From positions 1-56,543 of the IMG/VR virus record IMGVR_UViG_3300031999_000024: 56,543 nt of DNA; one strand, given 5' to 3'. Positions 1 to 56,543 of this stretch are shown here, in pieces (position 1 is the stretch's first letter; each line of letters opens with the position of its first letter). Below the pieces are notes generated by a model. It saw only the letters and a list, made by a program, of their open reading frames with translations, was not told the origin of the DNA and did not search any database. Position numbers and translations under genes: made by a program. This DNA comes from a virus (lineage: Duplodnaviria > Caudoviricetes).

Positions 1-572
1 TGAGTATTTCGTAAATCTAAATCACCTCCAACCGATGTTAGATTTCCTAATGATTCTATTTGAGTATTTCCTAAATATAAATAACCTCCAACCGATGTTA
101 GATTTCCTAATGATTCTATTTGAGTATTTCCTAAATATAAATAACCCCCAACCGATGTTAGATTTCCCAATGATTCAATTGGTGTATCTCGTAAATTTAA
201 ACCACCCCCAACCGATGTTAGATTTCCCAATGATTCAATTGGTGTATTTCCTAAATATAAATCACCCCCAACCGATGTTAGATTTCCTAATGATTTAATT
301 GGTGTATTTTCTAAATCTAAATAACCCCCAACCGATGTTAGATTTCCTAATGATTCTATTTGAGTATTTCGTAAATATAAATAACCCCCAACCGATGTTA
401 GATTTCCCAATGATTCAATTGGTGTATTTCGTAAATCTAAATCACCCCCAACCGATGTTAGATTTCCCAATGATTCAATTGAAGATCCATATAAATTTAA
501 ATTACCCCCAACCGATGTTAGATTTCCTAATGATTTAATTTCAGACCCGTATAAATCTAAATCACCTCCAAC
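1..572 (-). repeat. Tandem array of about 9.5 units of 60 bp encoding 20-aa LRR-like units (IESLGNLTSVGGxLxLxNTx)
   Basis: Each 60-base line of the sequence is one unit; core ccaaccgatgttagatttcc is invariant in units 1-9. Confidence 0.97.
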
Positions 573-722
573 TGAATATAATGGATTACCTTTTCTCTCT
601 AAATATCTTTGCATCCTGCCCCAATCATTTCCAAAAATTTCAAATGATAAAATATGAAGAACTTTTGGTTCTTCAGAACTTTTTAATTTTTCAAATTGGT
701 TTTCTGTGATGACTATTTTCAT
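1..722 (-). CDS. Leucine-rich-repeat protein with MKIVITENQ leader (partial, runs off window start; not in the ORF track)
   Basis: ATG at 720-722 on minus translates MKIVITENQFEKLKSSEEPKVLHIL...LYSVGGDLDLYGSEIKSLGNLTSVGGNLNLYGSSIESLGNLTSVGGDLDLRNTP... with no stop down to position 1. TATTTATA motif just upstream (727-734). Confidence 0.9.
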   Translation of the reverse strand, partial: MKIVITENQFEKLKSSEEPKVLHILSFEIFGNDWGRMQRYLERKGNPLYSVGGDLDLYGSEIKSLGNLTSVGGNLNLYGSSIESLGNLTSVGGDLDLRNTPIESLGNLTSVGGYLYLRNTQIESLGNLTSVGGYLDLENTPIKSLGNLTSVGGDLYLGNTPIESLGNLTSVGGGLNLRDTPIESLGNLTSVGGYLYLGNTQIESLGNLTSVGGYLYLGNTQIESLGNLTSVGGDLDLRNT

Positions 723-759
723 ATACTATAAATACCATATAAAACAAAAAAACCAACTA

Positions 760-1608
760 TTAAAGTTGATCTTCTTTTATCTGTTCAAGAGTTTTAAAAT
801 ATTCAACCCTTGTCTTTGCAATTTCAGTATAGTTTGGTGATAACTCAATACCTAACCATCTTCTTCCGAGTATTTCCGCAGCAACTAATGTTGTTCCACT
901 ACCAGCAAACGGATCAAGAACTACATCGTTTTTGTAGGATAGTATTTTGATTGCTTTAGTTGGGATGTCCATTGAGAACGTCGCCTTGGTGAGTGATTTA
1001 GTATCTGCAAAGTAATTCCACTGACCAAAAACAAGTTCCATAAACTCTTTCTTATCTGTCTCTTCATACACAACTTTCTTTTTTATGGTTCCATCCTCCT
1101 GTTCAATTTCAGTAGGTGTCCCTTTCCACTGTGGTTCTCCTTTTGTTAATTTTTTTGGCGAATTTTTATATGCAATAATAACACATTCCTTTGGGTTATA
1201 AATATATGGTTGACTACAACTCATCCAAGACCCCCAAGCGGTTGTTTTACTTCTATGTGGTGATTGCTCAACCAAATCTACAATTCCGAAAAATTTAAAA
1301 CCAACCTGTTTCATTACCTGATAAAATTCTGAAACAAAAAACACCCTACCCCCTCGTTCACGAACATTAGTCTCGTAAGGGATATTAATTGATACTCTAC
1401 CGTCATCTTTAAGCAATCGGTAGGCTTCCGTTAACCACTCTTTTGTCCAACCCCAATACACATCCATATCTAAAGTGTCGATATGTGTATCATAATTAAT
1501 CCCGCAATTATATGGAGGCGACGTCACAACCAAATCAACCGACCCCTCAGGTAATGTTTTCATCACTTCAACACAATCCCCATTTATTATTTTTCCTGTT
1601 TCTAACAT
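760..1608 (-). CDS. DNA methyltransferase, N4-cytosine/N6-adenine family (beta order)
   Basis: INGDC, catalytic VVTSPPY near the N-terminus, SAM-binding VLDPFAGSGTT near the C-terminus. Confidence 0.93.
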   Translation of the reverse strand: MLETGKIINGDCVEVMKTLPEGSVDLVVTSPPYNCGINYDTHIDTLDMDVYWGWTKEWLTEAYRLLKDDGRVSINIPYETNVRERGGRVFFVSEFYQVMKQVGFKFFGIVDLVEQSPHRSKTTAWGSWMSCSQPYIYNPKECVIIAYKNSPKKLTKGEPQWKGTPTEIEQEDGTIKKKVVYEETDKKEFMELVFGQWNYFADTKSLTKATFSMDIPTKAIKILSYKNDVVLDPFAGSGTTLVAAEILGRRWLGIELSPNYTEIAKTRVEYFKTLEQIKEDQL

Positions 1609-2417
1609 AATTTATCAAATTTTATTTTTTTTCTTTCTAAGAAGAAATTATTTTTACTATAAAAGTAACTTTTAATTTTAACTAAATCAATTTTATTTGA
1701 TATTTGTAATCTGTAAAATGTCTTATAATCGTATTTACTTACCGATTCTAAACCAAAATTTAATAGTTCGTTTTTAACCCTAATTAAAAAATTTTCAGAT
1801 CCTGATGTAAAAGTCACGGAATAATATGTACTACCTTTAACTTTTTTTTGAGTTATACACCCATCTCCATCAAAATACCCTAGTATAAATGAAGGTATTA
1901 ATTCGTCTTTTATTTTCGGGAATTCAATATTATTTGTTTTATTCTGACCGCACCCCAATTTAACCAAATCCTTAACTATTTTTTTTGAGTTCACTAATAA
2001 TACTTTACCTGTGGATTCATATTGTTTACCGTTACTACCTTTAAATTTAGATGTCTCCGTTCTTAATTCTTTTTGATTACTTTCTATGTGACAAATAAAA
2101 GACATTAAGTGATTTTCATCTAATGTTGATAATTTGATTTTTAACACATAACCCCCTTTTATATCCCTAACACATCCGTCGGCAAATAAAAAACCTAACC
2201 AATACGCTTTTAATTTTGAATCTATTTTTTCAAAAAAATTTTCGTTATAGAATATCCTTCTTCTCCCTCTAATTTGAATCCCGTTATCTTTTAATACATT
2301 AGATATCGTTCTGGTGTTTATAACATACTTTTTTGATAAATTAGGTATTGACTCACCGTTTTGGTAATCGGTCATTAAATTACTTATTACACAATCATCT
2401 AAAATTATTTTCTTCAT
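1602..2417 (-). CDS. Free-standing double-motif LAGLIDADG homing endonuclease with N-terminal HTH
   Basis: AYWLGFLFADG and FILGYFDGDG motifs; overlaps the MTase start. Confidence 0.88.
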   Translation of the reverse strand: MKKIILDDCVISNLMTDYQNGESIPNLSKKYVINTRTISNVLKDNGIQIRGRRRIFYNENFFEKIDSKLKAYWLGFLFADGCVRDIKGGYVLKIKLSTLDENHLMSFICHIESNQKELRTETSKFKGSNGKQYESTGKVLLVNSKKIVKDLVKLGCGQNKTNNIEFPKIKDELIPSFILGYFDGDGCITQKKVKGSTYYSVTFTSGSENFLIRVKNELLNFGLESVSKYDYKTFYRLQISNKIDLVKIKSYFYSKNNFFLERKKIKFDKLC

Positions 2418-2509
2418 ATAATACTTTATATATAAGTATATTAAAGTGTATGTTTGTTGCAGTTATTTAATGCTCTCTAAATTCTTCATACTTTTCTTTT
2501 TAAATGTCA

Positions 2510-2698
2510 TTATATTTTTAAAATCCACTTCATTAACGCATTCATTGAGTGTTGTTCATTTTCACCATTAATGTGTTCTTGTATATTTTCAATAGTTACA
2601 TCATCGTATTTATTTGGATTTCTAACCTTATCCATTAATAATTCAAGATGTCTTAACATTTCATCGTATTTTTCTCTAATTTCTGTTTCCGTTCTCAT
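2510..2698 (-). CDS. Hypothetical protein
   Basis: 62-aa ORF coupled to the upstream ORF by a 4-bp overlap. Confidence 0.65.
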   Translation of the reverse strand: MRTETEIREKYDEMLRHLELLMDKVRNPNKYDDVTIENIQEHINGENEQHSMNALMKWILKI

Positions 2699-3030
2699 AA
2701 TTTTTCAACCCATTCTAAATTTTTAGTTAATGTCCATAAACAATTAACATCATCAACATCTTTACTAGTAAATCTTTCAGTTATATCTTCACCAGTGTCA
2801 ACATTCTTTACAGATTTTATTTTTAAAAATGGATTTTGACCAACAAGTTCAACTAATAAATCAGATGGTTTTGGTGTTGGTTCTTCTTTGAAGATGTTTT
2901 TGAAAAACTCTTTATGTTCACCACTAATTTCAAGCGAATTTATTTTACTTTCACGTTCTTCTGTTAATGAATAATCTTTATCATTACCTTTTATTAAGTA
3001 AACACCATTCTTTAATTCTTCTTTTTTCAT
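2695..3030 (-). CDS. Hypothetical protein
   Basis: 111-aa ORF with a TAnnTTTG-type element upstream (3049-3056). Confidence 0.7.
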   Translation of the reverse strand: MKKEELKNGVYLIKGNDKDYSLTEERESKINSLEISGEHKEFFKNIFKEEPTPKPSDLLVELVGQNPFLKIKSVKNVDTGEDITERFTSKDVDDVNCLWTLTKNLEWVEKL

Positions 3031-3098
3031 AATTTATGTTTTTTTTTACAAAAATACTAATTTATTTCTAATTTATCAACCCTCCCACAAAATACTGT

Positions 3099-3153
3099 GT
3101 ATAACAAATGATAAACAACATTAAAACGATTGTTTATCATCGGACGTTATAAC
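3099..3153. other. Intergenic imperfect palindrome with attC-like architecture
   Basis: GTATAAC-aa-ATGATAAACAA-11 nt loop-TTGTTTATCAT-cggac-GTTATAAC. Confidence 0.45.
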
Positions 3154-3191
3154 CAATACTACATTTGTGTTTCAATATGTTATTTATTTTT

Positions 3192-3398
3192 TTATTTAAT
3201 ACTCTCTAAAAAATCCCACACCTCATTTGAAAACGATTCATACATATCTCCGTTCTCATCATCCGATAAGTCAACGATGTATTCGTCAACACAAAAATCA
3301 ACAATTATTTCGTATGTTTCTCCAAGCGTTTTTTCATCACTTTTTAAACCCTCATATAAATTGAGAATGTGGTATTTTTGTCCTTCAGTTAATTTCAT
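3192..3398 (-). CDS. Small acidic hypothetical protein
   Basis: 68-aa ORF tightly packed in the minus-strand run. Confidence 0.65.
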   Translation of the reverse strand: MKLTEGQKYHILNLYEGLKSDEKTLGETYEIIVDFCVDEYIVDLSDDENGDMYESFSNEVWDFLESIK

Positions 3399-3400
3399 CT

Positions 3401-4273
3401 TTATTTATTCTCCAATGTTTTAATGTGATAATCCAAATAAAATTTTGCCTTCTTTAAATCTTCCAATTCTTTATCTTTATTCTTCTTACCTGCCCTTGAA
3501 ATGTATTTTACTGTATTACCAAGTGAGAATCCCAATTCCCAAGCGTCAATCACCTTTATGGTTTCATAAACATTATTTCCTCCCCCATAATGTTCTGGGT
3601 GATTTACTTGTTCTTTTTTAATTGGTGGTGGTGGTATATTTTTATATACCAAATCGTCATCTTTTTCCATAATCACCTCAACTCCTTTTTTGTGAGCCCA
3701 AAATACCCCATCAATATAATAGGTATTAAATCCTTGCCAATCAAATGAATCAATTACTTTATCAACACCTTCCGTTGGATCCTTCGTAGATTTATAATCG
3801 TCCAAATAAATTATACCATCATCATTGATAAAATGGACAACATTATTAATGTCTTCCCTCACACAATCTTCCAAATGACATCCATCAATTTCAATGAAAT
3901 CAAATTTTATATTTGCGGTATCCAAAACTCTTGGGAGAGTATCTCCTGAATCGCCGGGAAATAAATGTAGATGAATATTCCAATTCGCAAAATGGTTTTT
4001 CATAATCTCAAAGTTCGTTGTTGTGCAACCATATTTGCAACTATCAAAAATAAAAAATCTAATTGGATTTTTATTATACGAACTATCTTCCTGAATTAAT
4101 TTGGTTAATGTGTTACAGATTATCATCGCCGAATGTCCTTCATTAAATCCTATCTCAATAATATTTTTTGGTTTTGTTTGAGATATCAAATCTTGTAGTG
4201 TGTCCATTCTTTCGGGATACCAACTAATGTTCCCTTCTCCACCACCTAAAATCATTCCTTTTAGTAACTCCAT
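3401..4273 (-). CDS. Class I SAM-dependent methyltransferase (Methyltransf_24-like) fused to a C-terminal DUF3310-like domain
   Basis: IIEIGFNEGHSA, FDFIEIDGCH, GIIYLDDY; C-terminal VNHPEHYGG...GNTVKYISRAGKK...EDLKKAKFYL. Confidence 0.8.
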   Translation of the reverse strand: MELLKGMILGGGEGNISWYPERMDTLQDLISQTKPKNIIEIGFNEGHSAMIICNTLTKLIQEDSSYNKNPIRFFIFDSCKYGCTTTNFEIMKNHFANWNIHLHLFPGDSGDTLPRVLDTANIKFDFIEIDGCHLEDCVREDINNVVHFINDDGIIYLDDYKSTKDPTEGVDKVIDSFDWQGFNTYYIDGVFWAHKKGVEVIMEKDDDLVYKNIPPPPIKKEQVNHPEHYGGGNNVYETIKVIDAWELGFSLGNTVKYISRAGKKNKDKELEDLKKAKFYLDYHIKTLENK

Positions 4274-4274
4274 A

Positions 4275-4658
4275 TTATTTCTTGTCTTGATATCCTAAAT
4301 TCATTGTATCTTTATTCACCACAAACCGAAGTTTCACTATTTGAAACTTATCTTTTCCGTAGGATTGTTTTATCTCAAAGTTTGTTCCTTTAACATCAAA
4401 TTTAAGTGTTTGAACAACCACTCCTGTAGGATCCAAATATTCAATTGTAACACCAACGATATTTAATAAATCCTTTGGGTTATATGCTTGTTGAACTGTT
4501 TCAAAATATTCGGTTAGGAATATGATTTCCTCACCTTCATTATACATTTTGTATTTCCTAAATAAGAATGGTTCAATATCCATACCATCCAATTTAATAA
4601 TCCAACGATTACATTTTAATGGTTCAATCAATGGGAACCGTTCTACTAATTGTGTCAT
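4275..4658 (-). CDS. Hypothetical protein, possibly tail-tube-like (gp19-fold) paralogue
   Basis: EPLKCNRWII and IEYLDPTGVVVQ resemble my recollection of myophage tail-tube motifs; the assignment is tentative. Confidence 0.45.
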   Translation of the reverse strand: MTQLVERFPLIEPLKCNRWIIKLDGMDIEPFLFRKYKMYNEGEEIIFLTEYFETVQQAYNPKDLLNIVGVTIEYLDPTGVVVQTLKFDVKGTNFEIKQSYGKDKFQIVKLRFVVNKDTMNLGYQDKK

Positions 4659-4837
4659 TTGTTTTTGTTTATATATTTTATGATTTCATCCTCCGTTTTT
4701 CCCTCACAGAACATTTTGAAAACCTCCGTTGAGAAGTCATCGCTTGTGAAGATTGCATCCGCAGATAAATAACCTGATAAGTTATCAAGATTTTTGACGA
4801 TGTTATCCTTTTTGAGTATTCTCTTGTTGAATCCCAT
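4655..4837 (-). CDS. Hypothetical protein
   Basis: 60-aa ORF with a 4-bp overlap to the next gene. Confidence 0.65.
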   Translation of the reverse strand: MGFNKRILKKDNIVKNLDNLSGYLSADAIFTSDDFSTEVFKMFCEGKTEDEIIKYINKNK

Positions 4838-4943
4838 CTTTATTGTTTTTTAGGTTGTAATACATTTCTCTAACCTTTTTTCCCAATTCAATATCGTTTG
4901 GGGTTTCAATAACTAACTGTTCTAAAATTTTTAAGATATCCAT
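4803..4943 (-). CDS. Small hypothetical protein (46 aa, not in the ORF track)
   Basis: MDILKILEQLVIETPNDIELGKKVREMYYNLKNNKDGIQQENTQKG*; fills the gap in the operon. Confidence 0.55.
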   Translation of the reverse strand: MDILKILEQLVIETPNDIELGKKVREMYYNLKNNKDGIQQENTQKG

Positions 4944-4954
4944 TTTTATTTAAT

Positions 4955-5737
4955 TTAAATTTGTGACATTTTTTTTTCTTGTTCATATATTTCTTGATTA
5001 ACATATGAAATAAGTTTTCTTTTAAATAAAGGTAGTAATGTTTCATTGATTGGAAAAATATCACTACACTTCATTTCAAATACGGGTAATGTTGGTCTTT
5101 CCACTTCATCACTCCATTGAGAAAATGTATTAATTATTTTTGGTATTGTCAACTTACCTTTTGGTTCCGAATAAATTAAATTAACGAGGGTTTTTTTCTC
5201 CATTGATCCTCTTGATGCCGGAGTTACATTGTATTCCCAAACATATAGATTATTTGTTTTCTTTTCGTAATAGAAAAAATAACCCTTATTTGTTAATAGA
5301 TTTTTTTTGTTTTTCTTAATTTTAACCTCAATTGTGTCAAACACAACCGCCCATACAGATTTTGCAATATTAAAATACTCCATCATTCTTGGTGCGGAAA
5401 ATCGTAATATATTATTAAATTCTTGGGATTCTTCCTGGTTCATTTCAGGAATTTGTTTAATCTTCAAATCTTTAACAAGAAGTTCATCATCAATAGTGTC
5501 AAACTTCTTATTAGTATAGATTAATTTTTTGTCTTTAATTAGGGTTTGAATACTTGCCAAATGAAGTGATATTTCAATAAACCCGGGATATAATTCCATA
5601 TTATCAAGTTTTTCACCCATTTTTTGGAAGTAACTCAATAACTTATATTCTTTATGTTCCTGATCAATTGGTTTTTCAAATAACCAATCGGTTTCCATTA
5701 CAAATTCAATACCTTTGTTTTTTTTTCTTTTTACCAT
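4955..5737 (-). CDS. Conserved hypothetical protein
   Basis: 260-aa ORF with TATATTTG (-7-type element) at 5743-5750. Confidence 0.8.
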   Translation of the reverse strand: MVKRKKNKGIEFVMETDWLFEKPIDQEHKEYKLLSYFQKMGEKLDNMELYPGFIEISLHLASIQTLIKDKKLIYTNKKFDTIDDELLVKDLKIKQIPEMNQEESQEFNNILRFSAPRMMEYFNIAKSVWAVVFDTIEVKIKKNKKNLLTNKGYFFYYEKKTNNLYVWEYNVTPASRGSMEKKTLVNLIYSEPKGKLTIPKIINTFSQWSDEVERPTLPVFEMKCSDIFPINETLLPLFKRKLISYVNQEIYEQEKKMSQI

Positions 5738-5773
5738 TTAAACAAATATAATAAAGGTTTTGTTATCAGTAAA

Positions 5774-7294
5774 TTATTTTTCATAAGTCATAACAATATA
5801 ATCTGTTCCACCAACGGTAATACTGTCATAGGAATTATCATAACTATTTAAAGTTCCATAATCCTCGTTATTCGCCATATCTTCAATAAATTGTCCTTCA
5901 TCTATGAAATTACCCATAGTTAAACCATAATCTCTAATCCATTCCAATGGATTTCGCGATATTTCACTTCTTCTATTGTCAACCACCTCTTCAATTTCAT
6001 CTTCATTTAAATCACCATCAGGATTTTCTTCAATTTCCTGTATTTCATATTCAATATCTACGATTCTACTATCACGATTATCTTGGTGATCTTCAGTATC
6101 TTCATCATCATATAATTCTCCTGGTTGAGCTAAACTTCCGTCTTTATACAATACCCATTCATCTCCTTCATATCTTAATTGGAATTCGTATTCTTCATCT
6201 TCGTCCATAAAATCAAATATTTTACCATTATCTTCTCTCGTTGGATATTTGATTGGGAATCTTATACCTTCATTCTCGTATACCCATTTTTCCATTTTAA
6301 GAACCCAAATTTCTTCTTCTTGACTTTTACTTAATTCTCTAGAAATATCCCAATTTTCAGGATCATCATATATCTGATCTCTCAAATTGTCCGTTAAATA
6401 ATCGGCAACCTCATCTCCATCAATATAGTTTTCAACGGTAGATGTGTTGAATCCTCTATATCCCACATCATCCAACAATCCTTTCACCCAATCTTTTAAT
6501 GATGTGTCCGCTTCAGATGTTGTCCCAACCGCAATTTTATATTCGGAAATATTATCATATGTTGTCTTAAAGGATGTCATATCATAGTGATCATATTTTT
6601 CAGGTATTAACCCATATACATCATTATTTTTAATTGTTAAATCGTCAATTTCCTCTTGTAACTCAACAATTCTACCTTGTAGTTCATCCCAAACTTCTTG
6701 CCAATCATCATTTGATGTATCGTAATCCTCTTGTTGTTGTTCTAAACTATCTAATTCTGATTGTTTGTCCTTTAATTCTTGTTTTTCTTCGTCATCCATT
6801 GCCGCAATCTCACCATTTTGAACCAAGTAGTCAAACGCGGCATTCGCCTTTAACCCTATCTCATCAATGTTTGGATTATCGCTATCCCATTCACCATTTT
6901 GTCTTCTTTCATCGGCTTCCAATTCTTCCATTCTTCTCTGTCTTGCCCTCTCGGCATTGTCCAAAGGTGTTGAAAAATATGACGACCAACCTTTAATTGT
7001 AACACCTTTTAAAGTTTCAAGTGATGATCCGTGAGCATTTAAATTTCCGTCAATATGTATTGTTCCTAAATTTTTAACAGGTAAACCAATAATATCTAAA
7101 GTGCCTTTAACTACAATTTTTTTACCTCTGAATCTTCTGGTTTTTTCTAAAATTGCACCATTATTACCTGTTATGGACAATAAATGTTTGTATTCAGATG
7201 CCGGAATTTCAATTGTTTCAGATTCTTCTTCGTTAAGTTTGGATTTAATTATTTTGATTAAATCTGATTCGGTAAGTTTAATTACTTTTTTCAT
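5774..7294 (-). CDS. Large acidic protein with MKKVIKLTESDL leader (putative virion internal protein)
   Basis: The ATG at 7294 follows TATTTATA (7299-7306), so it is preferred over the track start at 7321. Very D/E-rich with coiled coils. Confidence 0.8.
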   Translation of the reverse strand: MKKVIKLTESDLIKIIKSKLNEEESETIEIPASEYKHLLSITGNNGAILEKTRRFRGKKIVVKGTLDIIGLPVKNLGTIHIDGNLNAHGSSLETLKGVTIKGWSSYFSTPLDNAERARQRRMEELEADERRQNGEWDSDNPNIDEIGLKANAAFDYLVQNGEIAAMDDEEKQELKDKQSELDSLEQQQEDYDTSNDDWQEVWDELQGRIVELQEEIDDLTIKNNDVYGLIPEKYDHYDMTSFKTTYDNISEYKIAVGTTSEADTSLKDWVKGLLDDVGYRGFNTSTVENYIDGDEVADYLTDNLRDQIYDDPENWDISRELSKSQEEEIWVLKMEKWVYENEGIRFPIKYPTREDNGKIFDFMDEDEEYEFQLRYEGDEWVLYKDGSLAQPGELYDDEDTEDHQDNRDSRIVDIEYEIQEIEENPDGDLNEDEIEEVVDNRRSEISRNPLEWIRDYGLTMGNFIDEGQFIEDMANNEDYGTLNSYDNSYDSITVGGTDYIVMTYEK

Positions 7295-7388
7295 ATCATA
7301 TAAATATAATTGAAGTCCCAAAATTATTTACATATTACACATTCATAAGATATTTATTATAAAATAAACTTATTAAAAACAATTAGCC

Positions 7389-7535
7389 GTGGGATGTGGG
7401 TGCAAGCAAAACAATAATGGTGGATCTCAATCTACTCAACAATCACCGGGTCAAGGACAACCGCAGCAAGTAAAAAATGCGACTGTTCAAGAGTCAGTTA
7501 AAAAAATCGTTGAGAAGTATTATAACAAAAAATAA
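7389..7535 (+). CDS. Small protein MGCGCKQNN... (48 aa, GTG start, not in the ORF track)
   Basis: Open frame MGCGCKQNNNGGSQSTQQSPGQGQPQQVKNATVQESVKKIVEKYYNKK*; TATTTATT at 7351-7358. Confidence 0.65.
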   Translation: MGCGCKQNNNGGSQSTQQSPGQGQPQQVKNATVQESVKKIVEKYYNKK

Positions 7536-7601
7536 TCAATTTCTACCGAAAAATTATTAAGGTGGTTACGAAAGTTTCTACCTTTTTTTATATTTATAAG
7601 T

Positions 7602-8621
7602 ATGTCAAAAATAAAAGATTTAGTTAACAAACTTAATAATGGTGATTGGGATGATATCTCAAACATTTTTAGTGATAACATTAGGTTATTTTTATCGTCA
7701 GTAAAACGAGCTGGTTTATTATCCACAATTGATTTAGACAACATTAGTCGTCACAATGAAAAAATGATAAATGAAATAATGTTATTTATCCTAAATAACG
7801 ATCCGTCATACATTAATACAATTGCGAAAGATATTTTAACGGATGTTGAAGTTCGTGCCGATGGTTATTATTTAAAATTGGCAGATTTAGAGGAATTATC
7901 AGAGTTTTTTAGAGATGATAGTTGGCGTGGAGAATATAACGATAGAGAAGTTGTTAAATCGGTATTAGGTGAAGATTGGTGGGAACCTTATAATGATACT
8001 ATATATGATGTTTATAACGAAATTGTAAATGTATTAACCGATAAAAATAAAACTTTACTGGCAGAACGAATTATTGAGATAATGGGTAATGAAGAACTTT
8101 CCATTGAGGAATATTATACCGTTCTTTTTAATGATATGTCGGACGATGATGGTATGTTTATCATAACCGAATCAAATGTGATGTCCGTTATTAATGATCC
8201 TGACGCAATGAATAAACTATTTGAAGGTGGATTAAACGATTTAAAATATCAATTGAAAAATTTAGGTGACAACGCTTATAATAACGCTTATAACGATGGG
8301 GTTTATTCCGAAGTATTTGATGAGTTATCAACCCATTTTGATGGTAAACACGAATGGCAAACAAAGAATTTGGAAAACAATCCAAGAACATTACAAATCC
8401 CTTATATTAAAATTCGTAATCTGAATGCAGATGTAACAAACTTTTTAGAAGCATTTAAAGGATATGGAGATACTCTATTTTACTACAATAGTTATACCGA
8501 AATGATGAAACATTATATGGATAATGATGGTGAATTTTTAAGAATTAGAGTTCCTGATTATCCAGATAGTAGTAAAGTTGACGATTATATCAACGAAGGG
8601 TTTCCTGATTACCTATATTAA
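7602..8621 (+). CDS. Acidic hypothetical protein
   Basis: 339-aa ORF with TATTTATA at 7591-7598. Confidence 0.85.
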   Translation: MSKIKDLVNKLNNGDWDDISNIFSDNIRLFLSSVKRAGLLSTIDLDNISRHNEKMINEIMLFILNNDPSYINTIAKDILTDVEVRADGYYLKLADLEELSEFFRDDSWRGEYNDREVVKSVLGEDWWEPYNDTIYDVYNEIVNVLTDKNKTLLAERIIEIMGNEELSIEEYYTVLFNDMSDDDGMFIITESNVMSVINDPDAMNKLFEGGLNDLKYQLKNLGDNAYNNAYNDGVYSEVFDELSTHFDGKHEWQTKNLENNPRTLQIPYIKIRNLNADVTNFLEAFKGYGDTLFYYNSYTEMMKHYMDNDGEFLRIRVPDYPDSSKVDDYINEGFPDYLY

Positions 8622-8676
8622 CAAACTATTTATATTGTTATTTTAATTTCATACACATTATAAAAATATAATAGAT

Positions 8677-9372
8677 ATGAGATTAATTAATAAAAACTCA
8701 AGAAGGGGAATTACAAATTTATTTGCCGACTTCATCCTTTCAAAAATCAAAAGAACAGAAAAATCAATAATCCAAGTCACAGATTGTGGTGCGTTTATGA
8801 TTGTTAATGGTTTAACAACATCAAATGAGTATTTAGACATAAACGAAATTAAAAACGAATTTAAGGAATCTTTCGGTGATATCCTGAAGGAATCGGAGAT
8901 GTTGGATCTTAATACGATTGATGTTATCAGATACAATGAGGATATTAAACCAATTCATAAAGGTTGGGTTATTGTAAATAAAACTACATTCGTTGAGGAA
9001 CCTGATCCTGACATTTCGGAGATATCTATTTCATCAGAATTTCCTTACGGTTATAGTTTAGATTGTGGTAGAATAAACACTTACTACTCACACTACATAA
9101 TGAACCATATGTTTAATTTATTGGGTGTGGATGAGGTTTCGTTTTATTTCACAAATGAAGAAGAGGACGAGGATTTAAAAATCAAAATTGTCTCTGACTC
9201 AAAAATTGATAAGAAATCAATCAAGTCACTTATTCTTGATGTGTTTGATTTTGATATGGAATCATTTAGAGAGCGTTTATCGGACTATAATCTAATTGAT
9301 GATATCCTGAATCCTAATAGAGATAAACCATACCTTAAACAAGATTTATTGGAACATATAATTCTTTTCTAA
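8677..9372 (+). CDS. Degenerate S-adenosylmethionine synthetase (MetK)-like protein
   Basis: NLFADFILSKI...MIVNGLTTSNEYLDINEI resembles the MetK N-domain (DQISDAILDA...VAGEITT..YVDI); ILDVFDFD resembles the MetK C-domain. GHPDK and GGGAFSGKD are absent. Confidence 0.5.
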   Translation: MRLINKNSRRGITNLFADFILSKIKRTEKSIIQVTDCGAFMIVNGLTTSNEYLDINEIKNEFKESFGDILKESEMLDLNTIDVIRYNEDIKPIHKGWVIVNKTTFVEEPDPDISEISISSEFPYGYSLDCGRINTYYSHYIMNHMFNLLGVDEVSFYFTNEEEDEDLKIKIVSDSKIDKKSIKSLILDVFDFDMESFRERLSDYNLIDDILNPNRDKPYLKQDLLEHIILF

Positions 9373-9373
9373 C

Positions 9374-9408
9374 AAAAACCCCCCATCCTAAAAAAGGTGG
9401 GGTTTTGT
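9374..9408. terminator. Probable bidirectional intrinsic terminator
   Basis: aaaaacccccc-atcctaaaaaa-ggtggggttttg between convergent genes. Confidence 0.7.
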
Positions 9409-9409
9409 T

Positions 9410-9694
9410 TTATTTCTCAATCCATTCTTTAATTATCTTAACACCGTCTTCAATATCTTGATAATCTCTGTCAGGAGCATATAATTCACTGATTGGTTCT
9501 GTTTCGGGATTCTCAATTAACATAAATGCCGGTACAAATTCATTCTCTGTAATCTCAACAAACATATTATATTCTTCCTCGTATTCGTCAATATCACGAT
9601 CAACAAAATCAATCCCCTCTTTAACTAACATATCTTTCATATCAACACAATAGGGACATCCTTGCATTGTGAAAACAACTACTACCTTATCCAT
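9410..9694 (-). CDS. Glutaredoxin/NrdH-like protein
   Basis: CPYC active site, VP motif. Confidence 0.88.
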   Translation of the reverse strand: MDKVVVVFTMQGCPYCVDMKDMLVKEGIDFVDRDIDEYEEEYNMFVEITENEFVPAFMLIENPETEPISELYAPDRDYQDIEDGVKIIKEWIEK

Positions 9695-10001
9695 TAATTA
9701 ATTCTTGAACTAACCCTTTTATTTCGTCTTCTTGAAGGACTCCAACTTTGGTTTTTGTCACATCACCTCCATTAATCACTTTAATAGTGGGAACACTTCT
9801 AACTCCTAATTTCACCGCAACATCTCTGTTTTGATCAACATCCATTGTATACATTTGAACATCTGTTGTGTTTTCTAACGCAACTTTTTCAAATATTGGT
9901 TTTATTATCTTGCAGGGCGAACACCAAACGCCATATAGCTCAACGATAACCTTCTCCCCATTTTTAATTTTTTTCTCTAATTCTTTACCTGTAATTTCCA
10001 T
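9687..10001 (-). CDS. trxA: Thioredoxin
   Basis: WCSPCK, MDVD, GVRSVPT. Confidence 0.9.
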   Translation of the reverse strand: MEITGKELEKKIKNGEKVIVELYGVWCSPCKIIKPIFEKVALENTTDVQMYTMDVDQNRDVAVKLGVRSVPTIKVINGGDVTKTKVGVLQEDEIKGLVQELING

Positions 10002-10004
10002 ATT

Positions 10005-10670
10005 TTATATATTTTTCCATCGTTTATTATTTTTAATTGCACTTAAATAACCTTTATTAAATTGTGGGTATATGTCCGATACCTCACCAATTTTAAATCC
10101 TTCTTTGAATTTATTTTTTATTTCTTTTATTAATTCAACTCCATATTTGGAGTTTTTCCTGGTCGTCTCGGTTAATTTATTAACTCGGTTTTCTTTTTTC
10201 TCGTCGGATATTGATCCCCAACCTTTTTTAACTGACATTCTTCTTTTTTCTCGTTCCTCATCGGCTTTGTCACCATATAACTCCTCATAAGTTTTACCTT
10301 TATGTGAATTACCATTTTTAACATTTTCAGAAATTTTTTGTCTTATTTCTGGAGAATGTGTATACCCTAAACACCCTTCACCTCCAAATGTGGAATTTAA
10401 TCCATTATCATATGATTTAAATTCTTTAATATAAAATTTTTCTCTTTCATATATTATAGATATATCACATTCTTCAATTATTTCAACATTAAAATTTTTA
10501 ACACCATATTTTCTTACGGAATTACAAAATTTAGTATTGGAGTCCGTTTTTAAACATCTGTAAATGTGTGCCTCAAATCTTTTTTTTATTGGGTATATGG
10601 TACACCCCACATATTCCTTTTTATTTATTAGATTTGTTATTTTATATATGATACCTTTTTTTACGCTCAT
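10005..10670 (-). CDS. Free-standing GIY-YIG homing endonuclease (Seg-like) with NUMOD3-like segment
   Basis: GIIYKITNLINKKEYVG, ERE.FYI, GLNSTFGGEG, HSPEIRQKIS. The likely start is MSVKK at 10670, after TATTTATA at 10682-10689. Confidence 0.88.
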   Translation of the reverse strand: MSVKKGIIYKITNLINKKEYVGCTIYPIKKRFEAHIYRCLKTDSNTKFCNSVRKYGVKNFNVEIIEECDISIIYEREKFYIKEFKSYDNGLNSTFGGEGCLGYTHSPEIRQKISENVKNGNSHKGKTYEELYGDKADEEREKRRMSVKKGWGSISDEKKENRVNKLTETTRKNSKYGVELIKEIKNKFKEGFKIGEVSDIYPQFNKGYLSAIKNNKRWKNI

Positions 10671-10713
10671 TGGTGTTTTATTATAAATATCACCAAGTTG
10701 CGTAATTTCCATA

Positions 10714-11052
10714 TTATTTTAATCTTGTTAAATTTTTTATGAATAACACCACCTCATCAAGTTGTGTTATGTCGTATATTACTTTTATTTTATAAGTAGT
10801 TTCAATCTCCATTTTAGATAGGTATAAATAGATACCGGCATTATTCCTAAAAATACCTTCAGTGTGGATTAAAGCACCTCCATAAGATTTACTATCAAGA
10901 TACTCAATTGTAAATCGTTTAGTTAATAAAAGTTCGGGTGTAATTGGTATATGATCCATACACTCAATAACACTATAAACCTTATTTGTTTTCCCCAATA
11001 AGGAACTAATAAAGTCATCAATTTTTTTAAAATATTTTATTTCGTTTTCCAT
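10714..11052 (-). CDS. Hypothetical protein
   Basis: 112-aa ORF in the operon. Confidence 0.75.
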   Translation of the reverse strand: MENEIKYFKKIDDFISSLLGKTNKVYSVIECMDHIPITPELLLTKRFTIEYLDSKSYGGALIHTEGIFRNNAGIYLYLSKMEIETTYKIKVIYDITQLDEVVLFIKNLTRLK

Positions 11053-11058
11053 ATTATT

Positions 11059-11382
11059 TTAAATTATAGGTGTCCTCCAACTGAATGAAATAGGTGAAAT
11101 CACAACTCCTGGTATGTATTCCCCTAAATTATAGGTATCCTCCAACCATACCTTTAATAACTCACTGATTTCCGAATGTTTCATAATAAAAACGGATTCC
11201 AAAAATAACCAAATTCTATCGTAATTAGAATAAATATGTCTACTTTTTTGACTATTATGGTAATGAACAAATAAAGGTAACCTATCTTTATCAACATAAA
11301 ATGTTCTATCATCGTTAACCACCGAAGTAAGATTACCAAACTCCTTGTTCAACCACTTTAATATGATTTTTTGTTTATTCAT
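11059..11382 (-). CDS. Paralogue family member A (variable C-terminus between direct repeats)
   Basis: Highly similar to 11389..11718; ends WLEDTYNL-GEYIPGVVISPISF-SWRTPII. Confidence 0.85.
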   Translation of the reverse strand: MNKQKIILKWLNKEFGNLTSVVNDDRTFYVDKDRLPLFVHYHNSQKSRHIYSNYDRIWLFLESVFIMKHSEISELLKVWLEDTYNLGEYIPGVVISPISFSWRTPII

Positions 11383-11476
11383 AATATTTTAAATTATAGG
11401 TATCCTCCAACTAAAACAAATTGAAATGAACGTAATTTGTGGTGTGACTCCCCTTAAATTATAGGTATCCTCCAAC
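11060..11476. repeat. Four copies of taaattataggt(a/g)tcctccaac, arranged as two pairs each with a 65-bp period
   Basis: Copies at about 11060-11081, 11125-11146, 11390-11411 and 11455-11476. Confidence 0.92.
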
Positions 11477-11718
11477 CATACCTTTAACAACTCACGGATT
11501 TCTAAATACTCCATACTAAAAACAGATTCCAAAAATAACCAAATTCTATCGTAATTAATGTAAACCCACCCATTTTTTTCATCCTGGTGATAATAAAACA
11601 AAGGTAAATTGTTTTCGTCAACATAATATGTTCTATCGCCACTAACTACCGGGGTTAGTCCACCAAACTCCTTATTCAACCATTTAACTATAATTTTTTG
11701 TTTATTCATAATCACCAA
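11389..11718 (-). CDS. Paralogue family member B (variable C-terminus between direct repeats)
   Basis: Tandem duplicate of A; ends WLEDTYNL-RGVTPQITFISICF-SWRIPII. The true start is probably MNKQK. Confidence 0.85.
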   Translation of the reverse strand: MVIMNKQKIIVKWLNKEFGGLTPVVSGDRTYYVDENNLPLFYYHQDEKNGWVYINYDRIWLFLESVFSMEYLEIRELLKVWLEDTYNLRGVTPQITFISICFSWRIPII

Positions 11719-11745
11719 AAAAAGGAGGGTGATTAACCCTCCGTT
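11717..11745 (-). terminator. Intrinsic terminator downstream of the DUF932 gene
   Basis: Stem ggagggt/accctcc with an A-run on plus, giving a U-tract on minus. Confidence 0.7.
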
Positions 11746-11749
11746 ATTT

Positions 11750-12505
11750 TTAAATCATTTCTTCAGCCAGTTCCCAAAGTTTTGTGTTGATGTTGTTTAC
11801 CGTCAAGATACTTTTAAGATTTCGTAATTTTGACTTTCTTCCTGTTTTAGTTCGGTAGTCAAACCCCCCTCTTACAAACTTCTCCTGAACCACATTGAAT
11901 GTTGTCCACAAGTCATTCTTATTGTCTTCCACACGATTTGGTGTAAGGATGTCAACAAGTTGGTTATCACTTGGGATTGAACCCTCTGCCCATCGGATTT
12001 TTGATGCTTTCTGAACATACTGAATTTGTTCGTCAATTGTAAGTTCTCTCTCCATCATTCGTCCAACAGATCCTTGGATTATTGGTAATTTTTTTGAGAA
12101 CCCGTCCATCAATCGTTTAACATCATCAAGTTCAAAACCACTGTGTCTAACATTGAATTTTTCCGCCACTGATGTCGGAACCACAAGTCCATTGGAACAC
12201 ACTAGTCTGTGTAATCCCGCACTTACCGAAAAGGTTGACATACCATTGTGTGAGTTTCTTACAATTGCCTCAACCAATGTGTCTCCAACCGCAGGAAGTT
12301 GTCCGTGACGGAATTTAAGTTGGTGAGTTGCGTGAATACCTCTACCTGTTTGACTAACATCAGAAATTTCCCATCCTTCACGATCAAAATATTCAATTAC
12401 TTGATCAGTTGGGACAAAAACATATTTGTCTGATAATTTGTTAGATGCCGAGGTAGCGAACACTGAAGGTGCTACGGATTTGATAAGTTCTGGTGTATAA
12501 ATCAT
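11750..12505 (-). CDS. DUF932 family protein
   Basis: NSHNG....SAGLHRLVCSNGLV and DLWTTFNVVQE motifs. Confidence 0.85.
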   Translation of the reverse strand: MIYTPELIKSVAPSVFATSASNKLSDKYVFVPTDQVIEYFDREGWEISDVSQTGRGIHATHQLKFRHGQLPAVGDTLVEAIVRNSHNGMSTFSVSAGLHRLVCSNGLVVPTSVAEKFNVRHSGFELDDVKRLMDGFSKKLPIIQGSVGRMMERELTIDEQIQYVQKASKIRWAEGSIPSDNQLVDILTPNRVEDNKNDLWTTFNVVQEKFVRGGFDYRTKTGRKSKLRNLKSILTVNNINTKLWELAEEMI

Positions 12506-12528
12506 AATGTCTATTTTTAATTACATCA

Positions 12529-12559
12529 CAAAGATAGTAATTAATCTTTAATATCCAAA
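12529..12559 (-). promoter_or_regulatory. Bacteroidota-type sigma70 promoter (TTTG-N19-TATCTTTG)
   Basis: On minus, TTTG at 12559-12556, a 19-nt spacer, then TATCTTTG at 12536-12529, upstream of DUF932. Confidence 0.8.
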
Positions 12560-12571
12560 TATGAAATGAAA

Positions 12572-12868
12572 TTAATTCAAAATAATATCACCAAATTTTG
12601 TTTTCTGAATAAAACCCTCCACAACTTGTTTGGGATTTAAATTTTCAGATATTTCCGGTATTTTAAGTTCCACAACAATATCAATGATTTGATTTTTAGT
12701 TAAAACAATGTCCTCACCTTTCTTGTGGTTTTCCTCACACTTTTGTCTTAATTTCTGATAAAACTCTTCTTTCTGAATGTTACCAACCAAATCAATTAAA
12801 TCGTTTGGGTTATTCTCAAAGAAATTAATTAATTGTGAAACATAAATTTCAATGTCAACATTGCTCAT
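12572..12868 (-). CDS. Hypothetical protein
   Basis: 98-aa ORF. Confidence 0.75.
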   Translation of the reverse strand: MSNVDIEIYVSQLINFFENNPNDLIDLVGNIQKEEFYQKLRQKCEENHKKGEDIVLTKNQIIDIVVELKIPEISENLNPKQVVEGFIQKTKFGDIILN

Positions 12869-12883
12869 ATATATGGTTTTAAA

Positions 12884-14728
12884 TTAATCTACCGAAATAA
12901 CATAAACACCTTCAGATTCCTCCACCATTTTTTCTTTCAATCTTTCAGGTATTACCATACTTGGATTTGATCCTGACAATGTGATAAGCTCCAAAAGTTC
13001 TAAATCCGATAAAGATGTTGGTAAAGATTGTAAGTTTTTATTTCGTTGTAATGTTAAGAACGATAAACTTTCCATTTGCCCCATTTCTTCAGGTAATGTT
13101 TTTACACAGTTTTCAAGAACCAATGCCATCATATTTTTGAATTTACCAATACTTGGTGGTATATCCAAATCAAGGCTATCTTGTGAGGTATTATTAATAG
13201 TTAAAAATTGAATATTATCGGATAAGTTTTCAAACAATTCTTCAAATCCAAATAACGCAATGTATTTGGATGACGCATCATTTGGATATGTTATCTTAAC
13301 AAGTGTATCTCCTTCCGCAGACAATTGTCCAGCGTATTTAACCTTCAATTCTTCTTTAAGGTTTCTCATTGTCGGCATATTGATTAATGCAATATCAGCA
13401 GTTGTTAGATTAGACAAAGTTTTAGTTCTCAAAGAATCAATCTTTCTTGCCAAATAATATTTAACAACATCAGGTTCAGAATTTGTAATCATATCACCTG
13501 TCAAGTCCATACCCAAAGAAATGTATTTCTTTTTAAGTTCTGCCGGTAAGTTAATATAAACTCTCGGTTTGTTAGTTAAGTTTGGACTAGCAATTTCCAA
13601 CCAAAATTCAGCGTCTTCAACTGAACCAAGTTCTTGAACCGCATCCTCATTCACATTGATATTTTTATATCTTCTTAATAATTCCTTTTCTCTGTCAGTA
13701 AGTGGGTCAGCAGTGAATAAATTTTCTTTATCCGCTAGTTTCGGAACTTTTGAAGATATTACATCCCAACTTTCAGTTTTATGTCCCGAGAATCCTCCCG
13801 CCATATTTTTACCATCGGCAATTCTTTTTCTTCCATATTCATCAACCAAGATAACCACCGCAAAGTTTAAATCGTCAAATGATTTGTCTTTATCAATAAC
13901 ATAATAAAGTGTTAGGTTGTTTTCCAAACGATAGTTGTAGTATAAGTTACCACCACCAACTCTTGATGTACACCAAGGTCTTCCGTGTGCTAATCTAATA
14001 CATTGTTCTTTACCATTTGGTTTGAAGATGTATAAATTATCTTCATCGTAAATGTTTTCTATTCCTTGAAAGTCGTCACCTTTCTTTTGTGGTACATCGT
14101 CACCATCAGGTAAGTGATCCAATGATGCTTCTAAATCATCAAATGACATTAACATAATTGGTGGAGTATTAGGTTCCAATCTATCGTATAAATCAACATA
14201 TCTTTCAATATATGAAAGGATTTGTTCATTTGTTAAATCATTTCTTTCTCTTTTAAATTTTTCAAAAGCCGCTTTAGTAATAAGTCCCCCAAATTTATTT
14301 TGGATTAACTCAACCAATCTTAAATAAGGATATTTCATAATATCTCTATTTGGTTCAGGTAAATAATCTCTTATCTCCAAAAATTTCTTAATCATTGATT
14401 TAACTTGTCTTTGATCAGAACCTTTACCAGGACCTTTCATATATGTCTTATATATATCACCTTCTTCTTTCTTAACCCTTTTAGATTGGATTAAAGATTT
14501 AAGTTGATCATATGTATATTTTGTAATGTCTCTTTTGTCGGATGCCAATCCGTTTTTATATTTGTCAAAATCGTTAATATAACTTTTAATGTCGTCCTCC
14601 GAATCTTCAGTTCCTTCTTGGAATTTAACAACAAGTTGATTCATTAATTTATTTGATATTTCCGTTAACCTAAATCTTGGATCAACATTTTCCACTATTA
14701 CTGATGATAAAATTTTTACTAATTTCAT
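12884..14728 (-). CDS. Large protein with MKLVKILSSVIVE leader, central PWCTS domain and C-terminal LRRs
   Basis: C-terminal IPPSIGKFKNM, LPEEMGQMESL, LPTSLSDLELL; TATTTATA at 14742-14749. Confidence 0.85.
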   Translation of the reverse strand: MKLVKILSSVIVENVDPRFRLTEISNKLMNQLVVKFQEGTEDSEDDIKSYINDFDKYKNGLASDKRDITKYTYDQLKSLIQSKRVKKEEGDIYKTYMKGPGKGSDQRQVKSMIKKFLEIRDYLPEPNRDIMKYPYLRLVELIQNKFGGLITKAAFEKFKRERNDLTNEQILSYIERYVDLYDRLEPNTPPIMLMSFDDLEASLDHLPDGDDVPQKKGDDFQGIENIYDEDNLYIFKPNGKEQCIRLAHGRPWCTSRVGGGNLYYNYRLENNLTLYYVIDKDKSFDDLNFAVVILVDEYGRKRIADGKNMAGGFSGHKTESWDVISSKVPKLADKENLFTADPLTDREKELLRRYKNINVNEDAVQELGSVEDAEFWLEIASPNLTNKPRVYINLPAELKKKYISLGMDLTGDMITNSEPDVVKYYLARKIDSLRTKTLSNLTTADIALINMPTMRNLKEELKVKYAGQLSAEGDTLVKITYPNDASSKYIALFGFEELFENLSDNIQFLTINNTSQDSLDLDIPPSIGKFKNMMALVLENCVKTLPEEMGQMESLSFLTLQRNKNLQSLPTSLSDLELLELITLSGSNPSMVIPERLKEKMVEESEGVYVISVD

Positions 14729-14777
14729 TTGATGTTTTTACTATAAATATTACAATAATTAAAAATGGACGAATTAA

Positions 14778-15617
14778 TTAATAATTCATTATGAGAAGTT
14801 CCTCACCCATATTTTGTTTGGTTCCTTTTTTTGCCGCCGCAGCCTTTGCAAACTCCTTTCTTTCCCACCTGTATATGTTGTCAGGAAAGAAAAAATGTAA
14901 TTGTTCAAAGTCATAATAAGATAAACTAAATTTACCCTGAACCCCATTTAATACATTTGCCAACCTTTCGTGATCTTTTCTGTCAAAGTCGTGGTTTGAA
15001 TAATAATTCTCTGTTTTCCAATAAGGTGGATCAACATAAAAATATGTGTTCGGTGAATCATATTTTTTAATCACATCCTCAAAATCCATATTCTCAACAT
15101 CGGTAATTTTTAAAAAATGTTCAATCCAATCAGGTTTTGACAATTTATCTCTAAATGTTAAATACTTTGATTTATACTTACCCTTTAAATCAATAAATGA
15201 ACTTGTTTCAGGTTTACTACCACTAAAAACTTGTGTTAGAATGTAAACATATTTCGCAGCAACCTCATAATTACCAGGTTCTACGCTGAAACCTTCACCA
15301 AAAATTTCAGCCTGAAACCTGATAAATTGTTCTTTGCAAATTGGGGGTGTAGGAAATTCACCAAATTTTTGACACTCAATCGCATTAATCGCATTCAATA
15401 ATTCTGTTGGGTTTTGAATACACTTGAATAAATTGTAGTTTAGTGGATTAAAGTCATTGTAAACAACTTTTTTTAGATTTGGAAATTGTTTTAAATCCAT
15501 ATTAAAGAAACACCAATACATGCCACCGAAGCACTCAACATATGTTTCCATATTTTTATCATAGAAAGGGACTATCCACTTTCCAATCTTACTCTTACCT
15601 CCAATGTATGAAACCAT
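14778..15617 (-). CDS. dam: DNA adenine methyltransferase (Dam/D12 class)
   Basis: YIGGKS, YNDFN, YVDPPY, ELLIMNY. Confidence 0.9.
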   Translation of the reverse strand: MVSYIGGKSKIGKWIVPFYDKNMETYVECFGGMYWCFFNMDLKQFPNLKKVVYNDFNPLNYNLFKCIQNPTELLNAINAIECQKFGEFPTPPICKEQFIRFQAEIFGEGFSVEPGNYEVAAKYVYILTQVFSGSKPETSSFIDLKGKYKSKYLTFRDKLSKPDWIEHFLKITDVENMDFEDVIKKYDSPNTYFYVDPPYWKTENYYSNHDFDRKDHERLANVLNGVQGKFSLSYYDFEQLHFFFPDNIYRWERKEFAKAAAAKKGTKQNMGEELLIMNY

Positions 15618-15691
15618 AATATTATTTTTCTTTGTTTAAAGATAGGATATTTATCTTTATCTGTCAATAAAAAGTTTTTTTTAAAAAAAGT

Positions 15692-15722
15692 TTTGGCAGA
15701 ACCAAAAACTTCACTATCTTTG
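15692..15722 (+). promoter_or_regulatory. Bacteroidota-type sigma70 promoter (TTTG-N19-TATCTTTG)
   Basis: TTTG at 15692-15695 and TATCTTTG at 15715-15722. Confidence 0.8.
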
Positions 15723-15725
15723 TAT

Positions 15726-15880
15726 CGTTGATGTGATTGAGTAATCAATGTTATCAACAGGTTGTCAGAATCCTATTAAACAAACTGACCACTAATGACT
15801 GGGTGAATCGGTCTGGGTTGATTACCCCAATTTTAGGAATGAAATAATTGTAACCCCGTCCCAAAAAGATGGGGTTTTCT
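15726..15880 (+). ncRNA. Candidate structured small RNA (about 150 nt)
   Basis: Lies between a consensus promoter and a terminator, forms several hairpins, and its longest ATG-started ORF is 15 codons. Confidence 0.5.
15852..15880 (+). terminator. Intrinsic terminator
   Basis: aaccccgtc-ccaaaaa-gatggggtt followed by ttct. Confidence 0.75.
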
Positions 15881-15895
15881 TATATTTATAATAAT

Positions 15896-16387
15896 ATGAA
15901 ATTATTATCAATATTTAAAAATTTAATATCCGAATCCGTATTCGTTAAAAAATTTCATTATGGTAGTCAACCTATTGAAATAGTTAAAACTTACGAATCG
16001 TTAAGATCGTCATCAAATACAGGTGAATTTGTTAGGGTGTTTCCAGATGAAATATTGGATTCAATGTCGGATATTTATGATGTTATTATTGATCAAGCAC
16101 ACGATGTCCTTATTTCTTGTAAAAATAGATGTTCACTTCTTATTCGTGATTACAGGTTTGGATTAGATTTTGACTACCAATTATTTATCAATTATAAAGA
16201 AAAGGACAATATTCTCAAATTCACAATTAACACATCTATTAGACATCCAAAAAAATTATATAACAACCATCAAAAAACTCGTGAAATTCTAATCACCAAA
16301 AATGATAGTATTATTATTAGAGAAGATTTTGATTTAAATCACTTTACTAAAATTGTTAAAGGTGATATCATTATCTATATTATTTAA
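15896..16387 (+). CDS. Hypothetical protein with MKLLSIFKNLISE leader
   Basis: The ATG at 15896 follows TATTTATA (15883-15890). The track start at 15869 lies inside the terminator. Confidence 0.8.
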   Translation: MKLLSIFKNLISESVFVKKFHYGSQPIEIVKTYESLRSSSNTGEFVRVFPDEILDSMSDIYDVIIDQAHDVLISCKNRCSLLIRDYRFGLDFDYQLFINYKEKDNILKFTINTSIRHPKKLYNNHQKTREILITKNDSIIIREDFDLNHFTKIVKGDIIIYII

Positions 16388-16390
16388 ATT

Positions 16391-16567
16391 ATGGAACAAG
16401 AATTAGAACAACCAAAAGATGAAGCAACTCAAGTTAAAGGGTGTAAACAATGTAAAAAAGGTATGAGTAAAACTCAATGGGGATTACTAATATTTTCATT
16501 ATATATGTTTGGTTCCGGTATTTACGGAACCTACCATATAGTTAAAGACATTATTTCTTTATTTTAA
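16391..16567 (+). CDS. Small membrane protein with CxxC (58 aa, not in the ORF track)
   Basis: MEQELEQPKDEATQVKGCKQCKKGMSKTQWGLLIFSLYMFGSGIYGTYHIVKDIISLF*. Confidence 0.7.
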   Translation: MEQELEQPKDEATQVKGCKQCKKGMSKTQWGLLIFSLYMFGSGIYGTYHIVKDIISLF

Positions 16568-17481
16568 TCCCTTTCAAATCTTACGTGTTGGTTAACCAAC
16601 AAATCACCTACCATCTCACCTTTAAACCCTTTTGATTTAACTCTTAAGGGTTTTGTTGTATCAAATACCTTTGGAAACTTCAATCTTACAGTCCCATCAG
16701 GATGTGGGATTTCAAAATCACTGTTTTTCAAATCTTCCAATGTGAAATATACATTATACACCAAATGTGGTCCGTATTTCTCAAAATTATTATCTGAAAC
16801 CAACTTGATTCTAACCACTAAATTACCGTAAACTCCATTTCTAAAATCACCAATACCTTGTAGTCGTATGAATTGTCCTTCATCAATACCTACAGGTAAT
16901 TGAACCTCCACAGTTTTCATTTCGTCTTTAGTTCCCGCACCGTTACAAATATGACAAGGATTTGTGATAACCTGTCCTTGCCCTGAACAAGTGTTACAAG
17001 CAGCCTGAACCATCTGTATATACATTCCTGACCCCATTTGTTTGATAATAAAACCTTGTCCGTTACAAGTGGGACATATTGTTTTTTCACCACCCCCACC
17101 ATTACAAGGATCACATTTTAGTTTTCTCTTATATGTAAATTCTTTTTTCGCACCTAAATACGATTCGGTTACATTTAATTCGGTATCAATTACTAAATCG
17201 TGAACTCTATTTTGTTGTCTACCACCAAATGTCTGATTAAACATATTTCGGAGAGCTTCCTCGTGCCCACCAAATGGATTATTTCTTCTTACATCATATT
17301 CTTTTCGTTTGTTTTCATCACCGATCGTATCATACGCCTCGCTAATTTTTTTAAACAGTTCTTCATCACCACCAACATCGGGATGATTCTCTTTTGCCAA
17401 TTTACGATACACTTTTTTAATCTCATCTTGAGTTGAGGTTTCAGGAACCCCTAATATGTCGTAATAATTTTGATTATTCAT
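16564..17481 (-). CDS. dnaJ: DnaJ chaperone
   Basis: J-domain HPD, four CxxCxGxG repeats and a C-terminal domain. Confidence 0.95.
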   Translation of the reverse strand: MNNQNYYDILGVPETSTQDEIKKVYRKLAKENHPDVGGDEELFKKISEAYDTIGDENKRKEYDVRRNNPFGGHEEALRNMFNQTFGGRQQNRVHDLVIDTELNVTESYLGAKKEFTYKRKLKCDPCNGGGGEKTICPTCNGQGFIIKQMGSGMYIQMVQAACNTCSGQGQVITNPCHICNGAGTKDEMKTVEVQLPVGIDEGQFIRLQGIGDFRNGVYGNLVVRIKLVSDNNFEKYGPHLVYNVYFTLEDLKNSDFEIPHPDGTVRLKFPKVFDTTKPLRVKSKGFKGEMVGDLLVNQHVRFERD

Positions 17482-17525
17482 TTATACAGTATTTTGGTTA
17501 TATTTAATTACAAAGATATTAAAAA

Positions 17526-18164
17526 ATGGACAATTTTACAATTGTATTATTCAAAAATAAGGTAAAAAAGAAAATTATAAAGAAATTTAAAACTAAAACC
17601 AGAGCAACAAAGTTTTATAAAACTTTAATTGAGGAGAATAAAGAAGTGTTTTTTGGTGTTGAAACTGAAAACGGGAAACAGTGCAAGTATGAAATCGCAT
17701 TGGTTTCAAGAATGACTGACTCAAACCCCTACTTCGTTAGAGATGAATACGGTAGAACAATAAAGATTGAGATGGAGGATCCTGATTTTATGATCCTTGA
17801 AATTAACTCGTATAATAAAGAGGAAATGTTGTTTGATATTAAGAACTCAAAACGAATTAGTGTTCCGGAGTTTTTAAGGAAATATCTACCCAAAGTTGGG
17901 GTTAAATTATTATCAAAAATAAATAATAAGATTGTTGTTCAACGAGATAGTGATATAAATTTATTCTCACTAAAGAGTGAAGATGATTGTGATAGATTTG
18001 TTGATGGTATTTCTAATTATATGATGGATGGGGGTAGAATAGATACGATTATAGTTAAAGATTCTTCACAACATCAAAAGAAATATCTTTACGATTTGTT
18101 AAATGAAAATGGTATTTCTAAATCAAAATTATATAGAAGGTTCACCACCTATAGAAGAGAATAA
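17526..18164 (+). CDS. Hypothetical protein
   Basis: 212-aa ORF divergent from dnaJ. Confidence 0.8.
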   Translation: MDNFTIVLFKNKVKKKIIKKFKTKTRATKFYKTLIEENKEVFFGVETENGKQCKYEIALVSRMTDSNPYFVRDEYGRTIKIEMEDPDFMILEINSYNKEEMLFDIKNSKRISVPEFLRKYLPKVGVKLLSKINNKIVVQRDSDINLFSLKSEDDCDRFVDGISNYMMDGGRIDTIIVKDSSQHQKKYLYDLLNENGISKSKLYRRFTTYRRE

Positions 18165-18446
18165 TCTTCTGATGAAATGTTTTTTTACGGGTTTTTCAAT
18201 TGGTTTTGAATCCTCATATTGATGTCCCTCCAAAATAAAAACCATCTCAACACCTGACATATCAATTTTAAACTTTTTATGTCCTTGATCTATTTGTCTA
18301 AAATGTCCCAACACTTTTTTAAAATCTTCATTATTTAATTCAAAAAGCATTGCGGATTTTCCTTCGGGGAACATAGATAATGTAGCATCAGAAATTAACG
18401 CTAGTTTCTCCATTATCCCAATAACATTTTCTTCAGTTTCTGCCAT
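18129..18446 (-). CDS. Hypothetical protein
   Basis: 105-aa ORF in an overlapping chain. Confidence 0.7.
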   Translation of the reverse strand: MAETEENVIGIMEKLALISDATLSMFPEGKSAMLFELNNEDFKKVLGHFRQIDQGHKKFKIDMSGVEMVFILEGHQYEDSKPIEKPVKKHFIRRLFSSIGGEPSI

Positions 18447-18619
18447 AGTGTTAATTTAACTTCATTTGTTTTGTTGGGGATTATGTCATCCTTCTTAAAA
18501 TTTTTTATCTCATTTAAAAATTTTAACTTGTCAAGTTCAATCTCTTTTTGATCTTTTTTAATCTCGTTCTTCAACCAATCCTGCATCCCTTCCAGTTGGT
18601 TCAGCGGTTTCTTCATCAT
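18413..18619 (-). CDS. Hypothetical protein
   Basis: 68-aa ORF overlapping both neighbours. Confidence 0.6.
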   Translation of the reverse strand: MMKKPLNQLEGMQDWLKNEIKKDQKEIELDKLKFLNEIKNFKKDDIIPNKTNEVKLTLWQKLKKMLLG

Positions 18620-19004
18620 CCTCTAATTCAATTTTAGGTTCATTTATGTCAAAGGTTAACGCTTGCAAACTGTTTAAATTTTGTTTTTCAAAGATTGCTT
18701 TCAACTCATTTACCTTATGTTGGAACAATTTATCTTTATCCTCTCTTTCTTTGTTATAAGAGATAACATTTTTAATACTATCAATCAACTCATTAGTTGA
18801 TGTTTCACTAAACTCCGCAACAAAAGAAAAAAATCTATAACCCGGTGTGGTTTTTTCATTTTCCATTACTGATTTCTCATTAACAAACTTTTTAGGTAAT
18901 TTCCAACTTTCAGGAAATTCTATGTCAAAAGATAGATAGTTTTTAATTTTCCTAACCGATTGTAGGTAAGGAAATAATATATTGAACTCTTCAAATAATC
19001 CCAT
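18558..19004 (-). CDS. Hypothetical protein
   Basis: 148-aa ORF. Confidence 0.75.
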   Translation of the reverse strand: MGLFEEFNILFPYLQSVRKIKNYLSFDIEFPESWKLPKKFVNEKSVMENEKTTPGYRFFSFVAEFSETSTNELIDSIKNVISYNKEREDKDKLFQHKVNELKAIFEKQNLNSLQALTFDINEPKIELEDDEETAEPTGRDAGLVEERD

Positions 19005-19195
19005 TAATTTAATTGTATTAAATATGTTATGATGTAAGATAAAAATAAACCGAAAAAAATGGTTCCCCTACCACTCATCTCAAACTTTTTAGGTTCGGAT
19101 TGTAGTAGGGAAACAATAAATCTAAAAACAATTCCAAAAACTGAAATTAGTGAAAACACAAATACAAAAAGATATATGGTGTTTAAACTTGTCAT
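19004..19195 (-). CDS. Small two-helix membrane protein
   Basis: Two hydrophobic stretches in 63 aa. Confidence 0.7.
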   Translation of the reverse strand: MTSLNTIYLFVFVFSLISVFGIVFRFIVSLLQSEPKKFEMSGRGTIFFGLFLSYIITYLIQLN

Positions 19196-19196
19196 A

Positions 19197-19370
19197 TTAC
19201 GCAGTTTTTTTTGCTTCTAATATTTCACCTCGTAGTTGTTGAAGCAAAGCCTTTAATTCTTGAGAAGTTTTTCTCGCTCTCGTTCCAGCACTTTTATTTC
19301 CTGTTTCAAATTTAGTTACATCCACACTAAGTTCTTCAGTAAGTGCTTTAATTTTTTCTAATGTTTCCAT
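19197..19370 (-). CDS. Histone H1-like protein (Hc1 family, Bacteroidota type; 57 aa, not in the ORF track)
   Basis: METLEKIKALTEELSVDVTKFETGNKSAGTRARKTSQELKALLQQLRGEILEAKKTA*; carries the GNKxAGTRARK signature. Confidence 0.85.
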   Translation of the reverse strand: METLEKIKALTEELSVDVTKFETGNKSAGTRARKTSQELKALLQQLRGEILEAKKTA

Positions 19371-19435
19371 TTTATTAATTAAAAAAGTTTATTTATATTA
19401 ACCTAAATCTAAAATAGATAATCCTAATGTCAATA

Positions 19436-19906
19436 TTATACCGACATATTTTTATCTAAAGATTTATATATACTTGATATCATATCCAAATCGGATTTTG
19501 TGAAGGGTTTTTTTCTATCAAATAAGTCGTTGAAGAATGTTCCTATGGAACTTTTTATTTTATTTTCTTTTTGGTTATAAAAGATATCGGTGAAGAATGA
19601 CAAGAAATAATCATAGTGATCACCTTTTTTATTGAAGGATATCTCTTCTTTTTTGAAATTTTCAATGGTTTTATTCCAGCACCACTCAAAGTGTTTAAGG
19701 TTATCCTCCTCGGATAAAACAATTTGAGTTTCACCGTTTTTATCGTCCCCCAAATATGTGTCTAAAACCAAATAGTATAAGGAGAAACTAAAGTCATAAT
19801 ATAAATCCATCTTTTCGGGTATTATATTATTAACTCTAAACCATATGTCCACATCATCGGGTTCCATTGGTTTTGCTATATAATTAAAAAAATTCTCCAT
19901 AGACAA
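19436..19906 (-). CDS. Hypothetical protein
   Basis: 156-aa ORF. Confidence 0.78.
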   Translation of the reverse strand: MSMENFFNYIAKPMEPDDVDIWFRVNNIIPEKMDLYYDFSFSLYYLVLDTYLGDDKNGETQIVLSEEDNLKHFEWCWNKTIENFKKEEISFNKKGDHYDYFLSFFTDIFYNQKENKIKSSIGTFFNDLFDRKKPFTKSDLDMISSIYKSLDKNMSV

Positions 19907-19947
19907 GTATCTATGGAGAATAATAATAAAGATATTTTTTATGTAAA

Positions 19948-21129
19948 TTATTGAGTTCTATCCTCGTATCCCATTAACGATTTCATTCTAATTGACTCCT
20001 CATTAAGTTTTTTAGTTGTCTTATCTTCAGTTGATTCAAGTTTCATCATTATTTTACTTGCTTTGTCTGTTTCACTTCCTGATTTATCATTAACAACAGG
20101 TTGAGCAGATTTATTATATGCCTTTCTTTTTAATTTAGCAAGTAAATTATCTTTTCTAATTGTGTTTCGTTTTTTGTTTGTTGGTGTTTCAACTGCGTTA
20201 GCCCATTCAGGGTTATTTCCCGTTCTTGAAGAACCTTCAACATTATCACTAACCCAATCTTCATTTGGATGAATTTCATCGTAGTCAAGGTTTTCTAATC
20301 CAGCTGCAGTAAAGTTATCAACATAATCTTGAACCGCATTTGATGGGACATAAGCCATTTTTTCCATTTTTTCAATTTCACCGTTACCCATTGGGAAATT
20401 TTTAGGATTCATATCGTAGTCACCTTTAGATCCGTCCTTAAGATAATCTTTCATTTTCTTTTGAACACTTTTCATATAGTCGTCTTCTTCTTTTTTAGAA
20501 CCCTTATGTGATTTTTCATATGCCACATATCCTGCCGGTGTTTTTCCTTTTTTGATTGTATCTTTTGTTTTACTTTCTTCTTTTATAATACCTTCAATAA
20601 TATCAATTATTTCATCTTCGGTGAATAATGCGGTTTCATTAATGTATTCCAATTTATATAAAGTATTGTCAACATTTTGTTTTTTACTTTCTTTAACTGG
20701 ATATTTTTTACCGTCAACAGAGAAACTTGATTTACCATCTTTTTTAGCGTCGGCAAGAGCTCCTGAAAACGCATTACCTTCTTCCATTTCTTCTTCTTCC
20801 ATTGAAGATTTCCCTTCTTTTCTTTCTTTTTTACCTCTTAACATTTTAAAATCTTCGGAATCTAATCTATTGTTTTTGTTTTTGTCTAAATTGCGTTGTT
20901 TTCCGTGTAGTTTTTCCATAACTTCACCTTTTGAGTATCCGCATTCCATACAATCACCCTCATTCATTTCTGAACCACACTGCTCACAAGTTTCTCCTTC
21001 TTGGACATAGTCAAATGATGATCCAGGAGGATTAAATTTTAACTTTTCCATTATTTCATCCGCCTTATCTTCTAATGTTTCAGTTAAGACCTTTCTAAAT
21101 AAATTATCGTAATAAGTGTTACTTTTCAT
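19948..21129 (-). CDS. Charged putative head-associated protein with a CxxC...CxxC ribbon and EF-hand-like motif
   Basis: CEQC..CMEC, LDKNKNNRLDSEDFKMLR; TATTTATT upstream (21145-21152). Confidence 0.7.
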   Translation of the reverse strand: MKSNTYYDNLFRKVLTETLEDKADEIMEKLKFNPPGSSFDYVQEGETCEQCGSEMNEGDCMECGYSKGEVMEKLHGKQRNLDKNKNNRLDSEDFKMLRGKKERKEGKSSMEEEEMEEGNAFSGALADAKKDGKSSFSVDGKKYPVKESKKQNVDNTLYKLEYINETALFTEDEIIDIIEGIIKEESKTKDTIKKGKTPAGYVAYEKSHKGSKKEEDDYMKSVQKKMKDYLKDGSKGDYDMNPKNFPMGNGEIEKMEKMAYVPSNAVQDYVDNFTAAGLENLDYDEIHPNEDWVSDNVEGSSRTGNNPEWANAVETPTNKKRNTIRKDNLLAKLKRKAYNKSAQPVVNDKSGSETDKASKIMMKLESTEDKTTKKLNEESIRMKSLMGYEDRTQ

Positions 21130-21155
21130 AGTTTTGTTTTTTATAATAAATATCG

Positions 21156-21956
21156 TTATTTACCTGTTTTTCTTAATTCATACAAAATAATATCTTTTAT
21201 ATGATCTTCGTGTAAGTTATAGGTGTTACTCACTTTCCCAATAATATCCTTAAGAGTTTCGTTTTCAAATATTTTAAGGGCGTTAATATCCCCCTGATTA
21301 CAATAGGGAAATGTTTTACATTTTTTTTTAACCTGAACGAATTTTCCTCCCGGTAACTGTGTTTTTCTTGATGGTTTCCAATTTTTCTTACTATTGGTTT
21401 TTGCCCAAATACTAGTTCCTTCGTAAGAACCTGAAGATGCGGTAGATGTGGCTTCCTTTGTTTCCACTTTCTTAACTTTTCCTTGACAATGTGCTTTTTG
21501 ACTAAACCCTTTTGGATTATTACAATCAATACTGTCTTTATATTTTTTAGACCATTTTTCCTCAATCTCGTCTTCTTCTTTCATATCCCCAAATAATGGT
21601 GATTCAAATGCTCCAACACCACCACCTGAACCTGTCGCCTCTTTAGTTTCGGTTTTATCTTTCCTTATTAAGGATGTTAGAAACTCAATTAACTCATCAG
21701 GATTCTTCAATATTTTTCTTATTTCAGCCTTGATTTTATTGTTATTCATTTTTTTATTCTTAACTAACTTCATAACATCAGATAATGTATAATCATCTTT
21801 AAGATAATCGGTTGATTTGTTCCTAATATCATCTTCTTCCGACTTTTCATTTTCGGTAAATTCTTTTCTCGCATTTGCTTGATCAATACCTGTCACCCCC
21901 ATACTAGTTGCTTCTTGGTTGAATTGTTTTTTAAATAAGTCGGTTAAATTTTCCAT
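21156..21956 (-). CDS. Charged hypothetical protein with a KWSKKYKDSIDCNNPKGFSQKAHC motif
   Basis: 266-aa ORF; I recall this motif from large-phage proteins, function unknown. Confidence 0.75.
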   Translation of the reverse strand: MENLTDLFKKQFNQEATSMGVTGIDQANARKEFTENEKSEEDDIRNKSTDYLKDDYTLSDVMKLVKNKKMNNNKIKAEIRKILKNPDELIEFLTSLIRKDKTETKEATGSGGGVGAFESPLFGDMKEEDEIEEKWSKKYKDSIDCNNPKGFSQKAHCQGKVKKVETKEATSTASSGSYEGTSIWAKTNSKKNWKPSRKTQLPGGKFVQVKKKCKTFPYCNQGDINALKIFENETLKDIIGKVSNTYNLHEDHIKDIILYELRKTGK

Positions 21957-22201
21957 TACGCACTTCTGAATTTAGATTCCCAGAAACTTCTTTGTTGATA
22001 CATTATCGTATAGAATTCTCTGAATGATTTTATTATTAGTTCTTTAACATCTTTTTCTATTTTACCTCGTTTCATCTCTTTAGAGATTCTGTCCAATAGT
22101 TTGTCCTCAAACTGTTTTATAGTTGTTGATCCCAAGAAATCTTTAATTTCTTTTTTAATCAATGTTTCAATTTCTCGTTTATCTGTTTGTGATAATGCCA
22201 T
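21956..22201 (-). CDS. Hypothetical protein
   Basis: 81-aa ORF with 1-bp stop/start overlaps. Confidence 0.75.
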   Translation of the reverse strand: MALSQTDKREIETLIKKEIKDFLGSTTIKQFEDKLLDRISKEMKRGKIEKDVKELIIKSFREFYTIMYQQRSFWESKFRSA

Positions 22202-22611
22202 TACTTAAAAATGAATATATAAGTTAATCCCCCAATTATCGCACCTCCTACGATTTCAATAACTGTATTCTTGGTTTTTAATTTCTTAATGTCCTTTCTC
22301 AAACCATCATTTTGGTTCTCAACTATTGTAAATTTCTCTTGTTCTTTTTTAATTTGTAACTTGTAATTATCTTCTTTTAATTCCATAGTCGCAATAATAC
22401 TGTCCTGAATAGTAACTTTATTTTGAGTTTGTTTTAATTCGGTTTCAGTCAATTTATGAACTTCAGTCAATTGATCCAATTTATTTAAATCCAAGGCGAT
22501 TTGTTTAGCTACACCATAAGGAAAACAAATTTGCGTTGTGTCCTGTTTAACCTGACTAAAAATTATTGACGGTATTAATGTTAATAACAATATGATTAAT
22601 AACTTTTTCAT
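22201..22611 (-). CDS. Secreted or membrane coiled-coil protein, possible spanin component
   Basis: N-terminal signal peptide, coiled coil and C-terminal TM helix; near the amidase. Confidence 0.55.
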   Translation of the reverse strand: MKKLLIILLLTLIPSIIFSQVKQDTTQICFPYGVAKQIALDLNKLDQLTEVHKLTETELKQTQNKVTIQDSIIATMELKEDNYKLQIKKEQEKFTIVENQNDGLRKDIKKLKTKNTVIEIVGGAIIGGLTYIFIFK

Positions 22612-22613
22612 TT

Positions 22614-22967
22614 TTAATATTTATATCTTTTATGGAATAAACTATCAAGTTGGGCAACATCCATTTTTGAAATTTCTTCTCCCTTATCTTTATAGTATTC
22701 CCGTATTATTGTTTTTTGATTTCTAACTTGAGCAATTGTTGAGTCAATTTTGGTTAATTCACTTTTATAACCCTCAATTGTTTTATCAAGTTGTTGTTGG
22801 TTTTTTAAAATTAAATCAATATCTTTATTTAATTGTTCTAATTTATACTTATCTAATTCGGGCATTTGGGGTTTTGGTGTGAACAAATAAACCGCCAAAT
22901 AAATTACGAATAATCCTATTCCGACAATTAGAATATCCTTAAAATTTGTTTTTAAAAATTGTTTCAT
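22614..22967 (-). CDS. Membrane-anchored coiled-coil protein, possible i-spanin
   Basis: N-terminal TM helix followed by a coiled coil. Confidence 0.55.
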   Translation of the reverse strand: MKQFLKTNFKDILIVGIGLFVIYLAVYLFTPKPQMPELDKYKLEQLNKDIDLILKNQQQLDKTIEGYKSELTKIDSTIAQVRNQKTIIREYYKDKGEEISKMDVAQLDSLFHKRYKY

Positions 22968-23584
22968 TTTTCAGGTGTTTTCTTTTTTGATGCAATTACT
23001 TTAGACCATTTAGATTTAAATTTCTCGTAATATGTTTGCAATTTATTAATAAATTCAAGGAACTCATCATCTAACTTAACCATAGTCCCGTTTATATATA
23101 CTCCTTTAGATTCTCCAATTGAGAAGAAAAATTCAAGATCCAATTCTGTGATTTTACCTGACCATTCAACATTGTTTTCATAAACATTAAGTTTATTAAA
23201 ATCCACGATTTCCGCAACTTCAGTTACGAACTCATCCATACTTTCTTGGAATGCAATTTTATCATCAGTCGTTAATTGAATGTCTGTGCTATCGGTTCCG
23301 TGAAGAACTAATATACCCCCAGATATTCGGTAAGCTTTTTTCTTTTCAGGTTTACTTACTTTCTCCTCGTTGTCATCCTCCGCAGTTTCGTAATCAATCT
23401 CTTCTTCCGAATCTTCTAATGGATTAATTTTTTTTGTGATATCAGTAGTAGGATTGGATTGTTCGGTAATCATACCATAACTTTTTCTAATTCTATTAGA
23501 TTCTTCATTTAATAAATTACCTCCAAGTAATCTTCTTGATGATTCTAATAATTGTTTTAACTCCTCGTAATTATTCATTTTCAA
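22964..23584 (-). CDS. Hypothetical protein
   Basis: 206-aa ORF coupled to its neighbours. Confidence 0.78.
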   Translation of the reverse strand: MKMNNYEELKQLLESSRRLLGGNLLNEESNRIRKSYGMITEQSNPTTDITKKINPLEDSEEEIDYETAEDDNEEKVSKPEKKKAYRISGGILVLHGTDSTDIQLTTDDKIAFQESMDEFVTEVAEIVDFNKLNVYENNVEWSGKITELDLEFFFSIGESKGVYINGTMVKLDDEFLEFINKLQTYYEKFKSKWSKVIASKKKTPEK

Positions 23585-24167
23585 TTTGGTTTATAAATTG
23601 TTCAAAATTAAAAGCCGGACTAACATCTGTAAATTCAATATCAAAATTACTTTTAGTCACAATACCTTCATATCTTTCAACACCATTTATTTTAGTATTA
23701 TGTCCAATACATTCTTTATTTATGGAGAGTTCTTTGGTTAGTTTTTTACATAATTCAACAGTGTTTTCTATTTGAATTTCAGTATATGGTTGCCAAAAAA
23801 AGTAATCTCTCCACTTTTTTTCATATATCTTCTCTTTATAAATATTACCAATCCAATTAATGTGTGAATTTTTTAATGGTTCTTTTTCCATCCACCCTAA
23901 ATTCTCTAAACATATTATTATAGAATTCCTATTTATATTGACATCGGAGAAATAATTAGTGTGTTCATTATCGTTTAATAGTTTCAAAATTTTACCCTCT
24001 CTATTTATTACATAGTTTGGAATTTTGTCGTATTTACCGTTATAACGATACTTTAAAGACATCAAATAATTTTTAATTTCCCTTGAGGAGTGTGTTAAAA
24101 TTATTTGTTTTTTCTTTTTCTGTTTACCTGTCGGTTTAAATTCCCCGTATTTTACAATATCAATCAT
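23571..24167 (-). CDS. N-acetylmuramoyl-L-alanine amidase-like protein (Amidase_2 fold), putative endolysin
   Basis: IILTHS, PNYVINREGKI, SIIICLEN, PYTEIQIE, IGHN and DVSP match the Amidase_2 motif order. Confidence 0.72.
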   Translation of the reverse strand: MIDIVKYGEFKPTGKQKKKKQIILTHSSREIKNYLMSLKYRYNGKYDKIPNYVINREGKILKLLNDNEHTNYFSDVNINRNSIIICLENLGWMEKEPLKNSHINWIGNIYKEKIYEKKWRDYFFWQPYTEIQIENTVELCKKLTKELSINKECIGHNTKINGVERYEGIVTKSNFDIEFTDVSPAFNFEQFINQIENE

Positions 24168-25357
24168 TCTTTCTTATACACTAACCTTTTTTTATTTTTC
24201 ACTCCCCTATCATATAGTTCATAATCGTCAGTTGTGTCAAATAATTCCTCATTTGTGACTTCATCAAATGACGGTATTGGATCATCTTTCATTACCTCAT
24301 CAGATATTTCTTCAGATGTTTCGTAATTCGCAAAACTATCTTCTTTAGTTTCATATGGTGTAAACGCCAATGCGGTTGGTTCATCTTTCAAATCTTCAGG
24401 TGTTGGTGTGGGAAGTTTACCTTCTTCTCTCAATCTTTTAACCTTTTCCCATATTTTTTTTACTTGTTCGGTATTTGGTCTGTGTTTGATTGGTGTTTGT
24501 TCGGTTGTCAACTCCTCAACAATATCCTCCAATAATTCTTTTGTGGTGTCAGGTTTTTTTCGTAAACCTTTAAATGCTTGATTGGTTGCAATAACTAATG
24601 TGATTGCTAATGGATCAAAAACAAAGATTAATATTAATATAAAAAGGTTGGCAGTTTTCTTAATATCCCAATTTAAAAGTTCGCTAACATATTTTAACGC
24701 ACCCAATTCACTACCTGAAATTTCTTCTGATTCCATATTCAAAATATCAACATCAAGTTTTGTGATACTATCATTCATTGAATCAATTCTTTTTGCAATG
24801 GTATCCCTTCTAACTTGTGCTTGTGATAATTGTGTTTCAAACGACTTTCTGTTGGCATTATTCGCTTTAGTGACTACTTGTCCCGTTTTTCTATCCACAG
24901 ATTGTGTTGTGGTGTTATTGGACAATCCATCTCTTAATTTGGTGATGTCCCCATCTAAAGTTGTTTTCTCTTCGCTTAACTCATCCTTAACTTCCTCAAA
25001 TCGTTTCTTTTTAACCTCAATGTTCTTAACTTGTTTCTCGTTTATTTCAAGTTTTGCAATATTCCCTTGGAATCCTGTGCTTAATAAACCGTAAATCCCA
25101 AGTGAGGTAATAATAGATAGGGTGACTAATGCAATTGTCAGATATATTTTTAATACTCCATATGTTTCTTTCCATTTATCGTGTAGATAAGTTGCAATTG
25201 CAATTTTAGATATTTCAAGGAATGATCCCATAATGATTACAGGTAATGCAACTCCAACAAATACGATTGATAATCCGACAACCGAATAATATGCTGCCGT
25301 TCCAGATAACCCTAAGGCACAAAATAATAAAAACCAAGGTAAAAATTTTTCTTTCAT
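24164..25357 (-). CDS. Multi-TM membrane protein with a periplasmic coiled coil
   Basis: Three N-terminal TM helices, a coiled coil and IFVFDPLAI. Confidence 0.8.
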   Translation of the reverse strand: MKEKFLPWFLLFCALGLSGTAAYYSVVGLSIVFVGVALPVIIMGSFLEISKIAIATYLHDKWKETYGVLKIYLTIALVTLSIITSLGIYGLLSTGFQGNIAKLEINEKQVKNIEVKKKRFEEVKDELSEEKTTLDGDITKLRDGLSNNTTTQSVDRKTGQVVTKANNANRKSFETQLSQAQVRRDTIAKRIDSMNDSITKLDVDILNMESEEISGSELGALKYVSELLNWDIKKTANLFILILIFVFDPLAITLVIATNQAFKGLRKKPDTTKELLEDIVEELTTEQTPIKHRPNTEQVKKIWEKVKRLREEGKLPTPTPEDLKDEPTALAFTPYETKEDSFANYETSEEISDEVMKDDPIPSFDEVTNEELFDTTDDYELYDRGVKNKKRLVYKKE

Positions 25358-25395
25358 AATATATAAACTATACCCAATAAATACTAAAGATAAAG

Positions 25396-25423
25396 AAAAA
25401 CCCCCATTTTAGGTGGGGGTTTA
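25396..25423 (-). terminator. Intrinsic terminator
   Basis: aaaaccccca-ttttagg-tgggggttt. Confidence 0.7.
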
Positions 25424-25445
25424 TATATGATAGGTTAGTTATTTT

Positions 25446-25850
25446 TTAATTATCAATCAATGTCTCAACTTTAATTTCACCATCAACAAACCTTGATACT
25501 GAACAATGTTCAATTTCAACATCACCTTCAATAGTGTTTTTAAATTCATTGTATTGTTCTTCATTCTCTAATGAACCACATTGAGTTGCCGGTGACTGAT
25601 ATACTTTCAATCTATATGCACCATATGGATTTTTTAACTCATTGGTTTCCCAAATTAAATTATCAAAGGTATAATTTTCAGTCCCATCGTTGGTTAGAAA
25701 TTTACCATTCTCATCTCTTTTATAAAATGCCGATCTATGATATCCACAATTATTACAATTTACATAATCTTCCCCCGTTTTGTAATAGAAATCGCTAAAC
25801 GCTTCTTGTTTACAATTTGGACACTCAATATAATCTATTACACTTCCCAT
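25446..25850 (-). CDS. Zinc-ribbon protein
   Basis: CPNC...CNNC. Confidence 0.78.
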   Translation of the reverse strand: MGSVIDYIECPNCKQEAFSDFYYKTGEDYVNCNNCGYHRSAFYKRDENGKFLTNDGTENYTFDNLIWETNELKNPYGAYRLKVYQSPATQCGSLENEEQYNEFKNTIEGDVEIEHCSVSRFVDGEIKVETLIDN

Positions 25851-25865
25851 TTTTATTTTTATTTT

Positions 25866-26666
25866 TTATAAGTAATCAAATAACTCCGAACTATCATTCC
25901 TCAACTTTCGCAAACTTTTTTCCTTTATCTGACGAACCCTCTCTTTCGTCAAACCAAAATCCGAACCAATGTCCTCCAAAGTTCTTGGTGTGCCGGATAG
26001 TCCAAAGTAATCTTCAATGATTACTCGTTCTCTTTCGTCCAAAACATTGAGAGTATTTATTAATTTTTCTTTAAGGATGTCCGCAGTGTTAAATGCTGCA
26101 TCAGGAGCGTCAGCGTCCATATTTGGAATCATATCTATGAATGTATCACCTTCATCATTGATATTCATATCCAAATCAATCATTGATGGTAATGAAGCGA
26201 ATTTATCGGATAGTTTTCCACCATTGTTTTGAATTTCTTTCTTCGCCCTGTGAAGATCTTGGACCACATTTACCGGTAACCTGATTGTTCTTGCATTATC
26301 ATTCAATGATTGGATGATTGATTGTTTAACCCACCAAACCGCGTATGAAATAAACCTCAAGTTTTTACTCCAATCAAAGTTTTTAATTGCTTTCAACAAT
26401 CCCAAATTACCTTCGGCAACCAAGTCAGGAAAGTCCAAACCTTGATTTTGATATTGTTTTGCAACGGTAATAACAAATCGTAAATTACCAACCAATAATT
26501 CTTGTTCAACCTGTCTTCGTTGGTTATCAGTTAAAGTATCTGACATCATAAGTCCCGATAATTCTTTTTCCCTTTCAGGTGTCATAACTTTAATCTTCCT
26601 AATATCTTTTAAATAGTGAGAGATTTCGTCCTGATTAATCGGCATTCCTGTTCCTTTTTCTTTCAT
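25866..26666 (-). CDS. RNA polymerase sigma70-family factor (Bacteroidota RpoD/SigA-like)
   Basis: NLRFVITVAKQYQNQG, DLVAEGNLGL, FISYAVWW, TIRLPVN, and region 4 TLEDIG..FGLTKERVRQIKEK. Confidence 0.93.
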   Translation of the reverse strand: MKEKGTGMPINQDEISHYLKDIRKIKVMTPEREKELSGLMMSDTLTDNQRRQVEQELLVGNLRFVITVAKQYQNQGLDFPDLVAEGNLGLLKAIKNFDWSKNLRFISYAVWWVKQSIIQSLNDNARTIRLPVNVVQDLHRAKKEIQNNGGKLSDKFASLPSMIDLDMNINDEGDTFIDMIPNMDADAPDAAFNTADILKEKLINTLNVLDERERVIIEDYFGLSGTPRTLEDIGSDFGLTKERVRQIKEKSLRKLRNDSSELFDYL

Positions 26667-26671
26667 ATATT

Positions 26672-27199
26672 TTATTTTGAATATTCTTCCAATTTTAGTT
26701 TCTCCACACTCGTGAGAGAATCCATTCCTCCATCATTGATTTTATCAAGAAGTTCGTCCAAAGACATATTACACACATCTTCTTTTTGTTTGTCAACAAC
26801 TAATGGATTGTTTAATTTAACCATATCAAGTAACATATCAAAATATGGATTAGGTTTCTGCGATTCAAATGTAGTGTTTTTATTGTCAACCTTATCTTCT
26901 TTATTGATGGATAAAAGGTGATTGTGTCTATCCTTACCCATATTTGTTGACATCTCTCCGTTAAAAGGAATTAGAGTGAACATCAAATCTTCAAACTGGT
27001 TAAATAACAAACCGATATAGATTGACATTTCATCGTGTTTCAATGCGGAGTCAAAATGAAAAATTGCATTCCCATCACCATAAACAAATTTTACTTGATC
27101 GGAAATTACAATAGGTTGTATTTCTTTACCGATTCTATTGGTTAACTCTTCACTAGATATAGTTTCAATTTCACCGTATACAAACATTAGATACTTCAT
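26672..27199 (-). CDS. Hypothetical protein with C-terminal DUF6576-like motif
   Basis: LDELLDKINDGGMDSLTSVEK; TATCTTTG at 27213-27220. Confidence 0.7.
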   Translation of the reverse strand: MKYLMFVYGEIETISSEELTNRIGKEIQPIVISDQVKFVYGDGNAIFHFDSALKHDEMSIYIGLLFNQFEDLMFTLIPFNGEMSTNMGKDRHNHLLSINKEDKVDNKNTTFESQKPNPYFDMLLDMVKLNNPLVVDKQKEDVCNMSLDELLDKINDGGMDSLTSVEKLKLEEYSK

Positions 27200-27230
27200 A
27201 TTATTTTTTTTACAAAGATATAAATAATTC

Positions 27231-28142
27231 TTAAACTGACAATTTTTTAGATTCTTTATTATTTTTTCGTTTCAATAAAGCATCCTCTTTAGATAAAAGA
27301 AACTTAACTTTTGGATTTGGTGTTTCCTCATTATAAGGTATTAAGTTCTCAACCCTTCTGTTGGATAAATCAACATAATCTTTATCTAAATCAATTCCAA
27401 CATAGTTTCTATTATTAAGTTTCGCCATTTTTAATGTGGTTCCACTTCCACACATAGGATCCAACACCAATTCACCTTCATTACTCCAAGATAGGATATG
27501 ATCTTCCGCCAATGATTCAGGAAATATTGCCGGATGTTGGAATGCAATGTCGTCTTTGGATGAGAATCCTTTTCCGTTATTGATATACCAAACATTGTAT
27601 CTGGTTCCAAATTCGGATACGACAAATCTATCTACCTTTTTAAGGTTACCATCTTTTTCTCTTTTTGACGGATCACCAAAGTTACTATGCCCCGCCCATC
27701 TATTCGGTTTATCCTTCAATAAATTTACGGTTTTTGGTTTTCCTTTTGATAAGACAAACATATACTCAAATACTTGAGAATATCTTCCCGTTTCAGGAAA
27801 TGGAGCACCATTCTTATGGTAAATCATAGTGTCATAAAGGGTGAATCCAATCTCCATAAACTTAAGAGCTTGTTTGAATGAACTTCCTGTCTCACCACCA
27901 TTTTTTACTTGATCATTTACAACCCAAATAACGACACCACCTTTTTTGGTTACTCTATACAATTCACGAGCCATTTCCACAAATGGGAAACTAAATCCAT
28001 CCTCAAAAACAACCTCATCCTTAATTTTACCATTATAGGTTCTCATATTATCATAGGGGGGTGATGTCACCGTCAAGTCAAATGTGTTATCCTCATATCT
28101 TTGTAATGTTTCTATAGCATTACCTAAAATTATTTCGTTCAT
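27231..28142 (-). CDS. DNA methyltransferase, N4-cytosine/N6-adenine family (beta order)
   Basis: TVTSPPY, HPAIFP, VLDPMCGSGTT. Confidence 0.93.
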   Translation of the reverse strand: MNEIILGNAIETLQRYEDNTFDLTVTSPPYDNMRTYNGKIKDEVVFEDGFSFPFVEMARELYRVTKKGGVVIWVVNDQVKNGGETGSSFKQALKFMEIGFTLYDTMIYHKNGAPFPETGRYSQVFEYMFVLSKGKPKTVNLLKDKPNRWAGHSNFGDPSKREKDGNLKKVDRFVVSEFGTRYNVWYINNGKGFSSKDDIAFQHPAIFPESLAEDHILSWSNEGELVLDPMCGSGTTLKMAKLNNRNYVGIDLDKDYVDLSNRRVENLIPYNEETPNPKVKFLLSKEDALLKRKNNKESKKLSV

Positions 28143-28679
28143 TTATTTTAATTTAAATTCAATATTTATCCTATGATAACCTTTCCACGCAGTTCTGTTA
28201 ATCGCAGTTCTAAATTCTAACTCATTTTTGGAAATAAATCCATCCATACAGACAATTCCCTCACTTAAATTATTAATCCCTTTTTCTATTTTATCAAATA
28301 AATCAGTATTTTGATTGTAGTCCCAAAAATCCTGAACAAATTTATTATAAGTTGTTTGGTTTATTTTAGTTAACGCCGATTTACTTGATATTTTAAAATA
28401 TGGTTCTGAATATAATGTCCAAGAATTAAAGTGAGATTTCCTATATTTTTTAATCTCCCGATATTTTTTAGTTAGAGGATGATATAAGTCATATTTAGAT
28501 AAGTCGGATTTTTCGGATAAAACAAATAAAGAGGGGTTAAAATTACAATTTTTAAGTTTTGTAATATTATCCCTTCCTTCCCCTAACCAAATTATTTTAG
28601 GTGATTTTGTTTTCCTAATCCAACCATCAACCTCACATTTTTCCTCAAAATCAATTCCTGTCTTTGCCCTTATTTGCAT
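28143..28679 (-). CDS. Putative PD-(D/E)xK restriction endonuclease
   Basis: GIDFEEK helix plus YDLY...YREIKK; abuts the MTase start with a 0-bp gap. Confidence 0.5.
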   Translation of the reverse strand: MQIRAKTGIDFEEKCEVDGWIRKTKSPKIIWLGEGRDNITKLKNCNFNPSLFVLSEKSDLSKYDLYHPLTKKYREIKKYRKSHFNSWTLYSEPYFKISSKSALTKINQTTYNKFVQDFWDYNQNTDLFDKIEKGINNLSEGIVCMDGFISKNELEFRTAINRTAWKGYHRINIEFKLK

Positions 28680-28710
28680 AAAATTTGTAATTTATACAAA
28701 TGTAATCATA

Positions 28711-30930
28711 TTATTGATACACTTGCGAAATATTATCTTCTTTTCTAATTTTAACTATAGTATCCGCCCATTGGCTAACCATTGGGTTATGTGTGATAAC
28801 AAATATCTTCTCAAAGTATTCTTTAATTTTAAAGAAAAATTCTGAAACCATTTCTAAATTATCGTTAGATATTTTTCCAAAAATCTCGTCCATGACCACG
28901 ATATTTGGTTTTGGTAATGAACAAATTTTACTTAAAACACATCTCAATGCTAATGACGCGATTGTTTTTTCATAACCTGATCCAGATATCATTAGTTTCT
29001 CCACACCGGTACCATTATCAATCATCATAAACTCAACTTCATTTTTATCACTAATTCTAACCTCAAGTTTGAAGTATGAACTATCTTCCATTAGTCGTTG
29101 GAGTTCTGAATTTATCAACGGTATCATAGTTTTCATTATGATTTTAGAAATCCCATTTTTACCAAAAGCTTCCAAATATATTTTATACAATTTCTCTTTT
29201 TCAGATTCTTCCTGAATTTTGATAATCATACTTAAATTATTCTTAATCTTTTCTTCTAAAGATGTAATCTGATAAGTGTTATTATTGATTGATGTATTTT
29301 TTTGAGTTCTTTCTCTTTCAAGTTCTTCAATTCTAATACCGGCTTTCAATAACAATGTTTCAATCTTTTCATTTTCTTTGATTTTATCCTGAAGTTCAGA
29401 ATATTTAATCAATTTTTGTTTAAGGTTTTCAATTTTTAAATCAAAACCCTCAATACTTAAATCATATTTTTCTTTGATTAGTTTGTTTTTTTCATACTCG
29501 TCAAACTCTTTTTTAAGTTGAGTGAAGGCTTGTTCTTTGCCTGATAAAACTTGCATTAACCCCAAAATTTCGTCTTTATGCTTGATATAACCATCAAGTT
29601 CGGCAATTTTAGATTGGGTAATAGATGCCATCATTAAGTCAATTCCACAGTGTTCACATTTGATTCCACCGTCCACAGAACTTTTCAATTCTTCAATTGA
29701 CTTAATTTTGGATTCTACCTCAACTTTTTGTTTAAACGCTTCGTTATATTCTTCCTTAACCTTGTCGTGCTTATCTTCGTAATAAAATGAAGATGGTTCA
29801 ACCACCTGTAATTCATTTAACTTTCCAATCACGTCATTTTTTTGACGTTCAAATGATTTTATTTCCTCACTAACTTTATCAGGATTTGTTTGAGCAATAT
29901 CATTATCAATATTGGTATGTTTCTTTTTTAACATATCATCACGATAATCCTTACCCTTCGTTAAGTTTACATCAATTTGATTAAGTTCTTCTTTTAATGT
30001 TTCAATACCGGTTTTTAAAGTTCCAATACTAGTTTCATATGTTTCATTATCACTTTTTAATTGTTCGGTGTTATAAACATTTGACAACATTGATTTGGAG
30101 AAATCAGAATAAATTTGTTTTGCAGATTCTTCTTTTTTCTTTAAAAACTCCAACCCCATAAACCTTGAGAGAACTTGTCCTCTTGCGGTTGGTTTTGACT
30201 CTAAAAGATCCTCAAGATTTGTTGCGGTAGTTAGGATTGTCATTAAGAAATCCTCTTTAGAACCTATTGATGTTTTAATAAACTGTTCAGTTTCTCGTCT
30301 TTGTTCACCAGTAAAATTTTGTAAACTTCCATCGGCAAGTTTTTTGAAAAAGTCCAATTCAGTTTTTACATTCCATTCACCCTTTTTAGACATCTTTCTT
30401 TCAATATTCCTAACAATAACATATTCCTCACCATCAATGATAATCTCACCTTTAACGGATACTTTATCTTTGGTTGTAAATCTGTTAAAGATTTCTTCCG
30501 CCTTTGATGTTTTTGTGGTTTCATTAAAGAATAGGAACATCAATAGATCCACACTTAAAACTGTATTATGAGATACAATACCATTTGTGTAATATTGATG
30601 CACTTCAGCAACTTGGACATCATAAAGGGTATCTTTTTCGTCCAATAACTTAATACTTGTTACCGAACTGTTACCATCAATAGTTTGTATTTTTTCCCCA
30701 ATTTTAAGTTCTTTAAGGACGACAAACTCGTTGTCCGTTTTTTTTAATTTATGATAATCCGCACCCTCAACAAACATACCGTTGTCTAATTCACATCTAT
30801 ATACCTCCGCATTTTTTTCCGTAATACCACACCACTCAATGTTTTTATACCCATATGGTGTATTAACTTTAAACCCTAAATCACCATATTTTTGGTAAAT
30901 TTCATACAACTCCCCAATTTTAATTTTCAT
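28711..30930 (-). CDS. sbcC: SbcC/Rad50 (gp46-like) ATPase, C-terminal part, preceded by a split-intein C-fragment
   Basis: First 122 aa are IntC ending YYTNGIVSHN|T. Then coiled coil, CEHC zinc hook, GSGYEK signature, Walker B VVMDE and H-loop ITHN. Confidence 0.93.
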   Translation of the reverse strand: MKIKIGELYEIYQKYGDLGFKVNTPYGYKNIEWCGITEKNAEVYRCELDNGMFVEGADYHKLKKTDNEFVVLKELKIGEKIQTIDGNSSVTSIKLLDEKDTLYDVQVAEVHQYYTNGIVSHNTVLSVDLLMFLFFNETTKTSKAEEIFNRFTTKDKVSVKGEIIIDGEEYVIVRNIERKMSKKGEWNVKTELDFFKKLADGSLQNFTGEQRRETEQFIKTSIGSKEDFLMTILTTATNLEDLLESKPTARGQVLSRFMGLEFLKKKEESAKQIYSDFSKSMLSNVYNTEQLKSDNETYETSIGTLKTGIETLKEELNQIDVNLTKGKDYRDDMLKKKHTNIDNDIAQTNPDKVSEEIKSFERQKNDVIGKLNELQVVEPSSFYYEDKHDKVKEEYNEAFKQKVEVESKIKSIEELKSSVDGGIKCEHCGIDLMMASITQSKIAELDGYIKHKDEILGLMQVLSGKEQAFTQLKKEFDEYEKNKLIKEKYDLSIEGFDLKIENLKQKLIKYSELQDKIKENEKIETLLLKAGIRIEELERERTQKNTSINNNTYQITSLEEKIKNNLSMIIKIQEESEKEKLYKIYLEAFGKNGISKIIMKTMIPLINSELQRLMEDSSYFKLEVRISDKNEVEFMMIDNGTGVEKLMISGSGYEKTIASLALRCVLSKICSLPKPNIVVMDEIFGKISNDNLEMVSEFFFKIKEYFEKIFVITHNPMVSQWADTIVKIRKEDNISQVYQ
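30565..30930 (-). mobile_element. Split intein C-fragment (IntC, 122 aa)
   Basis: Block B-like EGADYHKL, block F LYDVQVAEVHQYYTNG, block G SHN with Thr at +1. Confidence 0.93.
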
Positions 30931-30970
30931 TTTTTTATAACTTTTTCTTTATTTTCCTACCTATTTGTTT

Positions 30971-31582
30971 TTATTTTAATTCATCAGGTAAAAAACCTAT
31001 CTTATTTACTATGTAATCAATATCAAATTCAATTTCAATATTTGTATCATACCTAATACATTTCCCACCAAAATTTGGTGGATTAGATTCAACCACCGTA
31101 ATTCCATTACATTTATCAAAATCAATTCGTTGATTCTCACCATATGATAAGAAATTAGAGAACTCAATGTTTTTAATATACCATTTCTTAAATGATGAAG
31201 TTTCTTCTTCCGATTCGGACATTTTATTCTCAACCATTCTATTGATTGACATTACCTCGTCAACACGGTTTTCATACCCTTTAGATTTAAGGAATTGTTT
31301 TAACAAATCAGATTGATAATTTGTATCCATAATATTTACGGACACATCAACACTTTGCATCGTATCTTCCTGAATGTTTTTAACTTTCGTAATAACATTT
31401 ACATTGGTGGAATTATACTTCTTTTGAAAGTAATGTTTAACACTCTTGATTTTATCTTGAGTGAAATTATCCGAAATGTCTTCCCAAACTACCTGAATAG
31501 ATGGGTTTTCAAAGTTAGAAAACTCTAAATCTTTTATCATAATATTGTAATTAAATTTTTTTGGTGGATTAAATAGATCCAT
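30971..31582 (-). CDS. sbcC: SbcC/Rad50 N-terminal part followed by IntN
   Basis: IKNIEFSNFLSYGE.QRIDF...ITVVESNPPNFGGK|C matches the SMC/Rad50 N-terminal strands and the first half of the P-loop. Confidence 0.9.
   Translation of the reverse strand: MDLFNPPKKFNYNIMIKDLEFSNFENPSIQVVWEDISDNFTQDKIKSVKHYFQKKYNSTNVNVITKVKNIQEDTMQSVDVSVNIMDTNYQSDLLKQFLKSKGYENRVDEVMSINRMVENKMSESEEETSSFKKWYIKNIEFSNFLSYGENQRIDFDKCNGITVVESNPPNFGGKCIRYDTNIEIEFDIDYIVNKIGFLPDELK
30974..31060 (-). mobile_element. Split intein N-fragment (IntN, 29 aa)
   Basis: CIRYDTNIEIEFDIDYIVNKIGFLPDELK* directly after the P-loop NFGGK; block A-like C1. Confidence 0.88.
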
Positions 31583-31585
31583 TTA

Positions 31586-31861
31586 TTATTGTTCGTCTTC
31601 AGATGTAATAGATTCTTCAACTGTGTTTACTTCATCAATAGTTTCAACATCAGTTACGTTTTCAATGTCGTTAGTGTCAACAATATTAAATTCAATAGGA
31701 CTATCCCCCACTTGAACCTCCAAACCTTCAGATTCTTTGAATTTGTCCATTTGTTCTTTAAGAAGTTTGTTAAATGCGTTTTGCATCTTTGTTTTTTCTA
31801 ACGCAATTTTTTGATTTCGTTTTGCAACTTTTGCTCTGTGCTCTTTGTCTCTTTTTCCCAT
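31586..31861 (-). CDS. Hypothetical protein (basic N-terminus, acidic C-terminus)
   Basis: 91-aa ORF in the operon. Confidence 0.72.
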   Translation of the reverse strand: MGKRDKEHRAKVAKRNQKIALEKTKMQNAFNKLLKEQMDKFKESEGLEVQVGDSPIEFNIVDTNDIENVTDVETIDEVNTVEESITSEDEQ

Positions 31862-31871
31862 TTTTATTTTA

Positions 31872-32276
31872 TTAGTCGTTTAAAATTTGTGGTCCATTTT
31901 CATCTTCCACGATATATGTTGTCTCAATTTTTTGATTTGATAATCTGTTTTCTTCAAACCATTCCACAATAGCATTTATTCCCCATACTGCTCCTGACGC
32001 TAATAAACCGTCAAAGAATATTGATGCGTATTGATTAACTCCCAACATTTCATGCCAAGGAGAATATGCCACAAATGACATAAAAAATCCTGACCAAGCA
32101 CTGGTACACATCATGCAGGAAACCAAATCAGATATAAATCCAAATAACTGACTTAATACGGGAATACCACTATCCCCAACTCTTCGGAACCAATTTCTTA
32201 ATCCCTGAAATATTGATCCATAAACCAATATGTTTGACATACCATATACTGATAATATCCAAATTAATATACTCAT
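31872..32276 (-). CDS. Membrane protein, DUF1360-like
   Basis: Hydrophobic helices with LVSCMMCTSAW. Confidence 0.6.
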   Translation of the reverse strand: MSILIWILSVYGMSNILVYGSIFQGLRNWFRRVGDSGIPVLSQLFGFISDLVSCMMCTSAWSGFFMSFVAYSPWHEMLGVNQYASIFFDGLLASGAVWGINAIVEWFEENRLSNQKIETTYIVEDENGPQILND

Positions 32277-33013
32277 AATTTTTGTGTTATATTAGAACCT
32301 TTAAGATAAACAGCCCCTTGACTAACCTTAATACTTTCTAATTGTTTATTTATGCCTTCCAGCTCTTCTATTTTTTTGTCTTTTAATGATAGTTCTTTTC
32401 TTAATTTCTGTAAAGTTTCCCCCATCATTTTTAACTTTTCATCATCTACAGGAATGTCTAATTTTTGTCTAAGTTTGTCTAACTCTTCATCTTTTTTAGA
32501 CATTTCATTTTGGAAAATATTTTCCATTTCAGTCGTTTTAGTAGAAAATATTTGTCTTTCATTACCCAATTCTTGGTTTAAGTGGAAAATATTTTCATTC
32601 AACTGTTGGATTTTTCCGAACAGTTCATCTTCACCTGTTTTGTCACTAATGTATTCTATTTTTGTGACAACTTTTTCAACGGGAACTTCCTTAATTACCT
32701 CAACTATTTTCTCAACCTCTCTAATAACTTCAACGGGAACTTCCACTCGTTTTTCAACTATTACCTCAATTTCCGTGTGTTTTTCACCAATCCCGTCTGT
32801 TTTTAAGTGTTTTTCCTCATCATTAAGTGAATTTCCCAAAAAACCATACTTTTCAATATTAAATCCTGATTGAAAACATTTTTTAAAAAATTTATCGGTG
32901 TCGTCAATTTTGTTTAATTCACAAAACGATAATACCGACTGTATGGTTTTTTTGTTAAATATTTTTGAGTAGTTCGGTTCCATTTTCAATATCTTCAAAT
33001 GATTTAATCTCAA
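32273..33013 (-). CDS. Coiled-coil protein with VEK/VEVP repeats
   Basis: EVIVEKRVEVPVEVIREVEKIVEVIKEVPVEKVV; the real start is probably the internal MEPNY. Confidence 0.75.
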   Translation of the reverse strand: MRLNHLKILKMEPNYSKIFNKKTIQSVLSFCELNKIDDTDKFFKKCFQSGFNIEKYGFLGNSLNDEEKHLKTDGIGEKHTEIEVIVEKRVEVPVEVIREVEKIVEVIKEVPVEKVVTKIEYISDKTGEDELFGKIQQLNENIFHLNQELGNERQIFSTKTTEMENIFQNEMSKKDEELDKLRQKLDIPVDDEKLKMMGETLQKLRKELSLKDKKIEELEGINKQLESIKVSQGAVYLKGSNITQKL

Positions 33014-33734
33014 ACTTCAAAAATGGCTTGGGGTTGAATAAGTCGGTGTATGCGTATTCTTTTGTTTCCACATTATACACTCCATATCCGTGTCTTCCAA
33101 TACTTTCCGCAATTGTCTGTTGTATTGTTGATCCCACCATATACCCCTTACCCGTTTTGAACTTAAATTCTTGTCTTTTGTGGATGTCACCACATAAAAC
33201 GACTTCAAGTCCATTAAATTTTTCAATGTCATAAGCTTCTTCACCAAAGTCAAAACCAATATCTGTTTTCATACCTTGTATTGGTCCGTGAAATAAACCA
33301 ATTCTTTTTCCTTTCGTCTCAGTAATATCGGGGGGAATATTTCCTTGATATTGAGAATACACACACCAACTAATGTTATCGTCTTCATAAACGCCACGAT
33401 CTCTGTAATAACGAATGTTTGGGTTGTTTAATGAATTTATGATTGGTGTTAATGCGTCCAATCTTTCAATATTCCCCGTGAGAAAGTCGTGATTACCTGG
33501 TATGATGATAGTTGGTGCAACATAAGAACATTCAGTCAGTATCCAAGCAACAAACTCAATTAATTCCGGTGTCATTTGATTTTTAGAATGGACTAAATCT
33601 CCCGTAAATATGATACGATCAGGTTCTAATTCTCTCCATTGTCCAATTGCGGTTTCAAGTATGGAACGATATAAATCGTGATCTTTAAATAATCTGATAT
33701 GTAAATCAGAGAAATGTATAATTTTTTTAACCAT
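32955..33734 (-). CDS. sbcD: SbcD/Mre11-like metallophosphoesterase nuclease
   Basis: SDLH, TGDLVH, PGNHD, LFHG, GDIHK; lies near sbcC. Confidence 0.88.
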   Translation of the reverse strand: MVKKIIHFSDLHIRLFKDHDLYRSILETAIGQWRELEPDRIIFTGDLVHSKNQMTPELIEFVAWILTECSYVAPTIIIPGNHDFLTGNIERLDALTPIINSLNNPNIRYYRDRGVYEDDNISWCVYSQYQGNIPPDITETKGKRIGLFHGPIQGMKTDIGFDFGEEAYDIEKFNGLEVVLCGDIHKRQEFKFKTGKGYMVGSTIQQTIAESIGRHGYGVYNVETKEYAYTDLFNPKPFLKFEIKSFEDIENGTELLKNI

Positions 33735-33788
33735 ATATAAAATATAGTTATTTGATATTAAATTGTCAAATCTTATTCAGATGGGGGT

Positions 33789-34229
33789 TTAATTGTTAAC
33801 CTCACCCAACAAGTGTCGTAGTTGATCCTTACCTACTGGAATTGTCAATCCCCTTAAATTATATATTTTATCCATCCACCCCTCTGTAAGTTTCAGAATA
33901 ACGCGATAGGTTAAACTAAATTCTTCCAAAAACGACCAAATTTCTTCATAACTAATGTAAACTTTCTTATTTCTTCTATCGTAAACCATTAGATTATTAC
34001 CTTTTTTATATCTAAATAATGTCCAATCAGGTTCTTCTTCCAACTGAACAACATCAAGATTGTTAAATAGATGTAAAAACTCCATCGGATCATCATTAAA
34101 CACTAATTTTAATAGGTTTTCAGGTCCACCTATTATATCAGAAGCTTGTCTCCACCCCAATACTTTGACAATTTTTTTTAATTTATCTTGAGAAGATTGT
34201 TTTTGACTTTCCGTAATTATTATTTTCAT
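33789..34229 (-). CDS. Paralogue family member C with MKIIITESQ leader
   Basis: C-terminal half (VYISYEEIWSFLEE...WMDKIYNLRGLT) aligns with 11059 and 11389; TATTTATA at 34234-34241. Confidence 0.82.
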   Translation of the reverse strand: MKIIITESQKQSSQDKLKKIVKVLGWRQASDIIGGPENLLKLVFNDDPMEFLHLFNNLDVVQLEEEPDWTLFRYKKGNNLMVYDRRNKKVYISYEEIWSFLEEFSLTYRVILKLTEGWMDKIYNLRGLTIPVGKDQLRHLLGEVNN

Positions 34230-34265
34230 ATCATATAAATACTACATAAAACAAAAAACCCCACC

Positions 34266-34490
34266 TTATTCGGATGGGGACTTAATTTCTATTGAGGGTT
34301 GATTACTAGTGTTCCGATACTTTTTAAAGTCGTTAATCCACTTTTGTTCATCACTAATGACTTGTCCCATTTTTTCAACAATAGGTGACATTGGTATGTC
34401 TTTATTTTCTAACTTACCATCCAAATATCCCTCCAACCAAATGTAAAATTCTTTATAACTTAACATATTAATCAAATAATTGAAAATCAA
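34266..34490 (-). CDS. Hypothetical protein
   Basis: EFYIWLEGYL; the start is probably the internal MLSYK. Confidence 0.65.
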   Translation of the reverse strand: MIFNYLINMLSYKEFYIWLEGYLDGKLENKDIPMSPIVEKMGQVISDEQKWINDFKKYRNTSNQPSIEIKSPSE

Positions 34491-34680
34491 TGTTTACGTG
34501 TCCACATTCATTACACATATAAGTTGGGAATGGAACTAACGTGTCTTCCGAACTACCTGTCATTAGTTTAGGGACTTTTTTAATCAACACAACTTCCTTG
34601 AAGTATTTTGACATACATTTCTCACATTCAATCGTTGGTTGTTTTTTAAGATCAATTTTTGGTTTTAAAATATCATCCAT
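34468..34680 (-). CDS. Small zinc-ribbon protein
   Basis: CEKC...CNECG. Confidence 0.75.
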   Translation of the reverse strand: MDDILKPKIDLKKQPTIECEKCMSKYFKEVVLIKKVPKLMTGSSEDTLVPFPTYMCNECGHVNIDFQLFD

Positions 34681-34798
34681 TTCTTATTTAATTATATAAT
34701 TTATTTTTAATCCGTTTGGGATAACATTATCCCAAGTTGTGGTATATACCCATACCATTTCAATAGTTGTTTCCATATCCAATTATAACTAATCTTTA

Positions 34799-35659
34799 TT
34801 ATTTTTTCAAGTATTGTTTCATATTCATATCTAATATTGTTTGTTGGACTTCTTTTGGAACTCTAAACTCTTCAAATGTTCCATCCTCTTTAACTAAAAC
34901 AATAATCCCCCCATATAGTTTAATGTTACCATATTTTGATCCTTTTAACATCTTTAATAATAATTTACAATAAAAAGGAAGTTGTGTGAAGTAATGTCCG
35001 AGAGCATTATTTGGGTGTTTTTGAAATGGTGGTTTCATTTTTTTAGTGAAGAAGTTTTCCTCAAAGTTTTTTGGGCGATTACTTTTCCAATCTGTTATGA
35101 TTAACCCAAATTCGGTTCCCTCTCTATTCATTATTAACCAAAATTTATCGGGTTGTCCAACATAACCAATCTCATTACATCCCAACACCATTTCAGTATC
35201 CAATAATACCGCACCTCTTTCTTTCATCAATTCCAAAAAGTCGGTACCGGCATGAATCATTGAGTCACCCTTCAATATCTGTGTAAAATCACAATCAAAT
35301 ATTGGTTGTCTAACCTCCTTTTCAATCCCAAACATTTCCAATGATTTCTGTTCAAGAAAAAAGTGAACTCTTGACCCCAAATTTGTTGAGTATGTTCCCG
35401 CATCTCCCCATTCTTTCAATAGTCTAGCCTTTTCTTCGGGATCACCTTTAGCCTTCTTTTCCGCAATTCCATCTGAATCAAATTCATCATAAAATAACTT
35501 CATTACTTTTGATACTGACGGCCAGTCACTTCTCAATTCACCCGATAAATTAATCATCGTGTATGTGTGACTATCTTCCTCAAAAGTTAGTTGTAATTCT
35601 TTTTGTTTGTTTGCAACAATTTCTCTAATCTCACTTGCAATTTCTTTTAAATTCATCAA
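34799..35659 (-). CDS. PD-(D/E)xK exonuclease (Cas4/RecB-like superfamily)
   Basis: SVSKV, GSRVH, GQPD...ITDWKS, HYFTQLPFY. Confidence 0.82.
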   Translation of the reverse strand: MMNLKEIASEIREIVANKQKELQLTFEEDSHTYTMINLSGELRSDWPSVSKVMKLFYDEFDSDGIAEKKAKGDPEEKARLLKEWGDAGTYSTNLGSRVHFFLEQKSLEMFGIEKEVRQPIFDCDFTQILKGDSMIHAGTDFLELMKERGAVLLDTEMVLGCNEIGYVGQPDKFWLIMNREGTEFGLIITDWKSNRPKNFEENFFTKKMKPPFQKHPNNALGHYFTQLPFYCKLLLKMLKGSKYGNIKLYGGIIVLVKEDGTFEEFRVPKEVQQTILDMNMKQYLKK

Positions 35660-36555
35660 TCTCTTATTTCAATATAATAATCGTTTATTTCACCTTTTAA
35701 ATCACAAACATCCTTATCTTCAGGTAGTTTGACAATTTTTATTCTACCCCATAACATACCACCATTTAATTCGTGGTAAAGTTTCACCGCACTTATCCAC
35801 GCATCTTCGTCCAAACAAATAATTATATCTCCTTTGGATTTATTGTATATTGTCTCAAACAATAACTCTGACATATGTTTACCCAACATCGGTATTGAGT
35901 TTTCCAAGAATATTCCGTCAAATGCCCCCTCAACAAGGTAGATATCTTTATCCCAATCAATTAAACTTTCCCAAAAAATAATCTTTTCTTTTTCAGCCTC
36001 AGGGTTTCGGTATTTCGCCTTTGTATATGGATCCCAACTTCTACCTATATAATAATTAAGTTCACCTTTTAAATCATAGGAGGGAATAATTATTCTACCG
36101 GAGTGACTTCCACTATCACAAAAACCAATTTGATATTTTTCAATCATATAATCGGAAATTCCCCGATTATATAGGTAATTTATTGCTTGTTGTCTAACAG
36201 GATATCTTGGATTTACATCCTTAAATAATTTATATTCTTTTGGGAGTTGGGCTTTTGGTGATTTCTTTTCCCTCACTTGGACTGTTTCAGGTTTGAGGAT
36301 ATTATATAATTTCTTTAATTTTTTATTCCCAAATTTGTCAAATAATTTACCTAAAGACCCGTGAGTTCCCTCACTATCTCCACAACTCCAACAATGGAAC
36401 ACTGATTTTTCAACATTAACTTCTAAATTACCTTTATTTTTATCGTCATCACATATTGGACAATCCCACGAAACTTGAGATCTGTTTTCGTAAATTTTTT
36501 TTGGATCTCCTAAAAATTCACTAATTAATTCAACTACATTATCAAATTCATCCAT
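35656..36555 (-). CDS. DNA primase (zinc finger plus TOPRIM)
   Basis: CPICD..FHCWSC, YLYNRGI, RIIIP, YLVEGAFD, CLDED, KDVCD; the likely start is MDEFD at 36555. Confidence 0.9.
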   Translation of the reverse strand: MDEFDNVVELISEFLGDPKKIYENRSQVSWDCPICDDDKNKGNLEVNVEKSVFHCWSCGDSEGTHGSLGKLFDKFGNKKLKKLYNILKPETVQVREKKSPKAQLPKEYKLFKDVNPRYPVRQQAINYLYNRGISDYMIEKYQIGFCDSGSHSGRIIIPSYDLKGELNYYIGRSWDPYTKAKYRNPEAEKEKIIFWESLIDWDKDIYLVEGAFDGIFLENSIPMLGKHMSELLFETIYNKSKGDIIICLDEDAWISAVKLYHELNGGMLWGRIKIVKLPEDKDVCDLKGEINDYYIEIRD

Positions 36556-36641
36556 ATTTTGCAATATAATCATAAAATATGAAATAATCAAACTTCACAA
36601 GTTTTCCTATTCCTTTATATTTATAAAGATAATAATAGTAA

Positions 36642-36863
36642 ATGCCAACGGATATAACAATAAATAATATTTCAGGAACAACACCATTTGATGTTTATGT
36701 ATGTGATACAGGATACACTTCTTGTATTTATGTGTCAACAATAACAAGTGGTGAATTACCATACACCTTTGAGATTCCACCTGTTTACTCATCTTTGACT
36801 AATTTTATAGTCAAAGTTGTGGATGATAATGATTGTGTCGTAACTAACACCGTAACAGTTTAA
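36642..36863 (+). CDS. Small putative virion protein (paralogue of 46631..46933)
   Basis: ITINNISG..PFDVYVCD..C.YV.TI shared with 46631; TATTTATA at 36618-36625. Confidence 0.75.
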   Translation: MPTDITINNISGTTPFDVYVCDTGYTSCIYVSTITSGELPYTFEIPPVYSSLTNFIVKVVDDNDCVVTNTVTV

Positions 36864-36865
36864 AT

Positions 36866-39106
36866 ATGGGAGGTTGTTCAGTAAATTATTGTGTTAGTGG
36901 TGGAACCATCTATGATGGTACCTATACTTATGGTGGATCATATTCGGGTTATGATTATTTTGTTGGGGGTAGTCACACTATATACTATTCCACAGGTCAA
37001 ACTCAATGGTGTTTGGCAACTACTTTAGGTGATCCAACTTGTTTATTATTTGGGAAATCTCCTTGCGTGAGTTCTTGTCCTGATTTGTGTGATGAAATTT
37101 TTGGTCCAGGTATTTGTCCTTCACCAACTCCATCACCTACCGCGGCTTGTTCAATAGATTTTGACGCAATTTTTGATTGTGAGGTTGTTGTTACTCAAAC
37201 ACCAACACCAACACCAACTCCAACGGTAACTCCAACAATGACACCAACATCAACTAATCCTTGTGGGGGAGTTGGTATTGATGTTTCGGGAGTTACTTAT
37301 AGTCCAACACCGACACCAACACCAACGATAACTCCATCACAGTCCCCCGAAATTACAAGACCTTGTAATGTTAACGGAACGGTTACATTTAACACATTAG
37401 ACGATTATATTCAATGCTCAAATAGTAAGCAATTCAAAGATTGTTTAAATGGATTTGTGTATTCAACAACTAATGTTGTATTAGATCCGATGGGTTCTAC
37501 TCCTGTAATTGGTATGGTGTATGAGGCGACTGTCAATGAAATTGATATATGTGTTGAATATATTGGAACTGTGGATAATACTAGTGGTGTTGCAACTATT
37601 GTATTAAACACCGAAATTGGTTTAGTTTCTGAAGGTGGATGTCTTGTTTGTATCCCTCCTGTTAGTTCTACGCCAACTCCAACACCAACTGTAACACCAA
37701 CAATAACACCATCATCAACACCGAGTGTTTGTTGCGAATATGTGGTAACGAATTTATTATTTAGTCCAAACACATTTAATATTAAAAGTTGTTCCACTAA
37801 TCAAACCGAAGTGATTACAATAAATGGTGGGTCATCAATAACGGTTAAATCATATAAAGTCCCTGTTGGTAACAATATAAATATTGTTTTTGTTGATTGT
37901 CCTTGTGTTACTCCAACACCAACACCTACGGTAACACCAACAATTAGTGTGACACCAACGGTAACTCCAACTCCAACGGTAACTCCAACATCAAGTTTAC
38001 CAATAGTTAATCCTTTTATATCAGTTTGGAGAACGACTAGTCCTTCGGAAACTATTAATTTACCTTACGATCCTGCGGGAACATATAGTGGAACAATTGA
38101 TTGGGGTGATGGTAATACATCCGTTAATTCATACGCAAATATATCACATACTTACGCCTCCGCAGGTGACTATACCGTAACTATAACCGGAACAATTAAT
38201 GGATTTAGTTTTTTCCACGACAATACTAATGTGTTAAATATATTGAGGGTTGAACAATGGGGTAATGTAATAATTAGTAATACTGGTGGTCAATTTGAAG
38301 ATTGTTCTAATCTTACTTTAACCACAGTTACCGATATACCAAATCTTACATCCACATCAACTTTATATCATATGTTCCTTAGTTGTACATCATTAACCAC
38401 AATAAATAATTTGAATTCTTGGGATGTTTCTAATGTCACTAATATGGGTGCAATGTTTTTTGCCTGTCCTCTATTTGATCAGGATATAAGTTCTTGGGAT
38501 GTTTCTAATGTTACTAATATGAGTTCTATGTTTACCGGTTCTTTATTTAACCAAGATATTAGTTCTTGGAATGTTTCTGGTGTGACTAGTATGATTTCTA
38601 CGTTTTCTAATACACCGTTTAATCAGGATATAAGTTCTTGGGATGTTTCTAATGTTACTGCTATGAATGCTATGTTTAACGATACTCCATTCAATCAACC
38701 TATTGGGAGTTGGGATGTTTCTAATGTTACTAATATGAGTGCAATGTTTCTTAGTTCTTCATTTAACCAACCTATTGGTTCTTGGAATGTTTCTGGTGTA
38801 ACTAATATGGGTAATATGTTTACTACCGCAACCGCGTTTACTCAGGATATTAGTTCTTGGAATGTTTCTGGCGTTACCGATATGGGATATATGTTTAATA
38901 ACGCAACCTCATTTAATCAGGATATTAGTTCTTGGGATGTATCTAATGTTACCAATATGCTTCAGATGTTCCGATCCGCAACTTCATTTAACCAAGATTT
39001 AAGTAGTTGGTGTGTCACATTAATACCTTCATCACCAACTTTCTTTGATTTTCTTGCAACATCTTGGGTTTTACCTAGACCTGCTTGGGGTACTTGCCCA
39101 CCATAA
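36866..39106 (+). CDS. Cys-rich, Pro/Thr-linker protein with PKD-like domain and C-terminal BspA/DUF285 repeats (putative adhesin or receptor-binding protein)
   Basis: PTPTPT tracts, IDWGDG...HTYASAGDYTVTI, and eight FNQDISSWDVSNVTNM-type repeats (about 38410-39010). Confidence 0.88.
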   Translation: MGGCSVNYCVSGGTIYDGTYTYGGSYSGYDYFVGGSHTIYYSTGQTQWCLATTLGDPTCLLFGKSPCVSSCPDLCDEIFGPGICPSPTPSPTAACSIDFDAIFDCEVVVTQTPTPTPTPTVTPTMTPTSTNPCGGVGIDVSGVTYSPTPTPTPTITPSQSPEITRPCNVNGTVTFNTLDDYIQCSNSKQFKDCLNGFVYSTTNVVLDPMGSTPVIGMVYEATVNEIDICVEYIGTVDNTSGVATIVLNTEIGLVSEGGCLVCIPPVSSTPTPTPTVTPTITPSSTPSVCCEYVVTNLLFSPNTFNIKSCSTNQTEVITINGGSSITVKSYKVPVGNNINIVFVDCPCVTPTPTPTVTPTISVTPTVTPTPTVTPTSSLPIVNPFISVWRTTSPSETINLPYDPAGTYSGTIDWGDGNTSVNSYANISHTYASAGDYTVTITGTINGFSFFHDNTNVLNILRVEQWGNVIISNTGGQFEDCSNLTLTTVTDIPNLTSTSTLYHMFLSCTSLTTINNLNSWDVSNVTNMGAMFFACPLFDQDISSWDVSNVTNMSSMFTGSLFNQDISSWNVSGVTSMISTFSNTPFNQDISSWDVSNVTAMNAMFNDTPFNQPIGSWDVSNVTNMSAMFLSSSFNQPIGSWNVSGVTNMGNMFTTATAFTQDISSWNVSGVTDMGYMFNNATSFNQDISSWDVSNVTNMLQMFRSATSFNQDLSSWCVTLIPSSPTFFDFLATSWVLPRPAWGTCPP

Positions 39107-39178
39107 TACAAAATATAACGCAAAAAAAAATATCGGTTGATTAACCGATAATTGGATTTATCTATGTTTTTTATATAC

Positions 39179-39787
39179 TTATTTCCAAATATCTTTTGAA
39201 TTCATATACCCCAAGACACAAGCATACGCATCTGTCTGATCAAAGTTTTCTTTCTTGAGTGTGTTATTTTTAGTGTATAACCATTGAATTTGAGGTTCTT
39301 TTTTAGCGACTAAATCCCAAATAATTTGTTTCTTATCTATGTCTTTTGGAAGACCTCCAAATAAAACATGCTTACCTTTATCATTAGGTTGAACTAATTC
39401 AGGGAATGCAAACTTTCTTGAGTTATATGTTGATATAAATTCAGGAACTATCCCTAACGCATCATATATTTCTTTACATATTAAAGTATTAAACCTTAAT
39501 AGAGTTTGTATCGTATATGCATTATTTGAGTTCATTAATGGTTCTTCAATTATTACATTAACAATACCTAAATTTTTGTATTCCAATAATTTTGTTCTAA
39601 AGATTTCAGATTTAAGTAATAACTCCAATATTTTATTATCCCCATGATCTTTAGTTTTTGGTCTTGGTGATATGTGAGTTAGTTCTAATAGTTCTTGATT
39701 TTGTATATCAAATAGTGCCCACCCTATTGTTCTTGTTGAGACATCAAGTCCGAGAACCTTTGGTGAATTTTTAATAGGTCTAGCCAT
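39179..39787 (-). CDS. RuvC-like Holliday junction resolvase (RNase H fold)
   Basis: VLGLDVSTRTIGW, VIIEEP, FDQTDAY. Confidence 0.8.
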   Translation of the reverse strand: MARPIKNSPKVLGLDVSTRTIGWALFDIQNQELLELTHISPRPKTKDHGDNKILELLLKSEIFRTKLLEYKNLGIVNVIIEEPLMNSNNAYTIQTLLRFNTLICKEIYDALGIVPEFISTYNSRKFAFPELVQPNDKGKHVLFGGLPKDIDKKQIIWDLVAKKEPQIQWLYTKNNTLKKENFDQTDAYACVLGYMNSKDIWK

Positions 39788-39838
39788 AAAAATATTTATT
39801 TATTAACAATATAATAATGAATGTGTAAAATTAAAGTT

Positions 39839-42277
39839 TTACAGGTCCAACTTTACCACAAACTGTTGTATTCCCTGTCTTAATACGGGTGATTGTAGTT
39901 TAGATATAATCACAATATCTTTATTTTTGTCCAATAACGCAATCTCCGTAATGTATGATTTAGTTCCTTGTGTCCAAGTAGGATTTGATGTGTTTAAAAA
40001 TTCAGCATTACTCAAATTAATCTTATATTTCATTTCATATATTGTTGCTTGGATATCAGTTTCCAAACCGCCATAAAAATAAAATTCATCTCCAAAATTT
40101 AAAGTTTGTCCTGTCGTCCCCAATGTTGTTAAGGATATGTAGTCATTTAAATCATAATATGGTGCGGTATTATACAATTCAGGAGTAATCACAAATGTGG
40201 TTCCTGTAAGTCCATCTTGAGTTAAATATCCATTGATTGTTGACGCACTGATGACATCGGTATAATCAATTATTCTCCATTGAGTTGAGTCAGGTTTATT
40301 TCCTGTTGTAACTTTTTGACATAAAATTTCAAAATTGGTTCCGAAATATCCTTGAGGTAAATAATTACAACCGGTAATACAAGGTGTTCCTGCACTATAT
40401 ACCGGTTGAACCATACATCCAAACTCGGCACCAAATCTTAATGCAACATTTTTAGAAGTGTCCGGGTTACAATCATTGTTATTACCAACAACTTTTGAAT
40501 AGTAATTACAGTGTAATGAATTGGTGAAACCTGTTTGATTTGTCAGTCTATAAGTGACATACATAGTTTCAGTATTTCCTGTCAATATCCCATCAACTGT
40601 TGATGTTGGTGTTCCACAGGTATTTGGTGTTACCAATGATACTTGAGGTGCCGGTAAAGTCCAGTTTCTGTTTGCTTTATATGACATTGCGGCAATTATC
40701 TCTTCATCGTCAATAATAACAATTTTACTATCAGGGAATACTTTACCTATTCTACTTGGGTATCCGTCAGCATTTGCGTGTGTATCCCAAAGATGATAAT
40801 ATCTAATACCAGGTTGATTCATTCCCGAATTTTTATTTGATTGTATGTATTGAACATCAAATAAGTTTTTATCCTCAAATCCTTCAGGATCAACCCAAAA
40901 TGTTTGTCCTGAACAACATTCAGGATTTTTGTGCCACATCAACCAAGGTAAATGTAGTTTAAAGTTTCTCGCTTGTCCTGTCGTATCTTCAGGATTTGCT
41001 GAATCATAAGGTTCTAACGCAAATTTCTCACCATAGAAGAAATCAATCGTTTGATTTGTATAATGTATAATTGCAATCGCTTTTTGTTCTTCAGGTTGAA
41101 CTACTATCTTCTCATCAAATGAGTTATAGTAATTAACGGAACTCGTATCTTTTTGTCCCAAACTTGATGCGTATCCAAAATATTCTTTTGTTCCAAGATA
41201 ATCAATAGATCCAAAATACTCATATCCTTCATATACTGAAGGGTATAATCCTGCCGGGCTTTCACTCCAAGGAATATTCATATTCCATATTTTAACATCA
41301 AACTCATCAATATCACATACGGTTTCAAAATTAATAACATCAGTACTCCAATGAGGTGCCGGTGTTATACTATCGTATAATGTTGTCATATTTGACGGGT
41401 ATATTAATGTTCTTGAATAACATGATCCTGAGAATGATGAAAAGTCAGGTAAATTTCTATCTACCGTAATTACATTGTTACAATATGCAACAATTCTATA
41501 TGTCATCATAGGATAACAACTATTGATTGACATAAAACAATCCGCCATTGGTGGTAATGGACACACAGACGATGACGATGGTGTCAAACAAGGTGTTTTT
41601 GTTGGGGTTGGTGTTGGACTTGCCGAACACTCAAATGTGTATGTCGCACTTGGTGTTGGTGTTGGTGTTTGTGTTGTACCAACGGATGCCGATGGGGTTG
41701 GTGTTGGTAAATTATAACAAGTATTATTTACATCCCACTTACCATCATAATAAATTGTGATGAAATCACCAACCGAAGGGATTGATTCATTAATTAAATT
41801 AGATCCCGAATATATTAACTCAACTTGATTTGTCCCACTTAAAGAACACATATTAACAACATAGTTTGAGCTGACAACATAATTATTATTCGTTAACGCA
41901 CTCCAACTAATTGTTGTTGCGGTAGTGTTTCCCGAAAAAAATCCTCTTAACGGTGCTCTATTAAACACAGGTTCAACAACCGAATCCATATAAGGAATAC
42001 CAAATGTGTTACCTGCCGTCCCATCAACATAATAAGGATACTTAACATTTTGTCTGTTAGATTGTGGAGATCCAGCACTATTTTGACTATTAAATGGTGG
42101 TTCCAATACCATACTATATGGTTGATTATATGTTGACGATAATGCGTTATACGATACTTCACTATCTCCCACTTGGAAATACGCGATGTTAAAATTACCT
42201 TCAGATAATTTTTGTCTACCTGTATCCGTAACTCTTGTGTTAACTAAACCAGAGGTATTTTTGATTATGTATGCCAT
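39839..42277 (-). CDS. Putative tail/baseplate structural protein
   Basis: N-terminal TDTGRQKLSEGNFNIAYFQVGDSE, C-terminal YITEIALLD....IISKLQSP, PT linker; TATTTATA at 42282-42289. Confidence 0.7.
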   Translation of the reverse strand: MAYIIKNTSGLVNTRVTDTGRQKLSEGNFNIAYFQVGDSEVSYNALSSTYNQPYSMVLEPPFNSQNSAGSPQSNRQNVKYPYYVDGTAGNTFGIPYMDSVVEPVFNRAPLRGFFSGNTTATTISWSALTNNNYVVSSNYVVNMCSLSGTNQVELIYSGSNLINESIPSVGDFITIYYDGKWDVNNTCYNLPTPTPSASVGTTQTPTPTPSATYTFECSASPTPTPTKTPCLTPSSSSVCPLPPMADCFMSINSCYPMMTYRIVAYCNNVITVDRNLPDFSSFSGSCYSRTLIYPSNMTTLYDSITPAPHWSTDVINFETVCDIDEFDVKIWNMNIPWSESPAGLYPSVYEGYEYFGSIDYLGTKEYFGYASSLGQKDTSSVNYYNSFDEKIVVQPEEQKAIAIIHYTNQTIDFFYGEKFALEPYDSANPEDTTGQARNFKLHLPWLMWHKNPECCSGQTFWVDPEGFEDKNLFDVQYIQSNKNSGMNQPGIRYYHLWDTHANADGYPSRIGKVFPDSKIVIIDDEEIIAAMSYKANRNWTLPAPQVSLVTPNTCGTPTSTVDGILTGNTETMYVTYRLTNQTGFTNSLHCNYYSKVVGNNNDCNPDTSKNVALRFGAEFGCMVQPVYSAGTPCITGCNYLPQGYFGTNFEILCQKVTTGNKPDSTQWRIIDYTDVISASTINGYLTQDGLTGTTFVITPELYNTAPYYDLNDYISLTTLGTTGQTLNFGDEFYFYGGLETDIQATIYEMKYKINLSNAEFLNTSNPTWTQGTKSYITEIALLDKNKDIVIISKLQSPVLRQGIQQFVVKLDL

Positions 42278-42306
42278 TTGTTATAAATACTATATTTTTT
42301 ATTTTA

Positions 42307-43893
42307 TTACGATCCAATATGTGGTGGTGGGTTTATAACGGTTACCGTACTACAAGGGCAATTATTTAATGTCACATCATTCAAATATAAATGATACGAG
42401 TTTGTCACACCTAAACATTTGGTAAGGATTGGTAAATTTAATGTCGGTGTTGGATTACTTATTGTACCACTTACCGTATCTCCTTGAACTATTGTAATTC
42501 CATTCCAAGTATACGTGTTTAACGATTGAATACTAACCCCTGTTGGACATTGAAGATTATTTAATAAATTAGTATTTCCACTATTTACAACTGTACTATA
42601 CGGAATTGAAACCATATTTTTATTCACCGTTACAACATTATTCCAAGTATAAGCACCATATTGCGGTTGCTCTATTAAATCTTTCACATGCACTATGTCA
42701 AACGATATACTAGCACCAATTGGTAATTGGGGTGATACCGTTACATTAAATGTTGTTGCGTTAATATTTAAACTTAATGTTACAGTATAAAGTATTGGTG
42801 CCGGTGGTGCGTTTAAAGTAATATTTTGATTAAATGTTTGTCCCGACGCATCCATCACAATTGTTGGGTATATACCCGGACATAGATTTTGAAACACAGG
42901 TTGATTAGGGATAAAATTAATTCCATTAATACTATACGAATACGGTGGAACTCCATCCTCAACATTAAAAATTATACTTCCATCACTAACACAATTACCA
43001 GGAGTGTTATTAGTAATACAAGTAGGTTGATTAACCGTTAATGTATAATTCAAATTATTTTGAACAACGCAACTACCTTCGTTCATTTGAACCGATCCTA
43101 TCACAGGATTTGGTGGAACTGACCCTAATGAATACCATCCTGAAATAGGTGGTGCCACAGTATTGGTATTAATTAAACTACCATATGTCCATCCTGATAC
43201 TTCCCACTGACTTGATCCGCTCATCCATACCACATCATAACCTGACGGTGTTGATGTCCAAGTAGGTTTTCCATTGTAATAACCGTTATAACTAAAATCA
43301 ATCAATTCCGAATAAATATGGTTTTCAAAATTACCCAAAATAGTTAAACATAAATCACCATATACCGGTGTTGGGCTTGGTGTTGGTGTGGGAGTTGGTG
43401 TAGGAGTTGGACTTGGTGCCATTAAATAACAAGTGGTTCTTGCGGTAAAATCACCATAAAAATCGGTAACAACCGCATCATATTCTCCACTACCTAAATT
43501 TGTTAATGTTTGTGAATAATTACCGTTTTCCCATTGTATTGTGTATGGTGGAGTTCCTCCTGTCACATATAAAGTTGCGACTCCGTCAAAACTACTTATT
43601 GATGTGGGATTTTGAGTTACGCATTGAACTCCTAATGGGAATATTGTTATCACATTACATTCGTTTTGATAACTATATACTTCACCAGTACATACACCAT
43701 CAAGACAAAAACCGTTAACATTAAAATTTATGTCTAAACAATTTGATATTGGATTCAAATCCTCACTACATATACTATATGTTGTTCCGCTTTGGAATGT
43801 TTCCGTTACGGTATTTCCACTACAATTAGTGTATGTTAAATCATACTCACTAACTTTAGTAAAACTAAATTCTAAACAATAACAATTTGGCAT
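42307..43893 (-). CDS. Putative virion adhesin or fibre protein with SprB-like repeats and a PT linker
   Basis: VTGGTPPYTIQW...LGSGEYDAVVTD; GVPPYSYSING...NLCPGIY. Confidence 0.75.
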   Translation of the reverse strand: MPNCYCLEFSFTKVSEYDLTYTNCSGNTVTETFQSGTTYSICSEDLNPISNCLDINFNVNGFCLDGVCTGEVYSYQNECNVITIFPLGVQCVTQNPTSISSFDGVATLYVTGGTPPYTIQWENGNYSQTLTNLGSGEYDAVVTDFYGDFTARTTCYLMAPSPTPTPTPTPTPSPTPVYGDLCLTILGNFENHIYSELIDFSYNGYYNGKPTWTSTPSGYDVVWMSGSSQWEVSGWTYGSLINTNTVAPPISGWYSLGSVPPNPVIGSVQMNEGSCVVQNNLNYTLTVNQPTCITNNTPGNCVSDGSIIFNVEDGVPPYSYSINGINFIPNQPVFQNLCPGIYPTIVMDASGQTFNQNITLNAPPAPILYTVTLSLNINATTFNVTVSPQLPIGASISFDIVHVKDLIEQPQYGAYTWNNVVTVNKNMVSIPYSTVVNSGNTNLLNNLQCPTGVSIQSLNTYTWNGITIVQGDTVSGTISNPTPTLNLPILTKCLGVTNSYHLYLNDVTLNNCPCSTVTVINPPPHIGS

Positions 43894-44016
43894 TTATTAA
43901 TCTTTTACTATAAATAATCAACTTACCATTTTTTAGTAACTTAATTATAAATAAAGATATTATAGTATTGTGAAAAGTGAATTATGTGGTATGGTAAACA
44001 CCTCATATGTGAGTTT

Positions 44017-46596
44017 TTAATATGTTTTATTTAATACGAATATATCACTGTAGATTGAGTTTAACGCACTATTAGAACTCCATTGTGCGGTTACATTTAA
44101 AGTATTACTACCTGTCGTATCAAATGTTGTATTATTAACCGTATTAAAACCAAATCCTTCTTGAACTCCACTAGAATCTTTTAAAACGTGTAAGTTTCCT
44201 AGTGTAACAATAGACGCAACTGTTGTCCCACCAATTTGTCTTATCGTAAAATTAAGGCTCATTGACCATACTTTACTCACAATTCCCGGCATTGTTAATG
44301 GTCCTGAATCGGCTAATATTACGGATCCCGACTTTACTCTAATTGTTAAGGTGTCATTATTTTTAGCAGATATTACCCCACCAAATTCCCCACTAAATGA
44401 GTCACCAACACTAAAACCATTTGCCGGTACTATTAATGTTCCAACACCACCACCAATTATTGTCGTTTCTACTGTTGTTGCACTTATCGCAACGCTATTA
44501 CCCGTTTGAGAGAATAACCCATAATTTGTTACTCCTGCAACTGTTTTAGTTTTAACAATACCTGTTGACGAATCTCTCGTTAAAAATTGTGTAACTGTTT
44601 GGGTATCTGTAATTGGAGTATCTTGTATCGCCAAATTATTAATATGGAAAGTGCACGCAGATACTGAATATACACCTTTACCTGAAGCCGATGAAAAATT
44701 GTGACTCACAGTATTTCCCGAACCTCCTAATATTGAAGAAAGTGATCCATTTGAGGTATTATCTTTTCCACCACCTATATTTGATTGATTACATAATGTT
44801 GTGTTATCCCACCCTCCACTTATTGTTGAAAACTGTCCGATTATTGTATTTAGATAACCACCACCAATTGTGGATCCAATACCAAATACCTTATTTCCAC
44901 TACCACCTAAAATACTTGATGTATCCCCTGTTGTTGTATTACATAACCCACCCCCAATTACCGAATAAGTATCCACAGTTGTATTTTTACAACCTCCACC
45001 AATAAATTCGTGACCAGATTTAACACAATTTTTTTCACCACCACCTATGGTTGATCTTCCCGCCGTAGGTGCGTTAGAATTACATAATCCACCCCCAATT
45101 GTTGAGTATTCCGAATTTAAAAAATTACAAACACCTCCCCCTATTGTTGAGAAATTGTTTGATACAGTATTTCCACTACCACCTCCTATGGTTGAAGTAG
45201 TTCCTGAAACCATATTACCATAACCACCACTTATAGTTGATCCTGAGGAAATTACCGTATTTCCAGCTCCCCCACCAATCGTTGATCGAATACCATAAGA
45301 TCCATTTTGTTTTCCTCCACCAATAAATGACATATCGCAGTATGACACATTACCAACACCTCCACCAATAAATGAACTACCCCCACAGGTTGTATTACCA
45401 TCACCACCACCAATTGTTGAACAGTTTCCGATGGATGTGTTTTTATAACCACCACCTATGGTTGATCCTATATCCGTTGCAGTATTTCCACTACCACCAC
45501 CGATGGTTGAACTATCCCCTAATGATGTGTTCTGATTACCTCCACCAATAAACGAACATGCTCCGAAGGATGTGTTTTTATAACCTCCACTAATTGTGGT
45601 GTTACATCCATTTGAGGTATTAAAATTACCCCCACCAATGGACGAATAACATCCGCTTGATGTGTTACTACCACCACCACCAATTGTTGATCTATGTCCA
45701 CTTGATGTGTTGCTATTTCCTCCTCCAATTGTTGAATAATATCCACTTGATGTGTTTCGTATACCCCCACCAATGGACGAATAACATCCACTTGATGTGT
45801 TACATACTCCACCACCAATTGTTGAGAAATATCCACTTGATGTGTTAAATACTCCACCCCCAATAAATGAATAACAATTACTTGATGTGTTACGCCTTCC
45901 ACCTCCAATTACAGAATAACACCCCTCCGATGTGTTTTGAGATCCCCCACCAACAAATGAATAACATCCACTTGATGTGTTATAATATCCCCCACTTATT
46001 GTTGATTTATCACCACTTGATGCGTTACAAAACCCCCCACCAACAAATGAATAATATCCGCTTGATGTGTTACTTCTACCTCCACCTATTGTTGAGTAAT
46101 ATTCACTTGATGTGTTATACCATCCACCACCAATAAATGAACCTATTTCTTCTGACGCATTACCAATACCTCCACCAACAAATGAATAATCCCCACTTGA
46201 TGTGTTGTTATAACCTCCACCAATAAACGAATAATCTCCACTTGATGCGTTACTTTTACCTCCACCTATTATTGAGAAATATCCACTTGATGTGTTGTTA
46301 TAACCTCCACCAACTGTTGAACATATTCCACTTGATGTGTTAAGATACCCCCCACTTACGGTAGAATAATCCCCCGAAGCATCGTTACCATTACCACATC
46401 TTTCAACCGAACAATTTCCCGCACCAACGATCATAACATATGTCCCCCCGGTTAAAGAACTCACTATTTGTTGAAAACACGCTTTATATGATGATCCCGC
46501 AGGATTACCTTGTGATGTGTCGTTAGGGTTGACGATATGAATTAAATCGGTTAAATTAACTCCTGTTGCTGGTGTTTGATCAGTTAAAAATGCCAT
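44017..46596 (-). CDS. Putative tail fibre with about 40 glycine-rich 14-aa repeats
   Basis: GGGxxNTSSGxYSxI units; 42-bp periodicity over about 44690-46380; TATTTATA at 46611-46618. Confidence 0.82.
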   Translation of the reverse strand: MAFLTDQTPATGVNLTDLIHIVNPNDTSQGNPAGSSYKACFQQIVSSLTGGTYVMIVGAGNCSVERCGNGNDASGDYSTVSGGYLNTSSGICSTVGGGYNNTSSGYFSIIGGGKSNASSGDYSFIGGGYNNTSSGDYSFVGGGIGNASEEIGSFIGGGWYNTSSEYYSTIGGGRSNTSSGYYSFVGGGFCNASSGDKSTISGGYYNTSSGCYSFVGGGSQNTSEGCYSVIGGGRRNTSSNCYSFIGGGVFNTSSGYFSTIGGGVCNTSSGCYSSIGGGIRNTSSGYYSTIGGGNSNTSSGHRSTIGGGGSNTSSGCYSSIGGGNFNTSNGCNTTISGGYKNTSFGACSFIGGGNQNTSLGDSSTIGGGSGNTATDIGSTIGGGYKNTSIGNCSTIGGGDGNTTCGGSSFIGGGVGNVSYCDMSFIGGGKQNGSYGIRSTIGGGAGNTVISSGSTISGGYGNMVSGTTSTIGGGSGNTVSNNFSTIGGGVCNFLNSEYSTIGGGLCNSNAPTAGRSTIGGGEKNCVKSGHEFIGGGCKNTTVDTYSVIGGGLCNTTTGDTSSILGGSGNKVFGIGSTIGGGYLNTIIGQFSTISGGWDNTTLCNQSNIGGGKDNTSNGSLSSILGGSGNTVSHNFSSASGKGVYSVSACTFHINNLAIQDTPITDTQTVTQFLTRDSSTGIVKTKTVAGVTNYGLFSQTGNSVAISATTVETTIIGGGVGTLIVPANGFSVGDSFSGEFGGVISAKNNDTLTIRVKSGSVILADSGPLTMPGIVSKVWSMSLNFTIRQIGGTTVASIVTLGNLHVLKDSSGVQEGFGFNTVNNTTFDTTGSNTLNVTAQWSSNSALNSIYSDIFVLNKTY

Positions 46597-46630
46597 TATT
46601 CTTTTTTATATATAAATACACCTTAATTTG

Positions 46631-46933
46631 TTATTGAAATTGGTAAATACTATAATCCATAAAGAAAAAATCGTCCCCATCTTGGAATTGTTTGAATATC
46701 GGTGGTAATTCGTTACAATTAATAATAACAAGTTTTTCACAAAATGTGTCATTTAATTTAACTCCTATTGCGGGTGCGGTATTAAATTGTAGTGGTAGCG
46801 TTATTGTTACTGTCGGAGGAATTGCGGTATTTACCGTCGCAACCAAAACACATTGATTACCATATACATCACAAATATAAATTTGGTATGGTATTGTTAA
46901 TCCGGTTACATTATTTATTTGTAATTGTGTCAT
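46631..46933 (-). CDS. Small putative virion protein (paralogue of 36642..36863)
   Basis: INNVTG..IPYQIYICD..GNQCVLVATV. Confidence 0.75.
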   Translation of the reverse strand: MTQLQINNVTGLTIPYQIYICDVYGNQCVLVATVNTAIPPTVTITLPLQFNTAPAIGVKLNDTFCEKLVIINCNELPPIFKQFQDGDDFFFMDYSIYQFQ

Positions 46934-46957
46934 TATAATTCTTGAATTATATAACTG

Positions 46958-49147
46958 TTATGGTGTGCACGAGACGCAATATATGTCATAATCAATTAAT
47001 AAATTGATAATAACTCTTGCATCGTCTAATTGTGTCGTTACTGTAGGTTGACAACTTGTTCCGCTAGTTAAACAACCACTTTTTATAATTACTTTATTTA
47101 TCTCAATATTTGTCTCAACCGAACTAATTCCTGAAAACCCATATAAAGTGTCCTTAATCACATCCGTCCACTCGTTGTCAGTAGGATAATCGTCAAGTCC
47201 TGTTGAGGTGTAAAATAAACTTTGAGAATTAACTCCATCAACAGTGACATCAATTGTGAATGTTGCGGAGCTTAATATACAATTTGTATCTCCTGATGTT
47301 AAATCAAAGAAACCTTCATTAAACATTTGTTGAACCCCTCTCCTACCAAGTACCCCACTATTTTGGAAATTACTGTCACAAACTGAATATGTTTGGTAAC
47401 TACTTTGTAATACTGTCCCAAATAAACTAATTGTTTTAGTTAATGAACATCCATTATCATCAATGACTTCTAACGAATATGTTCCGGCAGTTAATCCCGT
47501 TACAGTGGATCCTGTTTGTCCATTAACATTAGAACTCCAATTTAAAGTGAATGGTGGTTCTCCACTAGTAATTAATGTATTTAATTCACCATCATTACCC
47601 GAAACTGGTTGTGTTACGAAAAAATCAAAATATACAGGTGATGATGCGGTTACATATGTGGTTTCCGTTTGTTGACATCCACCCGCATCTGTGACTGTTA
47701 CACTATAAAATCCTGGAGATAAATTACTAAATGTTGTCACAGGTCCAGCCGGAAATCCTGTGATTTCATAAGTGTATGGTAATGTTCCCCCACTTGACGC
47801 TAAAATTTGTATTGTCCCATTATTAAACCCACAAGTTGTCCCCGTAGTATTTGCGGTAATAGTATATAAATTAGTGTTATTAATTTCAGTAGTTCCTGTG
47901 TATGTACAAACACCATTACTAATAGTTATTGTATATGTATCTGAAGATAACGGTGGTGAATTATAATTATTACCATCGGTAGATGTAGTTACGGTATTAC
48001 CTAAAGAATTTATTATGGTGTATGTGTAAGTACCAACATTACTACCCCCATCCAATTCAATAAATATTTGCCCATCATTATTGTTACAATTTGAATTAAC
48101 CGTGCTAATGTTAATTATTGAGAATCCATTTGGTGTTAATAATGTTGTTGTTTGTGACGCACTACATAACCCCGCATCGGTAACATTAACGGTAAAATCA
48201 CCTGAAGATAACCCCGTAAATGTATAACTATTTGAGAATGTAACCGCCACAGATCCGTTTGAACCCGAAAAATAAAATGGTGCGGTTCCTCCTGTAAGTT
48301 GTGCGGTTACCTCACCATTATTTGAGAAACAACTAGGTGCGACAATCGTAAAATTAACAATACCTACCGGTAAAACTTGATTTACCGTTATATTTGTCAG
48401 TGTTTTTGAACACGACAATGAATCAGTCATAGTCACACTATACACGCCACTTGTCAATCCTGTTACGGTTGATCCTGTTTGCCCATTAGCGTTAGAACTC
48501 CAACTATATGAATATGGTGGTGTTCCTGTTTGTCCTGTGACAAATATTTTTCCACTACCATCAAGGGCAACGCAACTTCCATCATCTATCACATAAACCC
48601 CAAAATCAACCGTTGTTGACGATTTTATAATACAACTTTCACTTTTTCCTGTGCATCCACCCCCATCATCACCTATAACATAATATGTTCCTCCAGATAA
48701 AGGAGCAAATGTGTAACTACCTAATGTGGTGTCACCACTTAACTGATATCCATTTGTTAATTCATATAGATACACTTTACCACCACCATAATTAACAGAA
48801 AATGTTGAGGTTAATGATCCATTATTAGTCCCGCAGGTTGTATTTGTTTGTGATGATATGGATAAACAACTACCTGTAGATATATTAAAATTTATTATTG
48901 TTGATGTCGGTCCAGGACTTAAACAAGAATCCGTTATTTCCAAACTGTATGATCCACCCGTCAAACCACTAAAATAGTATGATGTTGTAGATGCCGAAGT
49001 CGGTAATAAACCCGACGAAGTTAATTCCATAACCGAATATGGAGGTGCGGTGCTACCTGTAATATCAAACGACACTACCCCCGACCCATTACTTGAACAG
49101 TCACCTGTTACAAAATAATTATATACAAATGGTAAACCACAACTCAT
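46958..49147 (-). CDS. SprB-repeat-containing putative virion protein
   Basis: About seven repeats of the type C...NG.I....GG..PY.Y.W......TGL..G.YSV..TD..GC. Confidence 0.82.
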   Translation of the reverse strand: MSCGLPFVYNYFVTGDCSSNGSGVVSFDITGSTAPPYSVMELTSSGLLPTSASTTSYYFSGLTGGSYSLEITDSCLSPGPTSTIINFNISTGSCLSISSQTNTTCGTNNGSLTSTFSVNYGGGKVYLYELTNGYQLSGDTTLGSYTFAPLSGGTYYVIGDDGGGCTGKSESCIIKSSTTVDFGVYVIDDGSCVALDGSGKIFVTGQTGTPPYSYSWSSNANGQTGSTVTGLTSGVYSVTMTDSLSCSKTLTNITVNQVLPVGIVNFTIVAPSCFSNNGEVTAQLTGGTAPFYFSGSNGSVAVTFSNSYTFTGLSSGDFTVNVTDAGLCSASQTTTLLTPNGFSIINISTVNSNCNNNDGQIFIELDGGSNVGTYTYTIINSLGNTVTTSTDGNNYNSPPLSSDTYTITISNGVCTYTGTTEINNTNLYTITANTTGTTCGFNNGTIQILASSGGTLPYTYEITGFPAGPVTTFSNLSPGFYSVTVTDAGGCQQTETTYVTASSPVYFDFFVTQPVSGNDGELNTLITSGEPPFTLNWSSNVNGQTGSTVTGLTAGTYSLEVIDDNGCSLTKTISLFGTVLQSSYQTYSVCDSNFQNSGVLGRRGVQQMFNEGFFDLTSGDTNCILSSATFTIDVTVDGVNSQSLFYTSTGLDDYPTDNEWTDVIKDTLYGFSGISSVETNIEINKVIIKSGCLTSGTSCQPTVTTQLDDARVIINLLIDYDIYCVSCTP

Positions 49148-52100
49148 TAGTTACATAGTAAATTAAAATTTATTCCAATATTGAGTTCAAAACTTTGAAC
49201 AATACTTAATGGGATACAAGTATTATTAAATACTGTAAAGTTTGTTTCATCTTCATTTAAATAATAACTTAACCCATATGTTTGTAAATCAACAAAACTG
49301 TTTTGTATTCCGTCCAACCAATTTTGATTACTTGGAACTGAAAGTGCGTTATTGTAACCCACCCCATTAAAGAATGGGTAATTTATTATATCACTACCAT
49401 TGAATTTAACATTTACATACCAAGTAGTTTGTAATGTGTTCATATCACAATCGTTAAATGTTAATCCATTTGTCGCTAAATAACTGTTTAATGTATTACC
49501 CAAAACTCCACCAAATGAATTGATTTGTGGATTTGTATCCCAAGGATATACAGAACAACTTACCGTTTGAATTGGACAATCGTATGTAAATAATTGTCCT
49601 ATTAGCGTACAAGGATTACAAGGAACAAGAACTAATTGACAACCCATTTGTCTTCTCCACACATATTTTTGTCTGTGGAATATTGAATTTTCGTATTTAG
49701 TTCCGGCATTCCATATTGTCGTCGCTGGTACCATTTGTTCAATTAATCTTATCCAATAATCACCAATACCGTTCACATAATCTATCATTGTTTGGTAAGT
49801 GAAATTATCATTTTCAATTCCCGCTAATGTTTGTGATTCAAGATATTTCCAATAGATTGATTGTAATGTTGGGTAACCCCCTGTTTTACCATCGGTAATA
49901 AATTGTCTATTTCTAACATTAATTGTGTTATGCCAAAAACTTTGAGCAAATTCAAAAAATGTTTTTTGTTTTGGTTTTGGTATAATTTCAGTCCAATCTA
50001 TACCCCCTCTTTGTGGATATGGTGTATTAGGATTTGGGTTACAATATGTTGGTGCAATGTAATTCAATCCTTCTTCAGGTATTGGGTAATTATACTGTCT
50101 TGACATATTCCATACATCATACACAAGTCCTTGAGCCGGATTCATAAAAATGTCAATGTTTTTAACATTTAACACCAATCTATCATCCTCTGTGGGATAA
50201 TAGGCGGTGAATCCACCATCTGAACTTCTTCTAATTACTTCATTATTTACCACCCAACTTTTCTTGTTATCAGGTGTTTTTCTTAATTTAAACCCTAAAT
50301 CCATATATGGAAATTGTTTAAATCTCTGTAAATATTCTTCACCATAATTAAATGGTTGTAATGTTGTTTGGTAATCAGGATTCGCCCCTGTAAACACACT
50401 AGTTGTCAAATTAATCTGTGCCGGCATCCTATGTTGAGGTGTTGATTCAATCCAACCTCCACCAATTTGGAAGAAGAAGTTATCACTTTCCGCTGGCATG
50501 CTTGGGTAACCAAAACTATCTATAGGGTAATCAACTGTCGTAACTGTAATATCTTGAGTCGTTGTACTAGTTGTAAAACCGGTATATTGAACTCCCATTA
50601 TTGAATAAATGTCTGTGGTATCTAACACAGGTGTATCCTGAACATAAGTTCCTCCCGATATTTGAGCGTATTGTTCCCCAAATTGAGTAAGATTAACTCG
50701 TTGATCGGCAACATAAACATATTCATTAAAATCCGTAATTGCGTCAGGAGCCCCTATCAATCTTAATAACATTTCAATTGACTTCCTTGTCCCTTTGGAT
50801 TTGAATAGATATGCTGAATTTAATATTAAATTTCTATAATATTGGTAGTTAATTTCTTCAGGTGTTTGTCCATTAGACAGTCCCGTAAATGTGTTTTCAC
50901 CACTTGAGAATACGGAATTAAGTAACTCTTCATTAGTGATTGGTGAGATATTATCTTTCCATCCTAATGTTTGTGCTAAATTCTTTAAAAGTTGTGATGG
51001 TATATCATTTTTAACAGTGTAATGAACCGAATTCATATAAGCCAAAGCTCCTATAAATTTCTTTGTTTCATCAAAACTTCTACCATATATTTGAAGTAGT
51101 TTTTCAACTTTCTGATCTTGAGTATCAAATTCTTTGATTGCTCCTGTAGTTAAAAATCTTGAGATTAAGTTAGTTCTATACTCATCCAAGTTTTCCGCAA
51201 TACCACTTAATTTTAATAAATAACTATTAAAATCGTTACCACTAATACTTAAATTCCATATACCCCCTATTGGGAAAGTAGCAACTTCTTGAGAGATAGT
51301 ATATGTCCCGTCATCATTTTCTACAGGTTTGCTGAAATATGCGGTATATTTTGGGGTTATTTGCCTATTTAAAAGGAAGTTTTCAACCTGATCAAAGTCC
51401 TCGTTAAACACTTTATTCACATAATAATCCGTTGGTCTTATCACAATTGAACTAACAATATCCGAAGCCCCATTAAATGGATTACCTTCAACATATAACT
51501 TCAATGTTGTGTCCGTATCAGTTGTTGGTGTCAATGTATTGATTGGGTAACTAACCCCCTCTATGATTACTTCGTATTTTGAATATTCTATTGTTAGGTT
51601 TCTCAATGGAGAAACTGTAACTTCCCTTAATGTTAAATTTCTTGTCGCATTTACACTAAAATCAATATCAAACGGATTACGAATTAGATATAATGGAATT
51701 TCAAAATAAGTTTCATTCTCAATAACATCATACGATGATGAAGTCACAGTTTGCCCTGTAACAAATCTTGTTGTTGACGATAAAACTTCTAACGCCGCGG
51801 GAAAGTAATTAATTATTTTAGTGATTGACACCGAGAATCTTTTCGCTAAAGAACCATAAATTGTAAAATTTGTAATTTCACTTAAATCATAATTTGGGTA
51901 AACTTGGAAGTTCTTACTTACCAATAATTTTGATTGTTCAATATCATTGATATTCATTGATTCCAACGAAATAGGGTCAGAGAACGATCCAATTGAGAAT
52001 GTTCTATTAACTTTTTCTGTCACATTAGTTGTGAACTCAAAGTTTGCTTGAGTAAAACCTCCACCGTCAACCAATTGGAATCCGACAAGATTGTCTGAAA

Positions 52101-52152
52101 AACTCCCTTCTCCGCTAGCCTGTGGTGGGCAAGTATACTTAATAATCGCCAT
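49147..52152 (-). CDS. Putative baseplate wedge or tail protein
   Basis: LLKNLAQTLGW and YLFKSKGTRKSIEMLLRLIG resemble P2 gpI/baseplate-wedge motifs. Confidence 0.65.
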   Translation of the reverse strand: MAIIKYTCPPQASGEGSFSDNLVGFQLVDGGGFTQANFEFTTNVTEKVNRTFSIGSFSDPISLESMNINDIEQSKLLVSKNFQVYPNYDLSEITNFTIYGSLAKRFSVSITKIINYFPAALEVLSSTTRFVTGQTVTSSSYDVIENETYFEIPLYLIRNPFDIDFSVNATRNLTLREVTVSPLRNLTIEYSKYEVIIEGVSYPINTLTPTTDTDTTLKLYVEGNPFNGASDIVSSIVIRPTDYYVNKVFNEDFDQVENFLLNRQITPKYTAYFSKPVENDDGTYTISQEVATFPIGGIWNLSISGNDFNSYLLKLSGIAENLDEYRTNLISRFLTTGAIKEFDTQDQKVEKLLQIYGRSFDETKKFIGALAYMNSVHYTVKNDIPSQLLKNLAQTLGWKDNISPITNEELLNSVFSSGENTFTGLSNGQTPEEINYQYYRNLILNSAYLFKSKGTRKSIEMLLRLIGAPDAITDFNEYVYVADQRVNLTQFGEQYAQISGGTYVQDTPVLDTTDIYSIMGVQYTGFTTSTTTQDITVTTVDYPIDSFGYPSMPAESDNFFFQIGGGWIESTPQHRMPAQINLTTSVFTGANPDYQTTLQPFNYGEEYLQRFKQFPYMDLGFKLRKTPDNKKSWVVNNEVIRRSSDGGFTAYYPTEDDRLVLNVKNIDIFMNPAQGLVYDVWNMSRQYNYPIPEEGLNYIAPTYCNPNPNTPYPQRGGIDWTEIIPKPKQKTFFEFAQSFWHNTINVRNRQFITDGKTGGYPTLQSIYWKYLESQTLAGIENDNFTYQTMIDYVNGIGDYWIRLIEQMVPATTIWNAGTKYENSIFHRQKYVWRRQMGCQLVLVPCNPCTLIGQLFTYDCPIQTVSCSVYPWDTNPQINSFGGVLGNTLNSYLATNGLTFNDCDMNTLQTTWYVNVKFNGSDIINYPFFNGVGYNNALSVPSNQNWLDGIQNSFVDLQTYGLSYYLNEDETNFTVFNNTCIPLSIVQSFELNIGINFNLLCN

Positions 52153-53060
52153 TATCCTGTTATATTTGTAAAGTTTTTAGTAAAATCAATATTATTTCCT
52201 CTGTCCTGTCTAACCTCATAAAGAAGTTCATTGAACTGATCTTTAATTTCGTATAGGTTGTATTGTTTGTAAATATTATTATCACTGTCGTAAATAGTGT
52301 AGATACCATCGTCAATAGATTTGGTTTGATTACCATAAAGAGCAAGTGCCAATGTAGATATATCGTGTTCAACAATTTCAATCTCCGTTGTTACAGGGTT
52401 GAAATAAGTGTTAGTTATTACAATATCTTGATTTGGTTGTCCGATGAACGGTGTTGCATTTGGTTTGTTAGTCGGTGATGATGATGGTGAAAGCGTGCAA
52501 AACACTAAATTAGTGGTGCCTTCAGTATATCTATATCTAATTGATTTTTGTGATGTATTTGTAAGATTTTGTATTACCGGTTCACAGTAAAAAGATGAGG
52601 TTATCATTCTGAAAAAATTTGGAATTTTAGTCCCATCAGAATTTAAGTATTCAACTCTAAACCCGATTAATCCCTGATTTACAAAATTATTTCTGAATTG
52701 TGAGGGAACATTATTAACATCAATAACGATACCCTTAACATTTGGTAATGCTGATAAAATACCACAATCTGTTATTCTTGTTCTTATCTCTGCAGGTCTA
52801 ATATACAAGGTATATATCCCCAACTTATTAAACACATCAGCCGGAAGTTTTAGGTTATATAATCCGCCTAAAATTTCAACATCCGCATTACCTCCAGTAG
52901 TGTTATTATTAAAATAAGGTCGTAATATTGTTTTTGCGTCCAATTTTGTCAAAACGAAATTATCTGTATCATCCCTACTTGGTGTATAATTCAAAATGAT
53001 GTCTACATCATCAGGACTAACATCTGCGGGTCTAATTGTCCCATACGATCCACTCGCCAT
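52152..53060 (-). CDS. Putative structural protein
   Basis: 302-aa ORF in the structural block; TATTTATA at 53095-53102. Confidence 0.72.
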   Translation of the reverse strand: MASGSYGTIRPADVSPDDVDIILNYTPSRDDTDNFVLTKLDAKTILRPYFNNNTTGGNADVEILGGLYNLKLPADVFNKLGIYTLYIRPAEIRTRITDCGILSALPNVKGIVIDVNNVPSQFRNNFVNQGLIGFRVEYLNSDGTKIPNFFRMITSSFYCEPVIQNLTNTSQKSIRYRYTEGTTNLVFCTLSPSSSPTNKPNATPFIGQPNQDIVITNTYFNPVTTEIEIVEHDISTLALALYGNQTKSIDDGIYTIYDSDNNIYKQYNLYEIKDQFNELLYEVRQDRGNNIDFTKNFTNITG

Positions 53061-53109
53061 TATTAATATCTTTTATATTGTTTATCGTTTTAAATATAAA
53101 TACCTAAAA

Positions 53110-54282
53110 TCATTGTTTTTCTACTTTAAAGAAATTATACCCATATTTAGTTAAGTCCCCAACATTGTCAACTTCACCTAACCTCTCAATATATTCTAAA
53201 GCAGACATTTTACCCCTTTCTATGAATATGTTGGATTGTATTTCAGGTTGATCTATAACATTGATTAACGCCTCATTTTTTGTTATTGCAGATAATACCA
53301 AATCATCTTGAGTAAATCCAGAAGATTGTATAACATATAATGTTGTCCCATCAGGATAATCATAATAGTCAACACCATCTATTGTATATGCAACATAAGT
53401 TCCACTTGGATCCGGACCCCAATATGTTCCGACAGTATTTGATGTTCCCGTTACTTGTATTCCAGGTTTAAATTTACCTTCCGCCAACATATATTTAGGC
53501 CCATATTGTTCCAAATCGTTAATTGATGATTGAGTGTATCCTGTTATAGTGAAAGGTACGGTAGTGTAATTATAACTGTAGAAATCGTTTATGTTTGTAT
53601 TGGAATCTCCCGTAAATATGTATTCGTAATTAAATGAAGTTGCCGACCAATTACCTCCCGCAGGTGTGAATGTTGCAACACCAAATGGATCCAAATTTGG
53701 AACAAAGACAAAAGGAACTGTTATTGTTTTTGACACTTGAGATATACCCCAAGGCGATGTGGCAGTCATTGTTATCGTATATTGATTACTACCCAATGGA
53801 TAATTGTGTGATAGTGGTGCGGTTCCCGTTATTGTTTGAATTGTTGTCCCGTCACCCCAATCTACCTTAAATGTTGTTAATTCTAAAAACTTTTTAAGTT
53901 CCACATCCGATGTATTGTAAAAATAGTAGGTATATGGGCTCCCTGTTGTTGCAGAAAACATAAAATTAGTGATAACTTCTTTTTGTAATATCGCCCCATC
54001 AAAAACAGAATAATAACCGTAATCAATACCTGTTTGTGTTAGTAGAATCGGAATTGTTAACCCTGTCAATATTGATGTCCCACCTGAAGCTCCCGATAAG
54101 ACATATGTCATTCCGGTATACACACCTGTTGATCCTGTTAATGTGTTTTCGGTAATTCCCGTTATAGGGCAACAAGGATCAATATCGTAGATATAATCAG
54201 TATCACCAGTGTAGTTAACCGTAATTAAATCCCCTTTTATGTTTTCGGGTGATATTTTAAAATAATACTTTTGTTCAACCAT
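53110..54282 (-). CDS. Putative structural protein with a PKD-like domain
   Basis: VDWGDG...HNY...YTITMT. Confidence 0.72.
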   Translation of the reverse strand: MVEQKYYFKISPENIKGDLITVNYTGDTDYIYDIDPCCPITGITENTLTGSTGVYTGMTYVLSGASGGTSILTGLTIPILLTQTGIDYGYYSVFDGAILQKEVITNFMFSATTGSPYTYYFYNTSDVELKKFLELTTFKVDWGDGTTIQTITGTAPLSHNYPLGSNQYTITMTATSPWGISQVSKTITVPFVFVPNLDPFGVATFTPAGGNWSATSFNYEYIFTGDSNTNINDFYSYNYTTVPFTITGYTQSSINDLEQYGPKYMLAEGKFKPGIQVTGTSNTVGTYWGPDPSGTYVAYTIDGVDYYDYPDGTTLYVIQSSGFTQDDLVLSAITKNEALINVIDQPEIQSNIFIERGKMSALEYIERLGEVDNVGDLTKYGYNFFKVEKQ

Positions 54283-54286
54283 TTTA

Positions 54287-55102
54287 TTAAGGATTTACAT
54301 ATTCAAACCAAACAATTGGATTGTTCTCCAATCCTACTCTTTGTATGTTATTATCAGTTCTATACGCCTGATATGTTTTATCATTATAATTTAAATTAAC
54401 TTTGTAATAAAAATAATTATCTCCATTAAAAGTATATGGATTTGGTATTTGGAACTGTGGTTGATTCACCATAGTTGTATATATACCGGTACTTCCATTA
54501 AAAAATTTAGCCGACATATAAAATTGGGATATGTTAATAAAATTTTGTTTTCTTAACCAATAAATAAAAAACCCTTCTTTATCCCCAATGAAATCCAATC
54601 TCATTGTTGGTTTTTTAACATCAACATTTGGTAATAATGTGGATATTGTAACAGATTCGGTTAATCCTTGTTGGACGGGTAAAATTATGGTAAAATACAA
54701 TGTTTGATTTACAGGATCCGTGGTATCATAAAAATCCAACTTAAAGAATGATTTGGTGAATGGTTTACTATAATAGTATAACTCTTTTTCGGTAAATCCT
54801 GCAGTTAAATAACTACTTACATAATTGGTAATATTTGCCGATGGAATATTTTGAGGTAATCCATTGTAAAAATAAAACTCATAATTTAATGAAGTTTTTA
54901 GAACATTCAGTATTTGATAATCGTTATGTGAAAACCTATCAACCTCAAAATCATTCGGAATTCCAAGAACCTCACTTAAAACAGTTTTTTCATATTCCTC
55001 AATACCACCGTCTCTACCCCCAAAATCCCATTTAAGTTCTATTGGAATGTCAATTTGTTTATCGTTAGTTGGTATTACTATTTTATATTTATTCACACTC
55101 AT
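54287..55102 (-). CDS. Putative structural protein
   Basis: 271-aa ORF in the structural block. Confidence 0.72.
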   Translation of the reverse strand: MSVNKYKIVIPTNDKQIDIPIELKWDFGGRDGGIEEYEKTVLSEVLGIPNDFEVDRFSHNDYQILNVLKTSLNYEFYFYNGLPQNIPSANITNYVSSYLTAGFTEKELYYYSKPFTKSFFKLDFYDTTDPVNQTLYFTIILPVQQGLTESVTISTLLPNVDVKKPTMRLDFIGDKEGFFIYWLRKQNFINISQFYMSAKFFNGSTGIYTTMVNQPQFQIPNPYTFNGDNYFYYKVNLNYNDKTYQAYRTDNNIQRVGLENNPIVWFEYVNP

Positions 55103-56543
55103 CTATTGTTGGTTTGGCAATTTCGTTTATGAATTGATCACCAATTTGACTACCTTCAGGTATTAATCTAAATATGTTTTCGGTAAATGGATAGTGTTTA
55201 CCATTTATAAAAGGATAATCCACACCGTTTCCAATATCGTCAATAAATCCAAAATCATACAAATCTCTCCATCTAAAACTATTTGATAGATTTGAGTAGA
55301 ATGAATAATCCGGAATCCCAACGATTAATTGAGCATCCCCTTCTTCAATATAATCAGAAAAACTTCTAATCACAATAGGTTTATGTGGACGATAATAATA
55401 ACCCAATTGGTTGGGGTTATTAGATGTTGTATTTCCCGTTAGATTAAATCTTAATGAATTAAATGTGAATTTGTGTAGTATGTTTGATACTACTCTTTCT
55501 ACTTGATTGTAGGAATTAAATTCACAAAAATCCCCATCAATTATATCGCCAATTTGTAAATTCTCGGTATAAACAAAAGGACCAATGGGTGGTGTTGTTT
55601 GACTAAAATAAATTCCAATTGGTAAATTTGTATCCGACGATGCGTTATTAACATTCCACCAAGGAGATGGTTGGTTATTAACCAAAGGTAAATTAAATGT
55701 AAAACCTTCTTTTAATGGATTTGTCCATCCAAAATAACCTTTCCATATGGTTGTAAAATATAACTCACTTAAAGGTCTTTTTTGATTATCAATTAAATCT
55801 GTAATATCAATATCGGTATTAAAAGTTAGGGTATATGCTTGTCCTCCTTCCTTTACGGAAGTTCTAGTAAGATTGTTAGGGGTTAAAACCGCAGTTTCCA
55901 ACTTACTTTTTGAATTGAAGATGTTTTGTTCAAATCCCGCTTTAACTAAAACCGCATTCTCCGAACTTGTAAGAATTTTATGTCTTCTAACATAATAAGT
56001 TGACATTGTTTCTCCTGAATTTGCATCATTTATTACCTTTTTAAAGGTACCGGTAACTCCTTGATTGAATGTTGCTCCTATATAACCAATGTTGGTAATG
56101 TTAAAAATATATTCTTCACTACCAAAACCTGCATCACCTAAACTTGACACTAAAAATAGTCGTTCCCCAACATAATCAAATGACAAATAAACATAGTCAT
56201 TAACATTTAACCCGTGTGGCATGACACATCTAAAAGATATTACCCTAGCGGAGTCATTACTTCCAACAGAAATGATAAATGGAATCCCATCAGATGCAAC
56301 CCAAGACCAAGATGCGGTTGTTTTGTTATCAACCGCTTCTAATTGTTTATTTGGGTTATTATCATACGCATAACTCATATAGTGTGTCCAATTATATGTG
56401 GTGGCACTTTTATTAACAAAGGTTAAATGGTTATTTGGCGGTTGAGTATATCCAGGATTATTATTATCCGTTCTAATAAAATCAAATTCAAAATATTGTG
56501 GATATCCCTCCCAAGGTAAATTTGGGTTTACGGTTGCACTAAC
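55089..56543 (-). CDS. Putative structural protein (partial, begins beyond window end)
   Basis: The frame stays open for 55 codons upstream of the track ATG at 56378 (VSATVNPNLPWEGYPQYFEFDF...). Confidence 0.75.
   Translation of the reverse strand, partial: VSATVNPNLPWEGYPQYFEFDFIRTDNNNPGYTQPPNNHLTFVNKSATTYNWTHYMSYAYDNNPNKQLEAVDNKTTASWSWVASDGIPFIISVGSNDSARVISFRCVMPHGLNVNDYVYLSFDYVGERLFLVSSLGDAGFGSEEYIFNITNIGYIGATFNQGVTGTFKKVINDANSGETMSTYYVRRHKILTSSENAVLVKAGFEQNIFNSKSKLETAVLTPNNLTRTSVKEGGQAYTLTFNTDIDITDLIDNQKRPLSELYFTTIWKGYFGWTNPLKEGFTFNLPLVNNQPSPWWNVNNASSDTNLPIGIYFSQTTPPIGPFVYTENLQIGDIIDGDFCEFNSYNQVERVVSNILHKFTFNSLRFNLTGNTTSNNPNQLGYYYRPHKPIVIRSFSDYIEEGDAQLIVGIPDYSFYSNLSNSFRWRDLYDFGFIDDIGNGVDYPFINGKHYPFTENIFRLIPEGSQIGDQFINEIAKPTIDECE

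Follow-up and report, generated by a model that had tools for sequence, protein, structure and literature searches.

The Rad50-like ATPase of an uncultured large phage is encoded by a gene that is interrupted at the Walker A lysine by a stop codon and a change of frame, which raises two questions: how is a complete protein made from such a gene, and how did the arrangement arise? The locus lies in a 56.5-kb fragment (56,543 nt, analyzed as a whole and called the window here) from a record that is about 19% complete. A preliminary description, made from the sequence alone, proposed that the two genes are parts of one SbcC/Rad50 gene separated by an atypically split intein, and that the ATPase is assembled by protein trans-splicing.

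Organization of the Split Gene

The features of the locus, and the gene of the expected partner of its product, are as follows.

31061..31582, minus strand: N-extein of the Rad50/gp46-like ATPase, 174 aa, ending in Walker A (...NFGGK); PHROG 77 (SbcC-like), E 7.6e-6
30971..31060, minus strand: IntN, 29 codons (30974..31060) starting from the Cys1 nucleophile, with a TAA stop at 30971..30973
30931..30970, minus strand: A-rich spacer, 40 nt
30565..30930, minus strand: IntC, 122 codons, with block B His60, block F Asp104 and block G His121-Asn122
28711..30564, minus strand: C-extein of the Rad50/gp46-like ATPase, 617 aa plus stop, starting with Thr+1 (TVLS); PHROG 77, E 3.5e-32
32955..33734, minus strand: Mre11/SbcD-like phosphoesterase; Pfam Metallophos, E 1.4e-14, above the cut-off

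The N-fragment ORF (30971..31582, minus strand) encodes 203 aa; at its end, ...NPPNFGGK runs into 29 more residues (CIRYDT...LPDELK) and TAA. The C-fragment ORF (28711..30930, minus strand) encodes 739 aa in a different frame, the offset of 652 nt not being a multiple of 3. With the IntN stop at 30971..30973 and the IntC ATG at 30928..30930, these are two separate genes. IntC contains GADYH (His60), LYDVQV (Asp104) and GIVSHN (His121, Asn122) and runs directly into TVLS, which places Thr at the +1 position as first described; the other statements about the sequence (GGK plus the 29-aa IntN, the A-rich spacer, the 122-aa IntC in another frame) also hold. The length of IntN is inside the range of about 15-37 aa that the available excerpt of PMC13014065 gives for naturally, atypically split inteins.

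Rejoining of the exteins restores the P-loop GGK-T, as had been claimed, and intein-less homologues read PPNFGGKTVLS/T at this place. No terminator-like site was found on the minus strand between the intein halves, promoter-like sites showed no excess (6 versus a shuffle mean of 6.4), and no clear Shine-Dalgarno sequence precedes either the IntC gene or the N-fragment gene.

The Host Protein

The assignment of the host to the SbcC/Rad50 ATPases, split at the Walker A lysine, is confirmed by the PHROG 77 matches and by the motifs of the family. Besides Walker A, the C-extein contains in order a CxxC zinc hook, the signature Ser, Walker B DE and the H-loop His, together with coiled-coil, and the residues C425, C428, S651, D681, E682 and H714 are nearly invariant (n = 48). 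The N-extein has an extension of about 130 aa before the ABC head strand. The NCBIfam Rad50 equivalog models were matched only under their cut-offs (E 3.4e-8 and 1e-5), and the ATPase is therefore a distant member of the family. The Mre11/SbcD-like gene, which would encode the expected nuclease partner, is on the same strand, three small ORFs upstream of the ATPase gene; among ten large neighboring ORFs scanned against PHROG, nine had no family. The view that an intact P-loop can exist only after splicing is supported.

The exteins are under strong constraint: against intein-less relatives, dN/dS is 0.06-0.07, and 15-22 of the 791 residues differ. L003, one of these relatives, shares every one of the first 449 aa of the spliced product.

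Reality of the Stop, the Spacer and the Insertion

After in silico removal of IntN, spacer and IntC, the extein DNA aligned with that of four close intein-less relatives (L001-L004) over 2376 nt without gaps, at 95.5-96.3% identity. A contig of sample X2 carries the exact intein-less allele, its joint skipping 30565..31060; since it has 23 other differences, this allele belongs to another strain. By both comparisons, the insertion is exact and keeps the reading frame of the intein-free homologues.

The stop and the spacer were checked on contigs of other samples. Those from X3 (30917..31215) and X4 (30917..31237) show 0 differences from the window, and as they enter the IntC gene by only 14 nt, they bridge the stop and the spacer and just touch the IntC start. 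The stop has the identical position in 78 of the 120 listed N-fragment clusters, which come from other assemblies (IntN of 29-37 aa), and intein-less PPNFGGKTVLS/T was present in 36 of the 120. The X3 and X4 contigs and the 78 clusters show that neither the stop nor the spacer results from faulty assembly. N-fragments nearly identical to that of the window were also found in other assemblies (P0152, P0153). A contig from an RNA-library run (X21) covers 31137..31400 only, a part of the N-extein, with 6 differences, and derives from a relative.

Search of the locus by blastn against 50,697 phage records gave no match, and the tblastn matches of the locus were limited to distant Rad50-like sequences and terminase inteins; among the latter, IntC had about 32% identity to contiguous inteins in the terminase genes of cultured phages such as phiMAM1, PhiW-14 and Vibrio VP-1.

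Identity and Conservation of the Intein

Compared with PDB sequences, IntC matched VidaL (6vgv, E 2.7e-6, aligned over IntC residues 2-122) and CatC (6dsl_B, E 1.7e-4), and the N-termini of IntC and CatC lie within about 3 residues of each other. The score on TIGR01443 (intein_Cterm) was 21.9 bits, over the curated cut-off of 15.6. With the C-fragment alone, the scores on Pfam Intein_splicing (PF14890; 19.7 bits versus a gathering cut-off of 35.8) and PT-HINT (PF07591; 19.6 bits versus 27.7) were under the cut-offs; the Intein_splicing model is built mostly on larger inteins, the alignment covered only the C-terminal third, and a natural contiguous relative (L175) also stays under the cut-off of the Pfam intein model, at 26 bits.

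The residues of splicing chemistry are conserved. Cys175 (Cys1 of the intein), directly after GGK, is invariant in 40 N-fragments, as are F171, G172, G173 and K174 at the end of the extein and G196, F197, P199 and E201 in IntN; in IntC, H60, L102, D104, I118, H121 and N122 are invariant (n = 48). In most of 150 representatives, SHN is followed by T, S or C. The block B motif of inteins is TxxH, in which the His is present and the Thr is usual. The absence of this Thr, pointed out in the preliminary description, is real in the window (Ala57) but is a feature of its clade and not peculiar to the window: the position is Ser in more distant relatives, and His60 is invariant throughout (n = 48). 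The dN/dS of the intein against 10 relatives was 0.06-0.14, a value averaged over the whole divergence and not just over the time since endonuclease loss, and indicates purifying selection; the absent Thr is thus no sign of decay.

A complex of the IntN half and the IntC half was predicted with alignments built in this analysis. The best control scored 0.00 and the pair itself 0.74, a mark that 58 of 80 solved complexes attain, as do 2 of 110 mismatched pairs. The runs shared at least 92% of contacts, and partner pLDDT was at least 69. In the predicted interface, IntN residues 173-187 contact IntC residues 1-11, 18-23, 59-61, 100-105 and 120-122, so that the catalytic blocks are within it. The halves are accordingly predicted to form one Hint fold, as a two-chain intein should. 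Because similar complexes have already been solved (6vgv, 6dsl), passing this test shows likeness and not binding, and the score may stem from likeness to solved split-intein structures. The locus is a genuine split intein of the natural, atypical type and is probably active in splicing; its host protein, a phage Rad50/gp46-like ATPase, is new.

The Endonuclease Gene and Its Loss

It had been emphasized that no endonuclease gene lies between the halves. This is true of the window, with its 40-nt spacer, but represents a secondary loss. Most intein-bearing relatives have a gene for a putative Vsr-like endonuclease of 336 aa between the halves (L005, L009-L013 and 19 metagenome loci), which makes its absence a deletion, and the ORF of this gene overlaps the IntC start. 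A relic of 25 nt from its 3' end is left in the window at 30928..30952 (the last 22 nt of the spacer plus the IntC ATG). This 25-mer occurs once in the window, was matched in 0 of 100 shuffles, and is found exactly, at the end of the endonuclease ORF, in L005, L012 and L161. Intermediate relics of 177 and 406 nt are present in four other relatives (L177, L178, L186, L183). A search of the window's own record, which covers about 19% of a genome, for homologues of this ORF gave none, and a copy may lie elsewhere in the genome. The exact 45-nt endonuclease-free junction had 0 matches in viral contigs, and the 40-nt form was found in 0 of 28 metagenome loci; with no other contig found to carry the 40-nt form, it has little independent replication beyond near-identical contigs.

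The relatives' endonuclease ORF, used alone or as a profile, gave no sequence match in Pfam, NCBIfam or the PDB, and PHROG 22677 (function unknown) was the sole family match; two JGI entries bear the name 'very-short-patch-repair endonuclease'. Its AF2 model has a pLDDT of 88, and Foldseek ranks 2-4 were 1cw0, 1vsr and 3r3p (probability 0.98-1.00, TM on target 0.53-0.64, E 0.06-0.24). The model resembles Vsr and I-Bth0305I, and the residues E260, D264, H267 and D314 are invariant; the ORF is a candidate Vsr-like (EDxHD) homing endonuclease.

Distribution and Mobility

Short-IntN inteins were described as rare. This is correct for characterized natural cases, which are few, but the same split intein is present at the same site in many environmental phage contigs: many 50%-identity representatives start with IntC and continue into the Rad50-like extein. 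Where identity of the C-extein falls to 62-71%, that of IntC is still 81-89%, and P0155 and P0156 have 100% identity in IntN against 79% in the whole N-fragment. Of the window-specific differences in the first 1000 nt, 12 of 17 cluster near the junction (522/523), between 447 and 533; all 12 are synonymous, and 8 agree with the majority of intein-bearing alleles. These patterns, and the co-occurrence of the exact intein-less allele in sample X2, speak for mobility of the element. Contiguous forms of the intein also exist among the relatives (L175, P0030, P0018). The idea that the IntN tail LGFLPDELK was brought in by the endonuclease cassette was rejected, as the tail is contained in contiguous P0018, P0021, P0023 and P0037.

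Proposed Mechanism and Alternative Explanations

We consider it likely that the locus is an active trans-splicing split intein at the Rad50 GGK-T site, which originated through a mobile endonuclease and later lost the endonuclease gene by deletion. The element would be a class 1 intein with a natural split after the first helix, where AceL-TerL, GOS-TerL and Cat are also divided (the atypical 'S2' site). It would yield two polypeptides, probably from one transcript: the N-extein with the 29-aa IntN, and the 122-aa IntC with the C-extein. IntN would insert two strands and a helix into the nearly complete IntC and finish the Hint fold, after which Cys1, His60, Asp104, His121-Asn122 and Thr+1 could carry out trans-splicing. 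Lys174 would thereby be joined to Thr to give a 791-aa Rad50, the junction of which would be identical to that of the intein-less protein of sister phages.

The relatives suggest the following order of events. A contiguous mini-intein would have occupied the site first, and a free-standing Vsr-like homing endonuclease gene would have invaded it, making the intein both split and mobile. The element may then have homed into the lineage of the window, pulling along short flanking extein DNA, and later deletion of the endonuclease gene would have left the 40-nt spacer with its 25-nt relic.

Trans-splicing was also suggested to act as a post-translational control. This did not gain support. Persistence of the intein after endonuclease loss is explained equally well by the impossibility of imprecise intein deletion: the split intein would persist since only precise loss is tolerated. 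That the intein is domesticated, with trans-splicing at the P-loop as a post-translational switch and the site as a record of the whole intein life cycle, seems unlikely to us. If true, the switch would delay or gate the Mre11-Rad50 nuclease during infection, through build-up of the fragments or through a redox or temperature condition for the Cys1 thioester step, and the life cycle would run from the contiguous mini-intein through endonuclease invasion and atypical split to endonuclease decay and possibly re-fusion. Somewhat less credible is a loss of splicing altogether, the halves serving only to keep the two Rad50 pieces together by non-covalent docking, as in phage NrdA fragmented by a mobile element. 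Non-covalent assembly of fragmented phage enzymes is reported in the available part of PMC3045599, and the predicted binding of the halves and the missing block B Thr would fit. However, a 151-residue Hint domain lodged directly after the Walker A Lys would be hard to square with nucleotide binding, and residues with a role in the chemistry only (Cys1, His60, Asp104, His121, Asn122 and Thr/Ser+1) are invariant or nearly so in the 40 and 48 sequences compared.

It is a shade more improbable again that the locus is a decaying pseudogene, in which the endonuclease deletion impaired the second half's expression and the phage either does not need Rad50 function or no longer has it. In relatives, the upstream ORF that this deletion removed has a stop overlapping the start of IntC, and translation may be coupled there; moreover, the exact endonuclease-free form was absent from the other viral contigs and the 28 metagenome loci; yet both ORFs are intact (203 and 739 codons), the extein dN/dS is as low as given above, IntN is identical in other clusters, and the near-identical P0152 and P0153 and the other-sample contigs repeat the sequence. 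The least plausible reading, already largely refuted, is an assembly or sequencing artefact that hides a continuous or intein-free gene in this genome. The spacer is A-rich and of low complexity, and Logan contigs break near 30883..30937 in all runs, but the shared stop of the 78 clusters and the X3 and X4 contigs speak against an artefact, and the X2 allele represents another strain. Trans-splicing of a split intein that has lost its endonuclease remains the preferred reading.

Comparison with Known Systems

The characterized natural split inteins with a short IntN that are named in the available excerpt of PMC13014065 (2026) are PolB16, VidaL, AceL TerL and GOS TerL. Such inteins are in demand for protein labeling, as the short half is accessible by chemical synthesis. 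AceL-TerL, GOS-TerL and the engineered consensus Cat have an IntN of 25, 37 and 30 aa, respectively, and an IntC of 104-115 aa, and share with the locus the short/long division, the split after the first helix and the phage or metagenomic origin; Cys1 is shared with AceL-TerL and Cat. Their host is the terminase large subunit and their +1 residue is Cys, whereas the host here is Rad50/gp46-like, the +1 residue is Thr and IntC is longer (122 aa). With a Cys1/Thr+1 pair, splicing would leave no cysteine scar at the junction. VidaL (6vgv/6vgw), also natural, atypically split, cysteine-dependent and metagenomic, is the best sequence match of solved structure, but its split comes earlier, following strand 2 (the S1 site), its IntN has 16 aa, and it sits in another host gene.

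In cyanobacterial DnaE, an endonuclease-free split intein likewise interrupts an essential gene of DNA metabolism and the product is obtained only via trans-splicing, the two genes being far apart. It has a canonical split (IntN about 100-120 aa and IntC 35-50 aa, in the excerpted sources), whereas the halves here are 40 nt apart.

The closest precedent is provided by the 'fractured genes' (Dassa et al., 2009; PMC2677866), in which, according to the available excerpt, the halves of a split intein flank a free-standing GIY-YIG or Vsr-like homing endonuclease gene, mainly in phages. The excerpt also mentions one terminase intein that is broken elsewhere and one gp41 locus that has no endonuclease; the hosts named in it are gp41, IMPDH, DnaE, NrdA, NrdJ, ligase and terminase, in addition to an intein-free fractured SbcD-like gene, and Rad50/SbcC is not among them. 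This arrangement is matched exactly by the relatives L005, L009-L013 and the 19 metagenome loci. The window, without endonuclease, is a derivative of it and not a member. In the open-access papers covered by the search, no report of a split intein in Rad50, SbcC or gp46 was found.

Nothing here is categorically new: this kind of split intein is already known, and the host protein is new. To the known systems the family adds a 29-aa IntN, the new host, and dozens of natural variants for consensus design and orthogonality screens. It further offers five states of one insertion site (no intein, a contiguous intein, and a split intein with the endonuclease gene, with relics of it, or without it), a series usable for testing how split inteins arise through homing endonucleases and what becomes of them after the endonuclease decays.

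Structure of the Locus and Precision of the Insertion

The Rad50/gp46-like ATPase of this uncultured phage is encoded by two ORFs, each carrying one half of an intein that interrupts the P-loop at GGK|T. The preliminary description of the ORFs, the 29-residue end, the spacer, the frame, the motifs and TVLS was accurate, and all of these were confirmed in the sequence. The locus and its neighbours are as follows.

32955..33734, minus strand: Mre11/SbcD-type phosphoesterase, upstream of the split gene
30971..31582, minus strand: N-fragment ORF, 203 aa, ending in NPPNFGGK plus 29 residues that start with Cys (IntN), then TAA
30931..30970, minus strand: A-rich spacer of 40 nt between the intein halves
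28711..30930, minus strand: C-fragment ORF, 739 aa, in another frame than the N-fragment; its first 122 residues (IntC) contain GADYH, LYDVQV and GIVSHN, followed by TVLS
27231..28142, minus strand: N6/N4 DNA methylase (PF01555, E 2.9e-40), immediately downstream of Rad50, adjoining an ORF of 178 aa

The N- and C-exteins match the phage SbcC-like family PHROG 77 (E 7.6e-6 and 3.5e-32, respectively) and also NCBIfam Rad50 models, with scores under the cut-offs of those models. A terminator-like site was looked for on the coding strand between the intein halves and none was found.

IMG/VR was scanned with both fragments, and the best 80 of 149 and the best 80 of 157 confirmed stretches gave 159 loci on 111 distinct contigs. 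Among these best-matching loci, the gene was continuous and intein-free in 150 (105 contigs) and bore a split intein in nine (6 contigs). The closest relatives among the matches listed, the loci L001-L004, are all intein-free. As the preliminary description had proposed, the exteins were compared with such orthologues: joined by script, the extein DNA of the window restores a gapless gene, aligning with L001-L004 over 2376 nt at 95.5-96.3% identity. The protein encoded by this joined gene differs from theirs at 15-22 of 791 residues and at none of the first 449, and truncated intein-free proteins read PPNFGGKTVLS/T across the insertion site.

Contigs from other samples support the same arrangement. 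Those of X3 and X4 span 30917..31215 and 30917..31237 without a difference to the window and therefore cross the stop and the entire spacer, which bears out both features; a contig of X2 begins within the spacer and extends 463 nt, again without a difference. A second X2 contig, with 23 differences, joins 30564 straight to 31061, so that precisely the 496 nt comprising IntC, spacer, stop and IntN are absent; therefore, an intein-free strain co-occurs with the intein-bearing one.

Several other features of the region were observed. An N-terminal extension of about 130 aa (31190..31582, minus strand) lies ahead of the ABC strand that normally comes first and of Walker A; it is conserved in 40 of 40 aligned N-fragments and has no significant family match (only DNA_pol3_alpha, E 0.015, below cut-off). 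The 178-aa ORF (28143..28679, minus strand) has no Pfam match. The window is an entire virus record judged about 19% complete, and related contigs reach 304 kb. Ten large ORFs of 393-1001 aa were scanned against PHROG; nine, including the region 39839..52152 (minus strand), hit no family (E <= 1e-5), and the only ORF with matches, 36866..39106 (plus strand), hit families all of unknown function; by these searches, the phage belongs to a poorly charted lineage.

Intein Type and Signs of Function

In the search with intein and Hint models, the C-fragment scored 21.9 bits with TIGR01443 (intein C-terminal splicing region), above the curated cut-off of 15.6, but stayed below the thresholds of Pfam Intein_splicing and PT-HINT. 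Among solved structures, the best sequence match of IntC is the atypically split VidaL intein (6vgv, E 2.7e-6); it also matches CatC, an engineered consensus of the AceL-TerL type (6dsl_B, E 1.7e-4), and the two N-termini lie within about three residues of each other. Natural atypical split sites described in the accessible text of PMC13014065 are S1, after strand 2 (VidaL, PolB16), and S2, after the first helix (AceL TerL, GOS TerL). Based on its length and the CatC alignment, we infer that the 29-aa IntN is of the S2 type.

Cys175, the first IntN residue, is invariant in 40 of 40 aligned N-fragments, as are His60, Asp104, His121 and Asn122 in 48 aligned C-fragments whose overall identity falls to 17-26%. 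At +1, close relatives have Thr, and more distant ones mostly have Ser. Comparison of the 151 intein codons of the window with those of ten relatives gave dN/dS of 0.06-0.14, with dS of 0.74-1.4. The two-chain model suggested earlier was predicted from IntC (1-140) and the N-fragment tail (160-203), each given as an alignment, with three controls. The halves were predicted to dock, with a score of 0.74 vs 0.00 for the best control, which shows likeness rather than binding because like complexes have already been solved; among solved complexes, 58 of 80 attain this score mark, and among mismatched pairs, 2 of 110 do. Contacts agreed between runs to at least 92%, with partner pLDDT of at least 69. 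In the model, IntN 180-186 pairs with IntC 2-5 and 20-23, and residues 173-187 adjoin the catalytic blocks at IntC 59-61, 100-105 and 120-122.

Distribution and Contiguous Forms

The short-IntN type had been called rare, which is true of the literature but not of nature. The N-fragment search matched 420 proteins, and of the 120 cluster representatives listed, 78 end in GGK plus an IntN of 29-37 aa whose stop hardly shifts in position, 36 are fragments of genes that lack the intein, and the remaining six are cut short or scrambled in other ways. When 1.84 billion representatives were scanned with IntC in HMMER, 733 matched at E <= 1e-3 (118 at E <= 1e-10); in most of the top 35, IntC starts within the first six residues and a Rad50-like extein follows.

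An uninterrupted intein occurs without the LGFLPDELK tail in the locus L175 and the cluster representative P0030, and with it in P0018, P0021, P0023 and P0037.

L175:2150-2899, plus strand: mini-intein in one piece, inserted at GGK|T as in the window, with 81% identity to the window's IntC

The L175 form is without the spacer and the last ~14 IntN residues, and may be either the ancestral state or a re-fusion. One insertion site is therefore seen in five states: intein-free, contiguous, and split with the endonuclease gene, with relics of it or without it. Two proteins from the search with IntC, P0021 (1017 aa) and P0023 (1211 aa), look like single-chain Mre11-Rad50 fusions: their N-terminus is metallophosphoesterase-like, and in the Walker A that follows, a contiguous intein of the same family is inserted at about residue 413.

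Loss of the Endonuclease

It had been noted that no endonuclease gene lies between the halves. This is true of the window, and the 40-nt spacer is derived. In all six intein-bearing viral contigs, an ORF of 336-353 aa lies between the halves, its stop overlapping the IntC start. A metagenome scan with IntC yielded 28 loci: 19 with the full ORF, three with the ORF on cut contigs, four with relics only, one contiguous mini-intein (L175), one uninformative, and none with the 40-nt form. The relic loci have a gap of 177 nt (L177, L178, L186) or of 406 nt with frameshifts (L183) and are independent lineages at intermediate stages towards the spacer of the window. Gaps of 1381-1904 nt vs ~1058 nt in the common form were observed in L168, L169, L172, L174, L176, L184 and L185; these longer gaps hold something besides the endonuclease ORF.

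The ORF family has 590 matches, two members of which are named "very-short-patch-repair endonuclease" by JGI. Foldseek ranks 2-4 for its AlphaFold model (pLDDT 88) are Vsr (1cw0, 1vsr) and the I-Bth0305I catalytic domain (3r3p), with probability 0.98-1.00 and weak E-values (0.06-0.24); the invariant E260, D264, H267 and D314 fit this family. "Vsr-like" homing endonucleases occur in fractured phage genes, according to the available text of Dassa et al. (2009, PMC2677866), and the ORF is probably one of that type.

In the window, 30928..30952 (the last 22 spacer nt plus ATG) is identical to the 3' end of the endonuclease ORF in three related loci (L005, L012, L161). This 25-mer occurs once in the window and in 0 of 100 shuffles with two mismatches allowed. 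Relative to L005, about 1 kb is absent upstream of the relic, as are 20 more nt between two AAAAAATG repeats. The arrangement has therefore arisen from a fractured gene by deletion.

Mobility and Persistence

The intein is better conserved than its host gene: identity is 81-89% in IntC against 62-71% in the C-extein, and the IntN of P0155 and P0156 is identical to that of the window in N-fragments that are 79% identical overall. In the first 1000 extein nt, 17 positions set the window apart from all four close relatives without the intein; 12 of these fall at 447-533, a stretch that brackets the junction at 522/523. Each of the 12 is a synonymous change, and at eight of them the window shares the base of at least three out of four alleles that bear the intein. 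This cluster has the look of a co-conversion tract left by homing, although selection acting on the site that the nuclease targets could also produce it. None of the sampled loci is the donor of the intein, since the nearest intein has dS = 0.74. Differences from the nearest relatives without the intein cluster a second time at the 3' end of the C-extein (spliced extein 1965..2331, about 28756..29122, minus strand), with bins of 7-15 differences per 66 nt vs 0-3 elsewhere, which suggests a separate recombination patch.

Post-translational regulation by trans-splicing of the P-loop, as put forward earlier, is no more than a possibility. Persistence of the intein is explained without it, because an intein that interrupts the P-loop can be lost only precisely, and this is enough alone as an explanation.

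Comparison With Known Split Inteins

Searches of a collection of open-access papers turned up no description of a split intein in Rad50, SbcC or gp46, and the available text of Dassa et al. (2009, PMC2677866) does not name Rad50/SbcC as a fractured host. The locus is homologous to AceL-TerL and GOS-TerL and may be likened to them in mode of action, but differs in its host protein, in Thr as the +1 nucleophile, and in the loss of the endonuclease.
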